From: Escherichia coli
GTDB taxonomy: Bacteria > Pseudomonadota > Gammaproteobacteria > Enterobacterales > Enterobacteriaceae
Assembly (NCBI RefSeq): GCF_050920415.1
Contig: NZ_CP169309.1
Direction: 5' to 3' (one strand)
DNA: 64,000 nucleotides
Shown here: one piece after another, positions 1 to 64,000 of the stretch
Numbering within the stretch: position 1 is the stretch's first letter
Layout: every line of letters begins with the position of its first letter
Made by a program: the position numbers and the translations under genes
The notes under the pieces: generated by a model
What the model was told of the DNA's origin: nothing
What the model saw: only the letters and a program-made list of their open reading frames with translations
Databases searched by the model: none

Positions 1-1424
1 AGCCATACAGTGATCAGCAGTTAACTGCTGGTGTCAGTGCAGCACTTGGTTTATCAACAATTCCAACCAACACCAAACGCTATACCGGTAATGCAGCATT
101 CGATGCGGCATCTCCTGAGGCGCAGGCAAGTTTTATGCGACAGGCGGATCAACTGCGTCGGCAGCAGCAGGCTGAATATAAAACGATGATTGACAGCCAG
201 GTTCGCGATGCGACAGCTGCGTATATGCGTGGCGTTGAATTTCCTAACCCACCTGGTGAGGCTGATTTTATTGCAGCTTATGGAGTCAGAGAAGGAAAAC
301 TGCGATATACCGAGTTCAGAAATACGCAAATCGCCGGACAGTATATAGGCTCTTTCCGCAACATGCCGACAAGCAGCATTACAGCATATGTTGAGCAATT
401 ACGCCCGGATACTGGTGAGACAGGGGAGGGTTATGCGGCACGAGCCGCTCTTTATGACAACGTTGTGTCGGCTGCAAGTCAGGTGATAAAGCAGCGACAG
501 GCTGATCCTGTACAGTTCTCTCTTGCCGCCGGACAGGCAAAGCCTATCGACATGAGCAATAAGGATAACTTTGGACAGAGCGTTGCCTTGCGTGCTGCTC
601 AGGTCAGTGACCTTGCTAAGTCATATGGCACTCCACTGACGTTCTTTTCCAAAGACGAGGCCAATCAGATCGGTGTTTTCTTTCGTGATGCGCCCGTTTC
701 CCAACAGGCAGCATATCTCGATACCATCAGGCAGAGCACTGGTGGTGGGCAGGTGTATATGTCAGCACTACAGCAGATCAGTGCCAACGCTCCATCTGCT
801 GCCGTTGCCGGGATACTGATGGATAAGCCAGGTGGTATTTTGGCAGAAAAAAACTGGTTTAATCCGGATGTTTCCGTGTCTCCTGAAACCGCTGCGCAGA
901 CAATTCTTGCTGGCGCGGCGGCTCGTAAAGGTACTGATGACGCGAAAGGTATTCCGATGCCTAAAGATGCTGATCTCCGCCTTGAGTTTTCTGACATGGT
1001 GAAGGATGCATTTGCTGGTGATGCTCAGGGGGCATCAATGGCATACGAGATCGCAAAGGACTATTACGCTGGTGTGATGGCGAAAAAAGGCGTGGTATCA
1101 GGCGAAATTGACAATGATATCTGGAAACAGGCTGTTAACGTAGCTACAGGTGGCGTGCATGACTATAACGGAATGGGGAATGTTCTTTTGCCGTGGGGAA
1201 TGTCTGCAGAGCAATTCGATAAGCAGGTTAATCAGGCTTGGAATGAACAAGTTGTTGGCACAGGGATAAAAACACCGCCTGGTCAGTATGGTTTGCAAAG
1301 TTACGGCGATAGTCAGTACCTGGTGAAACTTGGTACTGGTTATCTGCTAAAAGATGATGGTTCTCCCGTTGTTCTTGATCTGACACAGAAGCGTCAGAGA
1401 TTCTCCGGAGATATTCCGCAATGA
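1..1424 (+). CDS. Phage virion internal/ejection-type protein, 5' end outside window
   Basis: Frame 3 is open from base 3 to the stop at 1422-1424 (ORF track starts at the first in-window ATG, 135). Acidic Ala/Gly/Gln-rich product directly upstream of two more large same-strand ORFs and a tailspike; ATGA overlap with the next ORF. Function inferred from position only. Confidence 0.5.
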   Translation, partial: PYSDQQLTAGVSAALGLSTIPTNTKRYTGNAAFDAASPEAQASFMRQADQLRRQQQAEYKTMIDSQVRDATAAYMRGVEFPNPPGEADFIAAYGVREGKLRYTEFRNTQIAGQYIGSFRNMPTSSITAYVEQLRPDTGETGEGYAARAALYDNVVSAASQVIKQRQADPVQFSLAAGQAKPIDMSNKDNFGQSVALRAAQVSDLAKSYGTPLTFFSKDEANQIGVFFRDAPVSQQAAYLDTIRQSTGGGQVYMSALQQISANAPSAAVAGILMDKPGGILAEKNWFNPDVSVSPETAAQTILAGAAARKGTDDAKGIPMPKDADLRLEFSDMVKDAFAGDAQGASMAYEIAKDYYAGVMAKKGVVSGEIDNDIWKQAVNVATGGVHDYNGMGNVLLPWGMSAEQFDKQVNQAWNEQVVGTGIKTPPGQYGLQSYGDSQYLVKLGTGYLLKDDGSPVVLDLTQKRQRFSGDIPQ

Positions 1425-3223
1425 GTTACTTTGGCCTTAATCCAGTAAACCAGAATCAGCAGCTTGACGAAGCAGCATCAAATCCAGCTGGCTTTAACAG
1501 CGATGTTGGTTTTTTCGACAATGCTGTAGGAGCGGCATTGTCTGGTTTGTACTCCGGGCTGGTGGCAAAGCCAGATCAGTTGCTCTGGGCAGGGATGGAT
1601 AAAATCGTATCCCCGATTGCTCAGTTTGTTAACGAAAACACCTCGCTCAATGACACTTCAGTTTCATACATTGCCGAGCAGAGAAAACTAGCAGAGCAGC
1701 AGGTTAAGCGGCTGACGCCTGATGCCGCGACAACCGGAACCGCCGGGCAGGTTCTTTATGGGTTGTTCGATATGGGCGGGCAGGCTGTTATCGGTACAAC
1801 GCTCGGTGGTCCGGCCGGAGGTGCTGCGGCGGTAACTTCGCTACAGGGTTTTTCTGAGTTTGAACGGCTGACAGCACAGGGTGTTGATTTCAGGACGGCG
1901 CAGGAAGCGGGATTAGTGCAGGGTATTACTGCTGGTGCCGGAACAATGATCCCTATGAGCCTCGGGTTACGTGCTGGTGGTGCGCTGGCGGAAGGTGTGG
2001 CGGCTCAGCTTGCGCGGACGGGTGAAAGTTCAGTGCGACGCGCCGCAGCAACAGCAGTAAGTGCAACGCCAGATATTGCCTATGCCGCAGGTACAAATAT
2101 TGCGTTCGGTATGGCACAGCGTGGGCTTACTGCAAAAACGCTTCGTGATGGTGGCTATAGCGAAATGGCTAACCAGTATGATGTGTTGGATCGACAGGCA
2201 ATTGCTATTGATGCTGTTCTTGGGGTGGCGTTTGGTGGTGTCGGCAGATTTATTAACTCTCGCGGCGAGTCTACAAGCGCACCAAATTTTTCACCAGTTG
2301 ATATTGATGCTGCACTGGCGGCGAATGCCGCTCATCATGCTGAAATTGATATTGCGCCCGGCGTGCCGATCAACGTGCTTTCGCGCAATTCTCACATTCA
2401 GGCTCTGCGAAAAGCTATGTCTGATGTTAGCCAGGGGAGACCTGTAGACGTTGCCAGCATTGTTGAGTCTGCATCTTTCAGTGAAATTCCTGGGCGCAAG
2501 AGTCTGCTGTCTCAGGCAGTTAATGAGGCTCTGTCATCTGTAGATGATGGAGTAACGGCGCGCGCTATAGAAAATCGGTTGCTTGAAGAACAGGCCGCGC
2601 AGCTTTTGCCGCGTGGAGATAGACAGGTTTACCAGTCTGAAATCGCTAATAGCCAACGAATTATTGAAAATCTCACTGAACAGCGTGCACAAATTCTTGC
2701 AGAAGAGCCAACCGGTAGCGGTAAAGCTTTGTCTCGTGCTCGATCAGATAAACAGGCCAGACTTCGTGATATTGATCAACGAATCCGGCAGGCACAAGAA
2801 CGCCTGGAATTTTCCCGTAACGCGTTGGCACCGCACGAGCCTGGAGGTCAGTTTTTTGAAGCTCGAGCAGAACTGGCACGGCGACAGCAGGCAGAAAGTG
2901 AACTTAATGCTCAGGCTGTTTCATTCTATAAAACAGCAGAGGTCAGGACGCCAGACGAAGTAGCTCCTTTTGAGCCCGGTAAGATATTGCAACAGACAGA
3001 ACAAAAAATGATGGCAGATCCGGCAGGAGATATTGATCTGCGTATAGCTGAAGACTCGCTGCTTGAATCACCTGACATGATAATCACCGTGCTGGATGAT
3101 GATGGTAATCCACAATCGCGCAGTGCGCGTGAAGTACTGGATGAAGCTAACAGGGAAAGTGAGCAGGCAATACAGGATTCCAGCCTGTTTGATGTTGCTG
3201 TGGCGTGTTTCTTGAGAGGTTAA
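1421..3223 (+). CDS. Phage virion internal/ejection-type protein (600 aa)
   Basis: 600-aa ORF translationally coupled to the upstream ORF (ATGA overlap); Gly/Ala-rich segments and a coiled-coil-like Q/R/E-rich region. No catalytic motif recognised by eye. Confidence 0.5.
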   Translation: MSYFGLNPVNQNQQLDEAASNPAGFNSDVGFFDNAVGAALSGLYSGLVAKPDQLLWAGMDKIVSPIAQFVNENTSLNDTSVSYIAEQRKLAEQQVKRLTPDAATTGTAGQVLYGLFDMGGQAVIGTTLGGPAGGAAAVTSLQGFSEFERLTAQGVDFRTAQEAGLVQGITAGAGTMIPMSLGLRAGGALAEGVAAQLARTGESSVRRAAATAVSATPDIAYAAGTNIAFGMAQRGLTAKTLRDGGYSEMANQYDVLDRQAIAIDAVLGVAFGGVGRFINSRGESTSAPNFSPVDIDAALAANAAHHAEIDIAPGVPINVLSRNSHIQALRKAMSDVSQGRPVDVASIVESASFSEIPGRKSLLSQAVNEALSSVDDGVTARAIENRLLEEQAAQLLPRGDRQVYQSEIANSQRIIENLTEQRAQILAEEPTGSGKALSRARSDKQARLRDIDQRIRQAQERLEFSRNALAPHEPGGQFFEARAELARRQQAESELNAQAVSFYKTAEVRTPDEVAPFEPGKILQQTEQKMMADPAGDIDLRIAEDSLLESPDMIITVLDDDGNPQSRSAREVLDEANRESEQAIQDSSLFDVAVACFLRG

Positions 3224-3786
3224 ATTAAATGAGACAGGAATGTATACAAGCGGTCCAGCAGGCGGCGCAGCGCACGTTAACGGCGCGAGAAATACAGAAC
3301 ATTGAAGACCGCATTTATCGCAATATGCGCTCCATTGCTCGTGATGACCCTATGTCGTGGCGACAACTTTCCGAGTCAGAGCGGCTGTATCGTGCAGCAC
3401 AATTGGCATCTGAAGAATTACAGCGAGAAGCGGCATTAAAGAAACGTCGTGTGGCTCTCACTATAGCTGCACGTCAGAGATTGGATAAATTTATCAATAG
3501 CTATCAAGGGGCTGATGGGAAACTTGGCGCTCTTAACCGTACTATAGCTTTTAATGCAGACGGTAAATCTAATTTCCTCTCTGTTGAATCCAGAACAAAA
3601 GCCACCCGTGATTATGCATTGAGTCAATTGCAGGAGGCATTCGAAGCAGTTGATCCTCGCTTTTTTGGTCTGTTTGAAGATGAAGCGGGCGTACGTAGAC
3701 TGGCCCCCTGAATCTCCAGACAACCAGTATCACTTAAATAAGTGATAGTCTTAATACTAGTTTTTAGACTAGTCATTGGAGAACAG

Positions 3787-4152
3787 ATGATTGATGTCTT
3801 AGGGCCGGAGAAACGCAGACGGCGTACCACACAGGAAAAGATCGCAATTGTTCAGCAGAGCTTTGAACCGGGGATGACGGTCTCCCTCGTTGCCCGGCAA
3901 CATGGTGTAGCAGCCAGCCAGTTATTTCTCTGGCGTAAGCAATACCAGGAAGGAAGTCTTACTGCTGTCGCCGCCGGAGAACAGGTTGTTCCTGCCTCTG
4001 AACTTGCTGCCGCCATGAAGCAGATTAAAGAACTCCAGCGCCTGCTCGGCAAGAAAACGATGGAAAATGAACTCCTCAAAGAAGCCGTTGAATATGGACG
4101 GGCAAAAAAGTGGATAGCGCACGCGCCCTTATTGCCCGGGGATGGGGAGTAA
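3787..4152 (+). CDS. insC: IS2 transposase OrfA (InsC)
   Basis: Translation [41 protein letters not shown]... recognised as IS2 InsC; ORF track starts 15 codons upstream at an ATG within the left inverted repeat. Confidence 0.9.
4104..4110 (+). other. A6G slippery heptamer, putative -1 programmed frameshift site joining insC and insD
   Basis: AAAAAAG at the 3' end of insC inside the insC/insD overlap; IS3-family elements produce the OrfAB transposase by -1 frameshifting at such sites. Confidence 0.55.
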
Positions 4153-5015
4153 GCTTAGTCAGCCGTTGTCTCCGGGTGTCGCGTGCGCAGTTGCACGTCA
4201 TTCTCAGACGAACCGATGACTGGATGGATGGCCGCCGCAGTCGTCACACTGATGATACGGATGTGCTTCTCCGTATACACCATGTTATCGGAGAGCTGCC
4301 CACGTATGGTTATCGTCGGGTATGGGCGCTGCTTCGCAGACAGGCAGAACTTGATGGTATGCCTGCGATCAATGCCAAACGTGTTTACCGGATCATGCGC
4401 CAGAATGCGCTGTTGCTTGAGCGAAAACCTGCTGTACCGCCATCGAAACGGGCACATACAGGCAGAGTGGCCGTGAAAGAAAGCAATCAGCGATGGTGCT
4501 CTGACGGGTTCGAGTTCTGCTGTGATAACGGAGAGAGACTGCGTGTCACGTTCGCGCTGGACTGCTGTGATCGTGAGGCACTGCACTGGGCGGTGACTAC
4601 TGGCGGCTTCAACAGTGAAACAGTACAGGACGTCATGCTGGGAGCGGTGGAACGCCGCTTCGGCAACGATCTTCCGTCGTCTCCAGTGGAGTGGCTGACG
4701 GATAATGGTTCATGCTACCGGGCTAATGAAACACGCCAGTTCGCCCGGATGTTGGGACTTGAACCGAAGAACACGGCGGTGCGGAGTCCGGAGAGTAACG
4801 GAATAGCAGAGAGCTTCGTGAAAACGATAAAGCGTGACTACATCAGTATCATGCCCAAACCAGACGGGTTAACGGCAGCAAAGAACCTTGCAGAGGCGTT
4901 CGAGCATTATAACGAATGGCATCCGCATAGTGCGCTGGGTTATCGCTCGCCACGGGAATATCTGCGGCAGCGGGCTTGTAATGGGTTAAGTGATAACAGA
5001 TGTCTGGAAATATAG
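4110..5015 (+). CDS. insD: IS2 transposase OrfB (InsD), DDE integrase-like
   Basis: 301-aa ORF overlapping insC in the -1 frame; sequence ...[50 protein letters not shown]... recognised as IS2 InsD. Confidence 0.9.
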
Positions 5016-7048
5016 GGGCAAATCCAGTACGTGACCTGGTATATGAAATGCGGGGGCAAAATACTGGCAATGCTAAAGCAAGAAAAGGTGCTAAGGCGTG
5101 GAGAGAAGTTACAGAGCTGCTGCGCCGCCGGTTTAATGATGCTGGTGGGGACATTGGCTATCTCGAAAACTGGGGGATCCCTCAACATCATTCTATGGAA
5201 AAGGTTGGGGCGGTATCAAAGGATAAGTGGGTTAGCGATGTTATAGGTAAGCTGGATCGCAAATATTATATCCGAGCCGATGGACAACTGATGAACGATG
5301 CCGAGTTGTCTGCATTTCTTGGAGAGGCTTATAACACGATCGCTACTGGTGGGCTGAATAAGCTTACTGATACCGGAATGCGAATTTCCGGCGCACGTGC
5401 TAACCGTGGTAATGCATCACGACAGATACATTTCAAAGATGCAGATTCCTATCTGCAATATCAGCAACTTTATGGCGATCGCTCTCTATGGGAAATCATG
5501 GTCGGTCACCTGGAAGGTATCAGTAAAGATATTGCACTGGTGGAAACATATGGCCCAAACCCCGATCATGTTTTCCGCTCTCTTCTTGATCAGGTGAAGG
5601 CAGAAACGGCAACAGCTAACCCGAGTAAAACCGGTAAAGTCGAGCGGCTGGCGAACAACACAGAGAATCTGTACAACTTTATTTCCGGAAAGACACAGCC
5701 TGTAGCAAATCCGCACATCGCGCGATGGTCTGACAATATCCGCAACTGGCTGGTTGCCAGCAGACTCGGATCCGCGTTGCTGTCATCGTTCTCTGATCTT
5801 GGAACCATGTATCTGTCTGCGAAGGTGACCAACCTTCCAATGAACCAGTTATTCCGCAACCAGCTTGAAGCTATGGACCCAACGAACCGTACTGAGCTTG
5901 CGCGGGCGCGCCGCGCTGGTCTGGCGATGGAATCTCTACTTGGCAGCGTTAACCGCTGGGCGATGGATAATATGGGGCCGTCAGTGTCTCGTTGGGCTGC
6001 AACGGCGGTAATGCGTGCCAGTGGGCTTACAGCATGGTCAGATGCGCACAAGCGCGCCTATGGCGTAACCATGATGGGAAGCCTGGGAGAAGTAGTGTCA
6101 CGGACACCAGACCTTCGTAGCCTCGATGACTCTGATTTTCGTATCCTGAAAAGCAAAGGGATTACTGACACAGACTGGAGCGTATGGAAGCTGGCGCAAC
6201 AGGAGGACTGGGGGAACGGTAATAATACGATGCTGACACCGGAAAGCATTATGCGTATCCCTGATTCAGCAGTTAAACATCTTGGTGAGCCTGAACGCGT
6301 GAAATTTGAGGCAATGCGTAAACTGCTCGGTGCCGTAACTGAAGAAGTTGATATGGCTGTTATTACACCGGGAGCACGTGAGCAACTGATAACCGGTTCT
6401 GGTATTCAGCGTGGAACATGGAAAGGTGAATTAACGAGAAGTGTTTTCCTGTTTAAATCGTTCCCTATCTCGGTGGTTATGCGTCACTGGTCACGCGCTA
6501 TGGGTATGCCGTCTGCTGGTGGGCGTGCGGCATATATTGCGACGTTTATTGCCAGCACGACCATTCTTGGCGCTTTGTCTCAGCAACTTAACGACCTTGC
6601 GTCTGGTCGTAATCATCGCGAGATGACAGGAGAAGATGCTGCTAAATTTTGGCTTGGTGCTCTACTGAAAGGTGGTGGTCTTGGCCTTTACGGTGACTTT
6701 TTATTGTCAGATCACACTAGGTACGGAAGCGGCGCGCTGGCGTCGATGCTTGGCCCGGTAGCTGGTCTGGTTGATGACGTAGTGAAGATTGCTCAGGGCA
6801 TACCGTTAAATGCTGTGGAAGGGAAGAATGAGCAGACTGGTGGTGATCTGGTTAAGCTGGGGAAGGGGCTGATGCCAGGTGCGAATCTCTGGTACTTGAA
6901 GGCGGCTCTCGATCACATGATCTTTAACCAGATGCAGGAGTATTTTTCACCAGGCTATTTGCGTAAAATGGAGCAACGTTCGAAGAAAGAGTTTAACCAG
7001 ACATACTGGTGGCGACCACAGGATGTCACTCCGCAATAAGGATGAGAA

Positions 7049-7189
7049 ATGATTGCTTTTATTCTTGTTGTGTTTGCGCTTGTTGCACTTGGCGTTATGA
7101 ACCGTAAATGTATCATTGACGATGGCGAATTTGCTGTTGCAGTTATTTTGATATTATCTGGTGTAGCAGGATACATAGGCTTGTCATAA
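7049..7189 (+). CDS. Hypothetical small hydrophobic peptide (46 aa, two predicted hydrophobic segments)
   Basis: ATG at 7049 preceded by AAGGATGAG 4-10 nt upstream; translation MIAFILVVFALVALGVMNRKCIIDDGEFAVAVILILSGVAGYIGLS; stop TAA 7187-7189; followed by palindromes and a terminator. Too short for the ORF track. Confidence 0.35.
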   Translation: MIAFILVVFALVALGVMNRKCIIDDGEFAVAVILILSGVAGYIGLS

Positions 7190-7209
7190 CGTGAGTGTGA
7201 CATGTCACA

Positions 7210-7233
7210 GGCCGCTTTCGCGGCCTTTTCTTT
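7210..7233 (+). terminator. Rho-independent terminator (GGCCGC-TTTC-GCGGCC followed by TTTTCTTT)
   Basis: 6-bp GC stem with 4-nt loop followed by a T-run on the + strand; preceded by the perfect palindrome TGTGACATGTCACA (7196-7209). Overlaps the stop codon of the convergent minus-strand ORF. Confidence 0.5.
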
Positions 7234-7489
7234 ATGTGGTTTGTTTTCGTAGTTGTTCGGCACAATAGTCGAGATGTGTTTGCAGATCCTGCATAGACAT
7301 CTGTGAGCTGGTGACGTAGTTAATCAGTGCAGTCAGTTCGGCAAGTGGGCCATCGACATTAAATCCATCCTTATCGAGATCCCGGAGTAATTTCATCAAG
7401 TGCGATCCTTCCACCAGTGACCTGACGCCTCCCGGCGTGTGAATCCTTTCGGTAAATCCCTCTTCCAGTGGATAGTGATACTGCTGCAT
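7232..7489 (-). CDS. Hypothetical small acidic protein (85 aa from the ATG at 7489) behind a LexA box
   Basis: ORF track gives 7232..7507 from a TTG; a better start is the ATG at 7489 (MQQYHYPLEEGF...) with GGAGAAG 7 nt upstream. A strong LexA box lies about 20 nt upstream. No family recognised by eye. Confidence 0.5.
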   Translation of the reverse strand: MQQYHYPLEEGFTERIHTPGGVRSLVEGSHLMKLLRDLDKDGFNVDGPLAELTALINYVTSSQMSMQDLQTHLDYCAEQLRKQTT

Positions 7490-7508
7490 CTTATCTTCTC
7501 CATGCAAT

Positions 7509-7528
7509 AACTGTATGTTTATACAGTA
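7509..7528. promoter_or_regulatory. LexA (SOS) box AACTGTATGTTTATACAGTA
   Basis: CTGT-N8-ACAG with an AT-rich spacer, 17/20 match to the E. coli consensus TACTGTATATATATACAGTA; sits in the divergent region between the small minus-strand ORF and the tailspike gene. Confidence 0.6.
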
Positions 7529-7684
7529 TCAAATAATTTGTTTGCTATCCAGCACGTTTTGCGAATCACCTGAAAGGTAATATCTGCTCACATTAACACT
7601 CTTTCCATCCATATATGGTTTTTCAGGTAATAGAATAACCAGATATGCGGCGCAACGGGTGCTGCGACTATCTGGAGATTTAAC

Positions 7685-9940
7685 ATGACGGTCTCAACCG
7701 AAGTTGACCACAACGAATACACAGGCAATGGCGTTACGACTTCATTCCCTTATACCTTTAGGGTTTTCAAGGAATCTGATCTGGTAGTGCAGGTGGTTGA
7801 CCTTGACGAAAATATCGCTGTGCTGGCTCTGGATACTGATTACACTGTCACTGGGGCTGGTGGATATAACGGCGGTAATGTAATTCTGTCGAAGGCGTTA
7901 GCTAACGGTTACCAGATTTCTATATCACGAGAGCTCCCGGTTACGCAGGAAACTGATTTGCGTAATCAGGGGAAGTTCTTTGCAGAAGTGCATGAGGATG
8001 CTTTTGATAAGCTAACGATGCTGATCCAGCAGGTTCGAAGTTGGTTTAGCTTGGCGCTGCGCAAGCCGTCATTCGTGGCAAATTATTATAACGCGCTGAA
8101 CAACTATATTCGAAACCTGAAAGACCCGGTAAACCCGCAGGATGCATCCACAAAGAATTATGTGGACAGTACGGTTTTATCGAATATCGACCATACAATC
8201 CGTGTTCCTGATTCTTATATCGATCCGCTGCCACCTCTCGCTCAACTTGAAGGAAGCATAATCGGCATCGCCAACGGTAAGCCCGTTCCGTTCCCTGTGC
8301 CTTCAGGAACGGCGGCTGACGTATTCAACCAGTTGGCCAGCAGCGCTGACGGGAAAGGTGATGCGCTGATAACAGTGAAGCAGCCTTACCAGGGGGCAAT
8401 TTCTCTTTCGCAGCATATAAAAAATGCACAAGCCATTAGTGTTGTTGATTTTGGAGCGACAATTGATGGAACGCTTCACCCTTTAAGCGAGATATTTTCA
8501 ACACTATCAGCTGCTCAGATGGTATATCCATTTGTTTCATCTCTATCTCAATCTGTTGATTATGCTGCGCTTCAGTCCGCATGTAACACGGGAAAAACAG
8601 TGCTTATTCCAAAGGGAACTGGTTACTATAATTCAACTATTTTTCTGAAAAACTCCGTTAGGATTGTTGGAGAGGGAACTGATACAATAAATAGAGCGCA
8701 ATCATTTATGTCTATTGTTGGTAATATTTCAGCCTTTGCTTTAGATCAAGGTGATTCCCTATCGACAAAAATGATTCAGATTTTTATTGATGGTCTTTAT
8801 ATTTTCTATGATCCAGGAACCACACCAACGAATCCTGAAAATGATGGTGGGAAAATTGCATTTAATTTCTACTCGACAATTCCAAATTCAACAAGCTTGG
8901 AAATGTCTGAAATTAAAAACTGTACAGTTCATGGTGCATGGTCATGCTTTAATGATCAGACTGGCACATACTTGACAAAACTTACGAATGTGTGGGCCAG
9001 AAACTGCCATAATGGTTTTACAAAAGGAACTGGCACTACCATTCTGATGGAAAGATGTTATACATCTGGATGTATATCACCATATCAGTTTGGTTCTGTC
9101 TTTGCAGCTACAATGATTAACTGTGCCATGGATGGATCAAATATTTCGTTAAACGCAGGTTCGCTTGGTGGGGCTGGCGTTCATGTTCTTAACACACATA
9201 GTTTTAACATTATTGGTTTTGATGCGGAGGGTAACACCATCTCTACAGATGGTTATGGAGAGGCAGCACTATTCCATTTCGAAAATAGTAGTGGTGGCAT
9301 TTCTGGCCTGACTGCACATCAGAACAGCATGCGAAGTGTTGCGCCAAGTGATGCTGGTGTAGTTTCCTACATCAGGGCGTCAGGTAGCAGCGATGTTAAA
9401 ATTGAGTCATCAGAAGATGATTTATCTGACACCAACACAGTTGCATATACTGGGTCTGGGTATCCCATCATGCTACATGCAACTGACACAGCTAAAATAA
9501 GCGTCTTTAATAGCAGATTCAGGGCGACTACCACTGGTACCCCTGTCTTAAGTACGCTAAGTACTGGTGATGTATCATGGTATGACTGCCCTAAAAAAAC
9601 AGGACTTATCGTAGATGGTTATTCACAAATAACATCTAAGGAAGGATTGCAAACATCATGCTTCTATACCAGTAAAGGCTCTACTGCTGTTGCTGAAAAT
9701 ACTCCGACAACACTTTTCTCTCTACCAGATTCGCAAGGTACTTACATTATTAGCGTATGGGTGGCTGGAAGCGGAGAAAATTACGCATCTACACAACTGG
9801 CAATGTATGATGGAGATAAGCTAATTCTTGTTGCGTTAAAAATAGCAGCATTTCTTAGTTTTTCAGCAACAGGGAGAATTGTAACCATTACAAGCCAGGT
9901 GGCAGGCACTTTAAACTGGACTTACACTAAAATAGGTTGA
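7685..9940 (+). CDS. Phage tailspike / tail fibre (751 aa), probable O-polysaccharide-specific receptor-binding protein
   Basis: N-terminus MTVSTEVDHNEYTGNGVTTSFPYTFRVF... has the Y-x-G-x-G...F...F signature of podovirus tail-fibre/tailspike particle-binding domains; from memory it resembles epsilon15/phiV10-type tailspikes (unverified). The C-terminal two thirds are visibly AT-rich and Ser/Thr/Asn/Gly-rich, consistent with a beta-helical receptor-binding domain. Confidence 0.75.
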   Translation: MTVSTEVDHNEYTGNGVTTSFPYTFRVFKESDLVVQVVDLDENIAVLALDTDYTVTGAGGYNGGNVILSKALANGYQISISRELPVTQETDLRNQGKFFAEVHEDAFDKLTMLIQQVRSWFSLALRKPSFVANYYNALNNYIRNLKDPVNPQDASTKNYVDSTVLSNIDHTIRVPDSYIDPLPPLAQLEGSIIGIANGKPVPFPVPSGTAADVFNQLASSADGKGDALITVKQPYQGAISLSQHIKNAQAISVVDFGATIDGTLHPLSEIFSTLSAAQMVYPFVSSLSQSVDYAALQSACNTGKTVLIPKGTGYYNSTIFLKNSVRIVGEGTDTINRAQSFMSIVGNISAFALDQGDSLSTKMIQIFIDGLYIFYDPGTTPTNPENDGGKIAFNFYSTIPNSTSLEMSEIKNCTVHGAWSCFNDQTGTYLTKLTNVWARNCHNGFTKGTGTTILMERCYTSGCISPYQFGSVFAATMINCAMDGSNISLNAGSLGGAGVHVLNTHSFNIIGFDAEGNTISTDGYGEAALFHFENSSGGISGLTAHQNSMRSVAPSDAGVVSYIRASGSSDVKIESSEDDLSDTNTVAYTGSGYPIMLHATDTAKISVFNSRFRATTTGTPVLSTLSTGDVSWYDCPKKTGLIVDGYSQITSKEGLQTSCFYTSKGSTAVAENTPTTLFSLPDSQGTYIISVWVAGSGENYASTQLAMYDGDKLILVALKIAAFLSFSATGRIVTITSQVAGTLNWTYTKIG

Positions 9941-9975
9941 TGTTATGCGTGGGGAGCAATGCTCCCCATCATCAA

Positions 9976-11835
9976 TTAAAAAATAAATGGCTTGTCATTT
10001 TTTAATTTTTTCCCAAACTCCCTTGAGCCTTCTAGAGTGAAATGACTATTATCAAAGTAAAGATAATCACCTTTAGTAGAAAGGATGTCACAATTCATTG
10101 ACTTTCCGCACTGCTCGGCAAGCGTATCTATGTATTTATACGAATGCTGGTTGCTACCAAGATAGCCTTTTATCGTATTGTTAATTTCAACTCTACTATT
10201 GTCATAATACTTTTTAGAGTATTTATTTATCCCATCAACTGTGTTTACGCCAGATTTAAAAGCAGACTTAATTATTTCCATTGGCTGTGCCGTAAACTTC
10301 ATCTTAGGCCCAAATACAATAACTTCTCCTTTAGTCCTCTCCTGTATTTTGCCTATAGAGTAAAGCATCCCGAACAGATCGCCAACGCCATAATCATCAT
10401 GAAGGATTATAATGTTAGCTTCAGCTATGGCTGGAGATGAGATTACGTCATTGAATATTTTTTTGCACTTTTCTACATAGGGCATGTCGTTTGGTGTATA
10501 ACCAAAGTTTGAACATAAGTTTGTAGTTCTTATATAAGTTATATCACCCTTCATCCCATTTTCAGTAAGTGCATAAGTCAGATCTATGCCATGAGAATTA
10601 CCGATTATTACTATTTTTTTGTCACCTGTCTTCGGTACAGGGTGAGGCTTGTCTCCATCAACCCAATACCTGTTCATTTGTTCTTTTAGCTGTTCGGACG
10701 TCATTGTGGCAAACGAAAACCTTGATGGAATTCCAGATAGCAATAGTACAGCGAAGCACAAACCAACTACACCACCTACAGGTAGCACGATTGAAGTTAA
10801 TTCATTCAAGGACCTGCCGTTTTTAAATTTTGAAAGTGCCTTTCTTGAAGGGTTTTCAATTAAATAAAATGATGCGGCACCAATAAGAATTGATAAGGCA
10901 ACACCTGATACTGTATAAACCATATCATCCATCTTATTCATTGACATATATACAACTATGGGCCAGTGAACCAGATATACCGAGTATGAAATTTTCCCAA
11001 CCCATTGAGATAATGCATTATCAAGTAATAGGTTATCTTTACATCCAAGATAAATGACAAAGAAAGTAGAAACGACTGGTATTAAGGCAAGATACCCAGG
11101 CCACTTCATTAAGCTGTTAAGCAAGACTATCCCCGATACTGCAAAGGCTATGGCAATCCATCTAAATACAGCAGTGCGTTTTGAATTTTGTATAGTAGGA
11201 AGAAGGTAGGCAAGGCCGCCAGCCAGCATCTCCCAAGCTCTGCTTGACAGAAGATAAAATGCAGCGCCCTGATTATTATAAGAAAGATACACTGAGGCAG
11301 TAAATGATATAATTGCAAGGATGGCAACAACATACCTTATATGCTTAGCGCCCAATAGCTTTGCAATCACCATCATTATGATTGGATATACCATGTAAAA
11401 CTGCCACTCTACAGAAAGCGACCATGTATGAAGAAGCCATTTCTGCTTTGATGCAGTATCAAAATAATCAATGCTATGGTAATACTCAACGTTTGAGAAA
11501 AATAAAAGGCTACTTCTTACGTGTTGAGCCAGGTATTCATATTCAGAAGGTAAAAGAATGAAGTAACCAACTATCAGAACAGCAACTGAAACTACAGTTA
11601 AAGCAGGTATAATTCTTCTTGCCCTATCAAGATAAAATCCTAACAGTGAAAAGTTTCCATTAGATATCTTTGTGTAAATTATTCCAGTCATCAGATACCC
11701 TGATATAACAAAGAATATATCTACGCCTGAAAATCCACCAGAGAACCCTTTGACTCCGAAGTGATAAAGGACAACTGCCATAACAGCAATAGCCCTAAGC
11801 CCGCCTATATCTGTTCTGTATTTTAAAGAAGACAT
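9976..11835 (-). CDS. Membrane acyltransferase-3 family protein with C-terminal SGNH-like domain; probable O-antigen acetyltransferase (OafA/Oac-like)
   Basis: 619 aa; N-terminal R-x10-H motif (RTDIGGLRAIAVMAVVLYH) and about 10 hydrophobic helices typical of acyltransferase-3; C-terminal soluble domain with a GNSH block. Strongly AT-rich gene, convergent with the tailspike. Confidence 0.8.
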   Translation of the reverse strand: MSSLKYRTDIGGLRAIAVMAVVLYHFGVKGFSGGFSGVDIFFVISGYLMTGIIYTKISNGNFSLLGFYLDRARRIIPALTVVSVAVLIVGYFILLPSEYEYLAQHVRSSLLFFSNVEYYHSIDYFDTASKQKWLLHTWSLSVEWQFYMVYPIIMMVIAKLLGAKHIRYVVAILAIISFTASVYLSYNNQGAAFYLLSSRAWEMLAGGLAYLLPTIQNSKRTAVFRWIAIAFAVSGIVLLNSLMKWPGYLALIPVVSTFFVIYLGCKDNLLLDNALSQWVGKISYSVYLVHWPIVVYMSMNKMDDMVYTVSGVALSILIGAASFYLIENPSRKALSKFKNGRSLNELTSIVLPVGGVVGLCFAVLLLSGIPSRFSFATMTSEQLKEQMNRYWVDGDKPHPVPKTGDKKIVIIGNSHGIDLTYALTENGMKGDITYIRTTNLCSNFGYTPNDMPYVEKCKKIFNDVISSPAIAEANIIILHDDYGVGDLFGMLYSIGKIQERTKGEVIVFGPKMKFTAQPMEIIKSAFKSGVNTVDGINKYSKKYYDNSRVEINNTIKGYLGSNQHSYKYIDTLAEQCGKSMNCDILSTKGDYLYFDNSHFTLEGSREFGKKLKNDKPFIF

Positions 11836-11982
11836 AATCGCTATCGTTTTGAGTAAGATGCATTAATGATATCACCTTTAGGGTAATTTCGTTAAGAGTT
11901 ATCCGATCAAATTTAATCCACATATGGTTTATTGTGTATGATGAACTCACCAACTAAGGGGGTTCTTTATGCACAATAAACG

Positions 11983-12396
11983 GTGGTCACTATGGCGCAT
12001 GTGCTGACAACAGAGTCAGTAAATCAGGGGTTAAGCCTGACTGCACTGGCGTCCGTGTTCGTTGGTATACCGCCTGAGGTGGCTTTAGGTGCTCTTGCTG
12101 GTGCGGTAATTTTTGTTACCTCAGCGGTTGAGTATCCGATAAAGCGTAGGTTGCTCCTGGCGCTCCTAAGCTTCCTCTGCGGCGTTCTCTTCTATAAAGC
12201 GACAGCTTCCATTCTGATTGGCTTTGCCAGCCTGATACCAACGATTACGCAGGACTCTTTTGAGAAGGGCATTGTGTATTCCGCCGGGGCATTCGTGTCT
12301 GCAATCGTCGCTGTTCGCATTGGCATCTGGCTGTATCACCGTTCTGAAAATCCGCGCGACATGATCCCGGGGAGAAAAGACGATGACCAGTCCTGA
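11983..12396 (+). CDS. Putative holin (137 aa multi-span membrane protein)
   Basis: First gene of a + strand cluster ending in endolysin and Rz/Rz1; several hydrophobic helices and a charged C-terminus; two closely spaced in-frame Met codons (MVTMAHV). Holin call is positional. Confidence 0.5.
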   Translation: MVTMAHVLTTESVNQGLSLTALASVFVGIPPEVALGALAGAVIFVTSAVEYPIKRRLLLALLSFLCGVLFYKATASILIGFASLIPTITQDSFEKGIVYSAGAFVSAIVAVRIGIWLYHRSENPRDMIPGRKDDDQS

Positions 12397-12676
12397 TCTG
12401 CTTCTCATCCTTAACGCCGCTATCTGCGGTGGCATTGCAATCCGAGTGCTTCTGTTCCGCCGTGACGGGTCACGTCACCGCTGGTGGGGTGGGTGGCTCG
12501 CCTATCTGCTGATCGTCGTGGCAGCCAGCGTACCTATCCGGACTTTCTACGGGTACTACGTCAGCGCCGACTGGTCAGAAGTCATCATCAAAGCCGTGTT
12601 CCTGGCTGCGCTCATCAAGACAAAAGGGAACGTGGTGCAAATTTTCAAGATAACGAGGTCCCAGCATGGACATTAA
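12383..12676 (+). CDS. Putative second holin/antiholin-like membrane protein (97 aa)
   Basis: Overlaps the end of the previous ORF and the start of the endolysin gene; two or three hydrophobic segments; basic C-terminus. Confidence 0.45.
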   Translation: MTSPDLLLILNAAICGGIAIRVLLFRRDGSRHRWWGGWLAYLLIVVAASVPIRTFYGYYVSADWSEVIIKAVFLAALIKTKGNVVQIFKITRSQHGH

Positions 12677-13295
12677 CCAATTCCAGCGTGCAGCTGGCAT
12701 CAGTGAGGTGCTGGCCGCGCGCTGGTACCTGCATATCACCGCAGCCATGAAAGAGTTTGGCATCGAGCAACCGCTGCACCAGGCGATGTTTATCGCGCAG
12801 GTGGGGCATGAGTCTACTGGTTTCACCCGGCTGCAGGAAAACTTCAACTACAGCGTTGCAGGGCTCGCAGGATTCGTCCGCGCCGGGCGACTTACTCAGG
12901 GTCAGGCCAACGCGCTGGGCCGCCGTGCTGGCGAGCCATCGTTACCGCTGGAGCGCCAGCGCGCGATCGCCAATCTGGCGTACAGCAAACGCATGGGGAA
13001 CAATGCCCCTGGTGATGGCTGGAATTACCGTGGCCGCGGACTTATCCAGATTACCGGTTTGAATAACTATCGTGATTGCGGAAACGTCCTGAAAGTGGAC
13101 CTGCTGGAGAATCCTGAACTGTTGGCGCAGGACGAATATGCGGCTCGTAGCGCGGCGTGGTTCTTCGCCAGCAAAGGATGCATGAAGTATACCGGCGATA
13201 TTGCACGTGTAACTCTGATTATCAATGGTGGCCGGAACGGCATCGACGACCGGCGCGCGCGGTACATCACTGCCAGTAAGGTGCTGGCGGTATGA
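12666..13295 (+). CDS. Endolysin, glycoside hydrolase family 19 (chitinase-like lysozyme)
   Basis: 209 aa; motif FIAQVGHESTGF...NYRGRGLIQITG typical of GH19-type phage endolysins; position between holin-like genes and Rz. Confidence 0.85.
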   Translation: MDINQFQRAAGISEVLAARWYLHITAAMKEFGIEQPLHQAMFIAQVGHESTGFTRLQENFNYSVAGLAGFVRAGRLTQGQANALGRRAGEPSLPLERQRAIANLAYSKRMGNNAPGDGWNYRGRGLIQITGLNNYRDCGNVLKVDLLENPELLAQDEYAARSAAWFFASKGCMKYTGDIARVTLIINGGRNGIDDRRARYITASKVLAV

Positions 13296-13774
13296 TCTGG
13301 GCATTCGCAAAAGCATACTGGAAACAGTTGCTTATCGTGGTGATGCTTGCTGTTCTGGTCATATCGGGAATTGTTTCCTGGAATGTACACGGCAGTCGTC
13401 AGTACGATGCCGGGTATGCGCAGGCGAAGGAAGACCGCAAAGCTGAAGATGAGATAGTTCGTCAGCACTACGAACAGGAGAAATCGATCAATGAACGTGA
13501 AGCGCAGCAGAGGATCGACCAGGCGCGCAATGATGCTCTTGATGCTGCCGCTCGCGCTGGCCGGTTGCAGCAACAACTCTTTGCCATCCGTGAGCAGCTC
13601 AGGCAGTATAACGCCATTGTCGGCGCTGGGACGTCAGCCGCAGACACCGGAGTTTTGCTTGCCGACGTGCTCAGCAAATCTCTCGAGAGAAACAGACAAC
13701 TGGCAGAGTATGCTGACCGGGCAGCCGAAGCCGGAAGAGTCTGCGAAAAACAATACGACACCCTGACCAGATAG
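13292..13774 (+). CDS. Rz-like inner-membrane spanin (i-spanin)
   Basis: 160 aa; N-terminal transmembrane helix followed by coiled-coil-prone Q/R/E/A-rich periplasmic domain; ATGA overlap with the endolysin stop; contains an embedded +1 frame lipoprotein ORF. Confidence 0.75.
   Translation: MIWAFAKAYWKQLLIVVMLAVLVISGIVSWNVHGSRQYDAGYAQAKEDRKAEDEIVRQHYEQEKSINEREAQQRIDQARNDALDAAARAGRLQQQLFAIREQLRQYNAIVGAGTSAADTGVLLADVLSKSLERNRQLAEYADRAAEAGRVCEKQYDTLTR
13530..13766 (+). CDS. Rz1-like outer-membrane lipoprotein spanin (o-spanin), embedded in Rz
   Basis: +1 frame ORF wholly inside Rz; from ATG at 13530 the product MMLLMLPLALAGCS... has a signal peptide with lipobox LAGC and a Pro-rich mature part. 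ORF track starts it further upstream at 13491. Confidence 0.7.
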   Translation: MMLLMLPLALAGCSNNSLPSVSSSGSITPLSALGRQPQTPEFCLPTCSANLSRETDNWQSMLTGQPKPEESAKNNTTP

Positions 13775-13884
13775 CATGGCATTTTTCATGGTACTGATTT
13801 CCGGTGACGGTATATAAAACGGTACTAGAAAAATGAAGTTTTGGAAAAATGTTATCACTCAATTGGTTATGATTGTCGTAAATA

Positions 13885-13899
13885 ATTGAGTGGGAATGA
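13885..13899 (+). other. Putative prophage attR core / remnant of the guaA 3' end (ATT GAG TGG GAA TGA = IEWE-stop)
   Basis: 15-nt string encoding the C-terminal residues ...IEWE plus stop of GMP synthase as recalled for E. coli GuaA, in the orientation expected for guaA converging on yfgI; preceded in frame by a stop codon, so it is an isolated gene end, not a gene. Confidence 0.45.
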
Positions 13900-13924
13900 T
13901 TTGATCCCTGCACTATGAATTAGC

Positions 13925-13953
13925 AAAACCCTCTGTTACTACAGAGGGTTTTT
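13925..13953. terminator. Bidirectional rho-independent terminator (AAAA-CCCTCTGT-TACT-ACAGAGGG-TTTTT)
   Basis: Perfect 8-bp stem, 4-nt loop, flanked by A-run and T-run; lies between the guaA-end remnant and the convergent yfgI stop. Confidence 0.65.
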
Positions 13954-13991
13954 ATACTCACGAATCATAGGATTGAAGTTACTGACATCGC

Positions 13992-14531
13992 TTAGTTAAA
14001 CCAGCTGTCCGATTTGTTCTCTTCTGCTTTGCCCACGCTTTTCATCAGATCGCGACCGCCTTCAGTCATATTCCTGTTTGCGTCAGCTTCAGATTGCACC
14101 ACATCGGTTTGCGCAGCTTTGTGCTTCAGTTCCTGATCGATAAATTCGTTTTCTCGCTTAACGCGGGCTTCTTCTTTCGCCAGCGCCAGTTTTTGTTTCT
14201 GAATCTCTAAGCTGCGTAGCTCATCTTCATAACTTTGATCGCGTTTCTTGTCCGCAGTGGCTTCGGCGTCCAGTTTATCCTGACGAGCTTTCTTATTCGC
14301 CGCTGCCGTTGCCGCTCTTTTATTAGCCGCGGCCTGGGCGTTTGCGCGACGTTGCTTCTCTTGCTGGATTTCCCTGTTGCGCTCCGCGACCCATTCGTCA
14401 TGCTGCCTTTGCTCTTCATTTTTACCTTGCTGTTCCGCTTCTGCGACAGCAGAGAGTTGATCCTGCAATGATGAGGCGATAGCCGGATAGCTTAAGGAGG
14501 CTAAGATGGCGCAAAGAAAAACTTTCTTCAT
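13992..14531 (-). CDS. yfgI: YfgI, periplasmic protein (179 aa)
   Basis: Signal peptide MKKVFLCAILASLSYPAIA followed by a highly charged coiled-coil-like region; length and position match E. coli yfgI. Confidence 0.85.
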   Translation of the reverse strand: MKKVFLCAILASLSYPAIASSLQDQLSAVAEAEQQGKNEEQRQHDEWVAERNREIQQEKQRRANAQAAANKRAATAAANKKARQDKLDAEATADKKRDQSYEDELRSLEIQKQKLALAKEEARVKRENEFIDQELKHKAAQTDVVQSEADANRNMTEGGRDLMKSVGKAEENKSDSWFN

Positions 14532-14546
14532 GACTCCTCCTGATTA

Positions 14547-15065
14547 TTAGCTCTTTTCAGGACATTTGGTATTTGGCTGAATACGCGTTTCGTTATACGT
14601 CGTGGTAATAACAACGGCTAAACCTGTCGTAAACTGGCACTCTTTACCCACCTGGGTGGAGGTATACACTTTGGTGCCTTCCTTATACGTTAGAGAAACA
14701 CCTTCCACTAAGGTTTTATCATTCACCATAGAACCTGCTGCCGCGCCAACAGCTCCGCCGCCAACTGCACCTGCCGTCGTTCCGGAATTGCTGCCAGACC
14801 CCACGTTGTGGCCGATAACACCGCCAGCGACTGCACCAATAAGCGCGCCGAAGGCTTGTGCGTTTCGTTTATTTTGGGAGTTGTCTACGGCAACTTTTGC
14901 GGGAAGAATGGAAATAATATTAACGGTTTTAGTTTCTTGTTTGGTATTCAGTTGATCGGTTTGATAAACATCGGCGGCATGATCATCAGCATTTGACTGG
15001 CATCCTGCCAGAGTGAATGACGCTAACATTGCCACAGGCAGAAGACATTTTTTAAATTTCATCAC
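14547..15065 (-). CDS. yfgH: YfgH, outer-membrane lipoprotein with glycine-zipper region (172 aa)
   Basis: Lipobox LAGCQ; Gly-rich GxxxG repeats (GALIGAVAGGVIGHNVGSG...); matches E. coli yfgH. Confidence 0.85.
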   Translation of the reverse strand: MMKFKKCLLPVAMLASFTLAGCQSNADDHAADVYQTDQLNTKQETKTVNIISILPAKVAVDNSQNKRNAQAFGALIGAVAGGVIGHNVGSGSNSGTTAGAVGGGAVGAAAGSMVNDKTLVEGVSLTYKEGTKVYTSTQVGKECQFTTGLAVVITTTYNETRIQPNTKCPEKS

Positions 15066-15375
15066 TATTCCTTGTTATACACATTACGAAAAATAAGACA
15101 TTTAAGATCATCAAAAGAGGAAAGTAAATGTATTGCGTATAAAGGAATAGATTAAATTTATTAAAATTCATGTGGAAAATAATTTATAAAAATACATCAT
15201 TAAAACATATGTATTAATTTTATATTTATTTCGCAGCCAAACAGGATAAACATCAGTCAGGACAAAGACGTAAAATTTAAGATGAAAGAATATCTGCCGC
15301 TTTGATAATCCCAAAGAGCAAAAGCATCCGACAGCGAGGTGCCGTTATGTTCTGTGAAAGTGGAGAAGGTAACCG

Positions 15376-15567
15376 CTAACGTTGTACCGGTGATTCGACG
15401 GAGAGTGTGGATTGCTGAGCTTCTTTTTTGCTCTGATGGTGCTGCCATGCACCGACGGACGAGTAGATAAAACGGCCAAAGAAGAAGATAAAGCTGATGA
15501 GCAGTACGATACGGGTCATGCGACTGTTAAATCGGTGTCGTTTTCGCATACTGGTTGCCTGACTCAC
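15376..15567 (-). CDS. yfgG: YfgG, small membrane protein (63 aa)
   Basis: Translation MSQATSMRKRHRFNSRMTRIVLLISFIFFFGRFIYSSVGAWQHH... matches E. coli YfgG as recalled. Confidence 0.8.
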   Translation of the reverse strand: MSQATSMRKRHRFNSRMTRIVLLISFIFFFGRFIYSSVGAWQHHQSKKEAQQSTLSVESPVQR

Positions 15568-17042
15568 AAAAGGTTCCTTGAAGTATGTCCCACGCCGTGG
15601 ACGGTACTTACATTAAGGCACAACAGGACAAAATGGTCAATTCTTCGTTATGTAAAAAAGCGTCAGTGGATACATATTTTAATGTTATGGAAGTTAATTT
15701 AATTATTTACAATGATGATGTAATAATGATGAATTAACATGATAAACGTAATAATTCATTAATCAGGGTTATTTTGTTTGATATATATCAATTGGAACTT
15801 TCATATGACACTTAGAATCAATGCTCTCTATAGTGATGAATAATCATCATTCGAAGTCAGGTGGGATGCCTGTCTGAATACACCTCCTTCAGGATGTGGG
15901 GGATTCTGCTGAGCATCTATGAAACTGAATGCAACCTATATAAAAATACGTGATAAATGGTGGGGGCTTCCGCTGTTCCTGCCTTCTTTAATCTTGCCCA
16001 TTTTCGCCCATATTAATACTTTCGCGCATATTTCTTCCGGTGAGGTTTTTCTCTTTTACCTGCCTTTGGCACTGATGATCAGCATGATGATGTTTTTCAG
16101 CTGGGCGGCATTGCCAGGGATCGCCTTAGGGATTTTTGTTCGCAAATATGCAGAGCTGGGTATTTACGAAACGCTCTCATTAACAGCTAATTTTATTATC
16201 ATTATCATTCTCTGTTGGGGCGGTTACAGGGTCTTTACTCCCCGGCGTAACAACGTTTCACATGGTGATACCCGTTTAATTGCCCAGCGTATATTCTGGC
16301 AGATTGTATTTCCTGCAACGCTGTTTCTAATACTTTTCCAATTTGCTGCGTTTGTTGGATTACTGGCGAGCAGAGAAAATCTGGTCGGCGTCATGCCCTT
16401 TAACCTCGGGACCTTAATCAATTATCAGGCCTTGCTGGTAGGTAATCTGATTGGTGTCCCGCTGTGCTATTTCATCATTCGGGTGGTGCGAAATCCGTTT
16501 TATTTACGCAGCTATTATTCGCAATTAAAACAGCAAGTTGATGTCAAAGTCACCAAAAAAGAGTTCGCGCTCTGGCTACTGGCATTAGGTGCGTTGTTGT
16601 TGCTGTTATGCATGCCGTTAAATGAAAAAAGCACGATTTTCAGCACCAATTATACCTTGTCATTATTGCTACCCCTGATGATGTGGGGAGCCATGCGCTA
16701 TGGTTATAAGTTGATTTCGCTGCTCTGGGCGGTCGTGCTGATGATTAGCATCCACAGCTATCAAAATTACATTCCCATTTATCCTGGCTATACCACGCAA
16801 CTGACCATAACCTCCTCCAGTTATCTGGTATTCTCTTTTATTGTCAATTATATGGCTGTACTGGCAACCCGTCAGCGAGCGGTAGTCAGACGCATTCAGC
16901 GGCTTGCGTATGTGGACCCGGTGGTTCATCTGCCAAATGTTCGCGCCCTGAATCGCGCGTTGCGTGATGCCCCCTGGTCTGCGCTTTGTTATTTACGCAT
17001 TGAACCGCCCCGGGTTTCCTGGAGAGTGTTTTATCTGTGAAC

Positions 17043-17930
17043 TCAGGCTGCCAGATCATTGTTTCCGATGGAAGCATAATAAGCTTTTTCTGCTTCTGCC
17101 GGAGGAGTATGGCCCAGCCTTCCCAGCAATCGTCGATTGTTATACCAGTCCACCCACGTGAGTGTGGCCAGTTCCACTTCTGCACGGTTTTTCCAGCTCT
17201 TACGGTGTATTACCTCCGCTTTGTAAAGACCATTGATGCTCTCAGCCATCGCGTTGTCATACGAGTCGCCTGTACTCCCTGTTGATGCCAGCAGTTTTGC
17301 TTCTTTTAGTCGCTCCGTATAGGCCAGTGACACATACTGAGAGCCTTTATCGCTGTGATGGATGGTGCCAGACGGACGACGGGCCCACAACGCCTGCTCC
17401 AGCGCATCCAGCACGAATGTCGTTTCCATAGACGATGAGACCCGCCACCCCACGATGTATCCGGCAAACACATCAATGATGAACGCCACATAGACGAAGC
17501 CCTGCCATGTGCTGACGTAAGTAAAATCAGCCACCCACAGCTGGTCAGGACGTTCTGCCACGAACTGACGGTTTACGCGGTCACCTGTGGCAACGGTTTT
17601 CCGGCTGACGGTAGTGCGGACCTTTTTACCCCGGAGAACACCGGCAAGTCCCATAACCGCCATGAGGCGCGCCACTGTACATCTGGCCACCCTGATTCCT
17701 TCCCGTAACAACTGACGCCAGACTTTACGCACACCGTACACCTGATGATTTTCATCGTATACGCGCTGTATCTCTCTCTTCAGCCAGTCATCGCGCTGCG
17801 CACGGGCACTGCGTTTATCAGGATGATGCCGCTGCTGCTGACAATGGTAATACGTTGACGGGGCAATATGCAGTTCACTGCATACCGGTCCGACCCCGTA
17901 CTGCTCACGCAGCTTATCCAGCAGTGGCAT
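17043..17930 (-). CDS. IS3-family transposase OrfB (DDE integrase domain)
   Basis: 295 aa; ...HSDKGSQYVSLAYTERLKEAKLLASTGSTGDSYDNAMAESINGLYKAEVIHRKSW... typical IS3-family OrfB. Confidence 0.9.
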   Translation of the reverse strand: MPLLDKLREQYGVGPVCSELHIAPSTYYHCQQQRHHPDKRSARAQRDDWLKREIQRVYDENHQVYGVRKVWRQLLREGIRVARCTVARLMAVMGLAGVLRGKKVRTTVSRKTVATGDRVNRQFVAERPDQLWVADFTYVSTWQGFVYVAFIIDVFAGYIVGWRVSSSMETTFVLDALEQALWARRPSGTIHHSDKGSQYVSLAYTERLKEAKLLASTGSTGDSYDNAMAESINGLYKAEVIHRKSWKNRAEVELATLTWVDWYNNRRLLGRLGHTPPAEAEKAYYASIGNNDLAA

Positions 17931-18256
17931 TATTTTTTCCAGAGGCGGTCGAACTCCGCCTTCGCAAAATAAGCGGAAGCCTGGCGAAGGATATCGTTAC
18001 TGCGGCGCAGTTCACGATTTTCACGTTCCAGCTCTTTCAGACGCTGACGTTCAGCGGTGGTGAGCCCACCATCACCGCTCCCGGTATCCCTCTCATGCTG
18101 GCGAACCCAGACACGCAGAGTCTCTGGCGTACAGCCAATCTTTGGAGCAATGGAACAAATTGCCGCCCATTGTGAGTCATATTCGCCCTGACTTTCCAGA
18201 ACCATACGAACTGCGCGTTGACGGACTTCGGGGGAAAAACGAGTATTTTTAGTCAT
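17930..18256 (-). CDS. IS3-family transposase OrfA (helix-turn-helix, leucine zipper)
   Basis: 108 aa [57 protein letters not shown]...; ends in an A6 run (plus-strand T6 around 17933-17938) at the OrfA/OrfB junction, the likely frameshift window. Confidence 0.9.
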
Positions 18257-19480
18257 CCTGTTTACCTCTTTCTCAGGAAGTTTAGTCTCCAGGATTTCCG
18301 GGGCGGTTCACATCCCCGGCATGGAAATGCTGGTTAAGAACTATGGCATCATGCTACGGATTCAATACAAGCAAAAACTTTCTCACTGGCTGTCACCATT
18401 GCTGGAACCGGGTGAAGATGTTTATCAGCTTTCGGGTAACGATCTCGCGCTGCGACTGAATACAGAAGCGCACCAGGAGCGCATTACCGCACTGGATAGC
18501 CATCTCAAGCAATTTCGTTTCTTTTGGGATGGAATGCCGATGCAACCGCAGATTGGCGTCAGTTACTGCTATGTGCGCTCGCCAGTGAATCATATCTACT
18601 TACTGCTGGGAGAGCTAAATACGGTTGCTGAACTCTCCATCGTGACCAACGCCCCGGAAAATATGCAGCGTCGCGGGGCAATGTATTTGCAACGCGAATT
18701 GAAAGATAAAGTCGCGATGATGAATCGGCTACAGCAGGCGCTGGAACACAACCATTTTTTCCTGATGGCCCAGCCGATTACCGGTATGCGTGGTGATGTC
18801 TACCATGAGATCCTTCTGCGCATGAAAGGTGATAATGATGAACTGATCAGCCCCGACAGCTTCTTGCCGGTCGCGCACGAATTTGGTTTATCGTCGAGTA
18901 TCGACATGTGGGTCATTGAGCATACGCTGCAATTTATGGCTGAAAACAGAGCGAAGATGCCCGCTCACCGTTTTGCTATTAATCTGTCGCCAACCTCGGT
19001 ATGTCAGGCTCGTTTTCCATTTGAAGTCAGTCAGTTGCTGGCTAAATATCAAATTGAAGCGTGGCAACTTATTTTTGAAGTCACCGAAAGTAATGCTCTG
19101 ACCAATGTTAAGCAGGCGCAGATCACCTTGCAGCATCTTCAGGAATTAGGCTGCCAGATTGCGATTGATGATTTCGGAACCGGCTACGCCAGCTATGCAC
19201 GGCTTAAAAATGTGAATGCCGATCTGCTTAAAATTGACGGCAGTTTTATCCGCAATATTGTGTCAAATAGTCTGGATTATCAGATAGTGGCGTCGATTTG
19301 CCACCTGGCGCGAATGAAGAAAATGCTGGTAGTGGCAGAGTACGTTGAAAACGAAGAGATCCGCGAGGCGGTGCTCTCTTTGGGGATCGATTATATGCAG
19401 GGTTATCTTATTGGTAAGCCGCAACCGTTAATTGATACGCTGAATGAAATCGAACCCATTCGCGAAAGTGCCTGAATAAT

Positions 19481-19507
19481 GCGGGCCGACATTTCTTGTC
19501 GGCCCGC
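19481..19507. terminator. Bidirectional terminator hairpin between convergent pdeF and ppx (GCGGGCCGACA-TTTCT-TGTCGGCCCGC)
   Basis: 11-bp GC-rich perfect inverted repeat with 5-nt loop, 6 nt after the pdeF stop and just beyond the ppx stop. Confidence 0.55.
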
Positions 19508-19513
19508 AAAGCA

Positions 19514-23126
<3,613 letters not shown>

Positions 23127-23297
23127 TACCACTTTTACTCCGTTTTATTCACGGGACACTGCCTGGATATTATGGCGAGCAATATTGGCAGATGTCCAAC
23201 TATGCCAGAAAAGGGGGAAAAAAACTGCTGGAGCTTGCGATTTACAGGTGAATTGAAAAACGCCAGCGGCAGAGCTGGCGCTTTAACTACGGGGGCA

Positions 23298-23935
23298 TTA
23301 CTCGTCGGCAGCGTAGCCCTGCGGCGGCAGACGTTGACCATCCAGCCACGCGGCGTTTTCGTGCATTTTCAGACGACCATCGGCAAACCAGCTAATCACC
23401 AGTGGATAAATAGCGTGTTCCTGGGTTTGCACGCGGGCGGTGATGTCATCCTCCGTATCACCAGCAAATACCGGGACTTTCGCCTGTAAAATAACCGGGC
23501 CACCGTCCAGTTCATCGGTGACGAAATGCACCGATGTACCGTGCTCTTCATCGCCATTTTCCAGCGCCTGACGATGGGTGTGTAATCCGGGATATTTCGG
23601 CAGCAGAGAAGGGTGAATATTCAGCAAACGCCCGGCATAGTGGGAGACAAACGCCGGGCTGAGAATGCGCATAAAACCAGCCAGCACGACCACATCGGGT
23701 GCGTACATGTCGATTTCATGAATCAACTCCCGGTCATAGGCTTCACGACTGTCAAACGCGCTGGCGATGAGCGTATGGGTAGCAATACCCGCCTGGCGGG
23801 CGCGTTCAAGGCCGAACGCGTCGGCCTTATTGCTGAAAACTGCCCGTAGGGTGCCTTTAATTTTGTTGGCTTTGCAGGCGTCAATTATTGCCTGCAAATT
23901 ACTTCCGTTGCCGGAAATAAGCACCACAATATTCA

Positions 23936-23936
<1 letters not shown>
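23298..23936 (-). CDS. purN: Phosphoribosylglycinamide formyltransferase 1
   Basis: 212 aa MNIVVLISGNGSNLQAIIDACK...; overlaps the purM stop by 1 nt. Confidence 0.95.
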
Positions 23937-24991
<1,055 letters not shown>

Positions 24992-25036
24992 TTACTTGCG
25001 GTAGAAAAATAAAATTCGGCGCAATTCTAACAGGGA

Positions 25037-25052
25037 AAGCAAACGTTTGCGA
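25037..25052. promoter_or_regulatory. PurR operator (PUR box) AAGCAAACGTTTGCGA upstream of purMN
   Basis: Palindrome GCAAACGTTTGC matching the PurR box consensus, 64 nt upstream of the purM GTG. Confidence 0.7.
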
Positions 25053-25249
25053 GACTGCTTTACACAACCTTTTTGCACTTCATTTTCCCAAGCGCGCGGC
25101 GAAAGAATAGCTGCACCGTGGCAAAGGAGAGTTTTTGGATGGAATAATATTCTTTCATAACCACATGAATATAAAGTAACTTTATCTAAAACCGTTATCA
25201 TTTTGACTAAAGTCAACGAAAATAATATTGCCGCCTTGAAGAAAGGAGG

Positions 25250-25270
25250 TATAATCCGTCGATTTTTTTT
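25250..25270 (+). promoter_or_regulatory. upp promoter -10 (TATAAT) and T8 initiation tract (UTP-sensitive start-site selection / reiterative transcription)
   Basis: TATAAT at 25250-25255 followed by CCGTCGATTTTTTTTG; matches the arrangement described for the E. coli upp-uraA promoter. Confidence 0.55.
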
Positions 25271-25297
25271 GTGGCTGCCCCTCAAAGGAGAAAGAGT

Positions 25298-25924
25298 ATG
25301 AAGATCGTGGAAGTCAAACACCCACTCGTCAAACACAAGCTGGGACTGATGCGTGAGCAAGATATCAGCACCAAGCGCTTTCGCGAACTCGCTTCCGAAG
25401 TGGGTAGCCTGCTGACTTACGAAGCGACCGCCGACCTCGAAACGGAAAAAGTAACTATCGAAGGCTGGAACGGCCCGGTAGAAATCGACCAGATCAAAGG
25501 TAAGAAAATTACCGTTGTGCCAATTCTGCGTGCGGGTCTGGGGATGATGGACGGTGTGCTGGAAAACGTTCCGAGCGCGCGCATCAGCGTCGTCGGTATG
25601 TACCGTAATGAAGAAACGCTGGAGCCGGTACCGTACTTCCAGAAACTGGTTTCTAACATCGATGAGCGTATGGCGCTGATCGTTGACCCAATGCTGGCAA
25701 CCGGTGGTTCCGTTATCGCGACCATCGACCTGCTGAAAAAAGCGGGCTGCAGCAGCATCAAAGTTCTGGTGCTGGTAGCTGCGCCAGAAGGTATCGCAGC
25801 GCTGGAAAAAGCGCACCCGGACGTCGAACTGTATACTGCATCGATTGACCAGGGACTGAACGAGCACGGATACATTATTCCGGGCCTCGGCGATGCCGGT
25901 GACAAAATCTTTGGTACGAAATAA
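25298..25924 (+). CDS. upp: Uracil phosphoribosyltransferase
   Basis: 208 aa from ATG at 25298 ([20 protein letters not shown]...); GGAG RBS 8 nt upstream; ORF track is extended 9 codons. Confidence 0.95.
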
Positions 25925-25940
25925 AGAATAAAAATAATTA

Positions 25941-25969
25941 AAGCCGACTTTAAGAGTCGGCTTTTTTTT
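25941..25969 (+). terminator. Intrinsic terminator/attenuator between upp and uraA (AAGCCGACT-TTAAG-AGTCGGCTT + T8)
   Basis: 9-bp stem and 5-nt loop followed by TTTTTTTT, 17 nt after the upp stop. Confidence 0.6.
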
Positions 25970-26009
25970 GAGTAAAGCGCCTATAACACATAATACAGAG
26001 GATAATACT

Positions 26010-27299
26010 ATGACGCGCCGTGCTATCGGGGTGAGTGAAAGACCGCCACTTTTACAGACAATCCCGCTTAGTTTGCAACATTTGTTCGCCATGTTTGGTG
26101 CAACCGTCCTGGTGCCCGTCTTATTTCATATTAACCCGGCGACTGTACTGTTATTTAACGGTATAGGAACGCTGCTGTATCTCTTCATCTGTAAAGGGAA
26201 AATCCCGGCTTATCTTGGTTCCAGCTTTGCCTTTATTTCACCGGTATTGTTACTGTTGCCGTTAGGGTATGAAGTCGCGCTGGGCGGCTTTATTATGTGC
26301 GGCGTGCTGTTCTGCCTGGTTTCTTTTATCGTGAAGAAAGCGGGGACCGGCTGGCTGGACGTGCTGTTTCCACCTGCGGCAATGGGCGCAATCGTTGCCG
26401 TCATCGGTCTGGAGTTGGCGGGCGTAGCTGCCGGTATGGCAGGTTTACTCCCGGCTGAAGGGCAAACGCCAGACTCCAAAACCATCATCATCTCCATTAC
26501 CACGCTGGCAGTCACGGTTTTAGGTTCCGTGCTGTTTCGTGGTTTCCTGGCAATTATCCCGATTTTAATTGGTGTGCTGGTAGGGTATGCGCTCTCTTTC
26601 GCAATGGGGATTGTCGATACCACGCCGATTATTAACGCCCACTGGTTTGCGCTGCCAACTCTCTATACGCCGCGCTTCGAGTGGTTTGCCATTCTGACTA
26701 TTCTGCCAGCGGCGTTAGTGGTTATTGCCGAACACGTAGGGCACCTGGTAGTAACGGCTAATATCGTCAAAAAAGATCTGCTGCGCGATCCAGGTCTGCA
26801 CCGTTCGATGTTTGCTAACGGCTTGTCGACCGTGATCTCCGGCTTCTTTGGCTCCACGCCAAATACTACCTACGGGGAAAACATTGGCGTGATGGCGATC
26901 ACCCGTGTTTACAGTACCTGGGTTATCGGCGGGGCGGCGATTTTCGCTATCCTGCTTTCCTGCGTCGGTAAACTGGCTGCTGCTATCCAGATGATCCCAT
27001 TGCCGGTGATGGGCGGCGTTTCGCTGCTGCTTTATGGTGTTATCGGTGCTTCCGGTATTCGTGTTTTGATCGAATCGAAAGTGGATTACAACAAAGCACA
27101 GAACCTGATCCTGACTTCCGTGATTTTGATCATCGGTGTCAGTGGTGCCAAGGTAAACATTGGCGCGGCGGAGCTGAAAGGTATGGCGCTGGCGACCATC
27201 GTCGGTATCGGCTTAAGTTTGATCTTCAAACTGATTAGTGTGCTGCGCCCTGAAGAAGTGGTGCTGGACGCAGAAGACGCGGATATAACAGACAAATAA
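26010..27299 (+). CDS. uraA: Uracil:proton symporter (NCS2 family)
   Basis: 429 aa from ATG at 26010 ([36 protein letters not shown]...); ORF track is extended 14 codons. Confidence 0.95.
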
Positions 27300-27393
27300 T
27301 GTACCGACCGGGCAGTGTTGCTGCCCGGTTCAAACATCATGGGATTCTGTGGTAAACTTCTCGCGATTTTGTGAAATCCTGGTTGAGGTATCT

Positions 27394-28095
27394 CTGAACA
27401 CACCGGCACAGCTCTCTTTGCCACTTTATCTTCCTGACGACGAAACCTTTGCAAGTTTCTGGCCGGGGGATAACTCCTCTTTACTGGCCGCGCTGCAAAA
27501 CGTGCTGCGTCAGGAACATAGCGGTTACATCTATCTCTGGGCACGCGAAGGCGCGGGGCGCAGCCATCTGCTGCACGCGGCTTGCGCGGAATTGTCGCAG
27601 CGTGGCGATGCGGTGGGCTATGTCCCGCTGGATAAACGCACCTGGTTTGTTCCGGAAGTGCTCGACGGTATGGAGCATTTGTCGCTGGTCTGTATCGACA
27701 ACATTGAGTGTATTGCAGGCGATGAGTTGTGGGAGATGGCGATTTTCGATCTCTACAATCGAATTCTGGAATCGGGTAAAACACGGTTGTTAATCACCGG
27801 CGATCGTCCACCGCGGCAGTTGAATCTGGGATTACCGGATCTCGCGTCGCGACTCGACTGGGGGCAGATCTACAAATTGCAGCCTCTTTCTGATGAAGAT
27901 AAGTTGCAGGCGCTACAGTTACGCGCGCGTTTGCGTGGTTTTGAACTGCCGGAAGATGTGGGGCGTTTCTTGCTGAAGCGGCTCGACAGAGAGATGCGCA
28001 CGTTATTTATGACGTTGGATCAGTTGGATCGTGCGTCGATTACCGCGCAACGTAAGCTGACCATTCCGTTTGTGAAAGAGATTCTGAAACTGTAG
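27394..28095 (+). CDS. hda: DnaA-inactivating protein Hda (AAA+), probable CTG start
   Basis: 233 codons from CTG at 27394 ([21 protein letters not shown]...), in line with the CUG start reported for Hda; the ORF-track ATG at 27349 would add 15 residues. Confidence 0.85.
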
Positions 28096-28107
28096 ACAAG
28101 ACGTTTA

Positions 28108-28172
28108 TTGTCGGATGCGCACCCATAGTATTCGTCGGCCGGATAAGACGCGGCAAGCGTCGCATCCGGCAA
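28108..28172. repeat. REP/BIME-like palindromic repeat
   Basis: GCCGGATAAGACGCGGCAAGCGTCGCATCCGGC and an adjacent CGGATGCGC unit in the hda-yfgD intergenic region; typical enterobacterial REP sequence. Confidence 0.5.
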
Positions 28173-28200
28173 CGTGATTTAACTCGCGAAAGGGCGCATA

Positions 28201-28560
28201 TTAACCCACGATTTCCAGCACCTGCTCCGGTGGACGACCAATTCGCGCTTTGCCATTCGCGACCACAATCGGGCGCTCCATTAGCTTCGGATTATCCACC
28301 ATTGCCTGAATCAGCGCCTCTTCGCTAAGCGAACTGTCAGCCAGGTTCAGTTCTTTATAAAGATCCTCTTTCTGGCGCATCAATTCACGAGCGCTATTCA
28401 TTCCCAGCATTTTCAGCAAATCGCGCAGCGTTGCCGCATCGGCGGGTGTCTCAAGGTAGAGCACCACTTCTGGCTCCACGCCGTTTTCTTTCAGCAGGTT
28501 CAGCGTTTCCCGGCTCTTTGAACAGCGTGGGTTATGGTAGATTTTTACCTGTTTGGTCAT
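28201..28560 (-). CDS. yfgD: ArsC-family (Spx/ArsC-like) reductase
   Basis: 119 aa MTKQVKIYHNPRCSKSRETLNLLKENGVEPEVVLYLETP... with the CxxS/redox motif of the ArsC family. Confidence 0.9.
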   Translation of the reverse strand: MTKQVKIYHNPRCSKSRETLNLLKENGVEPEVVLYLETPADAATLRDLLKMLGMNSARELMRQKEDLYKELNLADSSLSEEALIQAMVDNPKLMERPIVVANGKARIGRPPEQVLEIVG

Positions 28561-28580
28561 TGTTCTTCCTTTAATGCGAA

Positions 28581-30044
28581 TTACATCTTGGTATAAGGCT
28601 TAAAGCGTTCTTGCAGCTGGCGCAACTGGTCGATGCGCGCATCGTAACGCGCTTGTTGCAGGCTGCCTAATTTCACCTGAGAACTGGCGCTACTCAACAA
28701 GGAAATGGCCTGATCGAGTCGCCCGGCGAGCGCATAACCTTCTGCTCGCGCAGCCAGTTCCTGATCGCGGTTATTTAGTGCGGCTTCCGCCTGTGCCAGT
28801 AAATCCCAGCCGTTGCTGTCATCTTTATTGTTAAAAGTGTAGCGATTCAGAATATTGGCCGCTTCCTGTGGTTGCCCCCCTTGCAGATAAGCGTTCGCCA
28901 GGTTGAGCTGCAACACCGGATTGGTGCGCAAATCGCGGGCATTTTTCAGGCGATTGATAGCGTCATTGGCTTTGTTTTGCCCAAGATCGATATCGGTAGC
29001 CAGATCGAGATACCATGCGTTGCCAGGTTCTGCCGCCAGTAACGGTTGCAGCGTTTTACGCGCTTCGTCGTATTTATTGGCTTCCATCGCCTGTAAAGCA
29101 CGACCATATTGCGCCGCTCGTTGCTGACGAACGTTTCCTTTCGCCCATTCATCCAGCAAATCACTGGTGAGCTGATTACGTCCGGAATTATACATCCCCA
29201 GTGTGCGCGCTTTCGCCAGATAGAAATCCTCCGACGACTGCACCACCATCGGGCGCATCTGATTAGCACGGTTGCGGGCATCTGCCAGACGACTTTCCGG
29301 CAATGGGTGAGTCAATAAAATTTCCGGCGGACGCGAGGAGTAACGCGCCTGATCGAGCAATTTTTCGAGGAAGGTCGGCATCGCCTGCGGATCGAATCCT
29401 GAGCGTTGCAGCACCTGAATACCAATGCGATCCGCTTCCTGTTCATTTTGCTGGGTGAAGCTGATCATCCCCTGGCGCGTTCCCGCCAGTGTACCGGTCA
29501 GCGCTGCCATCCCCGCCTGCGGACTGGCCATCGCCAGTAAAATAGAACCTAACGCGCCGACCCAGGTAAGCGGTGCGCTGCGCTGTTGATCTTCCATCGC
29601 TCGCGCCAGGTGACGTTGGGTGACGTGGGAGATTTCGTGCGCCATAACTGAAGCCAGTTGACTTTCGTTATCGGAATAACGGAACAGGGCAGAGTGCAAC
29701 ACCACGTTGCCGCCAAAGAAAGCAAAGGCGTTAATTTCGTCGTTATTGATCAAAAAGAAATGGAACGGCGTCTTAACCGAATTGGCATGCGAAACCAGAC
29801 GCATCCCCAGCGAATTAATGTACTGCGTTAACAACGGGTCATTAATTAACGGCGCACTGCCGCGTAATTGGCGGACATAATAGTCGCCCATCTGCATTTC
29901 CTGACCAATGGAAAGCGTGCTTCCTGCGGAGGTTCCCATATCCGGCAAGGTGTCTGCGCTATCGGCAAACGCCGGGGCTACCTGACCGATAGTCATAGCA
30001 GCAATGAGGGTAGCAACCAGGTTTTTTTTCAACTGCCTGAACAT
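28581..30044 (-). CDS. bepA: Periplasmic M48 metalloprotease/chaperone with TPR domain (BepA)
   Basis: 487 aa; signal peptide; HEISH zinc-binding motif ([12 protein letters not shown]); C-terminal TPR-like repeats. Confidence 0.95.
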
Positions 30045-30256
30045 AACCTCTGTCCTGTGTTTCTGGAGATAGTCATTTGACCGATACTGTGAAATATCGT
30101 TCCCACCGCGCCGCCTTTGAGTGTAACGGCGAAGATTAGCCCACTCAAATGACTTTTCAGTTTCCTGAATCCGTCATAAAAAGCGAAGTCTTTTTTGTGA
30201 CATTTCGATACAATTGCGGATCACAATCCCGCTCTTGAGGTTCAGGGAAGGTCTTT

Positions 30257-31318
30257 ATGCTCGAAATGTTGATGCAATGGTATCGCCGCCGTTTTAGTGA
30301 CCCGGAAGCGATTGCCTTGCTGGTTATTTTAGTTGCCGGATTTGGCATTATCTTTTTCTTTAGCGGCCTACTCGCACCGTTGCTGGTGGCGATTGTGCTG
30401 GCCTATTTACTGGAATGGCCAACCGTGCGGCTACAATCAATAGGCTGCTCCCGACGCTGGGCGACGTCGATTGTATTGGTCGTTTTCGTCGGTATTTTGC
30501 TGCTGATGGCGTTCGTGGTAATGCCTATCGCCTGGCAACAGGGCATCTACTTAATCCGCGATATGCCGGGGATGCTCAATAAGCTCTCTGATTTTGCCGC
30601 CACGTTGCCGCGCCGCTATCCGGCGTTAATGGATGCGGGGATTATTGATGCAATGGCCGAAAATATGCGCAGCCGGATGCTCACCATGGGCGATTCGGTG
30701 GTGAAAATTTCCCTCGCCTCGCTGGTCGGTTTGCTGACCATTGCCGTCTATCTGGTGCTGGTACCATTGATGGTCTTCTTCCTGCTGAAAGACAAAGAGC
30801 AGATGCTGAACGCCGTTCGCCGGGTGCTGCCGCGTAACCGTGGACTGGCAGGACAGGTGTGGAAGGAGATGAATCAACAAATCACCAACTATATCCGCGG
30901 CAAAGTGCTGGAGATGATCGTGGTGGGGATTGCCACCTGGCTGGGATTCTTACTCTTCGGGCTGAACTATTCGCTGCTGCTGGCGGTGCTGGTCGGCTTC
31001 TCGGTACTTATTCCGTACATTGGTGCATTTGTGGTGACCATTCCGGTGGTTGGCGTGGCGCTATTCCAGTTTGGTGCTGGCACGGAATTCTGGAGCTGCT
31101 TCGCGGTGTATCTGATCATTCAGGCGCTGGACGGCAACCTGTTAGTACCTGTGTTGTTCTCCGAAGCGGTTAACCTGCATCCGCTGGTCATTATTTTATC
31201 AGTAGTGATCTTCGGTGGTTTGTGGGGATTCTGGGGCGTATTCTTCGCCATTCCATTGGCGACGCTGATCAAAGCCGTGATTCACGCCTGGCCCGATGGG
31301 CAAATCGCGCAAGAATAA
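30257..31318 (+). CDS. perM: AI-2E family transporter PerM (YfgO)
   Basis: 353 aa polytopic membrane protein; matches E. coli perM position and length. Confidence 0.9.
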   Translation: MLEMLMQWYRRRFSDPEAIALLVILVAGFGIIFFFSGLLAPLLVAIVLAYLLEWPTVRLQSIGCSRRWATSIVLVVFVGILLLMAFVVMPIAWQQGIYLIRDMPGMLNKLSDFAATLPRRYPALMDAGIIDAMAENMRSRMLTMGDSVVKISLASLVGLLTIAVYLVLVPLMVFFLLKDKEQMLNAVRRVLPRNRGLAGQVWKEMNQQITNYIRGKVLEMIVVGIATWLGFLLFGLNYSLLLAVLVGFSVLIPYIGAFVVTIPVVGVALFQFGAGTEFWSCFAVYLIIQALDGNLLVPVLFSEAVNLHPLVIILSVVIFGGLWGFWGVFFAIPLATLIKAVIHAWPDGQIAQE

Positions 31319-31354
31319 TCTTCAGCCCGACGAACTGTTTCGCCGGGCTGATTT

Positions 31355-32203
31355 TTAGGGTTCCTGACGTAAATAAATCGCCCGATAACAAATACTCACC
31401 AACACTGCACCGCCGATAATATTACCCAGCATCACCGGGAGCAGATTGGCGGTAATAAAATGGCTGACCGTCAGTGCCGGAAAATTGTCTGCGCTACTGT
31501 GCGCCAGTTGCCAGAAGGAGGTAGGGGCGAAATGGCGAATGGCAATGGCGAACGGAATCACAAACAAATTGGCGATACAGTGCTCAAAGCCACTGGCGAC
31601 AAACAGGGTGATGGGCAAAATCATGGCGACGATTTTGTCGCATAATGAACGTCCGCAATAACTCATCCACAGCGCCAGACAAACCATCAGATTGCACATA
31701 ATGCCGAGGCTGACAGATTCAGTAAATGTATGATGCATTTTGCCCTCGGCGCAGTGTAAAACCGCGACTCCCCACATCGCGTTTTCACTCATCACCAGCC
31801 CGGAAAACCAGATTAACAAACTGAAACAGGCAATACCTGCCAGATTACCGCAGGCCACCAGAAGTGCATTAATCAGCCATGTTCGCCAGCTAATAATGCC
31901 CCGACTTTTTGCCATCACCGTCATTACCGACGAGGTGAACAGGCTGGTGCCGCAAACCGCCAGCAAAATAAAGCCGAGTGTAAAGCAAAGGCCACCCACC
32001 AGATGGGTTAATGCCTGTGAAGACGGGGCATCGGCGATAACGGTAAGGTAAAAAGTAAATCCGATCGTCATAAACACGCCTGCGGACATCGCCATTAAAA
32101 AGACCGACACTTTGCTGCGGGCAATTTTATGGGCGGCAATCCGTTCAGCGATTGCCGCTTTTCTGGCGCTCAACTGCAAGTCGAAAGAGAGTTTGTTTCT
32201 CAT
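31355..32203 (-). CDS. focB: Formate channel (FNT family)
   Basis: 282 aa; FNT-type multi-span protein directly downstream of the hyf operon. Confidence 0.9.
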   Translation of the reverse strand: MRNKLSFDLQLSARKAAIAERIAAHKIARSKVSVFLMAMSAGVFMTIGFTFYLTVIADAPSSQALTHLVGGLCFTLGFILLAVCGTSLFTSSVMTVMAKSRGIISWRTWLINALLVACGNLAGIACFSLLIWFSGLVMSENAMWGVAVLHCAEGKMHHTFTESVSLGIMCNLMVCLALWMSYCGRSLCDKIVAMILPITLFVASGFEHCIANLFVIPFAIAIRHFAPTSFWQLAHSSADNFPALTVSHFITANLLPVMLGNIIGGAVLVSICYRAIYLRQEP

Positions 32204-32224
32204 GCATACTCCTGCAAAAACAGA

Positions 32225-34237
32225 TTACAACACCTCGCGAACCGAGATCCCCAGCCGCTGCATTCGTGACAGCAGCGTGGTGCGCTTCATCCCTAATCGC
32301 GTCGCCGCGCCACGGGGCCCGGCAACAATGCCATTGGTTTCTCGCAATACCTGAACAATGCGCTTACGTTCTTCTTCGTCATTCTCTGGCGTCGTCGGGT
32401 GCAGTAACTGCGCCATTGAACTGCGAAGCGCTGAATCTTCATTTAGCGTCGGCAGTAAACGGCTTTGTCGGACATTAAGATGTAAATTCAGACTGTTACC
32501 GCGAGTCAGTAGTACCGCTCGCTCAATCACGTTTTCCAGCTCGCGCACGTTGCCCGGCCAGTCCCACGACATCAACTGGCGTAGCGCTTCTGTTGGAATG
32601 GCATCAATTGTGCGATTCATATGGCGAGCCATTTTTTGTGTAAAATGTTTTGCTAAAAGAGGGATATCTTCCGGACGGTCGCGTAGCGGCGGCAATTCCA
32701 GTGGAAAGACGTTCAGGCGATAAAAGAGATCGCTGCGAAACTGGCGATCTTCTACCATTTGCCACAAATCACGGTTGGTGGCGGCAATGACTCTGACATT
32801 CACCGGGATCGTTCTACTCCCACCGAGACGCTCAATTTCCCGCTCCTGTAATACGCGTAGCAGTTTGGGCTGAAGTTCTAACGGCAGATCGCCAATTTCA
32901 TCGAGAAATAACGTGCCGCCATCGGCAATTTCAAAACGACCACGATGAGTGTTAATCGCGCCAGTAAATGCCCCTTTGTCGTGACCGAATAACTCACTTT
33001 CCAGAAGACTGGCGGGGATGGCAGCGCAGTTGATTTTGACCAGCGGCTTGTCGCGTCGTGGGCTAAGTTGATGGATCGCTCTGGCGATCACCTCTTTGCC
33101 GGTTCCGGTTTCACCACAAATCAACACCGTACTGTCGCTCTTCGCCACAATATCTACCTGCTGGAGCAAATCTTCCATTGCCTGGCTTTGATAGATAATG
33201 TCACCGACGCCCAGATTCGAAAGGAGCTGCTCGCTAAGCTGGTGGTTTTCTTGCTGCAAGCTTTCCTGCAAATCGGTCATGCTACGCCAGGCATCGGCAT
33301 TGCCAACGGCAATAGCGATGCGATCGGCAATATGTTGTAGTAGCTGGCAGTTTTCCTCCCCAAAGAGAGTGGAAGAGGTATGCGCCAGCAACAATGCACC
33401 CGGTGTATGGTTGCCAAAGGTGAGCGGTATAAGGAGCGCAGATTCGCAGCCGTTAGATGCAAGTAAGTGTAATAACGGGTCGCGTTGCCAGAGAAACAGA
33501 TCGTCTGCACGGTGCGTCAAGGTCGGTTGTCGGGTTTGTAGCGTTTGTGTCAGCAATACACTTTCGCCAGGCATACAGCGTGGCAGACTCGCACAATGTG
33601 AGGCAGAAAGATCGCTGCACCACAGGCTGAACTTCTCGTTCTTTCGATGATCGCCCAGTACCATACTGACTGAAGCCAGACCGAAAAAATGATGGATCTC
33701 ACGAGCGACGTCAGCGATCAGATCGTCGAGATCAAGATGTGACAACACTGCATTAGTGATATCCACCAGTACCCGATGATGATCGCGATCTTTCTCCAGC
33801 AAACGCAGCGCCACCTGCTGTTCTTCATCATTGAGCCATGATTGCAGAACCGGAGTGATTATGTGTGCCAGCCAGTTAAACAGTGTGCAATCCTGGGGAG
33901 TAAAACGATTGCCGTGGGTGCGAATAAAGCGTAGCTCCGCCATTCCACTACTGCCGAGAAGGACGGCGTGGCGCGAATAATCGACCATCTCGCCCTGATA
34001 CTCTGTTGTTGCCGTCACATCGCTGCCATCATCATGGTAGCGGTAATAGAAGTTGCTTTTGAGAACATGCAGTTCAATAAGTTGTACCGGGCTGAACGGC
34101 GGCGGCAGCGGGATGAAGGCGCGTAATAAAGACGCCTTGCCGTGTTTCTGCGCTAACCGCTCCGCGAGCATTCCGTTTACCGCTTCAATTGTTATTCCTT
34201 GTGGCGGGGCAAACATCGCCTCGTCTGACATAGCCAT
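32225..34237 (-). CDS. hyfR: Sigma54-dependent transcriptional activator of the hyf operon (GAF + AAA+ + HTH)
   Basis: 670 aa; AAA+ sigma54-interaction motifs (GETGTGKE, GAFTGA) and C-terminal HTH. Confidence 0.9.
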   Translation of the reverse strand: MAMSDEAMFAPPQGITIEAVNGMLAERLAQKHGKASLLRAFIPLPPPFSPVQLIELHVLKSNFYYRYHDDGSDVTATTEYQGEMVDYSRHAVLLGSSGMAELRFIRTHGNRFTPQDCTLFNWLAHIITPVLQSWLNDEEQQVALRLLEKDRDHHRVLVDITNAVLSHLDLDDLIADVAREIHHFFGLASVSMVLGDHRKNEKFSLWCSDLSASHCASLPRCMPGESVLLTQTLQTRQPTLTHRADDLFLWQRDPLLHLLASNGCESALLIPLTFGNHTPGALLLAHTSSTLFGEENCQLLQHIADRIAIAVGNADAWRSMTDLQESLQQENHQLSEQLLSNLGVGDIIYQSQAMEDLLQQVDIVAKSDSTVLICGETGTGKEVIARAIHQLSPRRDKPLVKINCAAIPASLLESELFGHDKGAFTGAINTHRGRFEIADGGTLFLDEIGDLPLELQPKLLRVLQEREIERLGGSRTIPVNVRVIAATNRDLWQMVEDRQFRSDLFYRLNVFPLELPPLRDRPEDIPLLAKHFTQKMARHMNRTIDAIPTEALRQLMSWDWPGNVRELENVIERAVLLTRGNSLNLHLNVRQSRLLPTLNEDSALRSSMAQLLHPTTPENDEEERKRIVQVLRETNGIVAGPRGAATRLGMKRTTLLSRMQRLGISVREVL

Positions 34238-34266
34238 TAACAGTCCTTATTAATGAGAAATCCTTC

Positions 34267-34680
34267 TCACGCAATTTTTCTGGCCATCAGATAGATGGCC
34301 GGTTCCTGCACAATTTCATCCAACAGATGAATGAATTGAATGCTACGCGCCTGCCACACAGACGTCGCGTCATCTGCCAGTGGCGCGAATGCCCGGGTCA
34401 ACAGGGCGGTGTGGCTGGCGTCAATAACAATCTCACCAAAGGTCATCACCCCCAGCATCTTACGTCGGGCTTGCTCCTCTTCGACCTGTGCAAGCCAATC
34501 TTCGTATTCCGTCTGTGGGCAGCGGAAGGCGACATTCAGACAATCAATCACGCCAACGTGATGACCGATAGCCAACGAGTAATACATTACCTGGGAGCTG
34601 TGTTCCGGCATCTCGTCGCTACTGGCGATAAATTTTTTTCGCAGTGTCCAGAAAACAATTTCCCCGCACTCCTCAGCCAT
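34267..34680 (-). CDS. hyfJ: Hydrogenase-4 component J (HycH-like maturation factor)
   Basis: 137 aa; position and length match hyfJ. Confidence 0.85.
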
Positions 34681-35431
34681 GTAACCCCCGGAGAACGCGA
34701 AAGAGTTGCTGAACGATACTATTGAGACGCGGATCGTCGGCTTCGCGCAACCAGGTGTTAACCCGATTTCCTGTAGGATCGTCGCTTAAATGGCGCAGGA
34801 GCCGATCGCAAATTTCTCGCCCCTGACGATAGCCCGCCAGCCGCCTCGCTTCTCGCTCAATGGCGATACGCTGTGATGGCGGGATATGCGGCCACAGCGG
34901 TTGCATGGTCACCCCGGTGGGATCGCGATAATCCACCGCGTGAATCTTCTGTTGTAGCAAACCGAGCGCCACGGCGAAACCGTGAATGGTGGCGGCCGGT
35001 GTTGGCGGGCAGCCGGGGATCCAAACATCAATGGGGACAATGGTGTCGCTGCCGCCCCAGACGCTGTAGAGATCGTGGAAAATACCGCCGCCGACACCGC
35101 ACGCGCCGTAGGAAACACAGATTTTATGATCGGGGGCAGACTCATATGCCCGAAGTGCAGGCATACGCATCGCCCGGGTGACTGCGCCAGTAAATAACAA
35201 AATATCGGCGTGACGAGGTGATGAAACAACCTTAATGCCAAAGCGTTCTGCGTCGAACACTGGCGTGATGGCGGCAAAAATTTCGATTTCACAGGCGTTG
35301 CAGCCGCCACAATCCACGCGATAAACGTAGGCCGAACGACGGATATCCTGTAGCAAATGCTGCTTCATCTTTTGCGTTTGTTCGTCCAGCGTGATGGGCT
35401 GGCTGACATGTTGCGTAAGCACTGGACTCAT
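34673..35431 (-). CDS. hyfI: Hydrogenase-4 small subunit (NuoB-like, [4Fe-4S])
   Basis: 252 aa with conserved Cys ligands (…GGCNACEIE…, …WIPGCPP…). Confidence 0.9.
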
Positions 35432-35973
35432 AGCTGCTCCTTAGCCACCAGCGGTTCATCTGTGTCGTCGTTGATCAGCGTCGCGCGTTGTTTGCATTCC
35501 GGGCAGACGCTCGCTTGCGCCCACAACATTTCGCGGTTTTGTGGTGCATTTTGTTGCTGTGCCAACAGTTCTGCAGCCAGTGCGACGGTTTTTTGCGGGG
35601 CAAACGGGCGTTCGCAACGGCTGCAACGTTGTAGATGGAACTTCGCGCGGGTATAGAGATCGGCTTTATTGGTGACGGTCAGTTCAAAGTTATCAGTAAG
35701 CTGAATGGCTCTGGTCGGGCACACTTCTTCACAACGTCCGCAGTAAATACAACGCCCCAGATAGAGCTGCCAGGTGCGCGTATTTTGCTGGTCGTCGGTC
35801 TGGATAGTCAGCGCATTTGCCGGACAAGCACAGGCGCAGGCACCGCAGGCAATACATTGGCTGGGCATCAGGTCCGGTTTCCCGCGAAAGCCTGGGCTGA
35901 CCTCCAGTGGCGCGAAGGGATATTTCACCGTCGCGGTTCCGGCGCGCATAATAGTTTTCAGTAACTTCAGCAT
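35428..35973 (-). CDS. hyfH: Hydrogenase-4 ferredoxin-like subunit (2x[4Fe-4S])
   Basis: 181 aa with two CxxCxxCxxxCP motifs. Confidence 0.9.
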
Positions 35974-35982
35974 TTTCTGTCC

Positions 35983-37698
35983 TTACTTCAGCGGCGAACG
36001 GTTACGATCAATGCCGTAGCGTTCGATCTCTTTATACGGCACGGTTTTTGACTGGCGCTTGCGCACATCAACCAGCGTCACACGGTCGGTACAGGAGTAG
36101 CAGGGATCAAGGCTACCGATAATCAGCGGTGCGTCAGAAACGGTATTGCCGCGCAGCATGTAACGCAGCACTGGCCAGTTGGCGTAGGTGGCGGCACGAC
36201 AGCGCCAGCGGAACAATTTTTGGTTATCGCCGAGCATGCTCCAGTGCACGTCTTCACCGCGTGGCGCTTCAACAAAGCCCAGCGCGAATGCGTGAGGTTT
36301 ATAGCTAAAGCCTTCGGTCAGCAGTGGGGTATCCGGCATGTTGTCGAGGGCAAATTCCAGCATTGCCAGCGAATCAAACGTCTCTTTGACACGGACCATC
36401 ACGCGGGAGAAGACATCGCCGCCGGTAAAGGTAAACAGCGTTTTTGGAATATTGCCGTAGTCGGCGTAGGGGTGATCAAAGCGCAAATCACGGGCAAAAC
36501 CACTGCCACGGATCAGCGGCCCTACGGGGCTATAATCACGGGCGATTTGTCGGTCGAGAATGCCAATGCCCTGAGTGCGTTGTTCCATATTCGGCGTGGC
36601 AAGCAGCATCTCTACCAGCTCCGACACGTCGGCGCGCATCTCGCGCACCAGTTTCATCGTTTGCAGACGTTGCTCTTTGAGAATATCGCGGCGAACACCA
36701 CCAATCAGATTCAGACCGTAGGTTTTACGCGACCCGGTCAGCAATTCCGCCATCGTCATCGACTTTTCCCGCACGCGGAAAAATTGCATAAAACCGGTAT
36801 CAAAACCAACAAAATGGCAGGAGAGGCCAAGGTTGAGCAAATGACTATGCAGCCGTTCGACTTCCAGCAGAATCGAGCGAATAGTATGCGCTCGTTGCGG
36901 CACCTCAATCCCCAGTGCATTTTCAACCGAGTTGGTATAGGCCACACTGTGGGCAAAACCGCAAATCCCACACACGCGGTCCGACAAGAAGGTCACTTCG
37001 TTGTAGCCCATCCGCGTTTCTGCCAGTTTCTCCATGCCGCGATGGACATAAAACAGGCGGTAATCAGCATCGACAATATGCTCGCCATCCACAAACAAGC
37101 GGAAGTGACCTGGTTCATCGGAGGTGATATGCAGCGGGCCAACAGGGATCACCCGCGCATCGCTGTTGCCCTCGTTGATAAACGGATACGTTTCGGTATC
37201 AGTCGTCGGTTCAGGGCGCAGGCGATAATCCATCGCGTCTTTGCGCAGCGGATGCATATCTTCCGGCCAGTCATCGGGCAACACCAGGCGACGCTGATCC
37301 GGCAGGCCAACCGGAATCAGCCCGTACATATCGCGAATTTCTCGCTCGCCCCAGACCGCGGCAGGGACGCGCGGTGTGACTGACGGAAACTCCCGACTGT
37401 CGGCATCGACCAGTGCCTTCACCACGATCCAGCATTTTTCGGCCCCTTCCATTGAAAGGGCATAATAAACCGCGTAATGACCGTTAAGTGTCCGCTCGTC
37501 GTTGCCAAACAGGACCGGAAGCCAGCCATCATGTTGATAATAAAGATAATGTACAACGTCAGGCAGCAGATTTATTTTCACCGTAATGGTGACCTGTTCA
37601 GGCGTTTGTCGCTCTTCATCCAGCACCGCGCCGGGGAACTGCGTTTTCAGGGCGGCGAGAATCGCTTCGCCACGATTTGACGATGAATTAACGTTCAC
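35983..37698 (-). CDS. hyfG: Hydrogenase-4 large [NiFe] subunit, GTG start
   Basis: 571 aa from GTG at 37698 ([17 protein letters not shown]...) with GGAGA 9 nt upstream, overlapping the hyfF stop; Ni-binding CGICG and C-terminal DPCYSC motifs. ORF track is extended 15 codons. Confidence 0.9.
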
Positions 37699-39268
37699 TG
37701 TGTTTCTCCGAAACAGATGCGGTGCCTGAAGGCAAAAAATCATGCCAGGTGCTACGTTGTGCAGGCAGGTCGTGCGTCCCTGAGAGGACTATAGTGGAAG
37801 CGCCCGCCAGGATCCTGATGACAGGTTGTGGAATATGCGTTCCCATCGCCAGCATCATGACCAGCAGAATCACCATTGGCGAGGTGGTCAACCAGCCAAG
37901 TTCACCCCGGTTAACGGCCTGCGGCGGTTTCGCCATTAACACCCGCGCAGCCATCCGTACCAGGCCCGCCAGCACCAGCGTTAACAGCAATAACAGCAGG
38001 ACGATAATCAACAGGTGATTACGAGCCAGTCCGGCGGTAACGGTCATAAATTCGCTAAGAAAAATGTTGAAGGGCGGCATCCCGGCCAGCGCCAGCGCAC
38101 CGCCGCCAAACAGCACGGCGGTAAATGGCATGATTTTGAGCATTCCGCAGACGACGTTGAGATCGCGCGTGCCGTACTTGAGCAGTACATTGCCGGAACC
38201 GCAGAACAGCAGCGTTTTTGCCAGACTGTGGTTTAAGGTGTGCAGCAGCGCAGCAAAAATTCCCAGCGGCCCGCCAATGCCTAGCGCCACCGCGACCAGT
38301 CCCATGTTCTCCACGCTGGAGTACGCCAGCAGACGCTTAATGTCCCGCTGTACCAGAATGAAAAATGCCGCCACGGCAACCGACAACATGCCGAAGATGA
38401 GCAACAACCGGTTGGGGAAATCGCTGCCGATGGCCTGGCAAATAATGATGTAATAGCGAATCAGCACCAACAGCGCGCAGTTCAGCAATACGGCGGAGAG
38501 CAGGGCGCTGACCGGACTCGGCGCTTCACTGTGAGCATCCGGCAGCCAGGCGTGCATGGGAAATAGCCCGGTTTTGGTGCCAAAGCCAATTAGCACAAAC
38601 ACAAAGGCCAACAGCATTAATGTTGGGTCAAGCAAGGACGATTGCTTAAGAACCTCGCTCCAGAATATCGCCATTTCTGCCTGCGGCATAACGCTGGCGG
38701 CGTTGGCGTATACCAGCACGGTACCGAACAGACCAAAAGCGACACCAACAGTACAAATAATGATGTACTTCCATGCAGCTTCCAGAGATGAACGCTGACC
38801 GTAAATGCCTACCAGAAACGCCGAGCTTAAGGTGGTGGCTTCGATTGCCGCCCACATCACAATCAGGTTATTGCTGGTAACAACCAGCAGCATGGTGAAC
38901 AAAAACAGATGGAAGAAACCGTAGTAATCGCACAGCGTAACGGGTGAAAGCTCGCCGTGAGCCACTTCATGACGCATGTAGCCAATCGAGTAAACACCGG
39001 TGAGAAAGCCAATCACACCAAGAATGGCGAGGAACAAACCGCCCAGACCATCAATATGAAGCCACAGTCCGGCGGCGAATATTTCTTCCGCATCCGCGGC
39101 GGTTTTGACCACCCAGAGTGCCAGAATCAGCAGCAGCGTGATCCCTAAGCTATGTAATACTGTCACCGTGCGAGTCGCAGAGTGTCCCCGTTTCCGGCAG
39201 GCAAAACAGAGCAGCGAAAAAAGCAGCGGCGTGAGCAGGAGTAAAGCGAACATCACAGAATAACTCAT
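37688..39268 (-). CDS. hyfF: Hydrogenase-4 membrane subunit F (NuoN/Mrp antiporter-like)
   Basis: 526 aa polytopic protein. Confidence 0.9.
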
Positions 39269-39272
39269 CTCA

Positions 39273-39923
39273 TTATCCCTTCAGCGCGGTCAAGTTGTTC
39301 ACGTCCAGCGTGCCGTGGGTACGCCATATTTTTCTTGCCAGCAACACCATCACAACGACGGCGAAAATGGCATCGGTAGCGATACCAATTTCCACCAGTT
39401 CCGGTGCACGCCAGGCAAGAAGTGCCAGCACCAGATGGGAGCCGTTTTCCATCAGGCAGTAACCAAAAATTTGCCGCAGGATATTGCGCTGGCTGACAAT
39501 GCACAGCAGGCCAAGCAGAAAATGACCTAACGCCACCGCCAGCGCCGGTTTCAGCCCGGTAGCCATCGGTAGCTTCACGGGCTGAACGACAAATGCGCAA
39601 AGCAGGACAATTAATGCCGCGAGCAATGCCATCATTGCCGGACCGAATAACGCTTTTTCCGGGAGGTTCTGGGGAATATTTCGTGCAGCGTAAATCATGA
39701 TTAACGGTACCATCAGTACTTTGGTGATAAAGGCGCTGGCGGACCAGATCAGCAGTTGCTCTGCGGCGAACAGGCACGAGAGGGTGGCGAAAATAGACAC
39801 CAGCACCAGCGACTGGCAGGCGTAAAATCCGCATGACAGGCGATAGCTTTTGACACTAATCACAAACAGCGATGTCAGCATCATCAGTCCCGCCAGATTA
39901 TTTACGATCATAGAACCGGTCAT
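39273..39923 (-). CDS. hyfE: Hydrogenase-4 membrane subunit E
   Basis: 216 aa polytopic protein. Confidence 0.9.
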
Positions 39924-39934
39924 TCATCATCTCC

Positions 39935-41374
39935 TTACTGCAACCAGGTCGCGGCGAATACGCTGGAAATCAGCGACATCACAATCAGTACAATCAACAC
40001 CAGGCGCATTGATCCTGGCAGCGGTGCGGCATCAGCGACGGCCTCGCTCGGTTTGCCAGGCACAACGCGACCAAACCAGCGAATAAACCAGGCGAAACTG
40101 GCAATCGATTCAATCATCAGCAGAATCATGGCGGGCAGCAGGATCCAGTACTCCACTGACAACGAAAAACCGGCAGCAAACAGTGGGAATTTACTGAAGA
40201 AGCCGTTGAACGGCGGCACGCCAGTAATCGCCAGCGCGGCCACGCAGAAACCCACGCCTGGCAACGGCAGGGTGTGCAATACGCCACGCAGACGCGGCAA
40301 CAAGCGCGTGCCGCAGCTGTAACTCAGCGCACCGGCTACAAGGAAAAACAGGCTTTTAGCGAACGCGTGGTTGACGATGTAGGCGATGCTGCCCTCCAGT
40401 GCCAGCCGCGAGCCGAAGATGGAGAGCGACAAGCCGAAGAACATCCAGCCAAGTTGAGTGATGGTCGACCAGGCCAGCAACCGCTTCATATCCTGCTGCG
40501 GCAAATACATCAGGAAGCCGTAAAGAATGGTGACCAGTGCCATGACCATGCCAACGCCGCCAATCACATGCGGGATATTGCCGCCGTCGATAATGGCGCG
40601 GGCAAAAATGTAAACGCCCACTTTCACCATCGATGCGGCGTGGAGATAGGCGCTGATCGGTGTTGGCGCTTCCATTGCATCCGGTAGCCACGCTTGCATC
40701 GGTAGCTGGGCCGATTTCCCCCACGCGGCAAACAGGATGCCACCATAAACCAGATAGCGTGCGTCGCCGTGTAACTCGCTCATCGCGCTAAGCGCAAACG
40801 TTCCGGTCTGCAAAAACAGCGTGGCGGCGGCAAGATACAACCCCAGCGAACCGATATGAGTGATAAGTAACGCTTTTAGTGCTGAACGTTGCGCTTTATC
40901 GCTCTGGTAATAACTGATCAACGCCCAGGAGCAGCCGCCCGTAATTTCAAAAAACAACAACTGACCGAGCAGCGTCGAGGAGAGTACCAGTCCCGCCATC
41001 GCGCCGATAAAAACCAGCAAAAATGCGTAATAACGATTCGTGCCGTTATGCGGGTGTTCGCGATTTTTATCCGTCAGATAACCCGTGGAGTAGATCGTGA
41101 CCAGCAAACCGAGGAACACCACCACAAACAGAATCAGCGTACTCACGCGATCAATGATCAGGCCAAACAACGCCACATCCCCCACGTTGACCAACGTCAA
41201 CGTGACGGCAACTTTATCGGCCTGATAAAACGCGGAGATCAGCGACAACATGCACAGCGTGGTCAGCGCGGCGAACAAAATCCCCCATTCGGCGGCCCGA
41301 CGTTGTGGCGAAAACGAAACGACCAGTGCGCCGATAAAAGGCAGCAATAACGTCGTCAGAGCAAGATTTTCCAT
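39935..41374 (-). CDS. hyfD: Hydrogenase-4 membrane subunit D (NuoM-like)
   Basis: 479 aa polytopic antiporter-like protein. Confidence 0.9.
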   Translation of the reverse strand: MENLALTTLLLPFIGALVVSFSPQRRAAEWGILFAALTTLCMLSLISAFYQADKVAVTLTLVNVGDVALFGLIIDRVSTLILFVVVFLGLLVTIYSTGYLTDKNREHPHNGTNRYYAFLLVFIGAMAGLVLSSTLLGQLLFFEITGGCSWALISYYQSDKAQRSALKALLITHIGSLGLYLAAATLFLQTGTFALSAMSELHGDARYLVYGGILFAAWGKSAQLPMQAWLPDAMEAPTPISAYLHAASMVKVGVYIFARAIIDGGNIPHVIGGVGMVMALVTILYGFLMYLPQQDMKRLLAWSTITQLGWMFFGLSLSIFGSRLALEGSIAYIVNHAFAKSLFFLVAGALSYSCGTRLLPRLRGVLHTLPLPGVGFCVAALAITGVPPFNGFFSKFPLFAAGFSLSVEYWILLPAMILLMIESIASFAWFIRWFGRVVPGKPSEAVADAAPLPGSMRLVLIVLIVMSLISSVFAATWLQ

Positions 41375-41390
41375 ATTCCGTCAGTGCTCC

Positions 41391-42338
41391 TTACAGACCG
41401 GTTAACCAGAAGACCCAGGCAAGCGCAGCAAGGCTGAAGCCAAGCCAGGTCACATGGTGAATGAGTAAAAAACGCCCGCGTGCCAGCGTGTTTTCTGCGA
41501 TAGAGGCCAGAACAAAAATCAGCAAAACCTTGAGCAGCGTAACGACAAGTGAAGTCAGCAGGCAGGTGAGAGAAAGCTCTTGCGCGCGCCCAAAGGGCAG
41601 AAACAGGGCCACAAACAGTGCTGCCATCACGACCTGTTTCAGCCCCAGCCCCCATTTCGCCAACGCCAGCCCGGCACCGGAATATTCGGTCAGCGGGCCT
41701 TCCTGTAATTCCTGTTCTGCTTCAGCAACATCAAAGGGAATTTTTCCCATCTCAATGAAGCAGGCAAAACCACAGGCCAGTAACGCCAGTACGGTGGTTA
41801 GCGGCGAGTTCCAGCCCGTCGCCAGCGTCTTGCTGATCATCTCGATATGCGTGGAATCCGCTATCAGCGCCAATACCAGCAGTGAGAGAATGAGCATTGG
41901 TTCGACCAGAATGCCGAGCGTCAACTCGCGACTGGCACCGACACCCGCAAACGGACTTCCGGTATCCAGCCCGGAAAGAGCAAAGAAAAAACGAAACAGG
42001 GCAAGAAGATAGATAAGGGTGATCAGATCGCCGCCGCCCGCAAAAGGGGAAACAGTAATAAATAGTGGTAGGGCCATCGCCAGCACCAGCATGCTGCTGA
42101 TTAATACCCACGGCATCAGGCGGAACATCAGACCTGAAGATGTCGGCGCAACTTCCTGGCGTTTAAACAGTTTGTGGATATCGCGATAATCCTGCCAGAT
42201 CCCCGGTCCGCGACGGGAGTGCATACGCGCGCGTATCTGCCGGGAAATCCCCGTAAAAAGCGGGGTTAGCGCCAGCAGAATCACGGCCTGTGCTAACGCA
42301 AAAATGATCAGATATCCGTCGCAAAGAGTTTGTCTCAT
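41391..42338 (-). CDS. hyfC: Hydrogenase-4 membrane subunit C (NuoH-like)
   Basis: About 315 aa from MRQTLCDGYLIIFALAQ...; ORF track is extended 7 codons. Confidence 0.88.
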   Translation of the reverse strand: MRQTLCDGYLIIFALAQAVILLALTPLFTGISRQIRARMHSRRGPGIWQDYRDIHKLFKRQEVAPTSSGLMFRLMPWVLISSMLVLAMALPLFITVSPFAGGGDLITLIYLLALFRFFFALSGLDTGSPFAGVGASRELTLGILVEPMLILSLLVLALIADSTHIEMISKTLATGWNSPLTTVLALLACGFACFIEMGKIPFDVAEAEQELQEGPLTEYSGAGLALAKWGLGLKQVVMAALFVALFLPFGRAQELSLTCLLTSLVVTLLKVLLIFVLASIAENTLARGRFLLIHHVTWLGFSLAALAWVFWLTGL

Positions 42339-42348
42339 GGTGATTTCC

Positions 42349-44367
42349 TTAGACGGCAATAGCGATTAGCAGCACAACCAGTGCGGCGACCACATACAGG
42401 CAATAGAGACGAAAGTCGCCGCTTTGCAGATGCTGTATTTCTTTGGCCAGCCGTTGGGTGGCGCTCACGATGGGGCGGATCACCCGCTCATCCCAAAAGG
42501 GTTCTGTGCTCTGAGCCCTGGCGGTGATGTGCGCGAGACCTTTGTTCAGCCTCAGCGTAGGGTCGAGCTGTTGTCGTAGACGAAATAGCGCAGAAAAGAC
42601 CACACGCAGCGGCTGCATCACGCCATTGCCTGACGGGGCCATCGCATTTTCCCAGCCGTAGCCGCATGCCCAGGCATCTCCTGTGCGACGAAACGCTGCG
42701 CGGCGCGAACGACACCACAGCCAGTAAAGGCCAGGCAGCAAAGGCATCGCCAGTAGTAACAGCAACAGTAATGAGGGAGTGACCCGTGTATGAAACGTGC
42801 CGGGTACAAGTGCCATTCCGCTGGCGACAGTGACGGAAGGGGTATTGGTAAACGCATGGGCAATGTGCATTATCTTCGGTGCCAGCCAACTGGCACTAAG
42901 CGCAATGAATACGCAGAGTGCCGCGAGCAGTAGCATGGCGACGATCATCGTATTTGGCACTTCCTGTGCCTCTTCAGCGTGTGTACTGCGCGGCGCACCA
43001 CAGAAAGTAATGCCGTACATTTTGACGAAGCACATTACTGCCAGCCCACCAGTGACTGCCAGCATCACCATAGCAATAGGACCCGCAAGTTGTAGCGCTA
43101 CGGCTTCCACACGACTTAGTGAGAACAGCGACTGCCAGGTGTACCATTCGCTGATAAAACCATTCAGCGGAGGAATGGCTGATATCGCGAGGCAACCAAT
43201 CAGGCATGCTGCGGCTGTCCACGGCATCCGTTTTGCCAGTGCCCCCATTTTTTCCATGTCGTGGGTATGCAAACGCGAAATAATCGCACCCGCGCCGAGA
43301 AATAGCAGCCCTTTGAACAGCGCATGGTTGAGCAGATGAAACAGTGCGCCGAGCAGTCCAACCACGGTGAGCAGCGGGTCGTGCAGTGACAGACCGACCA
43401 TGGACACACCGACCGCCAGCAAAATAATGCCGACGTTTTCGACGGTACTCCAGGCCAGCAGCCGTTTGATATCCTGTTCCGCCAGCGCATACAGCACGCC
43501 CAGGAGCGCGGAGATTGCGCCGATCGCCATCACCAGAATGCCCCACCACAGCGGCAAACCCGTTTGCGCCAGCAGATCCATCGCCACTTTCAGGATGCCG
43601 AAAATACCGATTTTGACCATTACGCCAGACATCAACGCCGAAGCGTGCGATGGTGCGGCAGGGTGAGCGCGCGGCAACCAGCTGTGCAACGGCATCATCC
43701 CGGCTTTCGCGCCAAAACCGAAGAAGGCCAGCAGGAACACCGCCGACGCCAGCCCCGGAGAAAGTGAAAGCGTGCGGAAACTGGCAAAATCGAGGTTGCC
43801 GCTTTCGCGCCACATCAGCAAGAAGGCAATCATAATCAGCACCGATCCGGCGTGGGCGATAAAAAAGTAGAGCATGCCAGCGTTGATTGACGTTTTATCC
43901 TGCCTGGCAATGACCAGAAACCAGGAAGACAGCGACATCATTTCAAACAGCACGATGAACCAAAAAGCGTTGTCCATCACCAGCAGGGCAACCATCGATG
44001 CGATGAAAAGATTCATAAAGAAGCCCATCGCCGCCGCGCCTTTGCCCTCGTATTCGCGCATATAAGTCAATGAATAGAGCGAACAAACCACCACCAGCAA
44101 GGAGATAACCAGCACCATAAATGCCGAGAGGCTATCCATTCGCAGGGTTAAATCGGCAAAGTCAAAAGGCGTGGCAAAACGGGCGACTAAAGTTACGCCT
44201 GCATGTAATTGCGTAATTCCGCTGATGATGCCAATCGCGCCGCCCACCAGCGATGTGATGCCGGAAAGCTTAATAGCCAGTCTGTCCAGACCGAGTAAAA
44301 ACAGCGAAGCCAGACTGGCAAACAGATAGAGGATCAGCGACCAGGTTAATAATTGCAGGGCATCCAT
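42349..44367 (-). CDS. hyfB: Hydrogenase-4 membrane subunit B (NuoL-like)
   Basis: 672 aa polytopic antiporter-like protein; overlaps hyfA stop by 1 nt. Confidence 0.9.
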   Translation of the reverse strand: MDALQLLTWSLILYLFASLASLFLLGLDRLAIKLSGITSLVGGAIGIISGITQLHAGVTLVARFATPFDFADLTLRMDSLSAFMVLVISLLVVVCSLYSLTYMREYEGKGAAAMGFFMNLFIASMVALLVMDNAFWFIVLFEMMSLSSWFLVIARQDKTSINAGMLYFFIAHAGSVLIMIAFLLMWRESGNLDFASFRTLSLSPGLASAVFLLAFFGFGAKAGMMPLHSWLPRAHPAAPSHASALMSGVMVKIGIFGILKVAMDLLAQTGLPLWWGILVMAIGAISALLGVLYALAEQDIKRLLAWSTVENVGIILLAVGVSMVGLSLHDPLLTVVGLLGALFHLLNHALFKGLLFLGAGAIISRLHTHDMEKMGALAKRMPWTAAACLIGCLAISAIPPLNGFISEWYTWQSLFSLSRVEAVALQLAGPIAMVMLAVTGGLAVMCFVKMYGITFCGAPRSTHAEEAQEVPNTMIVAMLLLAALCVFIALSASWLAPKIMHIAHAFTNTPSVTVASGMALVPGTFHTRVTPSLLLLLLLAMPLLPGLYWLWCRSRRAAFRRTGDAWACGYGWENAMAPSGNGVMQPLRVVFSALFRLRQQLDPTLRLNKGLAHITARAQSTEPFWDERVIRPIVSATQRLAKEIQHLQSGDFRLYCLYVVAALVVLLIAIAV

Positions 44368-44984
44368 TAGCGTTGCTCCTGAGTGAGGGAAAGGGGATCC
44401 TCCCCGCCATTGGCAAACCAGCTTGCGGCAAGGCGCTGTTTTTCTTTCATCTGACGTTGCAGGCTATCGTCGGTGATCAGCCGTAACGCATGATTCGGGC
44501 AAGCGCGAACGCAGGCCGGACCTTCTGGCAAGAAATCACACAGGTCGCATTTCACCGCGACGCTCTGGACACCCGGTTCCCAGCGCAGCAAAGCATGTTG
44601 GGTCGGCGCGTTTTCTTCGCCGTCTTTGAGTGAGCCGTCAGCCTGAAAAACATATTGCGCAGGGGCATTCACCGGACGGCTTCCTGAAGCGCTGATTGCG
44701 CCAAATGGGCAGACCACGGCGCAAAGCTTGCAGCCAATACAGAGGCTTTCGTTGAGTTGGATCGCATCATCTCTCTGGGAGATGGCATTGACCGGGCAGA
44801 CCTGCAGGCAAGGGGCTTCCTCACAGTGATGACACACGACAGGGGCAGTGAGTGTTGACGTCTTCGCCAGGGCCAGGCGCGGGTGTTGCTGTAAACCTTG
44901 CGTTTTATGCACGTCCGAACAGGCAGCGAGACAGGTATTACATCCTGTACACCACAGTGGTTCGGCCACCACAAAGCGGTTCAT
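44367..44984 (-). CDS. hyfA: Hydrogenase-4 ferredoxin-type subunit A (4x[4Fe-4S])
   Basis: 205 aa from ATG at 44984 (MNRFVVAEPLWCTGCNTCLAAC...) with GGAG RBS; four Cys clusters. ORF track is extended 13 codons. Confidence 0.9.
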   Translation of the reverse strand: MNRFVVAEPLWCTGCNTCLAACSDVHKTQGLQQHPRLALAKTSTLTAPVVCHHCEEAPCLQVCPVNAISQRDDAIQLNESLCIGCKLCAVVCPFGAISASGSRPVNAPAQYVFQADGSLKDGEENAPTQHALLRWEPGVQSVAVKCDLCDFLPEGPACVRACPNHALRLITDDSLQRQMKEKQRLAASWFANGGEDPLSLTQEQR

Positions 44985-45025
44985 GTCGGCTCCTTGAAAA
45001 TGATATGAAACATTGCATTTCATAT

Positions 45026-45041
45026 TGCATAAAGGATGCCA
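45026..45041 (-). promoter_or_regulatory. Sigma54 (-24/-12) promoter of the hyf operon: TGGCAT-N5-ATGCA on the minus strand
   Basis: Minus-strand TGGCATCCTTTATGCA has GG and GC 10 nt apart as in the TGGCAC-N5-TTGCA consensus; about 42 nt upstream of hyfA; consistent with HyfR being a sigma54 activator. Confidence 0.6.
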
Positions 45042-45236
45042 GTCTGATTAATTTAATATATTCAATAAGTTATGTATTAACTGGATTCTGAACGGTACAA
45101 AAATGATGGTCATTAACGTTCAGCAATAAATGGATTCGACACCCGTGTCGCAGGGGAAAGCGAGAATGTGATCTTGATCACGAGAAGTGAGGTGTGCTGG
45201 CCGCAAGCGCAGCCAGCACTGAATGGAGCAAAGTAA

Positions 45237-45707
45237 TCAGGCGTGTTCTTTCAGCCAGTTCAGCACAACGTCGTGGTGATTGCTGGTTTTGAAATCGTCA
45301 AAGACATGTTCGATTTTGCCATCAGCGTCAATCAGGAAGCTGATGCGATGAATACCATCGTAGGTTTTGCCCATGAAGGACTTTTCACCCCAGACGCCGA
45401 ATTGTTCGCACACCTGGTGGTCCTCATCAGACAGGAGCGTAAAGTTAAGCAGCTCTTTTTCCGCAAAACGGGAGAGTTTTTCGGGTTTATCGGTGCTGAT
45501 ACCCAGCACATCAACGCCCGCTTTTTTCAATTCATCCATGTTATCGCGTAAGCCGCAGGCCTGTACGGTACAGCCGGGAGTCATGGCTTTTGGGTAAAAA
45601 TAAACCAGAACACGCTGTCCCTGGAAGTCGGTCAAATTAACTTGTTCTCCGTCTTGATCCGGCAAGCTAAATTTCGGTGCGATATCACCGGCTTTCAGTG
45701 GATTCAT
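45237..45707 (-). CDS. bcp: Thiol peroxidase Bcp (peroxiredoxin)
   Basis: 156 aa; MNPLKAGDIAPKFSLPDQDGEQVNLTDF... with the peroxiredoxin TPGCT motif. Confidence 0.95.
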   Translation of the reverse strand: MNPLKAGDIAPKFSLPDQDGEQVNLTDFQGQRVLVYFYPKAMTPGCTVQACGLRDNMDELKKAGVDVLGISTDKPEKLSRFAEKELLNFTLLSDEDHQVCEQFGVWGEKSFMGKTYDGIHRISFLIDADGKIEHVFDDFKTSNHHDVVLNWLKEHA

Positions 45708-46279
45708 TACTTAACTCCATCCTGTTCATCATGTGGGGAATAATTGACGACGTTTATACTGCCTTGTGCATTGAGTTCTGTACATAGGGCTTTAAACGCT
45801 TGCTCAATATTTGCTGCATCCGCAGAGGCGGGACTGTGGGCGGTTATCTGAATATGCAACTGTGCAGCCCGTTCATTTTCAGCAGGTTGCGTGCGCGACA
45901 CCAGCTCCGCAATGTTCATATGGTGCGCGTCGAAAAGTGCCGTGAAGCGTTCAATTAAATGCGGGGAGTCTGCCACATCGACCTGAACCCAGACAGATGC
46001 TGGCATTGGCGGACGCGGACGCGCCGTCGTGCGCTTCATCACGATTAAAAGATCCAGTTCGGCACCTTTCAACGGTAACGTTGATTCAATCAGAGTAATG
46101 GCATTCCATGAACCGGAAAGCAGCATGATAAACGTGAACTCTTCTCCCAGCATCGCCAGGCGACTGTCTTCAATATTACAGCCGCAACTACTGACATGAC
46201 GGGTGATGGTGTTCACAATTCCAGGGCGATCGGCACCCAACGCAGTGATCACCAGATAATGTTGCGATGACAGTGTCAA
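45707..46279 (-). CDS. gcvR: Glycine cleavage system transcriptional repressor, probable TTG start
   Basis: 190 aa from TTG at 46279 (TLSSQHYLVITALGADRPGIV...), AAGGAA 9 nt upstream; ORF track runs 22 codons further upstream from another TTG. Confidence 0.88.
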   Translation of the reverse strand: MTLSSQHYLVITALGADRPGIVNTITRHVSSCGCNIEDSRLAMLGEEFTFIMLLSGSWNAITLIESTLPLKGAELDLLIVMKRTTARPRPPMPASVWVQVDVADSPHLIERFTALFDAHHMNIAELVSRTQPAENERAAQLHIQITAHSPASADAANIEQAFKALCTELNAQGSINVVNYSPHDEQDGVK

Positions 46280-46424
46280 ACTGGTTATTCCTTTAAGGGG
46301 TGAGTTGTTCTTAAGGAAAGCATAAAAAAAACATGCATACAACAATCAGAACGGTTCTGTCTGCTTGCTTTTAATGCCTTACCAAACGTACCATTGAGAC
46401 ACTTGTTTGCACAGAGGATGGCCC

Positions 46425-47303
46425 ATGTTCACGGGAAGTATTGTCGCGATTGTTACTCCGATGGATGAAAAAGGTAATGTCTGTCGGGCTAGCTTGAAAA
46501 AACTGATTGATTATCATGTCGCCAGCGGTACTTCGGCGATCGTTTCTGTTGGCACCACTGGCGAGTCCGCTACCTTAAATCATGACGAACATGCTGATGT
46601 GGTGATGATGACGCTGGAGCTGGCTGACGGGCGCATTCCGGTAATTGCAGGGACCGGCGCTAACGCTACTGCGGAAGCCATTAGCCTGACGCAGCGCTTC
46701 AATGACAGTGGTATCGTCGGCTGTCTGACGGTAACCCCTTACTATAATCGTCCGTCGCAAGAAGGTTTGTATCAGCATTTCAAAGCCATCGCTGAACATA
46801 CTGACCTGCCACAAATTCTGTATAATGTGCCGTCCCGTACTGGTTGCGATCTGCTCCCGGAAACGGTGGGCCGTCTGGCGAAAGTAAAAAATATTATCGG
46901 AATCAAAGAGGCTACAGGGAACTTAACGCGTGTAAACCAGATCAAAGAGCTGGTTTCAGATGATTTTGTTCTGCTGAGCGGCGATGATGCGAGCGCGCTG
47001 GACTTCATGCAATTAGGCGGTCATGGGGTTATTTCCGTTACGGCTAACGTCGCAGCGCGTGATATGGCCCAGATGTGCAAACTGGCGGCAGAAGGGCATT
47101 TTGCCGAGGCACGCGTTATTAATCAGCGTCTGATGCCATTACACAACAAACTATTTGTCGAACCCAATCCAATCCCGGTGAAATGGGCATGTAAGGAATT
47201 GGGTCTTGTGGCGACCGATACGCTGCGCCTGCCAATGACTCCAATCACCGACAGTGGTCGTGAGACGGTCAGAGCGGCGCTTAAGCATGCCGGTTTGCTG
47301 TAA
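46425..47303 (+). CDS. dapA: 4-hydroxy-tetrahydrodipicolinate synthase
   Basis: 292 aa from ATG at 46425 ([19 protein letters not shown]...). Confidence 0.95.
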
Positions 47304-47319
47304 AGTTTAGGGAGATTTG

Positions 47320-48354
47320 ATGGCTTACTCTGTTCAAAAGTCGCGCCTGGCAAAGGTTGCGGGTGTTTCGCTTGTTTTATTACTCGCAGCCTGTAGTTCT
47401 GACTCACGCTATAAGCGTCAGGTCAGTGGTGATGAAGCCTACCTGGAAGCGGCACCGCTTGCGGAGCTTCATGCCCCGGCTGGAATGATTTTGCCGGTGA
47501 CCTCCGGTGATTATGCAATCCCGGTGACCAACGGTAGTGGTGCTGTCGGTAAGGCGCTGGACATTCGTCCACCAGCCCAGCCGCTGGCACTGGTTTCTGG
47601 CGCGCGTACCCAGTTCACGGGCGATACCGCTTCATTGCTGGTGGAAAATGGTCGTGGCAATACTCTGTGGCCGCAGGTGGTTAGCGTGCTGCAGGCGAAA
47701 AACTACACCATCACCCAACGTGATGATGCGGGTCAGACGCTGACCACCGATTGGGTACAATGGAACCGTCTGGACGAAGACGAGCAGTATCGTGGTCGTT
47801 ATCAAATCTCTGTTAAGCCGCAGGGTTATCAGCAGGCGGTTACGGTTAAACTGCTGAACCTGGAACAGGCGGGCAAACCGGTTGCAGACGCGGCTTCCAT
47901 GCAGCGTTACAGCACGGAGATGATGAACGTTATTTCCGCCGGTCTGGATAAATCTGCCACTGACGCCGCGAACGCTGCGCAAAATCGTGCCTCCACCACT
48001 ATGGACGTACAAAGTGCAGCTGATGACACCGGTTTACCGATGCTGGTCGTACGCGGGCCGTTCAATGTGGTTTGGCAACGTCTGCCAGCGGCGCTGGAAA
48101 AAGTGGGCATGAAAGTGACCGACAGCACCCGTTCGCAGGGCAACATGGCCGTAACTTACAAGCCGCTGTCTGACAGCGACTGGCAGGAACTGGGCGCGAG
48201 CGATCCAGGCCTGGCATCCGGTGACTATAAACTGCAGGTTGGCGATTTAGATAACCGCAGCAGCCTACAGTTCATCGATCCGAAAGGTCATACTCTGACT
48301 CAGAGTCAGAACGACGCGCTGGTAGCTGTCTTCCAGGCTGCGTTTAGCAAGTAA
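47320..48354 (+). CDS. bamC: Outer-membrane protein assembly factor BamC (lipoprotein)
   Basis: 344 aa from ATG at 47320; lipobox LLAACSS. Confidence 0.95.
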
Positions 48355-48362
48355 AAATACAG

Positions 48363-48387
48363 GGCTGGAGTCATCCGGCCCTTTTTT
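48363..48387 (+). terminator. Putative intrinsic terminator after bamC
   Basis: GGCTGGA-GTCA-TCCGGCC stem (one G-U pair) followed by CTTTTTT, 9 nt after the bamC stop. Confidence 0.5.
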
Positions 48388-48397
48388 CTGATATGAT

Positions 48398-48413
48398 ACG
48401 CAAACGTGTGCGT
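48398..48413. promoter_or_regulatory. PurR operator (PUR box) ACGCAAACGTGTGCGT upstream of purC
   Basis: 15/16 match to the palindromic PUR box consensus ACGCAAACGTTTGCGT; lies about 150 nt upstream of purC. Confidence 0.65.
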
Positions 48414-48457
48414 CGGCAGAAAAATGCGATTTTGGCGGTAATTCGCACGAAATTTGT

Positions 48458-48512
48458 TTGTCGGACGTAGGGCGGATAAGGCGTTCTTGCCGCATCCGAC
48501 AAAACATCCGGC
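48458..48512. repeat. REP-like palindromic repeat
   Basis: GTCGGACGTAGGGCGGATAAGGCGTTCTTGCCGCATCCGAC... imperfect palindrome of REP type between the PUR box and purC. Confidence 0.45.
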
Positions 48513-48566
48513 ACACCAGACAGCAAAAGATTTTAAAACGTTAATTCACACCCAGGAGTGATAAAG

Positions 48567-49280
48567 ATGCAAAAGCAAGCTGAGTTGTATCGTGGTAAAG
48601 CGAAAACCGTATACAGCACGGAAAACCCGGACCTGTTGGTGCTCGAATTCCGCAATGATACGTCAGCAGGGGATGGCGCGCGCATTGAGCAGTTTGATCG
48701 CAAAGGTATGGTGAACAACAAGTTCAACTACTTCATTATGAGCAAACTGGCTGAAGCGGGTATCCCGACTCAAATGGAGCGTCTGCTCTCCGATACCGAA
48801 TGTCTGGTGAAAAAGCTGGATATGGTGCCGGTTGAGTGTGTCGTGCGTAACCGTGCTGCTGGCTCTCTGGTGAAACGTCTTGGAATCGAAGAAGGTATTG
48901 AGCTGAACCCGCCGCTGTTCGATCTGTTCCTGAAAAACGACGCCATGCACGATCCGATGGTCAACGAATCTTACTGCGAAACCTTTGGCTGGGTGAGCAA
49001 AGAGAATCTGGCGCGTATGAAAGAGCTAACCTACAAAGCGAACGACGTGCTGAAAAAACTGTTCGATGATGCTGGTCTCATTCTGGTCGACTTCAAGCTG
49101 GAGTTTGGTCTGTACAAAGGCGAAGTGGTTCTGGGCGATGAGTTCTCCCCGGACGGCAGCCGCCTGTGGGACAAAGAAACGCTGGAGAAAATGGATAAAG
49201 ACCGTTTCCGCCAGAGCCTCGGTGGCCTGATCGAAGCCTATGAAGCCGTTGCCCGCCGCCTGGGTGTACAGCTGGACTGA
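48567..49280 (+). CDS. purC: SAICAR synthetase
   Basis: 237 aa from ATG at 48567 ([31 protein letters not shown]...). Confidence 0.95.
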
Positions 49281-49447
49281 TTTTTCTATTCATCATCTTG
49301 CCGTGCTGCTGGCACGGCAAGACAACCGCGCTCATAAGATGTGCATTGAACGCTCATTCCTCCGCCATTTCATTCCGCTTTCCTGTGGTAATCTTCCTCT
49401 GAACCACCTACGATCATTTCTATAATGAATATATTGTTGAGGTATCT

Positions 49448-50311
49448 ATGCGTTGGCAAGGGCGACGTGAAAGTGACAATGTTGAAGACAGGCGCAATAG
49501 CTCCGGTGGTCCGTCAATGGGCGGTCCCGGTTTCCGTCTGCCAAGCGGTAAAGGCGGGCTGATTTTACTGATAGTCGTGCTGGTTGCAGGCTACTATGGC
49601 GTTGATTTAACTGGGTTGATGACCGGACAGCCGGTTTCCCAACAGCAATCAACGCGGTCAATTAGCCCAAATGAAGACGAAGCCGCAAAATTCACCTCGG
49701 TGATTCTGGCAACCACCGAAGACACCTGGGGACAGCAGTTCGAGAAGATGGGTAAGACCTATCAGCAACCGAAGCTGGTCATGTACCGTGGAATGACGCG
49801 CACCGGCTGCGGGGCGGGCCAGTCCATTATGGGGCCGTTCTATTGCCCGGCGGATGGCACGGTTTATATCGATCTCTCCTTCTATGATGACATGAAAGAC
49901 AAACTTGGCGCGGATGGCGATTTTGCCCAGGGGTACGTTATCGCCCATGAAGTCGGTCATCATGTGCAGAAACTGTTAGGCATCGAGCCGAAAGTCCGTC
50001 AACTGCAACAAAACGCGACGCAGGCGGAAGTGAACCGCTTATCTGTACGTATGGAACTCCAGGCCGACTGTTTTGCCGGTGTCTGGGGGCATAGCATGCA
50101 GCAGCAAGGCGTTCTGGAAACCGGCGATCTGGAAGAAGCGCTGAACGCGGCGCAGGCCATCGGCGATGACCGTTTACAGCAGCAAAGTCAGGGGCGAGTC
50201 GTACCAGACAGTTTCACTCATGGCACTTCTCAGCAACGCTACAGCTGGTTTAAACGTGGTTTCGACAGCGGCGATCCGGCACAATGCAATACTTTTGGTA
50301 AAAGCATTTAA
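49448..50311 (+). CDS. ypfJ: Predicted zinc metallopeptidase-like membrane-anchored protein YpfJ
   Basis: 287 aa; N-terminal hydrophobic anchor; HExxH motif ([10 protein letters not shown]). Confidence 0.88.
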
Positions 50312-50325
50312 CTTTCGGGGCAGGG

Positions 50326-52341
50326 ATGGCTGAACTGACTGCGCTTCACCCATTAACAGCGCAAATGAAACGTGAAGGGATCCGCCGCTTGCTGGTGTTG
50401 AGCGGGGAAGAACGTTGGTGCTTTAACCTTGCGCTTAAGTTGAGTGATGCCTTACCTGGCGACTGGTTGTGGGTTTCGCCGCAGCCAGTCGCTGAAAACC
50501 ACTGTACTCCCTCGGCGCTACAAACTTTACTTGGACGCGAATTCCGGCATGCGATATTCGACGCCCGCCAGGGCTTTGATGCCGCTGCCTTTGCTGCACT
50601 TAGCGGAACGTTGAAAGCCGGAAGCTGGCTGGTGTTGTTACTCCCTGTATGGGAAGAGTGGGAAAACCAACCTGATGCCGACTCGCTGCGCTGGAGTGAT
50701 TGCCCTGACCCTATTGCGACGCCGCATTTTGTCCGGCACCTCAAACGCGTACTTACGGCGGATCACGATGCTATCCTCTGGCGGCAAAACCAGCAGTTCA
50801 CGTTGACGCATTTTATTCCCCGTACTGACTGGCAACCCGCGACCGGCGCACCACAACCAGAACAACAGCAACTCTTACAGCAGCTACTCACCATGCCGCC
50901 GGGTGTGTCAGCGGTAACTGCTGCGCGTGGGCGCGGTAAGTCGGCGCTGGCAGGGCAACTCATTTCTCGTATTGCGGGCAGTGCGATTGTCACCGCGCCT
51001 GCAAAAGCGGCAACGGATGTACTGGCACAATTTGCGGGCGAAAAGTTTCGCTTTATTGCGCCGGATGCCTTGTTAGCCAGCGATGAGCAAGCCGACTGGC
51101 TGGTGGTCGATGAAGCCGCAGCCATACCTGCGCCGTTGTTGCATCAACTGGTATCGCGTTTTCCTCGAACGTTGTTAACCACTACGGTACAGGGCTACGA
51201 AGGTACCGGACGTGGTTTTTTGCTGAAATTTTGTGCGCGTTTCCCGCATTTACACCGTTTCGAATTGCAACAGCCGATCCGCTGGGCGCAGGGATGCCCG
51301 CTGGAAAAAATGGTCAGCGAGGCACTGGTTTTTGACGATGAAAACTTCACCCATACACCACAAGGCAATATCGTCATTTCCGCTTTTGAACAGACCTTAT
51401 GGCGAAGCGATCCGGATACACCGTTAAAGGTATATCAGCTATTGTCTGGCGCGCACTACCGGACCTCGCCGCTGGATTTACGCCGCATGATGGATGCACC
51501 TGGGCAACATTTTTTCCAGGCGGCTTGTGAAAACGAGATCGCCGGGGCGCTGTGGCTGGTGGATGAGGGCGGATTATCTCAAGAACTCAGCCAGGCGGTA
51601 TGGGCAGGTTTTCGTCGCCCGCGCGGTAATCTGGTAGCCCAGTCGCTGGCGGCGCACGGCAGCAATCCACAGGCAGCGACATTGCGCGGACGGCGGGTCA
51701 GCAGGATAGCAGTTCATCCAGCTCGTCAGCGTGAAGGCATTGGGCAACAGCTTATTGCCCGTGCTTTAAATTATACGCATGACCTCGACTATCTTTCGGT
51801 GAGTTTTGGCTACACCGCGGAGTTATGGCGTTTCTGGCAACGCTGCGGTTTTGTGCTGGTGCGAATGGGTAATCATCGTGAAGCCAGCAGCGGTTGCTAT
51901 ACGGCGATGGCACTGTTACCGATGAGTGATGCGGGTAAACAGCTGGCTGAACGTGAGCATTACCGTTTACGTCGCGATGTGCATGCTCTCACGCAGTGGA
52001 ATGGCGAAACGCTCCCCGTCGATCCACGAAATGATGCCGTCCTTTCTAAGGACGACTGGCTTGAACTGGCCGGTTTTGCTTTTGCTCATCGTCCGCTATT
52101 AACGTCGTTAGGTTGCTTAACGCGTCTGCTACAAACCAGTGAACTGGCATTACCGGCGCTGCGTGGTCGTTTACAGAAAAACGCCATTGACGCGCAGTTA
52201 TGTACCACACTTAAACTTTCAGGCCGCAAGATGTTACTGGCCCGTCAGCGAGAGGAGGCCGCGCAGGCGCTGTTCGCACTTGATAATGTTCGCACTGAGC
52301 GTCTGCGCGATCGCATAACGCAATGGCAATTTTTTCACTGA
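50326..52341 (+). CDS. tmcA: tRNA(Met) cytidine acetyltransferase TmcA
   Basis: 671 aa; helicase-like P-loop (GRGKSAL) followed by a GNAT acetyltransferase domain. Confidence 0.9.
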   Translation: MAELTALHPLTAQMKREGIRRLLVLSGEERWCFNLALKLSDALPGDWLWVSPQPVAENHCTPSALQTLLGREFRHAIFDARQGFDAAAFAALSGTLKAGSWLVLLLPVWEEWENQPDADSLRWSDCPDPIATPHFVRHLKRVLTADHDAILWRQNQQFTLTHFIPRTDWQPATGAPQPEQQQLLQQLLTMPPGVSAVTAARGRGKSALAGQLISRIAGSAIVTAPAKAATDVLAQFAGEKFRFIAPDALLASDEQADWLVVDEAAAIPAPLLHQLVSRFPRTLLTTTVQGYEGTGRGFLLKFCARFPHLHRFELQQPIRWAQGCPLEKMVSEALVFDDENFTHTPQGNIVISAFEQTLWRSDPDTPLKVYQLLSGAHYRTSPLDLRRMMDAPGQHFFQAACENEIAGALWLVDEGGLSQELSQAVWAGFRRPRGNLVAQSLAAHGSNPQAATLRGRRVSRIAVHPARQREGIGQQLIARALNYTHDLDYLSVSFGYTAELWRFWQRCGFVLVRMGNHREASSGCYTAMALLPMSDAGKQLAEREHYRLRRDVHALTQWNGETLPVDPRNDAVLSKDDWLELAGFAFAHRPLLTSLGCLTRLLQTSELALPALRGRLQKNAIDAQLCTTLKLSGRKMLLARQREEAAQALFALDNVRTERLRDRITQWQFFH

Positions 52342-52414
52342 CTCCTTCAATTTTCTCCCATGGTCATTGTGAGTCAGCGGCGTAAAATTAATGACATCAG
52401 TTAAGGAGTTCGCC

Positions 52415-53116
52415 ATGAAACATGACCATTTTGTTGTTCAAAGCCCGGATAAACCTGCACAACAGTTGTTACTGCTTTTCCACGGTGTCGGGGATAACCC
52501 GGTAGCGATGGGTGAGATCGGCAGCTGGTTTGCGCCGCTGTTTCCTGATGCACTGGTGGTGAGCGTCGGTGGCGCGGAGCCGAGCGGTAATCCGGCGGGG
52601 CGTCAGTGGTTTTCGGTACAGGGTATTACGGAAGATAATCGCCAGGCGCGTGTGGATGCCATCATGCCGACGTTTATTGAGACGGTGCGCTACTGGCAGA
52701 AACAGAGCGGAGTAGGGGCTAACGCCACGGCGCTAATCGGTTTCTCACAAGGCGCGATTATGGCACTGGAGAGCATTAAAGCCGAACCGGGTCTTGCTTC
52801 GCGCGTCATTGCCTTTAACGGACGTTACGCCAGCTTGCCGGAAACCGCGTCTACAGCCACGACAATTCACCTGATTCATGGCGGTGAAGATCCGGTTATC
52901 GATCTGGCGCATGCGGTTGCGGCGCAGGAAGCGTTAATCAGTGCCGGTGGTGACGTGACGCTGGATATTGTGGAGGATTTAGGCCATGCAATCGACAATC
53001 GCAGTATGCAATTTGCCCTGGATCACTTGCGTTATACCATACCGAAACATTATTTCGACGAAGCGCTAAGTGGTGGCAAACCTGGCGATGATGATGTAAT
53101 TGAAATGATGCAATAA
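52415..53116 (+). CDS. ypfH: Alpha/beta-hydrolase esterase YpfH
   Basis: 232 aa from ATG at 52415 (MKHDHFVVQSPDKPAQQLLLLFHGVGDN...); GFSQGA nucleophile-elbow motif. Confidence 0.9.
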   Translation: MKHDHFVVQSPDKPAQQLLLLFHGVGDNPVAMGEIGSWFAPLFPDALVVSVGGAEPSGNPAGRQWFSVQGITEDNRQARVDAIMPTFIETVRYWQKQSGVGANATALIGFSQGAIMALESIKAEPGLASRVIAFNGRYASLPETASTATTIHLIHGGEDPVIDLAHAVAAQEALISAGGDVTLDIVEDLGHAIDNRSMQFALDHLRYTIPKHYFDEALSGGKPGDDDVIEMMQ

Positions 53117-53118
53117 TA

Positions 53119-53203
53119 GCCTGGTAGGCCTGATAAGACGCGTGAGCGTCGCATCAGGCATCGTTCACCATTGCCGGATGCGGCATTAACGCCTTATCCG
53201 GCC
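53119..53203. repeat. REP/BIME cluster (two inverted REP units)
   Basis: GCCTGATAAGACGCGTGAGCGTCGCATCAGGC and TGCCGGATGCGGCATTAACGCCTTATCCGGCC between convergent ypfH and ypfN. Confidence 0.55.
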
Positions 53204-53210
53204 ACTTAGC

Positions 53211-53411
53211 TTACTTCTTCGGTTGATCCTTTTTCGGCCAATCGTCGTCATCGTCCCACTTATCGTTGAAATCACGATGCGGGGGAAGCTCCGGCTTGTT
53301 GGCGAGAAATTTCTTATGGTCGACGCGCTTGAGATCTTTAATCACGTTCAGCAGGACGCCAACCAAAAAGACAATCACCAGAATCCACCAATATTTAGCC
53401 AGCCAGTCCAT
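53211..53411 (-). CDS. ypfN: Small membrane protein YpfN (UPF0370)
   Basis: 66 aa from ATG at 53411 ([31 protein letters not shown]...); ORF track is extended 8 codons. Confidence 0.85.
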
Positions 53412-53438
53412 GCTTATTTCCTCTTGCAGAACCACTCA

Positions 53439-54566
53439 TCAGGCGACGAGCTGTTCCATGATACGTTGATACATACGGGCAAGTAGCTGCAGGTCGGCAG
53501 CGTTCACACATTCATTAATTTTATGAATAGTGGCATTGACCGGCCCGAGTTCCACCACCTGCGCCCCCATGCGGGCAATAAAGCGCCCGTCAGACGTTCC
53601 GCCTGTGGTCAGTAGCTGCGGTTTAATTTCATTATAGTGCTCAACCGCGTTAACGACCGCATCCACCAGTTTGCCGCGCGCGGTCAAAAATGGCTGCCCG
53701 GAAAGCCACCAATCCACCGTATAACGCAGTTGATGTTTTTCAAGCAGGGCAAGCACCTGCGCTTTGATCATCTCATCCGTCAGTTCGGTGCTAAAGCGGA
53801 AGTTAAACTGCACAAACAGTTCACCCGGAATAACGTTGTTACTGCCCGTTCCCGCCTGAATATTGGCAATCTGCATACTGGTCGCCGGGAAAAATTCATT
53901 ACCCTGATCCCACTCGATAGCCACTAGCTCATTTAGGAAAGGTGCTGCGCGATGTACCGGGTTGTCAGCCAGATGCGGGTAGGCTACATGCCCCTGCACG
54001 CCATGAATGGTGAGGTTGCAGGTTAACGATCCGCGACGACCATTTTTCACCACGTCACCAACCACTTCGATGCTCGATGGTTCGCCGACCAGGCAGTAAT
54101 CGAGACGCTCATTACGCGCCATTAACGCTTCGACGACTTTTACCGTACCGTTGTGGGCACTGGCTTCTTCATCAGAAGTGATCAGGAATGCCAGTCGACC
54201 TGTATGGTTGGGATGTTGCGCGACAAAACGTTCTGCTGCTACCACCATCGCCGCCAGTGAGCCTTTCATATCTGCCGCGCCGCGCCCGAACAACATGCCG
54301 TCACGAATGGTTGGTTCAAACGGCGGATTAATCCAACGGTCTGCGTCGCCAGGCGGTACCACGTCGGTATGTCCGGCAAAGGCTAACGTTTCGCCCTGCC
54401 CACGCCACGCCCAAAAGTTTTGCGTATCGGCAAAGTCCATGCGTTCAACGGTAAAACCGATCGCCTGCAGACGTTCGATCATGATTGCCTGACATCCCGC
54501 ATCATCAGGGCTTAAGGATGGGCGGCGAATAAGCTGCTGGGTCAGCTCAATAACCGGGCACGACAT
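53439..54566 (-). CDS. dapE: Succinyl-diaminopimelate desuccinylase
   Basis: 375 aa M20 peptidase-family protein ([26 protein letters not shown]...). Confidence 0.95.
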
Positions 54567-54569
54567 AGA

Positions 54570-54944
<375 letters not shown>

Positions 54945-55306
54945 TTATGAGAATAAATACTCATTTAAGGGTGAAAACATTTTGCCTGCAAATCATTATC
55001 AAGAAATATAACATTATCGAAGTATTCAAATTAACAACTATTAAATAATATTAAACATTTTTAACGTAAGCATTAAGAATATTCATCTTGTTATCTGCCT
55101 GTATTTTAAACAGAATTAAACCAGTACTAGATTCCGTATGAATATCTCGAAATGTTGCTGTGTATCACATACAAATCATTGCTGCAGGACCATAGTATTT
55201 ACATAAAGTTTGTCCCCCGGAGGTAGTCATCGCAGCAATCGAGTAAATTAGCTTCACCACGGTATATTGTTTCCGTAGAATACCCATAATTATAAGAGAG
55301 GTTGTT

Positions 55307-55366
55307 ATGATTGAACGTGAACTGGGGAACTGGAAAGACTTTATCGAAGTTATGCTTCGTAAGTAA
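55307..55366 (+). CDS. ypfM: Small protein YpfM (19 aa)
   Basis: ATG ATT GAA CGT GAA CTG GGG AAC TGG AAA GAC TTT ATC GAA GTT ATG CTT CGT AAG TAA = MIERELGNWKDFIEVMLRK, preceded by AGAGAGG RBS; absent from the ORF track because of its length. Confidence 0.7.
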   Translation: MIERELGNWKDFIEVMLRK

Positions 55367-55426
55367 TTCCTGAGACAAAGTACAAACAGAAAGTACCTGC
55401 TGAACAGGTTCTTTATCGGAAAGTTG

Positions 55427-55458
55427 AAAAAGGCGACACATTGGTATGTCGCCTTTTT
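55427..55458. terminator. Bidirectional intrinsic terminator between ypfM and acrD
   Basis: AAAAA-GGCGACA-(loop)-TGTCGCC-TTTTT; A-run and T-run flank a 7-bp stem, so it can terminate both strands. Confidence 0.6.
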
Positions 55459-55464
55459 AATTGC

Positions 55465-58400
55465 TTATTCCGGGCGTGGCTTCAGCGGGAAGCGGCGGCG
55501 TACCAACACAAAGAACAGCGGCACGAAGTAAATAGCCAGAATCGTGGCCGAAATCATCCCGCCCATTACGCCAGTACCCACCGCATGCTGGCCACCGGAA
55601 CCGGCCCCTGTGCTGGTTGCCATTGGCAATACGCCGAAGATAAAGGCCAGAGAGGTCATCAGAATCGGACGTAAACGCTGACGGCAGGCGTGGAGCGTCG
55701 CTTCAAACAGGTCGTGGCCTTTTTGGTTCATCTCGTTAGCAAACTCGACGATAAGGATGGCGTTTTTCGCCGATAAACCAATCACCGTTAACAGGCCTAC
55801 CTGGAAGTAAACGTCGTTTTCCAGCCCGCGCAGCCATGTTGCCAGCAGCGCGCCGATAACGCCCAGCGGCACGACCAGCATCACCGAGAACGGCACCGAC
55901 CAGCTTTCATACAGCGCCGCCAGACACAGGAATACCACCAGCAATGAAATGGCATACAGCGCCGGAGCCTGCGCGCCGGAGAGTCGCTCCTGATACGACA
56001 TCGCCGTCCATTCCAAACCAAAGCCGCTTGGCAACTGCTTCACTAACGATTCCATAATATCCATTGCCGTACCGGTGCTGACCCCCGGCGCGGCTTCCCC
56101 GACAATCTCTACCGCTGAATAACCGTTATAGCGTTCCAGACGCGGCGAGCCTGTTTCCCAGCGTGAGGTCGCGAAAGCAGAGAAGGGGACCATGCCACCA
56201 TCTTTATTTCGTACATACCAGAGATTGATGTCATCTGGCAGCATGCGATATGGCGCAGCTGCCTGCACATAGACTTTCTTCACGCGACCGCGATCCATAA
56301 AGTCATTCACATAGCTCGAACCCCACGCGGTTTGCAGCGTGTCGTTAATATCGTCGATAGCAACGCCCAGCGCCTGAGCTTTACGCTGATCGATATCAAT
56401 CTGCAACTGCGGACTGTCGTCGAGGCCGTTATGGCGTACACGGGTTAACTCCGGATTTTCCGCCGCCAGAGCCAGCAACTGGTTACGTGCTGCCATCAGC
56501 GCATCGTGACCCGCACCAGCGTGGTCCTGCAACTCCATATCAAAACCCGCAGAACTGCCAAGGCCACTAATTGCTGGCGGGCTGCTGGCGATAACGCGAG
56601 CTTCTTTAATCTTATTAAATTCCTTCGTTGCACGTTCGATAATGGCAAACGAGGTGCCGGTCTTACTGTCGCGTTCGCTCCAGTCTTTCAGGCGGATAAA
56701 CATTCGCGCCACGTTTTGCCCGTTACCCCCAGGGCCAGAACCAACGGTGGCAAACACTGACATGATGTTGTCTTTTTCATGGGTGAAGTAATATTTCTCG
56801 ATTTGCTCAACGACTTTCAGGGTCTGTTGTTGGGTTGAACCGCTGGGCAACTGTACCGAGGTAGTAAACATGCCACGGTCTTCCAGCGGCAAGAACGACG
56901 TCGGCAAACGCAGGAACAGGAACACCATGCCGCCAAGCAGCAGGACATAAATCACAATCCAGCGCAGGCTACGGTGGAGAATTTTTGCTACCCCTTTTTC
57001 GTAGCGTTCGGCGTTGCGGTTAAACATCTGGTTAAACCAGGCAAAAAAGCCTTTTTGCCCGTGATGCTCACCTTTTTTCAGTGGCTTAAGTAGCGTGGCG
57101 CACAGAGCCGGAGTGAGGATCATCGCTACCAGTACTGACAGCACCATCGCCGCAACAATGGTAATAGAGAACTGGCGATAGATAGCTCCGGTGGTGCCGC
57201 CGAAGAAGGCCATTGGCACAAATACCGCCGACAGCACCATCGCAATCCCGACCAGTGCTCCCTGGATCTGCCCCATCGATTTACGTGTGGCTTCGCGAGG
57301 AGTGAGTCCTTCCTCACTCATAATACGTTCGACGTTTTCCACCACCACGATGGCGTCATCCACCAGCAGACCGATCGCCAGCACCATCGCGAACATGGTT
57401 AAGGTGTTGACGCTGTAACCGAAGGCGTAAAGTACGGAGAAGGTTCCCATCAACACCACCGGCACGGCGATAGTTGGTATCAGCGTGGCACGGAAGTTTT
57501 GCAAGAACAGATACATAACGAGGAAAACCAGGGCGATAGCTTCCAGCAGCGTTTTCACCACGTCTTCAATGGAGGCTTTAACAAATGAGGTGGTTTCATA
57601 TGCCACCTTGTATTCCAGTCCATGTGGGAAGTACTGCGCCAGTTCGTCGAGACGATTGAGTACCAGCTCCGCTGTTGCCATTTCGTTCGCGCCGGAGGCC
57701 AGTTTTACCCCCAGCCCGGAGGCTGGCTTACCGTTGAAGCGGCTGAGATAATCGTATTTCTCTGCCCCCATTTCGACGGTGGCGACATCGCCCAGCCTTA
57801 CTTCTGAGCCGTCCTGATTCACCCGTAAGGTGATATCGCGGAACTGTTCTGGTGTTTGCAGCAGTGACTGGGCGTTAATGGTGGCGTTGAGCGCCTGCTT
57901 ATCGACGGAAGGCGTACCACCAAGTTGCCCAACCGCAATCTGCGCGTTCTGTGACTCAATGGCATCAGTGACATCTTTAGCCGTCATCTGAAAACTGTTG
58001 AGTTTCGCCGGGTCCAGCCAGATACGCATTGAATATTGCGAACCATAGGCATCGATATCCCCGACGCCATTCACGCGGCTTAATGGGTCCTGAATATTAC
58101 TGGCAACGTAATCGGCAATATCCTGCTTATCCATCGAACCATCGGTAGAGACGAAGGCAATGGTAAGAATGTTGGTATCGCCGGTTTTACGCACCGTCAC
58201 GCCCTGATTTTGCACCGCCTGCGGCAACTTTCGCATGGCTGATTGCAGCTGGTTTTGTACTTGCTGCACTGCTTCGTCCGGATCGGTGCCCGCTTTAAAA
58301 CTTAAGGTGACAGATGCCTGACCGGTGCCACTGCTTTGAGACGACATATACATGATATTATCGAGGCCGGTCATATTTTGCTCGATAACCTGGGTCACGG

Positions 58401-58578
58401 TGTTTTCCAGCGTCTGAGCCGATGCGCCGGGGTAGTTAGCGGTTACTCGCACGTTAGGCGGTGCAAGATCCGGGTATTGTTCAACGGGCAATGAGAAAAT
58501 CGCCAGGGTTCCTGTCAGACACAACAGGATTGCCAGCACCCAGGCAAAAATGGGGCGATCAATAAAGAAATTCGCCAT
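55465..58578 (-). CDS. acrD: RND-family aminoglycoside/multidrug efflux pump
   Basis: 1037 aa; [41 protein letters not shown]... typical AcrB/AcrD N-terminus. Confidence 0.95.
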
Positions 58579-58646
58579 TAAAAGAGGACCTCGTGTTTCT
58601 GCGTATTGTTGTTGGCATGCCTTGCTTCACTGTAGCGGCAAGGTAC

Positions 58647-58666
58647 GGACCAATCGTGGAGAAAAA
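58647..58666 (-). promoter_or_regulatory. Putative BaeR binding site upstream of acrD (minus strand TTTTTCTCCACGATTGGTCC)
   Basis: Close match to the BaeR box consensus TTTTTCTCCATDATTGGC as recalled; 70-90 nt upstream of the acrD start. Confidence 0.5.
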
Positions 58667-58741
58667 AAGGAGTTAATGTAAATTATCATGCCCTTTTATA
58701 CTGAACCTTAAGTGCAAGTATTCTTTGGTAAGTAGGTGGCA

Positions 58742-60442
58742 TTACATTAGCTGGCTTTCCTCACCCTCCGCAGAGCGAAAGCTAATACTCACTAACGTGC
58801 CGCCACCGGAAGGTTGTGAAAAAGTCAGCGTTCCACCCAGTCGTTCCGCGCGTTCGCGCATAATATTCAGACCATAGTGACCTTCGGGTTCTTTCGGTTC
58901 TCCGATGCCAATCCCGTTATCACGGATATAGACTGTGTGATTGCCGTCCGGCGCGGTGACGCAACTAACGGCTATTTCGCTGGCGTTGGCGTGCTTCATC
59001 GCATTGAGTACCGCTTCGCGAATAATTTGCAACAAATGCACCTGCATTTGCGCATCCAGCGCCAGTGTTGGCAGACGGCAGTCGAGAGTCAGTTTTGCGC
59101 TGGTTTGATTTTGTAACGTATCCAGCATTTCCCGCAACGCGGAGGGAAGATCCGCTTGCTGCAGCGTCAGGCGGAACGTGGTCAACAGCTCGCGTAACTG
59201 TCGATAAGCATCATTCAATGCCTGGGAGAAATCGGCCATGATATTTTGTGCGGTGGCGTTATCTTCCGGTATCGAACGTTTAAGTAACGTCAACTGGATA
59301 CGTAAGTAAGAAAGCACCTGGGCCAGCGAATCATGTAATTCCCGTGCGATGGTGGCACGTTCTTCCATCAACAGTAACTGCTGAAAATGCTTCTGCGCCT
59401 GATTAAAGTACAAACCGCGCCCCAGCATCGACGAAACGCTGTTAAGCAGCGGTTCTGATGATGACACGTGGCTATTTTGCCAGTGCAGTTCGCCGTAAAC
59501 CGTCTCTTGCATCGTTACCGGTAAAATCTGCATCGGCAATTCGGGGTTTGGTTTCCCTTCACTAATCCGCCAGTTTTCACCGACATTCAACTCCAGATAT
59601 TCAGCCGCTTCATTGTCGCGAACAATCTGCAAAATATGGCGGAAACAATGCACATCTATCTGGCTGGTGTTCAGCGCCTGCGAACACTGATACAACACCT
59701 CCAGGCGACGCTTGGCCTCGTGGAGATCACGGGTTTTTTCTTCTACTGAAGCTTCCAGCGAACGATACAATTTATGCAGCTCGCTCGACATCTGGTTAAA
59801 GGTTTTGGCCAACAGTCCCAGCTCATTGGGCAGACTGGTATCCAGCGGCGGCGAATCGAACTGGCCGTGTTCAATACGCTGACTGGCGGTAACCAGCTGA
59901 TTCAGCGGGGCAACCACCTGATGGCGTATGCGGCGCAGAGTAAAAAAGACCAGCGTGAAAATACCGATGCCGCCAGCCAGGGAGATCGCCACCACCAGCA
60001 GCATTTTGCGTTCGGCGTAGTGCTGTAAAGCCAGCACGAACAGGTCTATCTGATTAACATAATTATTAATATTGGCCTGATACCACGGCAAATCGCCCTT
60101 GCTGAGCCGATTATTCATCTCCAGCCAGTTGGCATTCAGATGCGCATAGCGGGTTTTTACTGCCTCTGGCACATACCAGACGTTGAGATTGGTTAACACC
60201 GGTGAGTGCAGTGCCTGTTGGAACAGCTGGCGATGCGCATTGAGTTGTGGACTGCCGCTTTGCAAGTCGTAGCCCAGGCGGTAACTCTGCATACGCAACG
60301 ATCCGGCAATATTGATAGCCTCAGCGTCGCGCAAACTGCTCGCCAGAGTTAGCAGTGCGATACCCGTGGAAAGAATCGACAGCAGCACAATGTAAAAAAA
60401 GGCCCGGGCCAGACTGGCCGAGACGGGGCGTTTAACAATCAC
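58742..60442 (-). CDS. narQ: Nitrate/nitrite sensor histidine kinase
   Basis: 566 aa from GTG at 60442 (IVKRPVSASLARAFFYIVLL...); HAMP and HisKA_3/HATPase regions; ORF track is extended 5 codons. Confidence 0.95.
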   Translation of the reverse strand: MIVKRPVSASLARAFFYIVLLSILSTGIALLTLASSLRDAEAINIAGSLRMQSYRLGYDLQSGSPQLNAHRQLFQQALHSPVLTNLNVWYVPEAVKTRYAHLNANWLEMNNRLSKGDLPWYQANINNYVNQIDLFVLALQHYAERKMLLVVAISLAGGIGIFTLVFFTLRRIRHQVVAPLNQLVTASQRIEHGQFDSPPLDTSLPNELGLLAKTFNQMSSELHKLYRSLEASVEEKTRDLHEAKRRLEVLYQCSQALNTSQIDVHCFRHILQIVRDNEAAEYLELNVGENWRISEGKPNPELPMQILPVTMQETVYGELHWQNSHVSSSEPLLNSVSSMLGRGLYFNQAQKHFQQLLLMEERATIARELHDSLAQVLSYLRIQLTLLKRSIPEDNATAQNIMADFSQALNDAYRQLRELLTTFRLTLQQADLPSALREMLDTLQNQTSAKLTLDCRLPTLALDAQMQVHLLQIIREAVLNAMKHANASEIAVSCVTAPDGNHTVYIRDNGIGIGEPKEPEGHYGLNIMRERAERLGGTLTFSQPSGGGTLVSISFRSAEGEESQLM

Positions 60443-60647
60443 ACGCGTCTTCTCCACATAAAATCATTAATGTTCCAGTTTGCTGAAATGCAATTTAATC
60501 AGTGATGGGATTATTTGATCTGCCACAGTTTATAGCGAAATAGTGACTTATTCTGGGCACATGAACATTGCCGATTCCCCTGTAAGTCGGGTAATAACAA
60601 CACTCATATAAAGAATAAGGTTTTTACAACCAAAAAAGAAGGTCGTT

Positions 60648-62627
60648 ATGAATCGTTTTATTATGGCCAACAGTCAGCAATGTCTGGGTTGTCATGCTTG
60701 TGAAATCGCCTGTGTCATGGCTCACAATGATGAGCAACATGTCCTGAGCCAACACCATTTTCATCCCCGAATTACGGTTATCAAACATCAGCAGCAACGT
60801 AGTGCGGTGACCTGTCACCATTGCGAAGATGCGCCCTGCGCCCGTAGTTGCCCTAATGGCGCGATCAGCCATGTTGATGACAGCATTCAGGTCAATCAGC
60901 AAAAGTGTATTGGCTGTAAATCCTGCGTGGTTGCTTGTCCATTTGGTACGATGCAAATCGTCCTGACACCCGTCGCGGCAGGCAAAGTTAAAGCCACGGC
61001 GCATAAATGCGACCTTTGTGCAGGTCGCGAAAGCGGTCCTGCCTGTGTCGAGAATTGTCCGGCGGACGCTCTGCAATTGGTCACTGACGCCGCACTCTCC
61101 GGCATAGCGAAATCTCGCCGCCTGCGCACCTCACGTCAGGAGCATCAACCGTGGCATGCCAGTACTGGGGCACCAGAAATGCCGGCGATGAGTAAAGTCG
61201 AGCAAATGCAGGCAACCCCCGCGCGAGGCGAGCCGGATAAACTGGCGATTGAAGCGCGCAAAACTGGTTTTGATGAAATTTATCTGCCATTTCGCGCCGA
61301 CCAGGCACAACGGGAAGCCTCGCGTTGCCTGAAGTGCGGCGAGCACAGCGTTTGTGAATGGACCTGCCCTCTGCATAACCACATTCCGCAGTGGATAGAG
61401 CTGGTGAAAGCCGGAAATATCGACGCCGCCGTCGAGCTTTCTCACCAGACCAACACCCTGCCAGAAATTACCGGACGTGTTTGCCCGCAAGACCGTCTGT
61501 GCGAAGGAGCCTGCACCATTCGCGATGAGCACGGAGCGGTAACTATCGGCAACATCGAACGCTACATTTCGGATCAGGCGTTGGCGAAAGGTTGGCGTCC
61601 TGACTTAAGCCATGTCATCAAAGTGGATAAGCGGGTGGCGATTATCGGTGCAGGTCCGGCAGGGCTAGCCTGTGCGGATGTTCTGATCCGCAATGGCGTG
61701 GAGGTGACGGTGTATGATCGCCATCCAGAAATCGGTGGCCTGCTCACCTTCGGCATTCCTTCTTTCAAACTGGATAAGTCCCTGCTGGCGCGTCGCCGGG
61801 AAATCTTCAGCGCGATGGGGATTCACTTCGAACTCAATTGTGAAGTGGGTAAAGATGTCACTTTGGATTCGCTTTTGGAACAATACGACGCGGTCTTCGT
61901 TGGCGTAGGCACTTACCGTTCCATGAAAGCGGGTTTACCTAATGAAGATGCGCCGGGCGTTTATGACGCGCTGCCATTCCTCATCGCCAACACTAAACAG
62001 GTGATGGGACTTGAAGAGTTACCTGAAGAGCCGTTTATCAATACCGCCGGACTCAATGTCGTGGTACTGGGCGGTGGCGACACCGCGATGGACTGTGTGC
62101 GTACCGCGCTGCGCCATGGCGCGAGTAATGTCACCTGTGCCTATCGTCGTGATGAAGCTAACATGCCTGGCTCGAAGAAGGAGGTGAAAAACGCCCGCGA
62201 AGAGGGGGCAAACTTCGAATTTAACGTCCAGCCGGTGGCGCTTGAGCTGAATGAGCAAGGTCATGTTTGCGGAATTCGTTTCCTGCGTACGCGTCTTGGC
62301 GAGCCGGATGCCCAGGGGCGTCGGCGTCCGGTGCCGGTGGAAGGCAGTGAGTTTGTGATGCCAGCCGATGCGGTGATCATGGCATTTGGTTTTAATCCTC
62401 ATGGTATGCCGTGGTTGGAGTCGCACGGTGTAACGGTGGATAAATGGGGCCGCATCGTAGCGGACGTTGAAAGCCAGTACCGTTACCAGACCACGAATCC
62501 GAAAATCTTCGCCGGTGGCGATGCCGTGCGTGGTGCGGATCTGGTGGTTACCGCAATGGCAGAAGGACGTCATGCGGCACAGGGGATCATTGACTGGCTG
62601 GGGGTAAAATCAGTCAAATCTCACTAA
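60648..62627 (+). CDS. aegA: Fe-S/FAD oxidoreductase AegA (ferredoxin domain + GltD-like domain)
   Basis: 659 aa; N-terminal 4Fe-4S cluster motifs (CLGCHACEIAC, CIGCKSCVVACP) and C-terminal NAD(P)/FAD-binding GAGPAG domain. Confidence 0.9.
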   Translation: MNRFIMANSQQCLGCHACEIACVMAHNDEQHVLSQHHFHPRITVIKHQQQRSAVTCHHCEDAPCARSCPNGAISHVDDSIQVNQQKCIGCKSCVVACPFGTMQIVLTPVAAGKVKATAHKCDLCAGRESGPACVENCPADALQLVTDAALSGIAKSRRLRTSRQEHQPWHASTGAPEMPAMSKVEQMQATPARGEPDKLAIEARKTGFDEIYLPFRADQAQREASRCLKCGEHSVCEWTCPLHNHIPQWIELVKAGNIDAAVELSHQTNTLPEITGRVCPQDRLCEGACTIRDEHGAVTIGNIERYISDQALAKGWRPDLSHVIKVDKRVAIIGAGPAGLACADVLIRNGVEVTVYDRHPEIGGLLTFGIPSFKLDKSLLARRREIFSAMGIHFELNCEVGKDVTLDSLLEQYDAVFVGVGTYRSMKAGLPNEDAPGVYDALPFLIANTKQVMGLEELPEEPFINTAGLNVVVLGGGDTAMDCVRTALRHGASNVTCAYRRDEANMPGSKKEVKNAREEGANFEFNVQPVALELNEQGHVCGIRFLRTRLGEPDAQGRRRPVPVEGSEFVMPADAVIMAFGFNPHGMPWLESHGVTVDKWGRIVADVESQYRYQTTNPKIFAGGDAVRGADLVVTAMAEGRHAAQGIIDWLGVKSVKSH

Positions 62628-62694
62628 TAGCCTGCGCAGACAAATCCGGCTTCCCAGCGTAAGATAATTGTTCATTTCGCGCAGTGGAGTCGGT

Positions 62695-63270
62695 ATGACG
62701 CAACAAATCACCCTCATCAAAGACAAAATTCTCTCCGATAACTATTTCACCCTGCACAACATAACTTACGATCTCACGCGAAAAGATGGCGAAGTTATCC
62801 GCCATAAACGTGAAGTTTACGATCGCGGTAATGGTGCGACGATCCTCCTGTACAACGCGAAGAAAAAGACCGTCGTTCTGATTCGTCAGTTCCGCGTCGC
62901 TACCTGGGTTAATGGCAATGACAGCGGGCAGCTGATTGAAACCTGCGCCGGGCTGCTGGATAACGACGAACCGGAAGTGTGTATTCGCAAAGAAGCGATT
63001 GAAGAGACGGGGTATGAAGTTGGCGAAGTCCGCAAATTATTTGAACTGTATATGTCGCCAGGCGGTGTGACTGAGCTAATCCACTTTTTTATCGCCGAAT
63101 ACAGTGACAGCCAGCGCGCTAATGCGGGCGGTGGTGTCGAAGATGAAGATATTGAAGTGCTCGAGCTGCCGTTCAGCCAGGCGCTGGAGATGATCAAAAG
63201 CGGCGAAATACGTGACGGTAAGACGGTGTTATTGCTTAACTATTTGCAAATGTCACATTTAATGGACTGA
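62695..63270 (+). CDS. nudK: GDP-mannose pyrophosphatase (Nudix hydrolase)
   Basis: 191 aa from ATG at 62695 ([27 protein letters not shown]...); Nudix box (...[23 protein letters not shown]...). Confidence 0.9.
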
Positions 63271-63395
63271 AAAATAACAATAATATTTCGTTGTTTATTA
63301 TTGGCTCAATCCGATAAATCCGATTGAGCCGCGCTACCTGCGCAACGAAGATACGACTTGTGCTGTTTGTTTGAACTTCTGGGGTCGTACCGTCC

Positions 63396-64000
63396 ATGCG
63401 CTATCGCATTTTTCTTCTCTTTTTTTTCGCTTTATTGCCGACGTCTTTGGTGTGGGCGGCACCAGCGCAACGGGCATTTTCCGACTGGCAGGTCACCTGT
63501 AATAATCAAAATTTCTGTGTGGCGCGCAATACGGGCAATCATAATGGACTGGTGATGACCCTGAGCCGCAGCGCCGGGGCGCATACCGATGCCGTTTTAC
63601 GTATTGAGCGCGGCGGGTTGAAGTCGCCGGATGCGTCGGAAGGGGAGATAGCGCCACGGCTGCTGTTAGATGGCGAGCCGTTGGCGTTGAGTGGTAACAC
63701 GTGGCGGATTTCACCATGGTTATTAGTAACCGATGATACGACAACCATCACCGCGTTTTTGCAGATGATTCAGGAAGGGAAAGCGATCACCTTACGCGAC
63801 GGCGATCAGACCATTTCACTGAGTGGCTTAAAAGCAGCGTTGTTGTTTATTGATGCCCAGCAAAAGCGCCTCGGCAGTGAAACCGCGTGGATCAAGAAAG
63901 GGGACGAACCGCCGCTCAGCGTACCGCCAGCGCCTGCGCTAAAAGAGGTCGCGGTAGTGAACCCGACGCCGACCCCACTTTCTCGTGAAGAACGTAACGA
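63396..64000 (+). CDS. ypfG: Periplasmic DUF1176 protein YpfG, 3' end outside window
   Basis: ATG at 63396; frame open to the window end; translation MRYRIFLLFFFALLPTSLVWAAPAQRAFSDWQVTCNNQNFCVARNTGN... (signal peptide). Not in the ORF track because no stop lies in the window. Confidence 0.85.
   Translation, partial: MRYRIFLLFFFALLPTSLVWAAPAQRAFSDWQVTCNNQNFCVARNTGNHNGLVMTLSRSAGAHTDAVLRIERGGLKSPDASEGEIAPRLLLDGEPLALSGNTWRISPWLLVTDDTTTITAFLQMIQEGKAITLRDGDQTISLSGLKAALLFIDAQQKRLGSETAWIKKGDEPPLSVPPAPALKEVAVVNPTPTPLSREERN

Follow-up and report, generated by a model that had tools for sequence, protein, structure and literature searches.

Positions 1-13901 of the 64,000-nucleotide window analysed here are, with a probability of about 0.93, the right arm, carrying the late genes, of a temperate podovirus in the genus Uetakevirus, of the phiV10/epsilon15 type, and only this arm is read here. 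The prophage is an ordinary new member of that known genus, and the chromosome that carries it is Escherichia-type. The arm's gene order and its identity to phiV10 are far beyond chance. A preliminary description had proposed such a lineage and the order ejection-type proteins, tailspike, acyltransferase, holin(s), GH19 endolysin, Rz/Rz1 and att; the lineage is borne out by the phiV10 identities, the collinearity and the att core, and the order is present as judged by open reading frames and profile matches (Table 1). That description was right about lineage and incomplete in that it mentioned neither the IS2 disruption nor the non-phiV10 receptor module described below. Predicted from the sequence, the products of the arm are the internal-virion/ejection-apparatus proteins p18 to p20, a tailspike, an acyltransferase of the AT3-SGNH type and all the proteins of a complete lysis cassette.

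Table 1. Features of the prophage arm and of the adjoining host DNA, in window coordinates
Feature	Position	Strand	Remarks
p18, C-terminal part, 473 codons	1-1424	+	phiV10 p18 / epsilon15 gp15 homologue, large internal virion protein
p19 homologue, 600 aa	1421-3223	+	phiV10 p19 / epsilon15 gp16; putative virion/ejection-apparatus protein
p20 homologue, IS2-interrupted	3229-7039	+	phiV10 p20 / epsilon15 gp17-like virion gene
p20 5' fragment, ~156 codons	3229-3695	+	PHROG 684 'virion structural protein', profile positions 1-161
IS2 target duplication GTACG, 5 bp	3691-3695 and 5027-5031		read directly
IS2, complete, 1331 bp	3696-5026	+	terminal repeats TAGACTGGCCCC... / ...GGGGCAAATCCA, read directly
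IS2 transposase ORFs	3742-4152 and 4110-5015	+	
p20 3' fragment, ~668 codons	5027-7039	+	PHROG 684 profile positions 157-831; 98.5% DNA identity to phiV10
p21 homologue, 46-aa two-helix membrane protein	7049-7189	+	translation and hydrophobic segments; gene called in sibling L004
Terminator-like hairpin	7209-7226		3' of p21; p21 and terminator at matching place in phiV10 record
Antirepressor homologue, 85 aa	7232-7489	-	phiV10 p24 / epsilon15 gp19 / SPC32H Ant
LexA-type box CTGTATGTTTATACAG	7511-7526		immediately upstream of antirepressor start
Tailspike, 751 aa	7685-9940	+	epsilon15/phiV10-type anchor and parallel beta-helix receptor-binding part
Tailspike particle-binding N-terminus, aa 1-160	7685-8164	+	90% identical to phiV10, 87% to epsilon15 gp20
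Tailspike receptor-binding part, swapped in, aa 216-751	8330-9937	+	parallel beta-helix
AT3-SGNH acyltransferase, 619 aa	9976-11835	-	OafA/OafB architecture; convergent with tailspike gene
Holin-family protein, 134 aa, three-helix membrane	11992-12396	+	Phage_holin_8, PF16931; phiV10 p27 / epsilon15 gp23 homologue
Holin, 97 aa, divergent allele	12383-12676	+	Phage_holin_3_7, PF05449; PHROG 217; two hydrophobic segments
GH19 endolysin, 209 aa	12666-13295	+	PF00182; PDB 4OK7 (SPN1S endolysin), E=7e-113
Rz-type i-spanin, 160 aa, N-terminal membrane anchor	13292-13774	+	PF10721 DUF2514
Rz1-type o-spanin, 91 aa	13491-13766	inside Rz, other frame	lipobox L-A-G-C
attR core ATTGAGTGGGAATGATT	13885-13901	+	17 bp, exact match, single in window, 0 expected by chance
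yfgI (host)	13992-14531	-	beyond attR, after guaA terminator; yfgH also host flank

The top phage match of the arm at the DNA level is phiV10 (Uetakevirus phiV10, NC_007804), whose genes from p18 to attP stand in the same order. The identity is 98.2% over positions 1-3696, 98.5% over 5027-7234, 88.6% over 7232-8166 and 84.3% over 11862-13901, or 98.2-98.5% across 5.9 kb and 84-89% across 3 kb more. The visible arm as a whole is only 66% similar to phiV10 (identity times coverage, IS2 removed), since phiV10 has an unrelated acyltransferase and an unrelated tailspike C-terminus. The best-scoring phages are phiV10, the O157 typing phages 9/10, PAS61, phiv142-3, ZX5, Tyrion, SPN1S/SPC32H and epsilon15; every one of these whose record was opened is classified in Uetakevirus, and comparison of the virion proteins and tailspike anchor with phages turned up no unrelated lineage. 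In the Salmonella phages SPC32H/SPN1S (Uetakevirus SPN1S) the layout is shared with the arm from p20 through a small membrane protein, ant (-), tsp (+), a ~620-aa AT3-SGNH oac (-), a membrane protein, holin, GH19 endolysin (structure 4OK7) and Rz, followed by int; their p20 and Ant are 94% and 88% identical to those of the arm, whereas their acetylase is only 30% identical and their tailspike C-terminus is unrelated. In SPC32H there is one more small gene, by annotation a putative bactoprenol-linked glucose translocase. The late region of the Salmonella phage epsilon15, type member of the group, is also collinear with the arm.

The first three genes of the arm are the virion genes. The p18 gene starts upstream of the window and is thus truncated at its edge; the visible part is 99.8% identical in amino acid sequence to phiV10 p18 and 43% to epsilon15 gp15, matches PHROG 992 'head protein' (E=1e-209) and contains no Pfam domain. 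The p19 protein is 97.2% identical to its phiV10 homologue and 33% to epsilon15 gp16, and matches PHROG 1145 along its full length. The epsilon15 ejection/virion proteins are overall only 28-43% identical to those of the arm, and the putative ejection role of p18 to p20 is assigned by synteny and literature, not by domain matches. The third gene, an essential virion gene that is uninterrupted in phiV10, is split at about codon 156 by the only IS2 copy in the window, whose reading frames match the full NCBIfam models of IS2 TnpA (1-121/121, E=4e-83) and TnpB (1-301/301, E=1e-219). An in-frame ATG at 5000, within the IS2 end, opens a 679-aa reading frame that covers the p20 3' fragment. When IS2 and one copy of the target duplication are removed in silico, an 824-aa reading frame is restored that is 99.4% identical to phiV10 p20.

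Close relatives of this prophage do not carry the insertion. IS2 is absent from sibling L004 (100.000% identical over 10,974 bp) and from AP025751.1 (1 mismatch in 4,676 bp), and p20 is free of it in DRR168434, ERR10854063 and E. coli FT130 (NZ_CP040090) as well. Since siblings that are 99.9-100% identical lack it, the insertion is recent. The IS2-carrying copy can probably not form infectious virions unless IS2 is lost; conversion, lysis and immunity should be unaffected. It is possible, if rather unlikely, that the element is instead a decayed, non-inducible cryptic remnant in which IS2 is one lesion among several and upstream genes have been lost. An 824-aa virion gene is indeed split, the genome is IS-active, with a second IS (IS3 family) at 17001-18310, and the prophage of FT130, the nearest relative among complete E. 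coli genomes, is 29 kb long and lacks terminase and replication genes; the left ~26 kb of the present prophage (integrase, repressor, replication, terminase and head genes), which lie outside the window, could have suffered a further deletion of the FT130 kind. However, all other visible genes are full length and 84-99.8% identical to those of functional phages, and p20 is intact in siblings of 99.95-100% identity, which also carry terminase, portal and capsid genes (present in AP025751.1, at 99.95%, and in ERR10854063), so that IS2 seems to have arrived once and very recently in an element that is otherwise intact. Over 18 kb the left arm of the siblings matches phiV10 at 98.1% identity. The preliminary description's placing of head, terminase, integrase and immunity genes upstream is thus borne out in siblings and relatives.

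Between the virion genes and the tailspike the preliminary description had placed a "moron slot". The slot is there, but its contents are p21 and an antirepressor homologue preceded by a LexA-type box, not a cargo moron; the phiV10 Bro-N block (p22/p23, ~1 kb) is missing from the arm. The antirepressor homologue is 97% identical to phiV10 p24, 88% to SPC32H_020 (annotated 'ant') and 85% to epsilon15 gp19, and the box is conserved in phiV10, epsilon15, FT130 and the siblings, where it occupies the corresponding position; its spacer bases vary. By homology with SPC32H, for which LexA-controlled Ant has been described (PMC7380047), induction would proceed through this 85-aa protein, its promoter being kept off by LexA. 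In FT130 the slot contains one further gene, encoding 98 aa, ahead of ant.

The tailspike N-terminus is, as had been proposed, like those of epsilon15 gp20 and phiV10 (Table 1), whereas its C-terminus has no match in either phage; where the phiV10 C-terminus is O157-specific, the arm has an unrelated beta-helix domain. The whole protein is 98% identical to the tailspike of the FT130 prophage, and FT130, AP025751.1, DRR168434 and ERR10854063 share with the arm the tailspike (98-100%), the acyltransferase (99.4-100%) and the integration site. An AF2 model (pLDDT 76) gave best fold matches that are all phage tailspikes or depolymerases, and GC falls to 0.41-0.42 in this gene. Residues 216-751 match, at 97% identity over 536 residues, the C-terminal part of a P22-type tailspike from a porcine ETEC strain (ETEC1730, WP_213834158), which begins with the P22 gp9 head-binding domain (116 residues) and sits in a P22-ordered prophage with a Lederbergvirus-like backbone (gp10, needle, ejection proteins, arc, ant, tailspike); there is also a 45% match to the tailspike of Lederbergvirus 611R6. 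That the present element might itself be a P22-like (Lederbergvirus) prophage is nevertheless extremely improbable: its tailspike has the epsilon15/phiV10 anchor and no P22 head-binding domain, its virion proteins, att site, gene order and placement of the lysis cassette are all of the phiV10 type, and the DNA segment map and protein identities to phiV10 rule it out. Since the receptor module alone is common to P22-type tailspikes, module exchange is indicated.

A fragment of a lytic T7-like podovirus, or a phage-derived island without lysogeny, with a T7-type tail fibre N-terminus and a gp14-like core protein, has just as minute a likelihood. It could draw on a weak match of the tailspike N-terminus to Pfam Phage_T7_tail (E=0.38), a PDB match of residues 1-156 to a depolymerase anchor domain, and PF24072 T7_gp14 on the gene directly upstream in siblings, but the exact attR core at the host junction, the LexA/Ant switch, the 94-98% identity shared with a temperate phage that has a P4-type integrase, and the absence of an RNA polymerase or other Autographiviridae hallmark all oppose it; the att junction and phiV10 identity rule it out.

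O2/O50 wzx/wzy genes are found in all carriers of the receptor-binding domain that were checked (FT130, ETEC1730 and PEC422; base rate 132/5426), lineages that may not be independent, and this co-occurrence suggests that the receptor is an O2/O50-type O-antigen.

The acyltransferase matches PF01757 (E=6e-31), PF19040 (E=1e-12) and PHROG 6705 'O-antigen acetylase' (E=9e-179), has the motifs R14-X10-H25, GNSH (411-414) and DNSH (595-598), and has a GC content of 0.37. It is 99.4% identical to that of FT130 and only 28-30% to the SPC32H/SCU-116 acetylases, and has no homologue in phiV10, whose Oac is a 338-aa protein with AT3 only. No acyltransferase is annotated next to the tailspike in the ETEC1730 prophage, unlike the arm, and the low-GC module of tailspike C-terminus and 619-aa acyltransferase is found in no sequenced phage isolate. 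The enzyme is presumed to be an O-antigen O-acetylase and a lysogenic-conversion gene: by analogy with phiV10 Oac (phiV10 record; PMC11854483; PMC9782041) and Salmonella OafA/OafB, its expression in the lysogen would O-acetylate the host O-antigen, which may then escape the tailspike of incoming sibling phages, giving seroconversion and superinfection exclusion. Epsilon15 seroconverts differently, with an O-antigen polymerase and a polymerase inhibitor.

The lysis cassette is complete. Its Pfam assignments for the holins, endolysin and Rz were made on sibling L004, whose DNA there is 100% identical to that of the window. The 134-aa protein, in which hydrophobic segments are seen, is 82% identical to phiV10 p27 and matches PHROG 198 holin; the endolysin is 90% identical to phiV10 p29, and Rz and Rz1 are 95% and 96% identical to p30/p30a. 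The 97-aa holin, in contrast, is only 62-64% identical to the holins of phiV10 (62%), epsilon15, FT130 and SPC32H. Overall the lysis genes are 62-88% identical to those of epsilon15, and those of FT130 are more divergent (64-96%).

The attR core ATTGAGTGGGAATGATT duplicates the last bases of guaA, and an identical 17-bp core has been demonstrated experimentally for phiV10, epsilon15 and ZX5 (PMC9782041). Homology to phiV10 ends at 13901; this limit and the att core place the prophage end there, not at 13899 as first described. Site-specific recombination has placed the prophage at the 3' end of guaA, where phiV10 also integrates, so that the lysis genes adjoin attR and host yfgI. In FT130, where attL and attR were compared, the integrase adjoins guaA and the same prophage type has the arrangement guaA-int...Rz-yfgI. 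Farther into the host DNA, the IS3-family element interrupts the neighbouring gene pdeF.

The first 13,901 bp of the window, the right arm of the prophage, are phiV10-group phage DNA by their ORF map and by megablast against 50,697 phage records. phiV10 heads the matches, together with the O157 typing phages 9 and 10 (63% query coverage, 94%); PAS61, phiv142-3, HEMP4 and ZX5 come next and, more remotely, Tyrion, SPN1S/SPC32H/SPN9TCW, TL-2011b and epsilon15. The records of phiV10, epsilon15 and SPC32H are all classed as Uetakevirus. The late module is collinear with those of these last three phages, running from gp15/16/17-type virion proteins through a small membrane protein, ant (the p24 homologue, minus strand), the tailspike gene and a conversion gene (minus strand) to a membrane protein, holin, GH19 endolysin, Rz/Rz1 and attP. 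The preliminary description, made from raw sequence, had given the order as ejection-type proteins, a moron slot, tailspike, O-antigen acyltransferase, holin(s), GH19 endolysin, Rz/Rz1 and att, and the ORF map, the phiV10 segment map and the protein comparison all agree with it. Its epsilon15/phiV10-like identification is borne out by the phage-record comparison, where the phiV10 group gives the best matches, and the likeness it saw between the tailspike N-terminus and epsilon15 gp20/phiV10 is borne out by the identities of residues 1–160, which form an epsilon15 gp20-type particle-binding domain. A P22-like identity is ruled out by the same backbone, both in the segment map and in the protein identities.

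Features of the window, with nucleotide identities to phiV10 where a segment was compared
Feature	Coordinates	Strand	Remarks
p18 C-terminal part, p19, p20 start	1-3696		98.2% to phiV10 DNA
Direct duplication GTACG	3691-3695 and 5027-5031		5 bp
IS2 insertion	3696-5026		1331 bp
Remainder of p20, p21, terminator	5027-7234		98.5% to phiV10 DNA
Two-helix membrane protein	7049-7189		46 aa
Terminator-like hairpin	7209-7226		
p24 homologue (-), tailspike first 160 codons	7232-8166		88.6% to phiV10 DNA
Ant homologue	7232-7489	-	85 aa; 88% aa identity to SPC32H_020, annotated "ant"
Near-consensus LexA box TAACTGTATGTTTATACAGTA	about 7508-7528		~20 bp 5' of ant start
Receptor/conversion module	8167-11861		no match to phiV10 DNA
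Tailspike part shared with ETEC1730	8330-9937		97% aa identity to 8930-10537 of the ETEC1730 tailspike locus (L015)
Membrane protein, holin, endolysin, Rz/Rz1, attP arm	11862-13901		84.3% to phiV10 DNA
Holin	12383-12676		97 aa
att core ATTGAGTGGGAATGATT	13885-13901		
yfgI	13992-14531	-	host
yfgH	14547-15065	-	host
pdeF/yfgF	from 15919		host; interrupted
Second IS (IS3 family), ends TGAACCGCCCCGGG	17001-18310		1310 bp; transposase ORFs on - strand
ALIL frameshift pseudoknot (RF01497)	17859-17975		121 bits
naRNA4 (CssrE, RF02564)	53127-53203	-	89 bits

Amino acid identity of window proteins to their homologues
Protein	phiV10	epsilon15	SPC32H
p18	99.8%	43%	
p19	97.2%	33%	
p20 (rebuilt)	99.4%	28%	
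Tailspike aa 1-160	90% (p25)	87% (gp20)	82.5% (Tsp)
Endolysin	90%	86%	
Rz	95%	86%	
Rz1	96%	88%	

ICTV practice sets genus membership at ~70% or more whole-genome nucleotide similarity to genus members. The visible arm without IS2, which holds the most variable genes, is covered by phiV10 over 70.6% of its length (66.4% as identity × coverage). The left arm of the sibling AP025751.1 (99.95% identical), 20.5 kb from terminase to tailspike, is 92.5% covered by phiV10 at 98.1%. In a further sibling assembly with an identical tailspike, ERR10854063, one contig encodes the small and large terminase, the portal and major capsid proteins, a Bbp16-type cement protein and a gp10-type staple protein, and replication genes of the lambda-P/DnaT type, genes resembling cro and repressor, and RecT are found at related loci. 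By the whole-genome rule these sequences make it likely that the window copy belongs to Uetakevirus, and it is probably a species separate from phiV10. The region is probably a further member of a well-known genus with an ordinary mechanism, a predicted podovirus; the prophage type is well understood and was rightly recognised from the raw sequence. NCBIfam models named none of the phage proteins apart from IS2 and a weak AT3 match, and when the visible p18 portion was scanned against Pfam for a lytic transglycosylase domain, there was no significant match.

The phiV10 homology ends at 13901, the last base of a 17 bp copy of the guaA end, ATTGAGTGGGAATGATT, which has a single exact copy in the window (0 expected by chance) and which a passage in PMC9782041 gives as the attP/attB core of phiV10, epsilon15 and vB_EcoP_ZX5. 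The attR side is the visible one, and 3' of the core come the host guaA terminator, which forms a hairpin, and then yfgI and yfgH. Strain FT130 likewise has a prophage of this kind between guaA and yfgI; its integrase gene adjoins guaA, the guaA-int junction forming attL. No tRNA gene was found near the att site, which is consistent with integration at the 3' end of guaA and not in a tRNA gene. Given the orientation of the prophage, the integrase, early, terminase and head genes would be expected 5' of base 1, where the preliminary description had put them; siblings and relatives do have the set typical of the genus, with a P4-type tyrosine integrase, a repressor and an epsilon15-type terminase, portal and major capsid protein. 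The FT130 prophage (13195-42350 of its locus, L002; ~29 kb) passes from a cro-like region straight to the portal gene, so its terminase and replication genes are deleted; here a prophage of this type has decayed independently at this site.

A moron slot had been proposed before the tailspike gene. Such a slot is present, but its cargo is absent: the ~1 kb p21-p24 interval of phiV10 holds p22 and a Bro-N protein, and the equivalent slot holds a 98-aa gene in FT130 and four extra genes, including Bro-N, in strain SCU-116, whereas that of the window is without phiV10-type p22/Bro-N cargo and retains p21 and the antirepressor homologue. The small Ant homologue is preceded by an SOS box, and in phiV10, epsilon15, FT130 and the siblings alike a CTGT-N8-ACAG box occupies this position, its spacer bases varying. 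A LexA-repressed antirepressor mechanism in several Salmonella prophages is credited to Lemire et al. 2011 and to Kim and Ryu 2013 in a passage of a review (PMC7380047). The LexA box and Ant of the window fit this mechanism, and the 85-aa homologue is, as read from the sequence, a predicted part of the induction switch and not a moron; the arrangement is of the LexA-controlled SPC32H Ant/186 Tum type and, agreeing with the SPC32H antirepressor switch in the literature, is not new. A T7-like lytic origin is ruled out by the att junction together with this predicted switch. Between ant and the tailspike gene lies ATCACCTGAAAGGTAAT, which matches an annotated epsilon15 repressor-site operator, ATTACCTGTAAGGTAAT. 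A promoter scan gave 14 promoters against 15.5 expected from shuffles, no excess.

Between the two 98% phiV10 blocks lies an insertion that the preliminary description overlooked. It has the length of IS2 (IS3 family), IS2 terminal repeats at its ends as imperfect inverted repeats, a 5-bp direct duplication of the target, and two overlapping transposase ORFs that match the NCBIfam models for IS2 TnpA (276 bits over 121/121 positions; cut-off 229) and TnpB (728 bits over 301/301 positions; cut-off 597). In silico excision of IS2 and one duplication copy gives an 824-codon ORF, the rebuilt p20, which is a homologue of epsilon15 gp17 (PHROG 684, "virion structural protein"). Epsilon15 gp15, gp16 and gp17 are counted in the packaging/injection apparatus (PMC12391199), and T7 gp14/15/16-like ejection genes have been recognised in epsilon15 via synteny (PMC8954989); "ejection-type proteins", the term first applied to these products, is a reasonable label on the strength of synteny and the literature, domain searches here having given no match.

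An exact-protein look-up with the tailspike matched two public assemblies. The sibling contig DRR168434_145 is 100.000% identical to 5027-16000 of the window (10,974 bp) and 99.95% to 1-3703, and its p20 is uninterrupted at 824 aa; AP025751.1 has one mismatch in 4,676 bp and no IS2. Because such near-identical siblings lack it, the IS2 insertion appears to be very recent and particular to the strain of the window, and we infer from its position in p20 that it would prevent infectious particles from being made. Exact-match scans of species-representative genomes, with the p20::IS2 junction in one and the host-side att flank in the other, gave no match, nor did exact look-ups of both truncated p20 products. 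The IS2 end contains an in-frame ATG at 5000, which opens a 679-aa C-terminal p20 ORF that could be translated, and we see no reason to expect function of the product. Whether the window copy is a recently disabled phage or a decaying remnant is a matter of degree, and it may be the latter: IS2 in p20, the second IS in the adjoining host gene and the deleted FT130 relative all make this a serious alternative, although every other visible prophage gene is intact, as are the near-identical siblings. The copy presents a very recent IS2 knockout of a virion gene that can be dated against IS2-free siblings, and shows cleanly how a prophage becomes domesticated in an Escherichia lineage with active ISs.

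The receptor/conversion module has a GC content of 0.37–0.42, compared with about 0.50 elsewhere. The tailspike (751 aa) is a mosaic: residues 1–156 align with a depolymerase anchor domain of known structure (E=2e-26), and residues 219–356 match in sequence the LKA1, phi297, Sf6 and P22-type tailspikes (4RU4, 4RU5, Sf6). An AlphaFold (AF2) model of residues 216–751, made from an 8-sequence alignment, is mostly short beta strands with a mean pLDDT of 76.3. Every one of its top 15 Foldseek matches is a phage tailspike or depolymerase (LKA1 gp49, phi297, Sf6 and CBA120 TSP2 among them), with a probability of 1.00 yet low TM-scores of 0.2–0.4. On this model the C-terminal part is a predicted right-handed parallel beta-helix receptor-binding domain with a putative enzymatic role. 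In the phage-record comparison this C-terminus was absent from sequenced phage isolates, the nearest matches being ~52% in Braunvirinae siphoviruses, 45% in a Lederbergvirus and 33–37% in a Kayfunavirus. Among 5,426 complete E. coli genomes, it occurs together with the acyltransferase gene only in FT130 (98.6% DNA identity) and by itself, at 97%, in the five porcine strains ETEC1703, 1717, 1718, 1730 and PEC422. The ETEC1730 copy follows residue 116 of a head-binding domain of the P22 gp9 type, in a fusion protein of a P22-ordered prophage, the junction falling at ~residue 216 of the window tailspike and 117 of the ETEC protein. From these alignments the receptor module has clearly been exchanged between Uetakevirus-type and Lederbergvirus-type podovirus lineages, another case of such exchange between epsilon15-like and P22-like podoviruses.

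The adjoining putative conversion gene encodes a 619-aa acyltransferase on the minus strand, with PF01757 (AT3) at aa 10–319, PF19040 ("SGNH fused to AT3") at aa 402–611, about 10–11 hydrophobic segments, an R14-X10-H25 motif in helix 1, and GNSH (411–414) and DNSH (595–598) in the SGNH part. OafA and OafB combine an N-terminal AT3 membrane domain, whose first helix carries R/K-X10-H, with an extra helix and with an SGNH domain in the periplasm, the last marked by Ser and Asp-x-x-His motifs (PMC9558356), and the predicted architecture of the window protein is of this AT3-SGNH type. Characterised phage acetylases are at most 30% identical to it, and a sequence search for a PDB relative found none. 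The phiV10 oac gene, annotated in its record for O157 antigen acetylation and superinfection immunity, has the same place and strand yet an unrelated sequence, and SPC32H oac (620 aa) has the same place but is only 30% identical. By analogy, the window enzyme would acetylate the O-antigen recognised by the adjoining tailspike. Of secondary interest are the recent IS2 knockout and the rare receptor/acetylase module, which is partly common to P22-like prophages.

All checked carriers of the receptor-binding domain, namely FT130 (O-antigen cluster L022), ETEC1730 (L024) and PEC422, have an O2/O50-family wzx/wzy cluster, and O2/O50 wzy is present in 132 of the 5,426 complete genomes (2.4%). We estimate the probability of this co-occurrence by chance at ~6e-4, with two phage backbones and the lineages taken as independent. 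The association is suggestive of an O2/O50-type O-antigen as the probable receptor. SCU-116 (O2/O50; L026) has a Uetakevirus prophage with a tailspike 58% identical over its full length and an AT3-family acetylase 28% identical, a divergence that indicates a related but distinct module in the same serogroup. Disruption of an acyltransferase gene of the O-antigen cluster was rejected as the feature that sets carriers of the window tailspike apart from other O2/O50 strains, since SCU-116, with its different tailspike, has the same fragmentary annotation.

Tentatively, with a probability of about 0.3, we propose that the low-GC tailspike C-terminus and the 619-aa AT3-SGNH gene constitute an undescribed O2/O50 adsorption/seroconversion module on Uetakevirus prophages, the receptor-binding half of which has been shuttled to P22-like phages; lysogens would carry an O-acetylated O2/O50 variant outside current serotyping schemes and be resistant to the parental phage. 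The testable prediction is that the O2/O50 antigen is both the target of the tailspike/acetylase pair and what the pair modifies. This bears on phage typing, reporter phages or depolymerase use, since avian and extraintestinal pathogenic E. coli count O2 among their major serogroups.

The 97-aa holin is 62–64% identical to its counterparts in phiV10, epsilon15, SPC32H and FT130, compared with 80–95% for the flanking lysis genes, and represents a local allele replacement inside the lysis cassette. In the host flank, the second IS, which we take to be IS629/IS3411-like, contains an ALIL frameshift pseudoknot and, with a 3-bp CAT duplication, interrupts the c-di-GMP phosphodiesterase gene pdeF/yfgF. 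DRR168434_145 and another sibling contig (L005) end ~28 bp into this element, so the siblings probably share it, though without IS2 in p20. Over the flank from 13850 to 33850, identity reaches only ~97.4% with the best-matching of 5,426 complete RefSeq E. coli genomes, CE10 and IAI39 being nearest; this collection does not include the near-identical AP025751.1. The host may belong to Shigella or to a divergent lineage of Escherichia. Rfam also places a match to naRNA4, a REP-derived nucleoid-associated RNA, in the host DNA of the window; it has no connection with the prophage.

Follow-up and report, generated by a model that had tools for sequence, protein, structure and literature searches.

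An apparently recent IS2 insertion interrupts a phiV10 gp20-type virion gene in an Escherichia coli prophage

A resident IS2 element has, with high probability, transposed into codon 156 of an 824-codon gene of the phiV10 gp20 / epsilon15 gp17 type, carried by a prophage of Escherichia coli. The prophage occupies the left end of the stretch of DNA analyzed here (64,000 nucleotides, hereafter the window). Its disrupted gene is predicted, with support from homology and gene order, to encode a relative of T7 gp16 (internal virion protein D), and the prophage is very probably unable to make infectious particles.

The inserted element is a complete IS2 (3696-5026, 1331 bp, plus strand), sharing 100% identity over positions 1-1331 with E. 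coli elements annotated as "IS3-like element IS2 family transposase". IS2, an IS3-family element, transposes by a copy-out/paste-in route via a circular intermediate. Nucleotide searching returned 5,454 records with a copy at a coverage of at least 80%, and the copy at 3696-5026 is the only one within the 64-kb window. Its terminal inverted repeats (3696-3737 and 4985-5026) are imperfect, about 41-42 bp long, and align as inverted repeats with one indel. Both coding frames are intact, and the transposase and the phage gene are co-oriented. The 121-aa orfA product (InsC/TnpA repressor; 3787-4152, plus strand) matches NCBIfam NF006928 "IS2 repressor TnpA" over residues 1-121 of 121 with 276 bits, against a cut-off of 229; the 301-codon orfB frame (InsD/TnpB DDE transposase domain; 4110-5015, plus strand) matches NF006918 "IS2 transposase TnpB" over 1-301 of 301 with 728 bits, against a cut-off of 597. 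An A6G slippery motif, AAAAAAG, is read at 4104-4110 on the plus strand in the overlap of orfA and orfB; in IS3-family elements this motif is the site of programmed -1 frameshifting. The initial annotation had proposed a complete 1331-bp IS2 at this position, and the full-length match to annotated IS2 bears this out.

Directly outside the two ends of IS2 lie copies of the target-site duplication GTACG, at 3691-3695 on the left and 5027-5031 on the right. IS2 characteristically duplicates 5 bp of its target, and a 5-bp match at fixed positions has a chance of about 1 in 1024. When IS2 and one copy of GTACG are removed, the 5' fragment of the phiV10 gp20-like gene (3229-3695, plus strand; codons 1-155 plus 2 nt) joins the 3' fragment (5032-7039, plus strand; third base of codon 156 to codon 824 plus stop) to give 2475 nt, or 824 codons and a stop, with zero internal stops. 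The abutting duplication and the restoration of an in-frame ORF of about 824 codons had both been described in the initial annotation and both hold, the latter with the addition that one GTACG copy must also be deleted.

The restored product is 100% identical to WP_001248460.1 from a prophage of E. coli SCU-116 (0 differences in 824 residues; at the nucleotide level the gene differs once, synonymously). Against phiV10 gp20 (YP_512274.1, "virion structural protein"), also 824 aa, it shows 99.4% identity, with 5 differences in 824. The empty site in SCU-116 reads ...GGGCGTACG followed directly by TGACC, with GTACG present once. In 315 E. coli and 12 phage records this empty-site junction is unbroken; in a spread sample of 60 drawn from the 326 E. 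coli records holding the gene, 58 have it uninterrupted at 2475 bp; the gene is truncated in the prophages of E. coli IAI39 and YJR. The comparison with uninterrupted homologues suggested at the outset thus identifies both fragments as one gene in relatives. The interrupted allele gave no matches elsewhere: a query of the left IS2 junction found none at a coverage of at least 80% among 5,426 complete E. coli genomes, the exact junction 42-mer had zero matches in GTDB representative genomes and in IMG/VR, and exact look-up of both truncated proteins found neither in a collection of 15 billion proteins. The ORFs at 3229-3711 and 5000-7039 should be annotated together as a single IS2-disrupted pseudogene of the phiV10 gp20-type ejection protein.

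T7 gp16, or internal virion protein D, is an ejection protein that reaches the inner membrane and forms part of the podovirus DNA-ejection apparatus. Several lines of evidence place the restored protein in this group. It matched PHROG 684 "virion structural protein" at full length, and its homologues (5,086 representatives, nearly all about 820-850 aa) cover residues 1-823 as one polypeptide. By tblastn, full-length similarity was found to BcepC6B gp17 (4e-104), an epsilon15-type phage (2e-85) and VP5 gp18 (2e-65); BcepC6B gp17, epsilon15-type gp17 and VP5 gp18 are listed as homologues of the T7 gp16-like internal virion protein D (PMC4819975, Table 2), and the published link of BcepC6B gp17-type proteins to T7 gp16 was built on chained HMM-HMM comparisons (PMC4819975). 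Gene order agrees: in SCU-116 a "virion core protein, T7 gp14 family" is followed by an 837-aa ORF, a 600-aa ORF and then the gp20-like gene, which closes the internal-protein cluster as its last large gene.

The AlphaFold model of the restored protein (pLDDT 83, pTM 0.84) is all-alpha, and it matches BFVD entries that carry the names internal virion protein D or internal core protein (E 1e-5 to 1e-9). A Foldseek search of the PDB returned a single match below E 0.3, a 1223-residue chain of "core proteins of mature T7". At the level of sequence profiles, phmmer found nothing in the PDB, a 38-member family profile gave only chance-level matches in the PDB at E <= 10 and no similarity to T7 gp16, and Pfam domains were found neither in the protein nor in any of the 38 relatives. 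The likeness to T7 gp16 lies in family homology, in an all-alpha make-up at about 800 aa and in the position at the end of the cluster after a T7 gp14-family gene. As for differences, T7 gp16 exceeds the gp20-like protein by about 500 residues and has an N-terminal lytic transglycosylase domain that the latter lacks; a peptidoglycan hydrolase domain is missing from the P22 and Sf6 homologues too (PMC8954989). No strongly hydrophobic 19-residue segment was found in the protein. Taken together, the full-length homology to the proteins assigned in PMC4819975 and the gene order support the first description of the product as an ejection or internal virion protein, of the phiV10 gp20 / epsilon15 gp17 type.

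On sequence grounds, the prophage is phiV10/epsilon15-like (Uetakevirus-type), with late genes collinear with those of phiV10. Its right 14 kb are visible; the start of the window is equivalent to phiV10 position 13633, and about 26 kb, the part for integrase, regulation, replication and head genes, lie beyond the window. Positions 1-3696 and 5027-7234 match phiV10 13633-19530 at 98.2-98.5%, and the lysis cassette matches at 84%. The window begins inside a phiV10 gp18-like virion protein gene, of which the C-terminal 473 codons are open (1-1424, plus strand), followed by an open gp19-like gene (600 aa; 1421-3223, plus strand), the interrupted gp20-like gene and a gp21-like small membrane-protein gene (46 aa; 7049-7189, plus strand). 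The last of these ends the operon and is the sole gene exposed to polarity from IS2. Downstream are the tailspike (7685-9940, plus strand), an O-antigen acetylase (9976-11835, minus strand), two holins (11983-12396 and 12383-12676), a GH19-type endolysin (12666-13295) and the Rz and Rz1 spanins (13292-13774 and 13491-13766), all of them full-length ORFs with full-length PHROG matches. The seroconversion and lysis genes are therefore intact at the ORF level, as originally noted. The adjoining module for host range and serotype conversion departs from that of phiV10: the C-terminal part of the tailspike diverges, the acetylase is 619 aa here compared with the 338-aa Oac of phiV10, and the Bro-N gene located between gp21 and gp24 in phiV10 is absent.

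The prophage is integrated at the 3' end of guaA. The attR junction with the chromosome (13885-13899) is ATTGAGTGGGAATGA, the last 15 nt of guaA, and from there onward the window matches the prophage-free E. coli MFDS1022581, in which the guaA-yfgI site is empty. A tRNA integration site was considered and rejected, since no tRNA gene occurs in the window and the junction falls within the 3' end of guaA. Positions 13885-17000 and 18311-19640 are 100% identical to MFDS1022581, and 2 of 44,461 bp differ across 19540-64000; the chromosomal flank in the window, 48 kb in all, is 99.996-100% identical between the two strains, which are near-clonal there. IS2 matches occur at 20 chromosomal and 11 plasmid places in MFDS1022581, with a full-length, 100% identical copy as the best of each record, and the roughly 30 IS2 copies of an MFDS1022581-type background are the likely donors.

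These comparisons support a recent insertion, because the gene fragments show no further decay, the IS2 is identical to other copies, and both prophage and insertion are missing from a near-clonal strain. The initial reading of a simple and relatively recent transposition is likewise consistent with the contiguous empty site, the zero amino acid differences from SCU-116, the 100% identical IS2 and its two intact ORFs.

The prophage may have been defective before IS2 arrived, through lesions beyond the window, in which case the insertion would be a neutral event in dead DNA. About 26 kb of the prophage are out of view, and related E. coli prophages are damaged too, with a stop in SCU-116 and a truncated gp20-like gene in IAI39 and YJR. 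Against this, all visible genes are full length, and the gp18 (visible part), gp19, restored gp20 and gp21 proteins are identical to their SCU-116 homologues. The near-clonal prophage-free strain further points to recent lysogenization by a phage that was viable at that time, or else to recent precise excision. We consider an earlier defect improbable on this balance, and favor IS2 as the inactivating event. The SCU-116 prophage itself carries its internal stop in a gp15-like tail gene.

At the insertion, the interrupted upstream frame forms ORF 3229-3711, so that the protein would be shortened to 160 aa, consisting of 156 native residues and four IS-encoded residues, RLAP, before a stop. Downstream, ORF 5000-7039 (679 aa) takes its ATG from within the right end of IS2 and encodes 9 IS2 residues followed by native residues 155-824, confirming that this ATG is in frame with the downstream fragment. 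Expression of that frame driven by IS2, as first suggested, has no signal in its favor. Predicted Shine-Dalgarno pairing is weak at ATG 5000 (-3.1 kcal/mol) and at ATG 5048 (-2.8), compared with -6.0 to -6.6 for the neighboring real starts, and a consensus scan of 3100-5400 found no sigma-70-like promoter on the plus strand. We also looked for an outward-directed or fusion promoter at the right end of IS2. The likely outward -35, located via a simulated circle junction, is TGGAAA at 5005-5010; where a -10 would be needed, the actual flank has TACGTG, and this candidate was rejected. Transcription from such a promoter would in any event begin downstream of ATG 5000. IS2 insertions are classically polar, and the remaining 670 codons would have neither a promoter of their own nor a good ribosome-binding site. 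Promoter activity was undetectable in the right 150 bp of IS2 (PMC12095673). The 679-aa product is thus conceivable solely through read-through transcription, which no signal supports, and the in-frame ATG 5000 leaves room for a low-level product truncated at its N-terminus.

Such a product bears on the reading in which the prophage is functional, either because residues 1-156 and 155-824 (from ATG 5000 or 5048) work as a split protein or because the N-terminal 156 residues are dispensable given read-through. The frame of ORF 5000-7039 is the native one, a low-confidence loop of the model (residues 141-150) precedes the insertion, PHROGs holds half-length families covering 1-466 and 504-823, and BFVD contains a 165-aa viral protein identical over the first 157 residues; these observations suggest that the family tolerates annotation in pieces. 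The known natural split, however, is near residue 470 rather than 156, and the N-terminal region is conserved family-wide, with C5, G14, A56 and G147 nearly invariant. Together with the missing promoter-like site on the plus strand of 3100-5400, the lack of detectable promoter activity in the IS2 right end (PMC12095673), the weak Shine-Dalgarno sequences at both ATGs and the general polarity of IS2, this makes a functional prophage very improbable. We give hardly any credence to the specific version in which a 679-aa (or 663-aa) read-through C-terminal polypeptide and the 160-aa N-terminal fragment still form a working ejection apparatus; were it correct, the IS2-bearing prophage would stay infectious, with IS2 packaged and spread as cargo of the phage. 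Finally, a misplaced repeat in the assembly, with the real gene intact, might be invoked on the strength of the many identical IS2 copies that hamper short-read assembly in this clone and the absence of the junction from every other complete genome (5,426 E. coli), but misassembly would not yield a perfect 5-bp duplication at both ends of the element and an in-frame gene on its removal, and with both junctions base-clean this explanation is scarcely tenable.

We return to disruption of the gp20-like gene by transposition and its consequence for the phage. The epsilon15 gene 17 mutants reportedly described by Guichard et al. in 2013 offer an analogue, and it is by analogy with T7 gp16, P22 gp16 and epsilon15 gene 17 that a loss of infectivity is expected. 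More generally, infectivity is stated to require ejection proteins (PMC8954989). With the gene truncated and 670 codons lacking expression signals, an induced prophage could still excise, replicate, package its DNA and lyse the cell, but its particles would be non-infectious for want of an essential ejection protein. The O-antigen acetylase, and with it lysogenic conversion, and the lysis functions would stay unaffected. Of the initial proposal of a defective prophage, the part concerning an ejection-protein gene broken by IS2 stands, and we infer the defect from that one lesion, seen in the right 14 kb of the prophage. Annotation should mark this prophage as probably unable to yield infectious particles. 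MFDS1022581 could serve both as a natural indicator host and as the control strain in tests of O-antigen acetylation.

The element itself does not differ from the IS2 of Escherichia coli in length, sequence, ORFs, A6G motif, terminal repeats or 5-bp duplication; relative to known IS2 copies, the insertion site alone is new. Inactivation of prophage genes by insertion sequences, described as grounding or decay, is widely known in E. coli and Shigella. We conclude that this IS2 insertion is real but ordinary, a textbook-type case of prophage decay of an already known kind, of little importance beyond annotation and opening no new question. Its interest lies in being a cleanly dated case of a high-copy resident IS2 striking a newly acquired prophage. 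Like other instances of prophage decay, it consists of a single insertion sequence in an essential late gene with the lysogenic-conversion genes kept, and shows no difference in kind; what distinguishes it is that it is very young and has in MFDS1022581 a near-clonal, prophage-free comparator.

A conserved single gene, homologous to gp20 of phage phiV10, spans 3229-7039 and is precisely split by an intact IS2 flanked by a 5-bp duplication. Reading of the sequence from 3100 to 7200, together with a script, places the left end of the element at 3696 (beginning TAGACTGGCCCCCTGAATCTCC) and the right end at 5026 (finishing GGGGCAAATCCA), a span of 1331 bp, with copies of GTACG at 3691-3695 and 5027-5031. 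The IS2 coordinates, the duplication and the restored frame in the initial annotation are exact to the base. Over all 1331 bp it shares 100% identity with sequences annotated "IS3-like element IS2 family transposase", which are found in 4,853 of 5,426 complete E. coli genomes. It encodes intact orfA (3787-4152, 121 aa; 276 bits to NCBIfam "IS2 repressor TnpA", cut-off 229) and intact orfB (4110-5015, 301 codons; 728 bits to "IS2 transposase TnpB", cut-off 597), with a slippery motif, AAAAAAG, at 4104-4110. Alignment of the two ends demonstrated imperfect inverted repeats of ~42 bp with one indel. As a member of the IS3 family, IS2 transposes by a copy-out/paste-in route with figure-eight and minicircle intermediates, and leaves a 5-bp duplication of its target. 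Every defining feature of IS2 is present, and the window holds no further copy.

Removal of IS2 and one GTACG joins 3229-3695 to 5032-7039, giving 2475 nt (824 codons) whose sole stop is terminal. An 885-nt query across this restored junction is uninterrupted in 12 phage records (97.5-98.8% identity), including phiV10, O157 typing phages 9 and 10, phiv142-3 and ZX5, and also matches 315 E. coli records. The phiV10 gene (PhiV10p20, "virion structural protein", 16861-19335) is exactly 2475 bp, as is its homologue in the prophage of E. coli SCU-116 (WP_001248460.1), where the empty site reads ...GGGCGTACG/TGACC... with a single GTACG. The restored protein differs from the SCU-116 protein at 0 of 824 residues and from phiV10 gp20 at 5 of 824; at the nucleotide level, both fragments together show one synonymous difference from SCU-116, at position 3567. 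The full restored gene occurs in 323 of the 5,426 E. coli genomes, and the IS2/gene junction of the window in none. In a spread sample of 60 from 326 matching E. coli records, 58 carry the gene as a single 2475-bp piece and two (IAI39 and YJR) carry truncated copies. We checked whether the two fragments belong to different genes in intact relatives and found that they do not, since the junction is contiguous and the gene a single 2475-bp unit there. A BFVD fold search returned UniProt A0A2I6TCD7, a 165-aa viral protein 100% identical to restored residues 1-157 (window 3229-3695 plus 5032-5035); an N-terminal fragment ending almost at the IS2 site is thus separately annotated in some viral record. 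Phage record CP025713.1 (YDC107_2), which starts at gene nucleotide 736, may be related to it. The annotation of the SCU-116 prophage lists its gp15-like tail protein gene (12203-14674) as a pseudogene that contains an internal stop, so this closest intact-site comparator may itself be defective.

Homologues and gene order, together with moderate fold evidence, give good support to the earlier view that the interrupted gene encodes an internal virion, or ejection, protein. The restored protein aligns with PHROG 684 ("virion structural protein") along its entire length; neither a Pfam domain nor sequence similarity to any solved structure was found for it. When 1.84 billion representative proteins were searched exhaustively with HMMER (E <= 0.001), 5,086 relatives were returned; of the best 150, most have lengths of 810-870 aa and align across residues 1-823 without a break. 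Among phage genomes searched by tblastn, full-length matches were obtained to gp17 of Burkholderia phage BcepC6B (31% identity, 4e-104), to an epsilon15-type Salmonella phage at the gene-17 position (28%, 2e-85), and to Vibrio phage VP5 (28%) and Liberibacter phages; a "putative internal virion protein" of Pelagibacter phages was also matched. Hardies et al. list BcepC6B gp17, epsilon15 gp17, VP5 gp18 and Liberibacter SC1 gp9 as divergent homologues of T7 internal virion protein D (gp16), on the basis of chained HMM-HMM comparisons (PMC4819975, Table 2). The gene order in SCU-116 ("virion core protein, T7 gp14 family", an 837-aa ORF, a 600-aa ORF, then the gp20-like gene) agrees with this assignment. 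Architecture varies within the family (P0004, P0006, P0019, P0022, P0028, P0032, P0074): certain representatives of 1040-1170 aa align as two separate stretches, of which the first stops around residue 570-580, and other members form the C-terminal part of fusion proteins of 1700-2900 aa. In PHROGs, families covering half the length also occur (1-466 and 504-823), and the break between them falls at a low-confidence linker (468-472) of the structural model.

That AlphaFold2 model, built from a 38-sequence alignment of the family, is almost wholly alpha-helical (mean pLDDT 83, pTM 0.84). Foldseek returned 54 matches among viral predicted structures at E <= 0.001. Apart from close members of the family, matches fall on proteins of Bordetella phage BB8 ("Internal protein D"), Providencia phage PSTRCR_120 ("Internal virion protein D"), Ralstonia phage RSB3 ("putative internal core protein") and a phiKMV-like Pseudomonas phage ("putative internal (core) protein"), and on an SLT-domain protein; E values are 1e-5 to 1e-9 and TM scores 0.4-0.57. 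Among solved structures the sole match below E 0.3 was 9jyy_I, from "core proteins of mature T7" (E 9.9e-3, probability 0.92), which must be gp16 because its chain length of 1223 residues leaves no other candidate. The family profile did not recover the T7 gp16 chain, and a hydropathy scan found no strongly hydrophobic segment in the restored protein. Published remote homology and moderate fold evidence suggest strict membership with T7 gp16. Whereas T7 gp16 possesses a transglycosylase domain, the restored protein does not. The gp18-like virion protein (window 3-1424; PHROG 992, "head protein") also resembles PHROG 1044 ("endolysin"), less strongly, over visible residues 2-203, a hint that in phiV10-type phages this upstream internal protein may have the muralytic activity that belongs to gp16 in T7.

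The window opens inside the gp18-like gene, at the equivalent of phiV10 position 13633. The visible part of gp18 (473 codons), gp19 (600 aa) and gp21 (46 aa) all have open frames, and their proteins are identical to those of SCU-116. Essentially full-length PHROG matches were obtained for a small conserved ORF (7232-7507, minus strand), the tailspike (751 aa), an O-antigen acetylase (619 aa, minus strand), two holins, a GH19-type endolysin, and the Rz and Rz1 spanins. At the junction, ATTGAGTGGGAATGA represents the guaA 3' end, which places the prophage there, as in SCU-116; no tRNA gene lies within the window. The host-range and serotype-conversion module is mosaic (window 7190-11835 versus phiV10 19530-24652 and SCU-116 prophage 22669-30220). 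The gp21-like gene directly adjoins a gp24-like ORF, with none of the Bro-N antirepressor genes that phiV10 and SCU-116 have, and just the N-terminus of the tailspike (~260 aa) is common to relatives. The conversion gene here encodes the 619-aa acetylase, in contrast to the 338-aa Oac of phiV10.

Translation of gp20 would end after 156 native residues plus RLAP, and the remaining 670 codons would be left without a promoter or good ribosome-binding site. An IS2-driven 679-aa product had been proposed for this downstream fragment (5000-7039). Its ATG at 5000, inside the right end of IS2, is real and in frame; expression driven by IS2 found no further support. A consensus scan of 3100-5400 found no sigma-70-like promoter on the plus strand. 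IS2, like IS911, has an outward -35 in its right end, active only when a -10 stands at the proper distance (PMC9330008). A simulated circle junction put this -35 at TGGAAA (5005-5010), its partner being TAGACT in the left end; the real flank has TACGTG instead at the required spacing, and a transcript from such a promoter would begin downstream of the ATG. A reporter study detected no promoter activity in the right-most 150 bp of IS2 (PMC12095673). Shine-Dalgarno pairing is weak at ATG 5000 (-3.1 kcal/mol) and ATG 5048 (-2.8), versus -6.0 to -6.6 kcal/mol at the gp19, gp20, gp21 and tailspike starts. Only read-through starting within IS2 could yield a truncated product; such a product is unlikely, and no signal points to it.

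With gp20 split, the prophage could probably make no infectious particles, because podovirus ejection proteins are needed for infectivity (PMC8954989). On the visible third of the prophage, "defective prophage" is a probable description. Lysis and O-antigen modification would stay unaffected. In phiV10 a terminator is annotated just after gp21, so polarity from IS2 would reach only the rest of gp20 and gp21.

The chromosome begins at 13885. Aligned to E. coli MFDS1022581 (NZ_CP169399.1), which was isolated from food in Korea, it shows 100% identity in 13885-17000 and in 18311-19640, and 2 of the 44,461 positions in 19540-64000 are mismatched. In that strain yfgI directly follows guaA, with no prophage, and pdeF is intact; given the near-identity of the flanks, the source strain is a near-clonal relative differing by the prophage and two IS insertions. 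The second insertion, a 1310-bp IS3-family element (17001-18310, minus strand), interrupts pdeF (yfgF) between the two copies of a 3-bp CAT duplication (16998-17000 and 18311-18313). It has ORFs at 17930-18256 (108 aa) and 17043-17930 (295 aa), and its ends, TGAACCGCCCCGGGTTTCCTGGAGAG, are presumably of the IS629/IS1203 type. In CE10 and IAI39, too, pdeF contains an IS3-family element. IS2 matches 20 chromosomal and 11 plasmid places in MFDS1022581, the best per record at 100% over the full length, and the resident IS2 population of the clone is the obvious donor. A recent insertion is supported by the lack of further fragment decay, the identity of this IS2 to other copies and the near-clonal strain without the prophage.

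Overall, the initial annotation is upheld, with qualification of the defective state and the truncated product. Complete E. coli genomes, GTDB representatives, IMG/VR and the protein collection were searched for this IS2 allele, and it turned up in none of them. The knockout of a prophage late gene by an insertion sequence, with conversion genes kept, is commonplace in E. coli and Shigella. The prophage described here is a case of the same phenomenon, its target being the phiV10 gp20 / epsilon15 gp17 homologue, and what is new is the particular allele only.

Follow-up and report, generated by a model that had tools for sequence, protein, structure and literature searches.

A selectively maintained membrane peptide gene in a variable envelope-cargo slot of Uetakevirus prophages: a tentative case for superinfection exclusion

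Results

The window considered here (the whole stretch of Escherichia coli DNA that was analysed, 64 kb in length) holds a Uetakevirus prophage of the epsilon15/phiV10 type, and the prophage region is present in 535 of 5426 complete E. coli genomes, or about 10%. The locus of interest adjoins a gp17-like gene for an internal virion or ejection protein, the 3' part of which (nt 466-2475 of the gene; 5027..7039, plus strand) maps to gene 20 of phiV10 and matches positions 157-831 of the phrog_684 profile. Relatives of gp17 carry annotations as internal virion or pilot proteins, and the initial annotation, in which this ORF was taken for the last large virion gene, was imprecise as to its extent: the ORF at 5000-7039 comprises only the 3' two-thirds of gp17. 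The gene is split by an IS2 element of 1331 bp (3696..5026, plus strand), recognised from NCBIfam matches to IS2 TnpA and TnpB, from its terminal inverted repeats and from break-point mapping, and flanked by GTACG (3691-3695 and 5027-5031), a target duplication of 5 bp; the 5' part of gp17 (nt 1-467), placed by the same mapping, lies at 3229..3695 on the plus strand. In the phiV10 map, the genes from terminase through p21 are followed by a terminator, which gives a structural operon of about 17 kb, and in this window the upstream IS2 probably lowers or abolishes late-operon expression of the peptide gene described next. The 3' part of gp17 is also the left, conserved border of a cassette slot. 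Synonymous-site entropy, considered as a possible trace of a promoter embedded in the 3' end of gp17, falls to about 0.5 in the last 50 or so codons, against 0.75-1.0, and a comparable dip is found elsewhere in the gene; recombination that homogenises the cassette border could also produce such a dip.

Nine nucleotides after the gp17 stop begins an ORF of 46 amino acids (7049..7189, plus strand), with the translation previously reported for it and with the ribosome-binding site that had been noted: a Shine-Dalgarno sequence, AAGGA (7038..7042, plus strand), lies 6 nt 5' of the ATG and overlaps the gp17 stop codon TAA (7037-7039). The gene had been called unannotated, which it is not. It is real and already catalogued, in phiV10 (PhiV10p21), SPC32H (SPC32H_019), SPN1S and RefSeq E. 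coli (WP_000559990.1), and the PhiV10p21/SPC32H_019 family bears the annotation "putative integral membrane protein". The phrog_7892 profile matches the peptide over its full length (E = 5.5e-33, residues 1-46 of a 46-position profile), the phage orthologues are 85-100% identical to it, and the locus has the synteny of that family, in which a gp17 homologue is followed by the peptide gene and then by a palindrome and terminator.

A simple consensus scan, which weak or non-sigma-70 promoters may escape, found no sigma-70-like promoter upstream of the peptide ORF (6800-7049), and its sole match, with a score of 9 of 12, sits inside the ORF. With no promoter detected for it alone, the gene probably closes the late operon as the final cistron and would be transcribed along with it; the overlap between the ribosome-binding site and the gp17 stop makes translation by coupling or re-initiation probable. 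Stop/start coupling with gp17 occurs in three unrelated cassettes, an unrelated 57-aa cassette is preceded by the same stop/Shine-Dalgarno layout, and in epsilon15 gp18 overlaps gp17 through ATGA.

The reading frame is conserved across related prophages, being kept in those of Escherichia, Salmonella, Citrobacter and Hafnia, and the ORF is under purifying selection as a selectively maintained gene. Synonymous differences (pS 0.27-0.41) exceed nonsynonymous ones (pN 0.07-0.14), with Fisher p values of 1e-4 to 4e-3 in four of five pairs; dN/dS is 0.12-0.29; the variable sites fall 14, 6 and 27 to the first, second and third codon positions; and the Shine-Dalgarno sequence is conserved. Frameshifted or truncated alleles occur at five or six loci, which we count against the exclusion reading discussed below. 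An ORF present by chance, or a spacer retained merely through lying between a gene and a terminator, might be imagined from the very short and hydrophobic frame and from the frameshifted alleles. Yet retention of the frame in four genera, a dN/dS well below 1, the excess of third-position variation, the conserved Shine-Dalgarno, a PHROG family of its own and a confident AlphaFold2 prediction all stand against it; its probability is close to nil, and the selection analysis already contradicts it.

The proposal that the product is a small two-helix membrane peptide is borne out by AlphaFold2, which predicts a helical hairpin (helices 2-19 and 25-45, pLDDT 92) with an acidic loop between the helices. 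Helix 2 carries an invariant small-residue motif in the family, G38-x-A40-G41-Y42-x-G44-x-S46, and the C-terminus ends in GYIGLS, with no charged tail. Holins are encoded in the lysis cassette beside the endolysin and end in a charged hydrophilic C-terminus, a pattern that the peptide does not fit, given that missing tail and a lysis cassette that sits downstream of the tailspike and oac genes. We infer that the peptide inserts into the inner membrane, where the invariant small-residue face of helix 2 would probably contact a membrane target.

Beyond the ORF lies a perfect 14-bp palindrome, TGTGACATGTCACA (7196..7209), with the core GTGACATGTCAC; it is present in a single copy in the 64-kb window when up to two mismatches are allowed. 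It is followed by the GC hairpin of an intrinsic terminator of the structural (late) operon (7209..7233, plus strand), AGGCCGC-TTTC-GCGGCCT at 7209-7226 and then the T-tract TTTCTTT, found by terminator scan and RNA folding (z = -2.8) and annotated as well in phiV10 and epsilon15. Both elements are thus as first described, and what does not hold is that tandem palindromes are a private feature of the peptide gene: the module is found at several operon ends in these phages, and in epsilon15, SPC32H and phiV10 three operon ends have an exact copy of GTGACATGTCAC beside a terminator. We take the palindrome to be a motif that this phage group has conserved at the ends of operons. Other identities were considered by inspection and set aside: a CRP site would require N6 spacing, a LexA site CTGT-N8-ACAG, and sites of the epsilon15 repressor are ATTACC...GGTAAT-like. 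As a promoter, the palindrome offers -35-like hexamers that have a -10 partner on neither strand. Nor does it track the convergent ant gene, with which it does not correlate because palindrome-less loci also have ant.

That gene (7232..7489, minus strand) encodes a small antirepressor, a homologue of SPC32H Ant, as judged from PDB 5D50 chain E (E = 4.4e-48), phrog_450 and the SPC32H annotation. A LexA box of the form CTGT-N8-ACAG, AACTGTATGTTTATACAGTA, lies in front of it (7509..7528), with an equivalent in epsilon15, so that the peptide ORF does converge on an SOS-regulated ORF, as had been observed. The further suggestion that the two form a functional pair finds no support in their distribution: on its right the peptide cassette has one of at least three different neighbours, and Ant is met with many other cassettes. 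The ant gene flanks the slot on the right in this prophage and is no obligate partner of the peptide gene.

The slot between gp17 and the palindrome plus terminator is a hypervariable cargo site, of which the 46-aa gene is the cassette in this prophage. Across related prophages it holds at least 15 unrelated cassettes, all of which encode envelope proteins (peptides with two to four TM segments, lipoproteins, or secreted proteins with a signal peptide), a statement that leaves out the clustering without a gp17 anchor, where contexts are mixed and unrelated and soluble proteins lie beside reverse-oriented copies of the palindrome. Anchoring on phiV10-type gp17 gave 78 informative loci, none of them empty, with about 30 carrying the 46-aa cassette, 40 the 57-aa plus 98-aa cassette and 8 a lipoprotein cassette. 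The epsilon15-type anchor likewise gave 78 informative loci and no empty one; its cassettes encode 2-TM peptides of 57-64, 63, 90-92, 104, 109 or 112 aa, a 128-aa 4-TM protein, and lipoproteins of 107 and 127 aa. The palindrome-anchored set contributes further lipoproteins (137 and 159 aa) and proteins with a signal peptide (102, 123 and 186 aa). Phages with different cassettes have gp17 genes that are more than 99% identical, the cassette thus being independent of the gp17 allele, as it also is of the right flank. Relatives among Pseudomonas and Yersinia phages that have a gp17 homologue have no such small gene.

A moron position, as initially proposed, is hence apt in that the cassette is replaceable, lies at a fixed site between conserved genes and has a terminator of its own (7209-7233), which doubles as the operon terminator; it is inapt in that a promoter of its own was not found. 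The cassettes are probably swapped by homologous recombination between the conserved 3' end of gp17 and the palindrome/terminator, and recombinases are encoded in the group (a RecE-RecT fusion in phiV10, RecT/RecE in SPC32H). Searches of PHROGs, NCBIfam and PADLOC with the peptide and nine other cassette proteins returned no known exclusion or defence family, nor any other usable one; a weak match to Cor was confined to the lipoprotein signal peptide of a different cassette.

Discussion

We suggest that the peptide gene is a real gene in a swappable slot for envelope cargo and that its most likely purpose is superinfection exclusion, a reading that we favour tentatively. The slot parallels the sieA locus of P22-like phages, which makes an exclusion-type role a reasonable leading hypothesis, and the type of locus would more broadly favour either exclusion or modification of the envelope. 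SieA blocks DNA injection via the ejection proteins (PMC10883804), and the peptide may, in SieA-like manner, hinder an envelope step in the infection by other phages, such as the trans-envelope conduit formed by their ejection proteins. A precedent within the group for a small 2-TM inhibitor of a membrane enzyme is the annotated alpha-polymerase inhibitor of epsilon15 (AY150271). Literature searches found no functional study of exclusion in Uetakevirus, of phiV10p21 or of epsilon15 gp18, and neither experiments nor expression data for this or any other cassette; the phiv142-3 and ZX5 papers do not treat the slot genes. Exclusion genes are usually expressed from the repressed prophage, and the exclusion reading is weakened by the lack of a detected promoter for the peptide gene, and likewise by the tight coupling to gp17, a trait that structural-operon genes show more often than classical morons do. 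Among epsilon15-type phages at a greater distance, a gp18-like family (57-64 aa) is retained across considerable divergence, and such retention, which could mean a conserved role in the lytic cycle and not arms-race cargo, weakens the exclusion reading as well.

Other readings have to be weighed against exclusion. A late lytic membrane function for the phage itself, be it in lysis timing (antiholin- or holin-like) or in guarding the cell or the progeny late in infection, would have the peptide expressed only with the virion genes, as is consistent with a last late-operon cistron that lacks its own promoter and is coupled to gp17. Small proteins with two or three TM segments are holin-like in size, and sieA itself, which is weakly transcribed in lysogens, goes up on induction (PMC10883804). 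The protection at issue could be against re-adsorption or against ejection into lysing cells. We nonetheless regard this function as unlikely: a full lysis cassette (3-TM protein, holin, endolysin, Rz/Rz1) is encoded at another locus, the C-terminus of the peptide lacks a charged tail, and the lipoprotein and periplasmic cassettes of the same slot cannot stand in for a holin or antiholin. The position directly after gp15-gp16-gp17, together with translational coupling, could instead point to a partner of gp17 and the ejection apparatus, either a membrane chaperone that serves the hydrophobic internal virion proteins or a small co-ejected virion protein, to which the small T7 proteins gp6.7 and gp7.3 would be comparable. 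In T7, some small proteins of the virion are translocated during ejection (PMC11784390), and the retention of a gp18-like peptide in distant epsilon15-type phages also fits. A partner of this kind is quite improbable, given that gp17 alleles more than 99% identical are paired with unrelated cassettes, lipoproteins included, that Pseudomonas and Yersinia phages have a gp17 homologue and no such gene, and that profile comparison shows no homology of the 46-aa family to the gp18 family (hhalign probability 2.4%).

It is also conceivable that the peptide is a modifier of the host envelope of the lysogenic-conversion type, which would bind, inhibit or modulate an inner-membrane enzyme or transporter of the host. 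Its two-TM size class and conserved helix-packing motif are compatible with such a role, the 66-aa alpha-polymerase inhibitor of epsilon15 is annotated as acting on the O-antigen polymerase, O-antigen-modifying genes occupy neighbouring loci of these prophages, and the slot cargo is always envelope-directed. Against this, no promoter was found for expression in the lysogen, PHROGs and NCBIfam gave no homology to any characterised conversion protein, and in these phages serotype conversion is encoded at another site, downstream of the tailspike gene; we hence consider envelope modification distinctly unlikely. The initial suggestion of a Hok/TisB-like toxin fares worse. A type I toxin of the Hok, TisB or Ibs kind could have its mRNA controlled by antisense read-through from the SOS-induced ant gene: the peptide is small and hydrophobic, and the terminator lacks a T-tract when read in the minus direction, so that ant transcripts could run antisense into the peptide ORF. 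Yet its likeness to the type I toxins (Hok, TisB, Ibs, Ldr) is one of size class and hydrophobicity only. The consensus scan yielded no promoter of its own, an Rfam search over 6900-7750 returned no toxin or antitoxin RNA family, no cognate antisense sRNA and nothing else save a chance snoRNA match (E = 0.31), and PADLOC gave no match. The model predicts two helices with an acidic loop and not a single pore-forming helix, the gene is an operon-terminal cistron, the peptide cassette and ant assort independently, and the slot also accepts lipoproteins. Taken together, these observations make a toxin very improbable.

Superinfection exclusion by the peptide may be part of a wider picture, in which the junction between gp17 and tailspike would be a Uetakevirus hot-spot of ejection-blocking envelope factors and the invariant palindrome GTGACATGTCAC a specific cis-element. 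We consider this joint reading doubtful. If it were true, the swapped peptides, lipoproteins and periplasmic proteins would constitute a diverse and so far unrecognised anti-phage repertoire, with the 46-aa peptide among the smallest ejection-blocking factors. The palindrome, for its part, would be a binding site for a phage or host factor, or an RNA hairpin in the 3' UTR, marking operon ends genome-wide, and it would aid termination or 3'-end formation, or else anchor the recombination by which cassettes are exchanged. As the prophage region is found in about one in ten complete E. coli genomes, the slot products should be common in natural populations. If the cassettes are exclusion factors or envelope modifiers, they would offer compact and easily clonable, very small proteins with which to study the passage of podovirus ejection proteins across the envelope, and they could explain the resistance of some strains to O-antigen-specific phages and to tailocins chosen by tailspike type. 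If the palindrome is a protein or RNA signal, it would add a new punctuation mark, regulatory or evolutionary, to what is known of a well-studied group (epsilon15, SPN1S, phiV10). Should neither hold, the analysis would still be a useful clean-up, in that the gene is real, catalogued and no half of a toxin-antitoxin pair.

Among known systems, HK97 gp15, Cor of phi80 and N15, T5 Llp and T4 Imm are envelope exclusion proteins which, like the morons of lambdoid phages, are accessory and encoded among the virion genes or at their end, variable between relatives and followed by a terminator. Classical morons have their own promoter, and the peptide gene differs from the lambdoid morons, for which this is typical, in that the consensus scan found none. 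The epsilon15 gp22 protein (66 aa, two TM segments) is annotated in GenBank AY150271 as "serotype conversion: alpha polymerase inhibitor", that is, against a host inner-membrane enzyme; it differs from the peptide in its locus, which is on the minus strand and downstream of the tailspike gene, and in its unrelated sequence.

The sieA locus of the P22-like phages (Lederbergvirus) is of the same kind as the one described here. There, sieA stands between the gene for the last ejection protein and that for the tailspike, in the order gene 16 - sieA - gene 9 (PMC10883804), and here the order is gp17 - peptide - terminator - ant - tailspike, both loci being near an antirepressor region. SieA, a protein of about 19 kDa (about 160-200 aa), has several TM segments and, on the cytoplasmic side, the motif FxRYPxEAxxFNK (PMC10883804), whereas the 46-aa peptide has neither that size nor that motif and no sequence similarity to it. 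The epsilon15 gp18 family (57-64 aa) occupies the identical position after gp17, with a start that overlaps the gp17 stop, and shares with the peptide two TM helices and a short charged loop, [RK][RK]G-I/L-I/L-x-[DE]; its N-terminal hydrophobic part is longer. Homology between the two families was rejected despite the similar loops, the hhalign match being confined to 12 columns of the loop. PhiV10p21, SPC32H_019 and the SPN1S protein belong to the same family as the peptide and lie in the same place, and nothing substantive in them differs from it; what sets this window apart from their loci is the upstream gp17 gene, split here by IS2.

Identity and coding status of the 46-aa gene

The last cistron of the virion operon is a 46-aa open reading frame with an ATG start (7049-7189, + strand) whose product is MIAFILVVFALVALGVMNRKCIIDDGEFAVAVILILSGVAGYIGLS. 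Its Shine-Dalgarno sequence, AAGGA (7038-7042, +), overlaps the TAA of the upstream gene (7037-7039), and the frame is followed by the perfect 14-bp palindrome TGTGACATGTCACA (7196-7209), which directly adjoins a hairpin, AGGCCGC-TTTC-GCGGCCT (7209-7226, +) with TTTCTTT after it, identified by scan as an intrinsic terminator. On all these elements the sequence agrees with the initial annotation, which erred in calling the gene unannotated, because it is PhiV10p21 in the phiV10 record (where the hairpin too is annotated as a terminator), is annotated in SPC32H, SPN1S and RefSeq (WP_000559990.1), and matches phrog_7892 across the full length of the peptide in a PHROG search. The observation is real and the gene is already catalogued.

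Two of the checks that the initial annotation had proposed, conservation of the reading frame in related prophages and an AlphaFold model, both speak for a gene. Homologues, 72-98% identical, form 42 clusters at 90% identity, with named records from Escherichia, Salmonella, Citrobacter and Hafnia. Among 12 distinct DNA alleles, pairwise dN/dS is 0.12-0.29, the synonymous excess is significant in four of five divergent pairs, and variable sites fall at codon positions 1, 2 and 3 in the numbers 14, 6 and 27. The Shine-Dalgarno sequence and its spacing are conserved among relatives, and AlphaFold2, given the family alignment, predicts two helices (residues 2-19 and 25-45) with a mean pLDDT of 92. 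On these four lines of evidence, homologues, selection, ribosome-binding signal and predicted structure, the frame is a gene. G38, A40, G41, Y42, G44 and S46 of helix 2 are invariant in the family comparison; small-residue faces are of the type that mediates helix-helix packing, and such a role is suggested for this one.

Frameshifts or truncations affect a few alleles, which is to be expected where a gene is accessory and its prophages decay. The lesions are C-terminal frameshifts, internal frameshifts or N-terminal truncations, found in one lineage of four retrieved loci (L163, L179, L181, L186), in L038/L198 and in L106; the four-locus lineage also has a mutated Shine-Dalgarno sequence, and its palindrome differs at one base. 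In a Salmonella locus (L136; GCA_040355085.1, 516-2972), a TAG ends the upstream gene six codons early, and the downstream 46-aa gene, though intact, diverges further than any other allele retrieved (76% identity).

Genomic setting

Uetakevirus phages and prophages match the region at 95-97% identity, among them phiV10, vB_EcoP_PAS61 and numerous E. coli chromosomes; for the Salmonella phages SPN1S and SPC32H the figure is about 80%. Of 5426 complete E. coli genomes, 535 contain part of the 1-kb region and 53 the peptide cassette itself. The "last large virion gene" of the initial annotation is indeed a virion structural gene (phrog_684), homologous to phiV10 gene 20 and epsilon15 gp17, and the annotations of its distant relatives name internal virion or pilot proteins; epsilon15 is among the podoviruses listed as having an ejection-protein operon (PMC8954989). 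The gene is, however, broken here: a 1331-bp IS2 (3696-5026), flanked by the target duplication GTACG (3691-3695 and 5027-5031), interrupts it after about codon 155, leaving nt 1-467 on one side and nt 466-2475 on the other. With this gene interrupted, the prophage is probably defective and incapable of producing infectious particles, and expression of the peptide gene from the late operon is probably impaired. Across 56 aligned gp17 alleles, third-position diversity falls to about 0.5 bit in the last ~50 codons (window ~6890-7036), compared with 0.75-1.0 across the bulk of the gene, and dips in similar fashion about 285 codons before its end; an embedded signal is one possible cause of the terminal dip, and homogenisation of the cassette border by recombination another.

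Converging on the peptide gene is ant (7232-7489, -), a close homologue of the SPC32H Ant antirepressor (solved structure 5D50 chain E, E = 4e-48), with a canonical LexA box in front of it (7509-7528); together these are the known LexA-Ant-Rep induction switch of SPN1S/SPC32H-type phages. Beyond lie a 751-aa tailspike gene with the conserved Uetakevirus N-terminus (7685-9940, +) and, on the opposite strand, a 619-aa acyltransferase-like gene (9976-11835, -), an arrangement shared with SPC32H and PAS61 (where the gene is an O-antigen acetylase) and with phiV10, whose oac is annotated as conferring superinfection immunity.

A palindrome at operon ends

The "tandem palindromes" noted at the end of the peptide gene are present as described, but the palindrome also recurs at other operon ends and is not private to this gene. 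Within the window TGTGACATGTCACA is single-copy, even with two mismatches allowed. Its 12-bp core, GTGACATGTCAC, has three exact copies in epsilon15 (2142, 19517 and 39612), three exact and one near copy in SPC32H (2145, 19634, 26696 and 38629), and two exact copies in phiV10 (2262 and 19493) with a near copy across the record ends. The epsilon15 and SPC32H copy counts, searched at up to one mismatch, were reached in 0 of 100 shuffles, and for phiV10 the chance estimate for the exact 12-mer is ~0.002 per genome. Read in the direction of the gene being terminated, every copy immediately precedes an intrinsic terminator, and the hairpins differ in sequence from site to site. One site follows the minus-strand moron lying between terminase and portal, a second closes the structural operon (the site next to the peptide gene), and a third closes the early-right operon; the TGA within the palindrome is the stop codon of several last genes.

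Conservation was counted in loci retrieved independently of the palindrome. The core is present in 8 of 8 loci retrieved by peptide identity, in phiV10-type gp17 loci (71 exact and 7 one-mismatch, n = 78) and in epsilon15-type gp17 loci (57 exact and 4 near, n = 78); 17 more distant epsilon15-type loci lack it and have other terminators. The bases from stop codon to palindrome, the 0-2-nt spacer and the hairpin loop all vary, and the right arm of the hairpin is sometimes wholly different while the core is kept. In loci L289-L297 (epsilon15-type, gp17 ~82% identical to that of epsilon15), a gp18-like two-TM peptide of 57-61 aa overlaps the gp17 stop without any palindrome following it, the terminators are unrelated, and the 12-mer occurs, probably by chance, within the gp17 coding sequence (~position 322 of the loci).

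The palindrome is thus a genome-wide operon-end motif, a result that goes beyond the original finding, and in a phage database search the full module was limited to Uetakevirus-type phages. Rfam returned no family match for it, and inspection rejected a CRP, LexA or phage-repressor site. It may bind a protein that assists termination, form a hairpin in the 3' UTR, or act as a short conserved anchor in the exchange of cassettes by RecE/RecT, recombinases that these phages encode.

A hypervariable slot for envelope proteins

The stretch from the gp17 stop to the palindrome is a slot whose contents change. E. coli YDC107 and phage phiv142-3 have a gp17 more than 99% identical to the one studied here, and their DNA from its stop to the palindrome is wholly unlike: a 57-aa two-TM frame starts, as here, 10 nt past the stop, which its Shine-Dalgarno sequence overlaps in the same way, and a 98-aa three-TM frame follows, then the same GTGACATGTCACA and terminator. 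At the common palindrome end also the slots of epsilon15, with gp18 (64 aa, two-TM, ATGA overlap with gp17), and of phage Tyrion, with a 103-aa two-TM protein.

Three collections were compared, comprising 120 loci retrieved by the palindrome-plus-hairpin pattern, 80 by the phiV10-type gp17 C-terminus and 80 by the epsilon15-type C-terminus. In the two gp17-anchored samples the slot was never empty, and its products were always predicted envelope proteins: two-TM peptides (46, 57, 57-64, 63, 66, 90-92, 103-104, 109 and 91-112 aa), a 98-aa three-TM and a 128-aa four-TM protein, lipoproteins (107, 127-138, 137 and 159 aa) and signal-peptide proteins (102, 123 and 186 aa). Searches of PHROGs, NCBIfam and PADLOC returned a known function for none of them. 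The slot is, also beyond the original finding, a hypervariable locus dedicated to envelope proteins.

In L031/L032 (one IMG/VR contig, TL-2011b type) and L005, two inverted copies of the palindrome-plus-GGCCGC-hairpin module follow the late-operon slot and a Bro-N antirepressor gene, respectively; between them lie more small genes, including one on the other strand for a 53-77-aa "transmembrane-anchored" protein, so the variable envelope-protein region spans both sides of the terminator there. In a distant relative, Pseudomonas phage YA3 (L010; 4086-4496, -), the gene for a lipoprotein annotated as outer-membrane protein assembly factor-like abuts the gp17 homologue from the opposite strand, and thus there too an envelope protein adjoins the last internal virion gene.

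Function of the peptide

The pairing with the SOS-regulated gene proposed in the initial annotation is not supported: the right-hand flank of the 46-aa cassette takes at least three forms (the small ant, a minus-strand "transmembrane-anchored" gene and a Bro-N antirepressor), so that the cassette is tied to neither the gp17 allele nor the gene under SOS control. The toxin reading, with or without an antisense partner, finds no support in the promoter scan, Rfam or PADLOC. A holin-like function is weakened by the complete lysis cassette present elsewhere. The peptide might instead work with gp17 and the ejection proteins, but this too is weakened, because unrelated cassettes, lipoproteins included, occur beside identical gp17 alleles, and Pseudomonas and Yersinia relatives that have gp17 have no such gene.

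From the logic of the locus, the best-supported reading is a role in envelope-level exclusion or modification. Two observations weaken exclusion: a gp18-like peptide is still present in the more distant epsilon15-type phages, and the promoter scan found no sigma-70-like promoter 5' of the frame (the sole match being weak and within it), which, with the tight coupling to gp17, means that expression may be late only. We are much more confident that the gene is real accessory membrane-peptide cargo than that it excludes phages; that it is an exclusion factor specifically we propose tentatively, as a serious candidate that falls a little short of being probable. The original guess of an exclusion-type function is a reasonable one, and the comparative data strengthen it.

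[quoted passage not shown] The two loci share a fixed site between ejection and tailspike genes with interchangeable envelope proteins, whereas the 46-aa peptide has neither the size nor the motif of SieA and was rejected as its homologue. For how so small a protein can act, a working model is epsilon15 gp22, a 66-aa two-TM protein of the same phage group annotated as inhibiting the host's O-antigen alpha-polymerase.

Follow-up and report, generated by a model that had tools for sequence, protein, structure and literature searches.

A predicted LexA operator and an ortholog of the SPC32H antirepressor gene ant as the very probable SOS input of a Uetakevirus prophage in Escherichia coli

Introduction

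The stretch of Escherichia coli DNA analysed here as a whole (64 kb, hereafter the window) contains prophage genes, among which a short ORF on the minus strand lies directly behind a palindrome resembling the operator of the SOS repressor LexA. An important question raised by this locus is what a gene under apparent SOS control is doing among late structural genes, and whether its product is a new kind of effector or a known one that has escaped annotation. The question is addressed here from the identity of the product, the organization of the prophage, the quality and conservation of the LexA box and the comparison with induction switches of other temperate phages. The coordinates of the features are collected in Table 1.

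Table 1. Features of the ant locus and its surroundings (positions of the window).
Feature	Position	Strand	Basis or remark
IS2-family element splitting the SPC32H_018 homolog	~3703-5026		
46-aa membrane protein gene	7049-7189		tblastn of SPC32H proteins
G+C-rich hairpin just 3' of the ant stop codon	7209-7226	+	hairpin call; kept in SPC32H
ant, 85-aa antirepressor gene, ortholog of SPC32H Ant	7232-7489	-	ORF list, homology; stop codon 7232-7234
Ribosome-binding site GGAG	7498-7501	-	8 nt before ATG; read from sequence
LexA (SOS) box, predicted	7509-7528	.	+ strand AACTGTATGTTTATACAGTA; ant sense TACTGTATAAACATACAGTT
Candidate ant -10 hexamer TACTGT	7523-7528	-	by analogy with 186 p95
Candidate ant -35 hexamer TGGATA	7546-7551	-	proposed; 17-nt spacer; within conserved block CTGGA(T/A)A
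Rep-operator-like palindrome TCACCTGAAAGGTAA	7566-7580	.	between ant and tailspike gene
Tailspike gene, divergent from ant	7685-9940		
O-antigen acyltransferase gene	9976-11835		
Rep-operator-like palindrome	11872-11886		before the lysis cassette
att core ATTGAGTGGGAATGATT	13885-13901		exact match

Results and discussion

The small ORF and its product

The ORF, here called ant, starts with ATG and encodes a protein of 85 aa with a pI of 5.1, having 12 acidic and 7 basic residues. Its GGAG ribosome-binding site is kept in all ten aligned loci (see below) and the gap between the LexA box and the ATG is 19 nt, so the gene is as first described from the letters of the DNA, that is, an acidic 85-aa minus-strand ORF with a good ribosome-binding site about 20 nt from the box. 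A longer reading of 91 aa from a TTG at 7507 was rejected: this start lies 1 nt from the LexA box and is unused in relatives, the aligned homologs all beginning at the ATG after GGAG.

The window protein shares 75 of 84 residues with SPC32H_020, the Ant protein of Salmonella phage SPC32H (89% identity, full length; E = 3e-58). It also matched chain E of PDB entry 5d50, named 'Anti-repressor protein' (E = 5e-48; residues 2-85 on 3-86), and PHROG 450 (E = 1.6e-47), with a weaker and partial match to phrog_1760 ('anti-repressor'; residues 27-75, E = 5e-7). Homologs in eight other phages of the group were 62-95% identical to the window Ant, the identity being 95-99% with the proteins of active phages of E. 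coli, among them phiV10, ZX5 and PAS61 (98.8% for the small Ant homolog of ZX5). At the DNA level, megablast of the 1-kb ant region against phage records gave 29 records from E. coli, Salmonella or Enterobacter, including phiV10 and SPC32H, and the feature under the match in the Salmonella phages SPC32H and SPC32N is annotated 'ant: anti-repressor protein'. According to tblastn (E <= 1e-3), ant is carried by 35 phage records, all of them E. coli, Salmonella, Enterobacter or Klebsiella phages, with every genus-assigned one, where the taxonomy was inspected, belonging to Uetakevirus; outside those 35 phage records, no match of Ant was found at this threshold.

A Pfam scan of Ant produced an insignificant match to DUF724 and no DinI, Bro-N or KilA-C domain, the NCBIfam scan an insignificant match to UpsF, PADLOC had no match, and Rfam was blank for window positions 1-16000; these searches thus pointed to no other family and to no defence system or RNA element. 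Ant is represented by no model in Pfam, NCBIfam or PADLOC, which is why the sequence-only reading could not place the ORF. Its identity is settled by orthology to a protein in a solved structure: PDB entries 5D50 and 5D4Z belong to the Ant-Rep system of SPC32H, with 5D50 being the Rep-Ant complex. By sequence, size, position and operator alike, the window ORF is a member of the SPC32H Ant family.

The locus is, moreover, already known through its ortholog in SPC32H, whose LexA control and Rep-Ant structural mechanism were reportedly published by Kim & Ryu in 2013 (J Virol) and by Kim et al. in 2016 (PNAS). The notion of an 'undescribed' effector put forward earlier is thus contradicted by the 89% identity to SPC32H Ant, the match to PDB 5D50 and the mechanism reported for that phage. 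The accompanying guess of an SOS-triggered antirepressor or induction switch was, judging from the same orthology, right in kind.

The prophage and its gene order

When the SPC32H proteins were searched by tblastn, window positions 3-13771 proved collinear with SPC32H genes 016-027. The order in the window is structural genes, a 46-aa membrane protein, ant, the divergent tailspike gene, O-antigen acyltransferase, holin, endolysin and Rz, and between ant and the tailspike gene neither the ORF list nor the SPC32H tblastn revealed another ORF that has a homolog. The placement of ant between the late structural genes and the tailspike gene had been read correctly from the start. Nine other phages showed the same layout, in which the large structural genes end before ant and the tailspike gene diverges from it. 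Instead of being 'unusual', as had been supposed, the arrangement is standard for the genus, occurring in 10 of 10 aligned loci, and the genus-assigned ones among the 35 records that carry the gene are, where the taxonomy was inspected, Uetakevirus; LexA-associated ant is, as judged from the ten loci aligned, the norm in Uetakevirus.

The att core shared by phiV10, epsilon15 and ZX5, whose integration site lies at the 3' end of guaA (PMC9782041), is present exactly once in the window (Table 1), and the window therefore covers the right-hand part of a Uetakevirus prophage at this guaA-3'-end site. The prophage is classified as epsilon15/phiV10-like Uetakevirus and not as P22-like. For this reason, the parallel drawn earlier with the immI hot spot between gene 16 and gene 9 of P22-like phages is an analogy only, the close DNA and protein matches being E. 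coli, Salmonella, Enterobacter and Klebsiella phages with the genus-assigned ones in Uetakevirus.

Compared to SPC32H, also a Uetakevirus, with its Ant-Rep-LexA switch, the window is alike in Ant (89% identity, same size), in gene order, in the divergence of ant and tailspike gene, in the distance of the LexA box from the start codon and in having the same operator-like palindrome in the ant-tailspike spacer. The differences concern the host (Escherichia or Shigella-like as opposed to Salmonella), the spacer of the box, which is reverse-complemented, the C-terminus of the tailspike and the acyltransferase, which are swapped, the IS2 element in the upstream structural gene and the Rep type of the E. 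coli relatives, which is 42% identical to that of SPC32H.

Because the homolog of SPC32H_018 is interrupted by the IS2-family element, the prophage may be defective, and its induction perhaps without productive outcome. The junction between IS2 and the structural gene was found in no complete E. coli genome, the best match of the ant region among these genomes being 95-98% over near-full length. A second element, of the IS3 family, lies just outside the prophage.

These insertions lend some weight to the view that the locus is a relic, i.e. an intact-looking module in a dead prophage where LexA controls ant but Ant has no partner or productive consequence, since Rep would be missing or mutated or virions could not be made. 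Neither rep nor int is present in the window, which also speaks for this view. On the other hand, the ORF, the ribosome-binding site and the box are all intact, the box outscores those of the nine aligned relatives in the approximate index given below, and Ant is nearly the same as in the active E. coli phages named above (95-99%). We consider a relic unlikely; being a matter of current usefulness and not of identity, it is compatible with the reading of the locus as ant with its LexA operator.

The LexA box and the regulatory region of ant

Of the 20 positions of the 20-mer in front of ant, 17 agree with the E. coli LexA consensus TACTGTATATATATACAGTA. The bare CTGT-N8-ACAG motif is not rare by itself, there being two in the 64-kb window against 0.93 expected. 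A heterology index based on 20 SOS boxes of E. coli, rough and approximate in its absolute values, was 1.9 for the box in ant sense and 3.3 on the + strand, as opposed to 10.3 for the second-best LexA-like site in the window. Chance was controlled with 300 simulated 64-kb sequences having the dinucleotide statistics of the window: none reached an index of 3.3 or less, the mean of their minima being 10.8 and the lowest about 6.4. The approximate values of 1.9-3.3 fall inside the range of the 20 genuine SOS boxes or are better. Overall, the site combines a CTGT-N8-ACAG palindrome, AT-rich in its spacer, with a low index (rough in absolute terms) and a putative promoter position; it is an exceptional sequence, the best LexA-like site of the window by a wide margin and a predicted operator. 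The strong SOS box claimed in the sequence-only reading is thereby confirmed by the consensus match, the simulations and the distance from the next site, the scoring of the 20-mer by heterology index, proposed there as a check, having placed it far below that site.

The ant-tailspike spacer was aligned for ten phage loci from E. coli, Salmonella, Enterobacter and Klebsiella (six non-Klebsiella and four Klebsiella). In all ten, ant diverges from the tailspike gene and a box lies upstream of ant; it is at the same place in SPC32H, phiV10, epsilon15, Tyrion and BUCT554. Among the six phages of E. coli, Salmonella and Enterobacter, no change was seen in the half-sites TACTGT and ATACAGT, in contrast to the 8-nt spacer, which varies; such a pattern is expected of a palindromic protein-binding site under selection. 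The window spacer ATAAACAT is the exact reverse complement of the SPC32H/epsilon15 spacer ATGTTTAT in gene sense. All six non-Klebsiella boxes score as good LexA boxes by the approximate index. In the four Klebsiella loci, CTGT of the left half-site is replaced by ATGT, which makes the site weaker.

A counterpart is the annotated LexA operator of promoter p95 upstream of tum in coliphage 186, TACTGTATGTTTATACAGTA, which is identical to the + strand of the window box at 19 of 20 positions. In 186, the LexA box opens with the annotated -10 hexamer, which makes up its first six bases, and there are 18 nt from the end of the box to the start codon, so that p95-tum and ant have the same geometry of box, ribosome-binding site and start codon. 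From this analogy and from conservation, a promoter with -10 TACTGT and -35 TGGATA is proposed for ant as an inference, the block CTGGA(T/A)A around the latter being kept in 10 of 10 aligned loci; a generic sigma-70 consensus scan of 7150-7720 gave no promoter at its threshold. Wherever the exact hexamers lie, the ribosome-binding site is inside the 19-nt gap between box and ATG, so the transcription start must be inside the box or further upstream, and bound LexA would therefore block ant.

On the other side of the gene, the hairpin just behind the ant stop codon is followed by a T-run on the + strand and should therefore terminate the converging late transcript; in the ant direction it has no T-run. 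The epsilon15 and phiV10 records annotate a terminator at the equivalent place.

A second palindrome is located 37 nt upstream of the LexA box. Its motif is TTACC-N5-GGTAA; when one mismatch at most was allowed, SPC32H had 18 copies, the expected number being 0.65. Three of the copies are situated between rep and cro, another three immediately behind rep, and further ones precede several operons. The window has seven copies against 1.0 expected, including the one before the lysis cassette, and the same motif appears in the rep-cro region of E. coli phage PAS61. In the epsilon15 record, the site equivalent to 7566-7580 is annotated 'protein_bind repressor, lysogeny'. We take these palindromes to be putative Rep operators, and the one next to ant most likely serves the divergent tailspike promoter.

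The proximity of this Rep-operator-like site, together with the ATGT of the Klebsiella left half-sites, might be taken to mean that the 20-mer is not a working LexA site at all; the sequence would then serve as a promoter element or bind some other factor, and ant would be Rep-controlled or constitutive. This is very improbable. The box has its 17 of 20 matches to the consensus and 19 of 20 to the operator of a known LexA-repressed phage gene, and its half-sites remain invariant over three host genera while the spacer drifts. Moreover, secondary literature lists SPC32H among the phages that use LexA for induction (PMC7380047; PMC9437464).

Mechanism of the switch and its relation to other antirepressor systems

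The preferred reading, held with high confidence, is that the locus consists of ant and its LexA operator and forms the SOS input of the Uetakevirus lysis-lysogeny switch, working by the SPC32H mechanism. LexA control of ant and the disassembly of Rep by Ant are taken from the SPC32H literature. In an undamaged cell, a dimer of host LexA on the box would keep ant silent, because the occupied site overlaps or directly abuts the ant core promoter. After DNA damage, RecA* would drive the self-cleavage of LexA, and ant would be transcribed and translated. As outlined in a review, LexA self-cleavage leads to the synthesis of Ant, which inhibits the repressor by protein-protein contact (PMC7380047, citing Kim & Ryu 2013 among others), and a statement in another article places SPC32H among the phages using host LexA to trigger the lytic cycle (PMC9437464, citing Kim & Ryu 2013). 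The 85-aa Ant, as a tetramer, would then bind the prophage repressor Rep, which has HTH domains besides, via the Rep C-terminal domain and take apart the Rep tetramer, the DNA-binding form, leaving dimers with poor affinity for DNA. This agrees with brief accounts in which Rep binds DNA as a tetramer that is broken when tetrameric Ant binds two Rep dimers (PMC9638917), and in which the C-terminal domain of Rep is responsible for tetramerisation as well as for the binding of Ant (PMC9986798). Finally, the T(T/C)ACC-N5-GGTAA Rep operators scattered over the phage genome would be released and the lytic genes expressed. We infer that the same steps operate in this IS2-disrupted, E. coli-type copy; the orthology, synteny and conserved, high-quality box observed in this work make the same mechanism by far the most likely one here.

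The logic is that of 186 Tum, in which a LexA-repressed small gene likewise encodes a product inactivating a non-cleaved repressor. However, 186 is a P2-like myovirus, differing from the window's prophage in phage family and in the genomic position of the gene, and Tum has a DinI-like part according to its annotation, a domain that Ant lacks. Membership of Ant in the Tum/DinI family was rejected, since BLASTP of Ant against 186 Tum showed no similarity (E = 0.31) and Pfam found no DinI domain. One review loosely calls these Ant proteins 'homologous' to Tum (PMC7380047).

GfoA/GfhA of Gifsy-1/Gifsy-3 and Tum of Fels-2 in Salmonella are further LexA-controlled antirepressors acting by protein contact (Lemire et al. 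2011, PMC3121763). According to a passage of the same review, the Gifsy/Fels-2 antirepressors can act in trans on other prophages (PMC7380047).

In the immI region of P22 (ant, mnt and arc, between gene 16 and gene 9), an antirepressor gene is likewise situated among late genes beside the tailspike gene. The P22 Ant protein is larger and unrelated to the window Ant. An immI system (Ant/Mnt/Arc with an Ant of ~300 aa) was rejected for the window, as there is no P22-like backbone, no Pfam domain and no extra ORF with a homolog next to ant on the tailspike side. The regulation differs as well: the review describes ant as controlled by Mnt and Arc, not by LexA, and P22 as SOS-inducible without ant (PMC7380047).

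A potential source of confusion is the Bro-N 'anti-repressor' of related phages (phiV10 p23 and ORF4 of vB_EcoP_ZX5), which belongs to a protein family different from Ant. In phiV10, ZX5, Tyrion and a Klebsiella prophage, the small ant is directly followed by the Bro-N gene in the same orientation; in the window and SPC32H this gene is absent, and ant is followed by the 46-aa membrane-protein gene and a terminator. Overexpression of ORF4 pushed ZX5 toward lysis (PMC9782041). A Bro-N/KilAC-type antirepressor was rejected as the identity of the window ORF, with no Pfam domain and only a partial match to phrog_1760.

That Ant is instead a new SOS effector without a repressor role (toxin, division inhibitor or RecA modulator), an idea prompted by the small size and acidity of the protein and by its blank Pfam and NCBIfam scans, is hardly credible for a near-identical ortholog of a protein crystallised with its repressor, an orthology that effectively refutes it, and the toxin and RecA-modulator alternatives raised earlier are without support in view of the missing DinI or other Pfam domain, Tum similarity (E = 0.31) and PADLOC match.

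The Rep partner and possible crosstalk between prophages

A search of the 64-kb window with the SPC32H proteins gave no match to Rep or integrase; judging from synteny, rep is expected some 18 kb left of window position 1. Full-length Rep homologs are present in 36 phage records, which nearly coincide with the 35 ant carriers, and one is found in every related E. coli phage whose Ant is 95-99% identical. The E. coli-type Rep, of which phiV10 p40 is an example, matched chain A of PDB 5D50 (E = 4e-42).

The Rep proteins of E. coli Uetakeviruses and of SPC32H are homologous over their full length but share only 42% identity, compared to 89% for Ant. The groupings are also discordant, the Salmonella Rep being nearest to the Klebsiella Rep (64%) and the Salmonella Ant nearest to the E. 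coli and Enterobacter Ants, so that across Uetakeviruses Ants of 79-95% identity pair with two Rep types about 42% identical. The most conserved C-terminal residues of Rep form the patch I-YD---Y--LP--EK-KI-----F---QN. Taken together, these observations suggest that Ant targets a conserved surface. A bolder idea, which we regard as doubtful, is that Ant might be a broad-spectrum, trans-acting SOS trigger that recognizes the conserved C-terminal patch of Rep whatever the immunity type. In that case, an IS2-crippled prophage such as this one could still use its LexA-controlled Ant to induce heteroimmune Uetakevirus prophages or incoming phages in the manner of the Gifsy crosstalk. No direct test of an E. 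coli Ant or Ant-Rep pair was found in the literature; one regulatory study of an E. coli Uetakevirus, ZX5, tested the Bro-N-type antirepressor instead (PMC9782041).

Recognising ant would explain the DNA-damage response of E. coli phiV10-like prophages, including those of O157 and other pathogenic strains, and flags a possible SOS-dependent route of crosstalk between prophages. The practical value of the present assignment is in the annotation of the E. coli copies. In the ZX5 study, the small Ant homolog was left as a hypothetical protein (PMC9782041), and ant is annotated in the same way in the E. coli phage records inspected. Among complete E. coli genomes, the 1-kb ant region was matched in 535 of 5,426, and the features under the matches in the listed RefSeq records were mostly 'hypothetical protein'.

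Relationship of Ant and Rep and exchange of modules

The similarity patterns of the antirepressor Ant and its target, the repressor Rep, disagree across the genus (Ant alignment A3, Rep alignment A2). Between the E. coli and Salmonella phages Ant is 89% identical, as against 42% for Rep, and the nearest relative of the Salmonella Rep is the Klebsiella protein (64%). This discordance indicates that the late and early regions have been swapped as modules, and it prompts the question what keeps Ant and Rep specific to each other. The window tailspike resembles that of SPC32H in the N-terminal 218 aa only (70% identity), and identity between the acyltransferase and SPC32H Oac is just 32%. Both the receptor-binding module and the module for O-antigen modification have been exchanged, which suggests that the O-antigen specificity of the window prophage differs from that of SPC32H.

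Regulatory sequences around ant

T(T/C)ACC-N5-GGTAA palindromes were strongly enriched: SPC32H has 18 where 0.65 would be expected, and the window has 7 against an expectation of 1.0. They cluster in the rep-cro spacer and ahead of late operons. The motif probably serves as the Rep operator, in which case the tailspike and lysis promoters would be under direct Rep control.

In gene sense, the LexA box has the 8-nt spacer ATAAACAT in the window versus ATGTTTAT in SPC32H, epsilon15 and 186 tum, the former being the exact reverse complement of the latter. The palindrome centre seems to have been flipped round; template switching at the inverted repeat is one way in which this could have happened. 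The second-best LexA-like site of the window lies within the nudK coding region, has a score in the random-sequence range and is probably due to chance.

The window also carries a perfect palindrome directly preceding the terminator hairpin; its central 12 bp, GTGACATGTCAC, are kept in SPC32H, and it could form a second hairpin or serve as a protein-binding site. Several relatives (phiV10, ZX5, Tyrion and a Klebsiella prophage) have a Bro-N-type 'anti-repressor' gene that follows the small ant and shares its strand; in ZX5 an ash-like gene also lies downstream of ant. The window and SPC32H are without the Bro-N-type gene. The LexA-controlled promoter could drive its co-transcription with ant. 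The ZX5 study examined the Bro-N protein alone (PMC9782041).

Coordinates of the features discussed
Feature	Locus	Position	Details
SPC32H_018 homolog, two parts	window	3229-3702, 5027-7036	SPC32H_018: 824 aa
IS2-family insertion sequence	window	3703-5026	ORFs 3742-4152 and 4110-5015
Palindrome TGTGACATGTCACA	window	7196-7209	14 bp; hairpin at 7209-7226
LexA-box spacer comparison	window; L001; L012	7511-7526; 2123-2138; 2047-2062	
T(T/C)ACC-N5-GGTAA copies	window; SPC32H (L002)	7566-7580, 11872-11886; 33528-33680, 34390-34451	among others
Tailspike	window	7685-9940	
Acyltransferase	window	9976-11835	
att core ATTGAGTGGGAATGATT	window	13885-13901	
Second IS3-family element	window	17043-18256	minus strand; ORFs of 295 and 108 aa
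EAL-domain ORF	window	18321-19475	384 aa
LexA-like site AACTGTATATGTCGCCAGGC	window	63044-63063	approximate index 10.3
Bro-N-type gene	phiV10 (L003)	1271-1652	
Bro-N-type gene	ZX5 (L013)	1955-2769	
Bro-N-type gene	Tyrion (L005)	1273-1652	
Bro-N-type gene	Klebsiella prophage (L009)	1270-1646	

State of the prophage and its host flank

An IS2 copy interrupts the SPC32H_018 homolog, and the prophage is therefore probably defective. The junction between IS2 and this structural gene was absent from all complete E. coli genomes of the collection, and the element is only ~97% identical to E. coli IS2 copies. The right end of the prophage is marked by a sequence identical to the published att core of phiV10, epsilon15 and ZX5, a site placed at the 3' end of guaA (PMC9782041). 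Beyond it lie host genes for a YfgH-like lipoprotein, an EAL-domain protein, AcrD, NarQ, AegA and NudK. A 384-aa EAL-domain ORF adjoins a second IS3-family element and may be truncated, since it aligns only with the C-terminal parts of longer phosphodiesterases. The number of IS elements suggests that the host is Shigella-like or some other Escherichia rich in them.

Follow-up and report, generated by a model that had tools for sequence, protein, structure and literature searches.

The probable lysis operon of a phiV10/epsilon15-type Escherichia coli prophage and its linked pair of inconsistently labelled membrane genes

Lysis cassettes of the epsilon15 and phiV10 type carry, upstream of the endolysin gene, two small membrane-protein genes, here called A and B, to which the literature assigns roles inconsistently. 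The epsilon15 and phiV10 records name A a 'membrane protein' and B a 'holin', and papers on the Burkholderia phages KS5 and AP3 call A a 'putative antiholin' and B a 'holin', the reverse of the labels used in papers on the Pseudomonas aeruginosa Alp system, in which the A homologue is the 'holin' and the B homologue the 'anti-holin'. In that system alpB is PA0908 and alpC is PA0909 (supplement of PMC7969949), and the primary Alp results are taken here in the form in which PMC7969949 and PMC8131026 restate them. A delta-alpB background served to 'prevent lysis', with alpD still induced 133-fold (PMC7969949). A delta-alpB delta-hol strain is as defective as delta-lys in Lys-dependent explosive lysis, and in genetic terms AlpB is a holin for Lys, which is PA0629, the endolysin of the pyocin cluster (PMC8131026). 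According to PMC12329726, the endolysin of a cryptic prophage of P. aeruginosa is a GH19 enzyme, and we infer that this enzyme is PA0629.

A window of 64,000 nucleotides from E. coli (contig NZ_CP169309.1) contains a five-gene stretch that its sequence relationships identify as the late lysis operon, intact, of a Uetakevirus prophage of the phiV10/epsilon15 type, lying at the right end of that prophage beside yfgI/yfgH (Table 1). A first-pass annotation had read this region as a lysis cassette in which two small membrane proteins precede a GH19 endolysin and a fully embedded Rz/Rz1 pair. Its five open reading frames are all present where it placed them and the family matches agree with its reading, but the interval it gave to the cassette, 11836-13774, opens with a non-coding leader (11836-11991) that holds no reading frame. 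All five proteins match phage lysis families among the PHROG profiles with E values of 1e-34 to 1e-89, far beyond chance, and NCBIfam returned no meaningful match for any of them. The nucleotide identity of the cassette to BUCT554 and phiV10 is about 85% across 98-99% of its length, and it is 79-86% across 96-99% of 2,065 nt when SPN1S and epsilon15 are compared along with these two. The gene order A-B-GH19 endolysin-Rz(Rz1) is common to the window, epsilon15, phiV10, SPN1S and others. Upstream, 12 kb are about 97% identical to structural genes of phiV10/PAS61 over the 58% that aligns. The cassette follows a divergent serotype-conversion gene and precedes the att site, after which comes the host junction with yfgI, and a similar cassette stands beside yfgI/yfgH in 470 of 5,426 complete E. 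coli genomes. An O-antigen acyltransferase moron adjoins gene A on the opposite strand. Downstream of the operon, a break in the similarity to phage DNA begins at about position 13903, which places the prophage/host junction around there. The hairpin beyond this point has a counterpart in phiV10 and epsilon15 that is annotated there as a rho-independent terminator; a simple terminator scan did not flag it, and its identification comes only from alignment to these annotated phage terminators. Judged by such matches, the cassette is already known, an ordinary phage lysis gene set that has been annotated before.

Table 1. Features of the lysis operon and its flanks (positions in the window)
Feature	Position	Strand	Match or basis
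Conserved leader RNA hairpin, ~23 bp, imperfect	11927..11981	+	Directly 5' of the gene A ribosome-binding site
Gene A, Phage_holin_8 (PF16931) membrane protein, 134 aa	11992..12396	+	Pfam i-Evalue 2.1e-12 (residues 8-123); phrog_198 'holin' 1.2e-38
Gene B, Phage_holin_3_7 (PF05449, formerly DUF754) membrane protein, 97 aa	12383..12676	+	Pfam i-Evalue 8.6e-26 (model positions 2-80 of 80); phrog_217 'holin' 6.2e-34
GH19 endolysin, SPN1S type, 209 aa	12666..13295	+	4OK7 7.1e-113; Pfam Glyco_hydro_19 3.5e-08; phrog_181 7.7e-89
Rz-type i-spanin, 160 aa	13292..13774	+	phrog_312 'Rz-like spanin' 4e-60
Rz1-type o-spanin, 91 aa	13491..13766	+	phrog_11621 1.6e-40
GC-rich hairpin followed by T-run, downstream of operon	13925..13953		Alignment with phiV10, epsilon15

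The leader hairpin has an MFE of -35.7 kcal/mol (z = -4.6; 0 of 200 shuffles fold equally well) and is kept in epsilon15, phiV10 and Tyrion, with four stem pairs varying on one side only and pairing retained in each. The epsilon15 record annotates RNase III processing at the corresponding site, and an Rfam search of 11700-14100 gave nothing real, the hairpin included. A candidate uORF of 12 codons upstream of A (AAGGGGG Shine-Dalgarno sequence and ATG 11969) was rejected, since the conserved hairpin sequesters both elements and the length of the uORF is not conserved (6 codons in phiV10). From its sequence context, gene A itself starts at ATG 11992 and has no lambda-style dual start. The frame of 137 aa that had been proposed is real as a mechanical ORF opening at a GTG (11983-12396), the protein from the ATG being shorter, and the supposed pair of closely spaced Met starts (MVTMAHV) dissolves once the first 'M' is seen to be that GTG codon (11983-11985) rather than an ATG. 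A start-type codon does lie in frame 9 nt 5' of the ATG in the window, epsilon15, phiV10 and Tyrion, as a lambda-S-like gene yielding holin and antiholin from GTG 11983 and ATG 11992 would have it. Such a reading is nevertheless extremely improbable: GTG 11983 is the core of the GGTGG Shine-Dalgarno sequence (11982-11986, 5-nt spacing) serving ATG 11992 and has no Shine-Dalgarno sequence of its own, the AAGGGGG about 20 nt upstream being buried in a hairpin of -30 kcal/mol. The three-residue extension MVT would add no charge, residues 2-6 of A vary among close relatives (MAHV in the window, MSAQ/MSAG in others), the A-family consensus is MxEP without a second Met, and nearly all of the 120 homologues listed are called at an ATG with 134 aa.

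The gene A product is 81-88% identical to its counterparts in epsilon15, phiV10 and BUCT554, and the Phage_holin_8 family comprises 481 representatives at 50% identity. It ends in a charged C-terminal tail, and the charge pattern is family-wide. An AF2 model (pLDDT 81) predicts helices at residues 8-23, 28-44, 50-79 and 92-119, hence 3 or 4 spans, depending on whether the first two helices form a hairpin or one kinked span. Comparison of this model with solved structures gave no significant fold match (best E 2.5), and the sole viral fold match at E <= 0.001 is another predicted 'holin'. The second membrane frame was correctly described as overlapping the first: the last 14 nt of A are also the first of B, an arrangement suggestive of translational coupling. 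The B product has 99% identity to the BUCT554 protein and only 62% to the phiV10 and epsilon15 proteins. Hydropathy and the positive-inside rule predict three transmembrane domains (TMDs) in a class I-like, N-out/C-in topology, and a pattern of three hydrophobic helices, basic loop 1, acidic loop 2 and basic C-terminus is kept across 18 diverse members; the AF2 model, with a pLDDT of 69, puts the helices at residues 3-24, 34-55 and 64-79. The Pfam name of the PF05449 family itself carries the word 'putative'. The idea that A and B are paralogues was rejected, their hhalign probability being only 4.5%.

The endolysin gene overlaps B by 11 nt, and its product aligns over residues 1-208 with the solved SPN1S structure (PDB 4OK7). 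Both Glu of an HES...QEN segment, which we take to be the catalytic residues, are identical between the two. No 15-residue window of the protein reaches a mean hydropathy of 1.0 and the profile is flat, which bears out the description of a GH19 endolysin without signal or SAR segment. A SAR or signal-peptide endolysin working with a pinholin was accordingly discarded as a candidate, the N-terminal hydrophobic segment being absent, and a soluble endolysin implies, as had been argued, a canonical large-hole holin. The Rz gene is joined to the endolysin gene through an ATGA overlap. Its product shares 95% identity with the Rz of phiV10; an N-terminal TMD covers about residues 11-29, the periplasmic domain is helical and charged, and the only Cys is residue 151. 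Rz1 lies wholly within Rz in the +1 frame, the fully embedded architecture that had been recognised from the start, and its length (276 nt) and position match those of the annotated Rz1 of epsilon15 and phiV10. Its signal, MNVKRSRGSTRRAMMLLMLPLALAGC, contains the expected lipobox LAGC with Cys26, whereas the description of the protein as Pro-rich is only moderately apt, as the mature form of 66 aa has 8 Pro (12%) along with 3 Cys. By sequence, the two are a typical embedded two-component spanin pair.

The membrane-gene pair reaches well beyond the Uetakevirus group, which the first-pass annotation missed, as it did how well annotated the cassette is. Wherever a sampled locus was informative, A and B were linked as a module of two genes, in at least six phage lineages, an observation that is new here. 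In 22 of 22 phage loci, the window included, an A-family frame ends at or overlaps the start of a B-family frame (E 1e-20 to 1e-53); these loci, drawn from annotated phage records and encoding contigs, were mostly chosen by B homology alone. The phages represented are Uetakevirus, lambdoid, P2-like, D3-like, N4-like and Casjensviridae, and the annotated endolysins are not the same: some are GH19-type, others lysozymes or N-acetylmuramidases, and some loci have none next to the pair. Starting from distant A representatives likewise turned up an adjacent B in loci L030 to L034, in the last of which the B frame exists and had been left uncalled in the annotation.

Profile comparison also makes A and B homologues of P. 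aeruginosa AlpB and AlpC (PA0908/PA0909). The P. aeruginosa locus found (L026) has the order alaS-lysC-csrA-repressor-176 aa-A-B-167 aa-150 aa-DUF4124-mgtE, and the published AlpA-binding element GGGACGN5GGTA has a single occurrence there, 5' of A at a distance of about 105 nt; AlpB was thus identified through synteny (rsmA...mgtE), this element and the gene names. Against the A profile the AlpB homologue scores about 3e-28, and against the B profile the AlpC homologue scores about 6e-28; AlpB carries PF16931 (Phage_holin_8) and AlpC belongs to Phage_holin_3_7. Direct BLASTP of the window's A against AlpB was not significant (E 1.1), so that the A-AlpB link holds at profile level only, and AlpC is about 26% identical to B. 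AlpB was not among the matches of a word-indexed search with the PP9W2 A protein and was reached through profile-search representatives, cluster members and genomic context.

In the account that we consider probable, this Uetakevirus operon follows the canonical three-step route, with A needed for the holes and B as its partner. Translationally coupled A and B would accumulate in the inner membrane and then open large, non-specific holes, through which the folded cytoplasmic SPN1S-type GH19 muramidase would exit to degrade the murein, the embedded Rz/Rz1 pair disrupting the outer membrane last. The two membrane proteins would function as a unit whose two genes are inherited jointly in many phage lineages. 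In this unit A is proposed, by homology with AlpB, to be the essential hole-forming component, and B, as its obligate partner, would either regulate timing as an antiholin or contribute a subunit to the hole. It was fairly remarked in the first-pass annotation that holin and antiholin could not be told apart here, and the inconsistent published labels agree. A literature search found separate tests of A alone, B alone and A+B for no member of either family, and the division of labour that we infer leans on AlpB genetics, obtained with a distant homologue of A. Since deletion of alpB prevents lysis, A is unlikely to be an antiholin only, although the deletion could also affect AlpC via translational coupling, as the two genes overlap by 8 nt. 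In a stronger form, A and B would be an obligate heteromeric two-component holin, neither sufficient alone, making up a distinct class that is present in many phages and domesticated as AlpB/AlpC; this we regard as possible and rather doubtful.

B has nonetheless the look of a textbook class I holin, at about 100 aa with three predicted N-out/C-in TMDs and a basic C-terminus, and encoded directly upstream of the endolysin gene, which it overlaps. It could on these grounds be the sole canonical holin, with A as a separate-gene antiholin that delays triggering. Phage annotators consistently label B 'the holin', records and papers leaving A a 'membrane protein' or 'putative antiholin', the same roles are predicted for the homologous pairs of Burkholderia KS5, KS14, KL3 and AP3, and a precedent exists in P2 Y/LysA, cited in PMC3091744. 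These assignments, however, were all predicted solely from gene position and TMD counts, and knockout of an antiholin should give early lysis, whereas deletion of alpB prevents rather than accelerates it with the downstream alp genes still transcribed (PMC7969949), and AlpB substitutes for Hol in the release of Lys (PMC8131026). A sole B holin is unlikely. Much less likely still is that A has no part in lysis and is, for example, a moron or a superinfection-exclusion membrane protein lodged between serotype-conversion and lysis genes. The RefSeq records of epsilon15 and phiV10 do say only 'membrane protein', and the opposite-strand acyltransferase moron is the immediate neighbour of A. Yet the A-B overlap is kept in unrelated phage lineages without nearby serotype-conversion genes, P2-like phages included, A has matches to a Pfam family of putative holins and to a holin PHROG, and its homologue AlpB is needed for lysis (PMC7969949, PMC8131026).

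For the window itself these results have little importance, as the operon is a routine annotated prophage lysis operon. Of wider interest is that the Phage_holin_8/Phage_holin_3_7 pair is strictly linked and yet bears contradictory role labels in different literatures, and that the only genetics available, those of P. aeruginosa alpB, suggest that the protein left unnamed or called 'antiholin' is the one needed for lysis. The role assignment of A and B, once settled, would correct many phage annotations and clarify how Alp programmed lysis releases the pyocin-cluster endolysin Lys; were the two-component holin true, hundreds of phage records would carry an incomplete or reversed label for DUF754 proteins ('holin') and for their partners ('membrane protein' or 'antiholin').

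Compared with known systems, the window stands closest to the Uetakevirus cassettes of epsilon15, SPN1S, phiV10, BUCT554 and Tyrion, with which it shares the same five genes and their order, the overlapping junctions, an A/B overlap of 14 nt in all those compared, and a site flanked on one side by a serotype-conversion gene of divergent transcription and on the other by attP/int. It differs from them in its upstream acyltransferase, a long form of 619 aa, and in the length of B (97 aa, against 102 aa in phiV10 and epsilon15), and relative to phiV10 it is a mosaic, with structural genes about 97% identical and a cassette only about 85% identical. A homologous A-B module occurs in the Burkholderia P2-like phages KS5, KS14, KL3 and AP3 and in Mana, whose gp08 and gp09 match epsilon15 proteins by the record's own notes and also match the A and B profiles. 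In the P2-like phages the pair sits between tail gene X and the endolysin; in those of Burkholderia it is immediately upstream of the endolysin and spanins and replaces the Y...lysA genes of P2, and the endolysin, with PG_binding_1 and muramidase domains, is unlike that of the window. AlpB/AlpC show the same order and overlapping genes (8 nt), but the Alp locus is a domesticated chromosomal remnant under AlpR/AlpA that has, unlike the window, no adjacent endolysin or spanins. As with lambda S105/S107, a soluble endolysin is served and large holes would be needed, and the predicted topology of B is that of lambda class I (three TMDs, N-out/C-in); sequence similarity and a dual start are absent in this comparison, and regulation, if any, would operate via a second gene instead of a second start codon. 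The spanins resemble lambda Rz/Rz1 in combining an N-terminal-TMD i-spanin with a lipoprotein o-spanin wholly embedded in the +1 frame. They belong to other sequence families (phrog_312, phrog_11621), and the mature o-spanin is longer than that of lambda, at 66 aa and only 12% Pro. With L the length of the i-spanin, the o-spanin extends from about 0.41 L to about 0.98 L, inside the range typical of embedded spanins (start 0.4-0.5 L, end 0.9-1 L; PMC6139136).

The five open reading frames that the first-pass annotation had read as a lysis cassette (11836-13774: two overlapping membrane proteins, a GH19 endolysin and an embedded Rz/Rz1 pair) were recovered at the positions it assigned, with overlaps of 14, 11 and 4 nt between consecutive genes. 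All five products match phage lysis families in PHROGs (E 1e-34 to 1e-89), and the two membrane proteins, those of gene A (134 aa) and gene B (97 aa), also match Pfam holin families. The endolysin aligns over its full length with the solved SPN1S endolysin (E 7e-113), and its hydropathy profile contains no hydrophobic N-terminal segment, as expected from the proposed absence of a signal or SAR sequence and pointing to a soluble cytoplasmic enzyme. Rz1 is indeed embedded in Rz, with a basic n-region, the predicted lipobox and a mature part of 66 aa containing 8 Pro and 3 Cys.

Features of the lysis cassette, its leader and the adjoining host genes
Feature	Position	Strand	Assignment and remarks
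Leader RNA hairpin, ~23 bp	11927-11981	+	MFE -35.7 kcal/mol, z = -4.6; directly 5' of the Shine-Dalgarno sequence of A
Membrane protein A	11983-12396 (mechanical ORF); ATG at 11992	+	Pfam Phage_holin_8, PF16931, 2.1e-12
Membrane protein B	12383-12676	+	Pfam Phage_holin_3_7, PF05449, 8.6e-26
Endolysin	12666-13295	+	Pfam Glyco_hydro_19; PDB 4OK7 match
Rz	13292-13774	+	One N-terminal TMD; single Cys at position 151
Rz1	13491-13766	+	Wholly within Rz, +1 frame; lipobox LAGC
yfgI	13992-14531	-	Host gene beyond right prophage end
yfgH	14547-15065	-	Host gene beyond right prophage end

Over 96-99% of its length, the cassette shares 79-86% nucleotide identity with those of phages BUCT554 (Enterobacter), phiV10 (Escherichia), and SPN1S and epsilon15 (Salmonella), and annotated phage records show the same five-gene set and order, with a divergent serotype-conversion gene on one side and the att site and integrase on the other. 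Of the 12 kb upstream, 58% aligns with phiV10/PAS61 tail and head genes, at ~97% identity, so that the window begins inside a Uetakevirus (phiV10/epsilon15-type) prophage whose last operon is the cassette. Downstream lie yfgI and yfgH, and 470 of 5,426 complete E. coli genomes carry a similar cassette here. Unbroken similarity to phiV10/epsilon15 DNA ends at ~13903, and the alignment places the right prophage/host junction within ~13903-13990; a terminator hairpin at 13925-13953 is common to the window and the phage attP region and may therefore belong to the att core. Judged by sequence identity, cassette and prophage are mosaic: the structural genes (flanks 1-11990) are ~97% identical to phiV10/PAS61 whereas the lysis cassette reaches only ~85%, with identities to phiV10 of 83% for A, 90% for the endolysin and 95-96% for Rz and Rz1. 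B shares 62% amino acid identity with its phiV10/epsilon15 counterparts but 99% with that of BUCT554, suggesting recombinational replacement within the cassette. Proteins 97-99% identical to A are present in public databases, and the cassette as such is known and has been annotated before, which makes it a genuine but ordinary finding. Transcribed divergently from the lysis operon is a 619-aa membrane acyltransferase (9976-11835, minus strand), sitting where the phiV10 oac and epsilon15 serotype-conversion genes sit; phiV10 Oac is far shorter (339 aa), and the protein resembles a Tyrion 'putative acyltransferase' and a PAS61 'O-antigen acetylase'.

Two closely spaced Met starts (MVTMAHV) had hinted at a lambda-like dual start in A, a reading that we reject. 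The first 'M' is a GTG at 11983, kept in epsilon15, phiV10 and the Enterobacter phage Tyrion, which forms the centre of a GGTGG Shine-Dalgarno sequence 5 nt before the ATG. No Shine-Dalgarno-like sequence was found at a usable distance 5' of the GTG itself, and an AAGGGGG ~20 nt upstream is part of the leader hairpin. Moreover, the MVT extension carries no charge, residues after the Met of A vary among close relatives, and almost all of the 120 database homologues listed for A are 134 aa long; on this sequence evidence the hint arose artefactually, from a GTG being read as Met. The hairpin is likewise conserved in epsilon15, phiV10 and Tyrion, with four stem pairs varying on one side only and pairing kept in each, and the epsilon15 record annotates the element as an RNase III site. 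It also buries an apparent strong Shine-Dalgarno sequence and ATG (11957-11971), otherwise resembling a 12-codon uORF.

A and B show no detectable relatedness to each other (hhalign probability 4.5%), and appear from their genomic distribution to be one strictly paired module. Profiles built from six A-B pairs were used to ask whether an A-family ORF abuts a B-family ORF in phage records taken along the tblastn ranking for B, together with a single distant A hit. The two overlap or touch in all 22 loci, the window included (E 1e-20 to 1e-53), spanning Uetakevirus, lambdoid and Stx/LT-II phages (mEp390, phiP27, SerU-LTIIb, Fostie, Chris1), P2-like phages of Burkholderia, Shewanella, Ralstonia and Aeromonas, D3-like Pseudomonas phages, an N4-like Salmonella phage and Casjensviridae. 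The endolysin beside the pair differs, being GH19-type, a lysozyme, an N-acetylmuramidase, or none adjacent. Reverse sampling from distant representatives of the A family (481 clusters at 50% identity) found B next after A in every contig reaching past A, one such B ORF being present but uncalled. One 1,236-aa protein (P0242) matches the A profile in 17 separate stretches, which is unusual given a family norm of ~125 aa; a repeat fusion could account for this, as could an artefact of assembly or gene calling.

Topology was predicted for both proteins, with an ambiguous outcome for A. In 18 diverse B proteins, the first TMD is followed by a strongly basic loop, the second by an acidic loop and the third by a basic tail, predicting an N-out/C-in, class I holin-like arrangement (AF2 helices 3-24, 34-55 and 64-79; pLDDT 69). 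In 125 A proteins, a conserved Pro/Gly-Asp/Glu turn divides an N-terminal hydrophobic block, which is followed by a basic loop, a TMD, a less hydrophobic helix with an acidic loop, and a last TMD with a charged tail (AF2 helices 8-23, 28-44, 50-79 and 92-119; pLDDT 81). Since the first block may be one span or a hairpin, A could have three or four TMDs and be N-out or N-in.

Which of the two is the holin has been labelled inconsistently. In the Burkholderia phage papers (KS5/KS14/KL3 and AP3) the A homologue is the predicted antiholin and the DUF754 protein the predicted holin, based solely on gene position and TMD counts, and the epsilon15 and phiV10 records label A 'membrane protein' and B 'holin'. 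Our literature search found no experiment separating A from B for any phage. One A-family cluster is a P. aeruginosa chromosomal protein, in a locus (L026) ordered alaS-lysC-csrA, an S24 repressor on the opposite strand, a 176-aa gene, A (124 aa), B (91 aa), a 167-aa gene, a 150-aa gene, DUF4124 and mgtE. On the PAO1 map we take rsmA to be PA0905 and mgtE PA0913, so that this order would correspond to PA0903-PA0913. PA0907-PA0911 are alpA, alpB, alpC, alpD and alpE (supplement, PMC7969949), and the published AlpA-binding element GGGACGN5GGTA occurs once only in the locus, ~105 nt 5' of the A gene; terminator-like hairpins follow the element. Gene order, gene names and binding element together identify AlpB as A-family and AlpC as B-family (~3e-28 and ~6e-28 against the respective profiles), the homology between the window's A and AlpB being distant and apparent at profile level only.

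Deletion of alpB served "to prevent lysis" upon pathway induction, with alpD still up 133-fold in that background (PMC7969949), and a delta-alpB delta-hol strain was impaired to the same degree as delta-lys in explosive lysis that depends on Lys, from which the authors concluded that either AlpB or Hol suffices for Lys to act (PMC8131026). By analogy, and in contrast to the Burkholderia predictions, these AlpB genetics would make A necessary for lysis, which counts against A as an antiholin only; B would then act as either a regulator or a co-subunit. As a caveat, it is B that has the textbook holin look, and deleting alpB may have a polar effect on alpC. The alp locus itself has two forms among the P. 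aeruginosa genomes sampled (L022-L029; genes after L022:4643 and L026:4643). In the PAO1-like form (L026), a 167-aa tail-terminator-like gene (PF23961, alpD position) comes after alpB-alpC, then a 150-aa gene and host genes; in other strains the head alpR/176-aa/alpB/alpC precedes a complete contractile-tail module that comprises terminator, sheath-like and tube genes and tail-assembly chaperones. The Alp system thus looks like a tailocin or prophage stump, and AlpD like a relic tail terminator.

For the cassette as a whole, the canonical holin-endolysin-spanin pathway is best supported. The A/B pair would form the hole-forming and timing unit, its ratio set by translational coupling; the soluble GH19 enzyme would leave the cytoplasm through large holes, and the embedded Rz/Rz1 pair would then disrupt the outer membrane. 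The remaining interest is of a general kind and not particular to the window: a holin module that is widespread and strictly paired carries inconsistent annotations of how its two proteins share the work, and the cross-link to AlpB/AlpC of P. aeruginosa provides a direct experimental handle.
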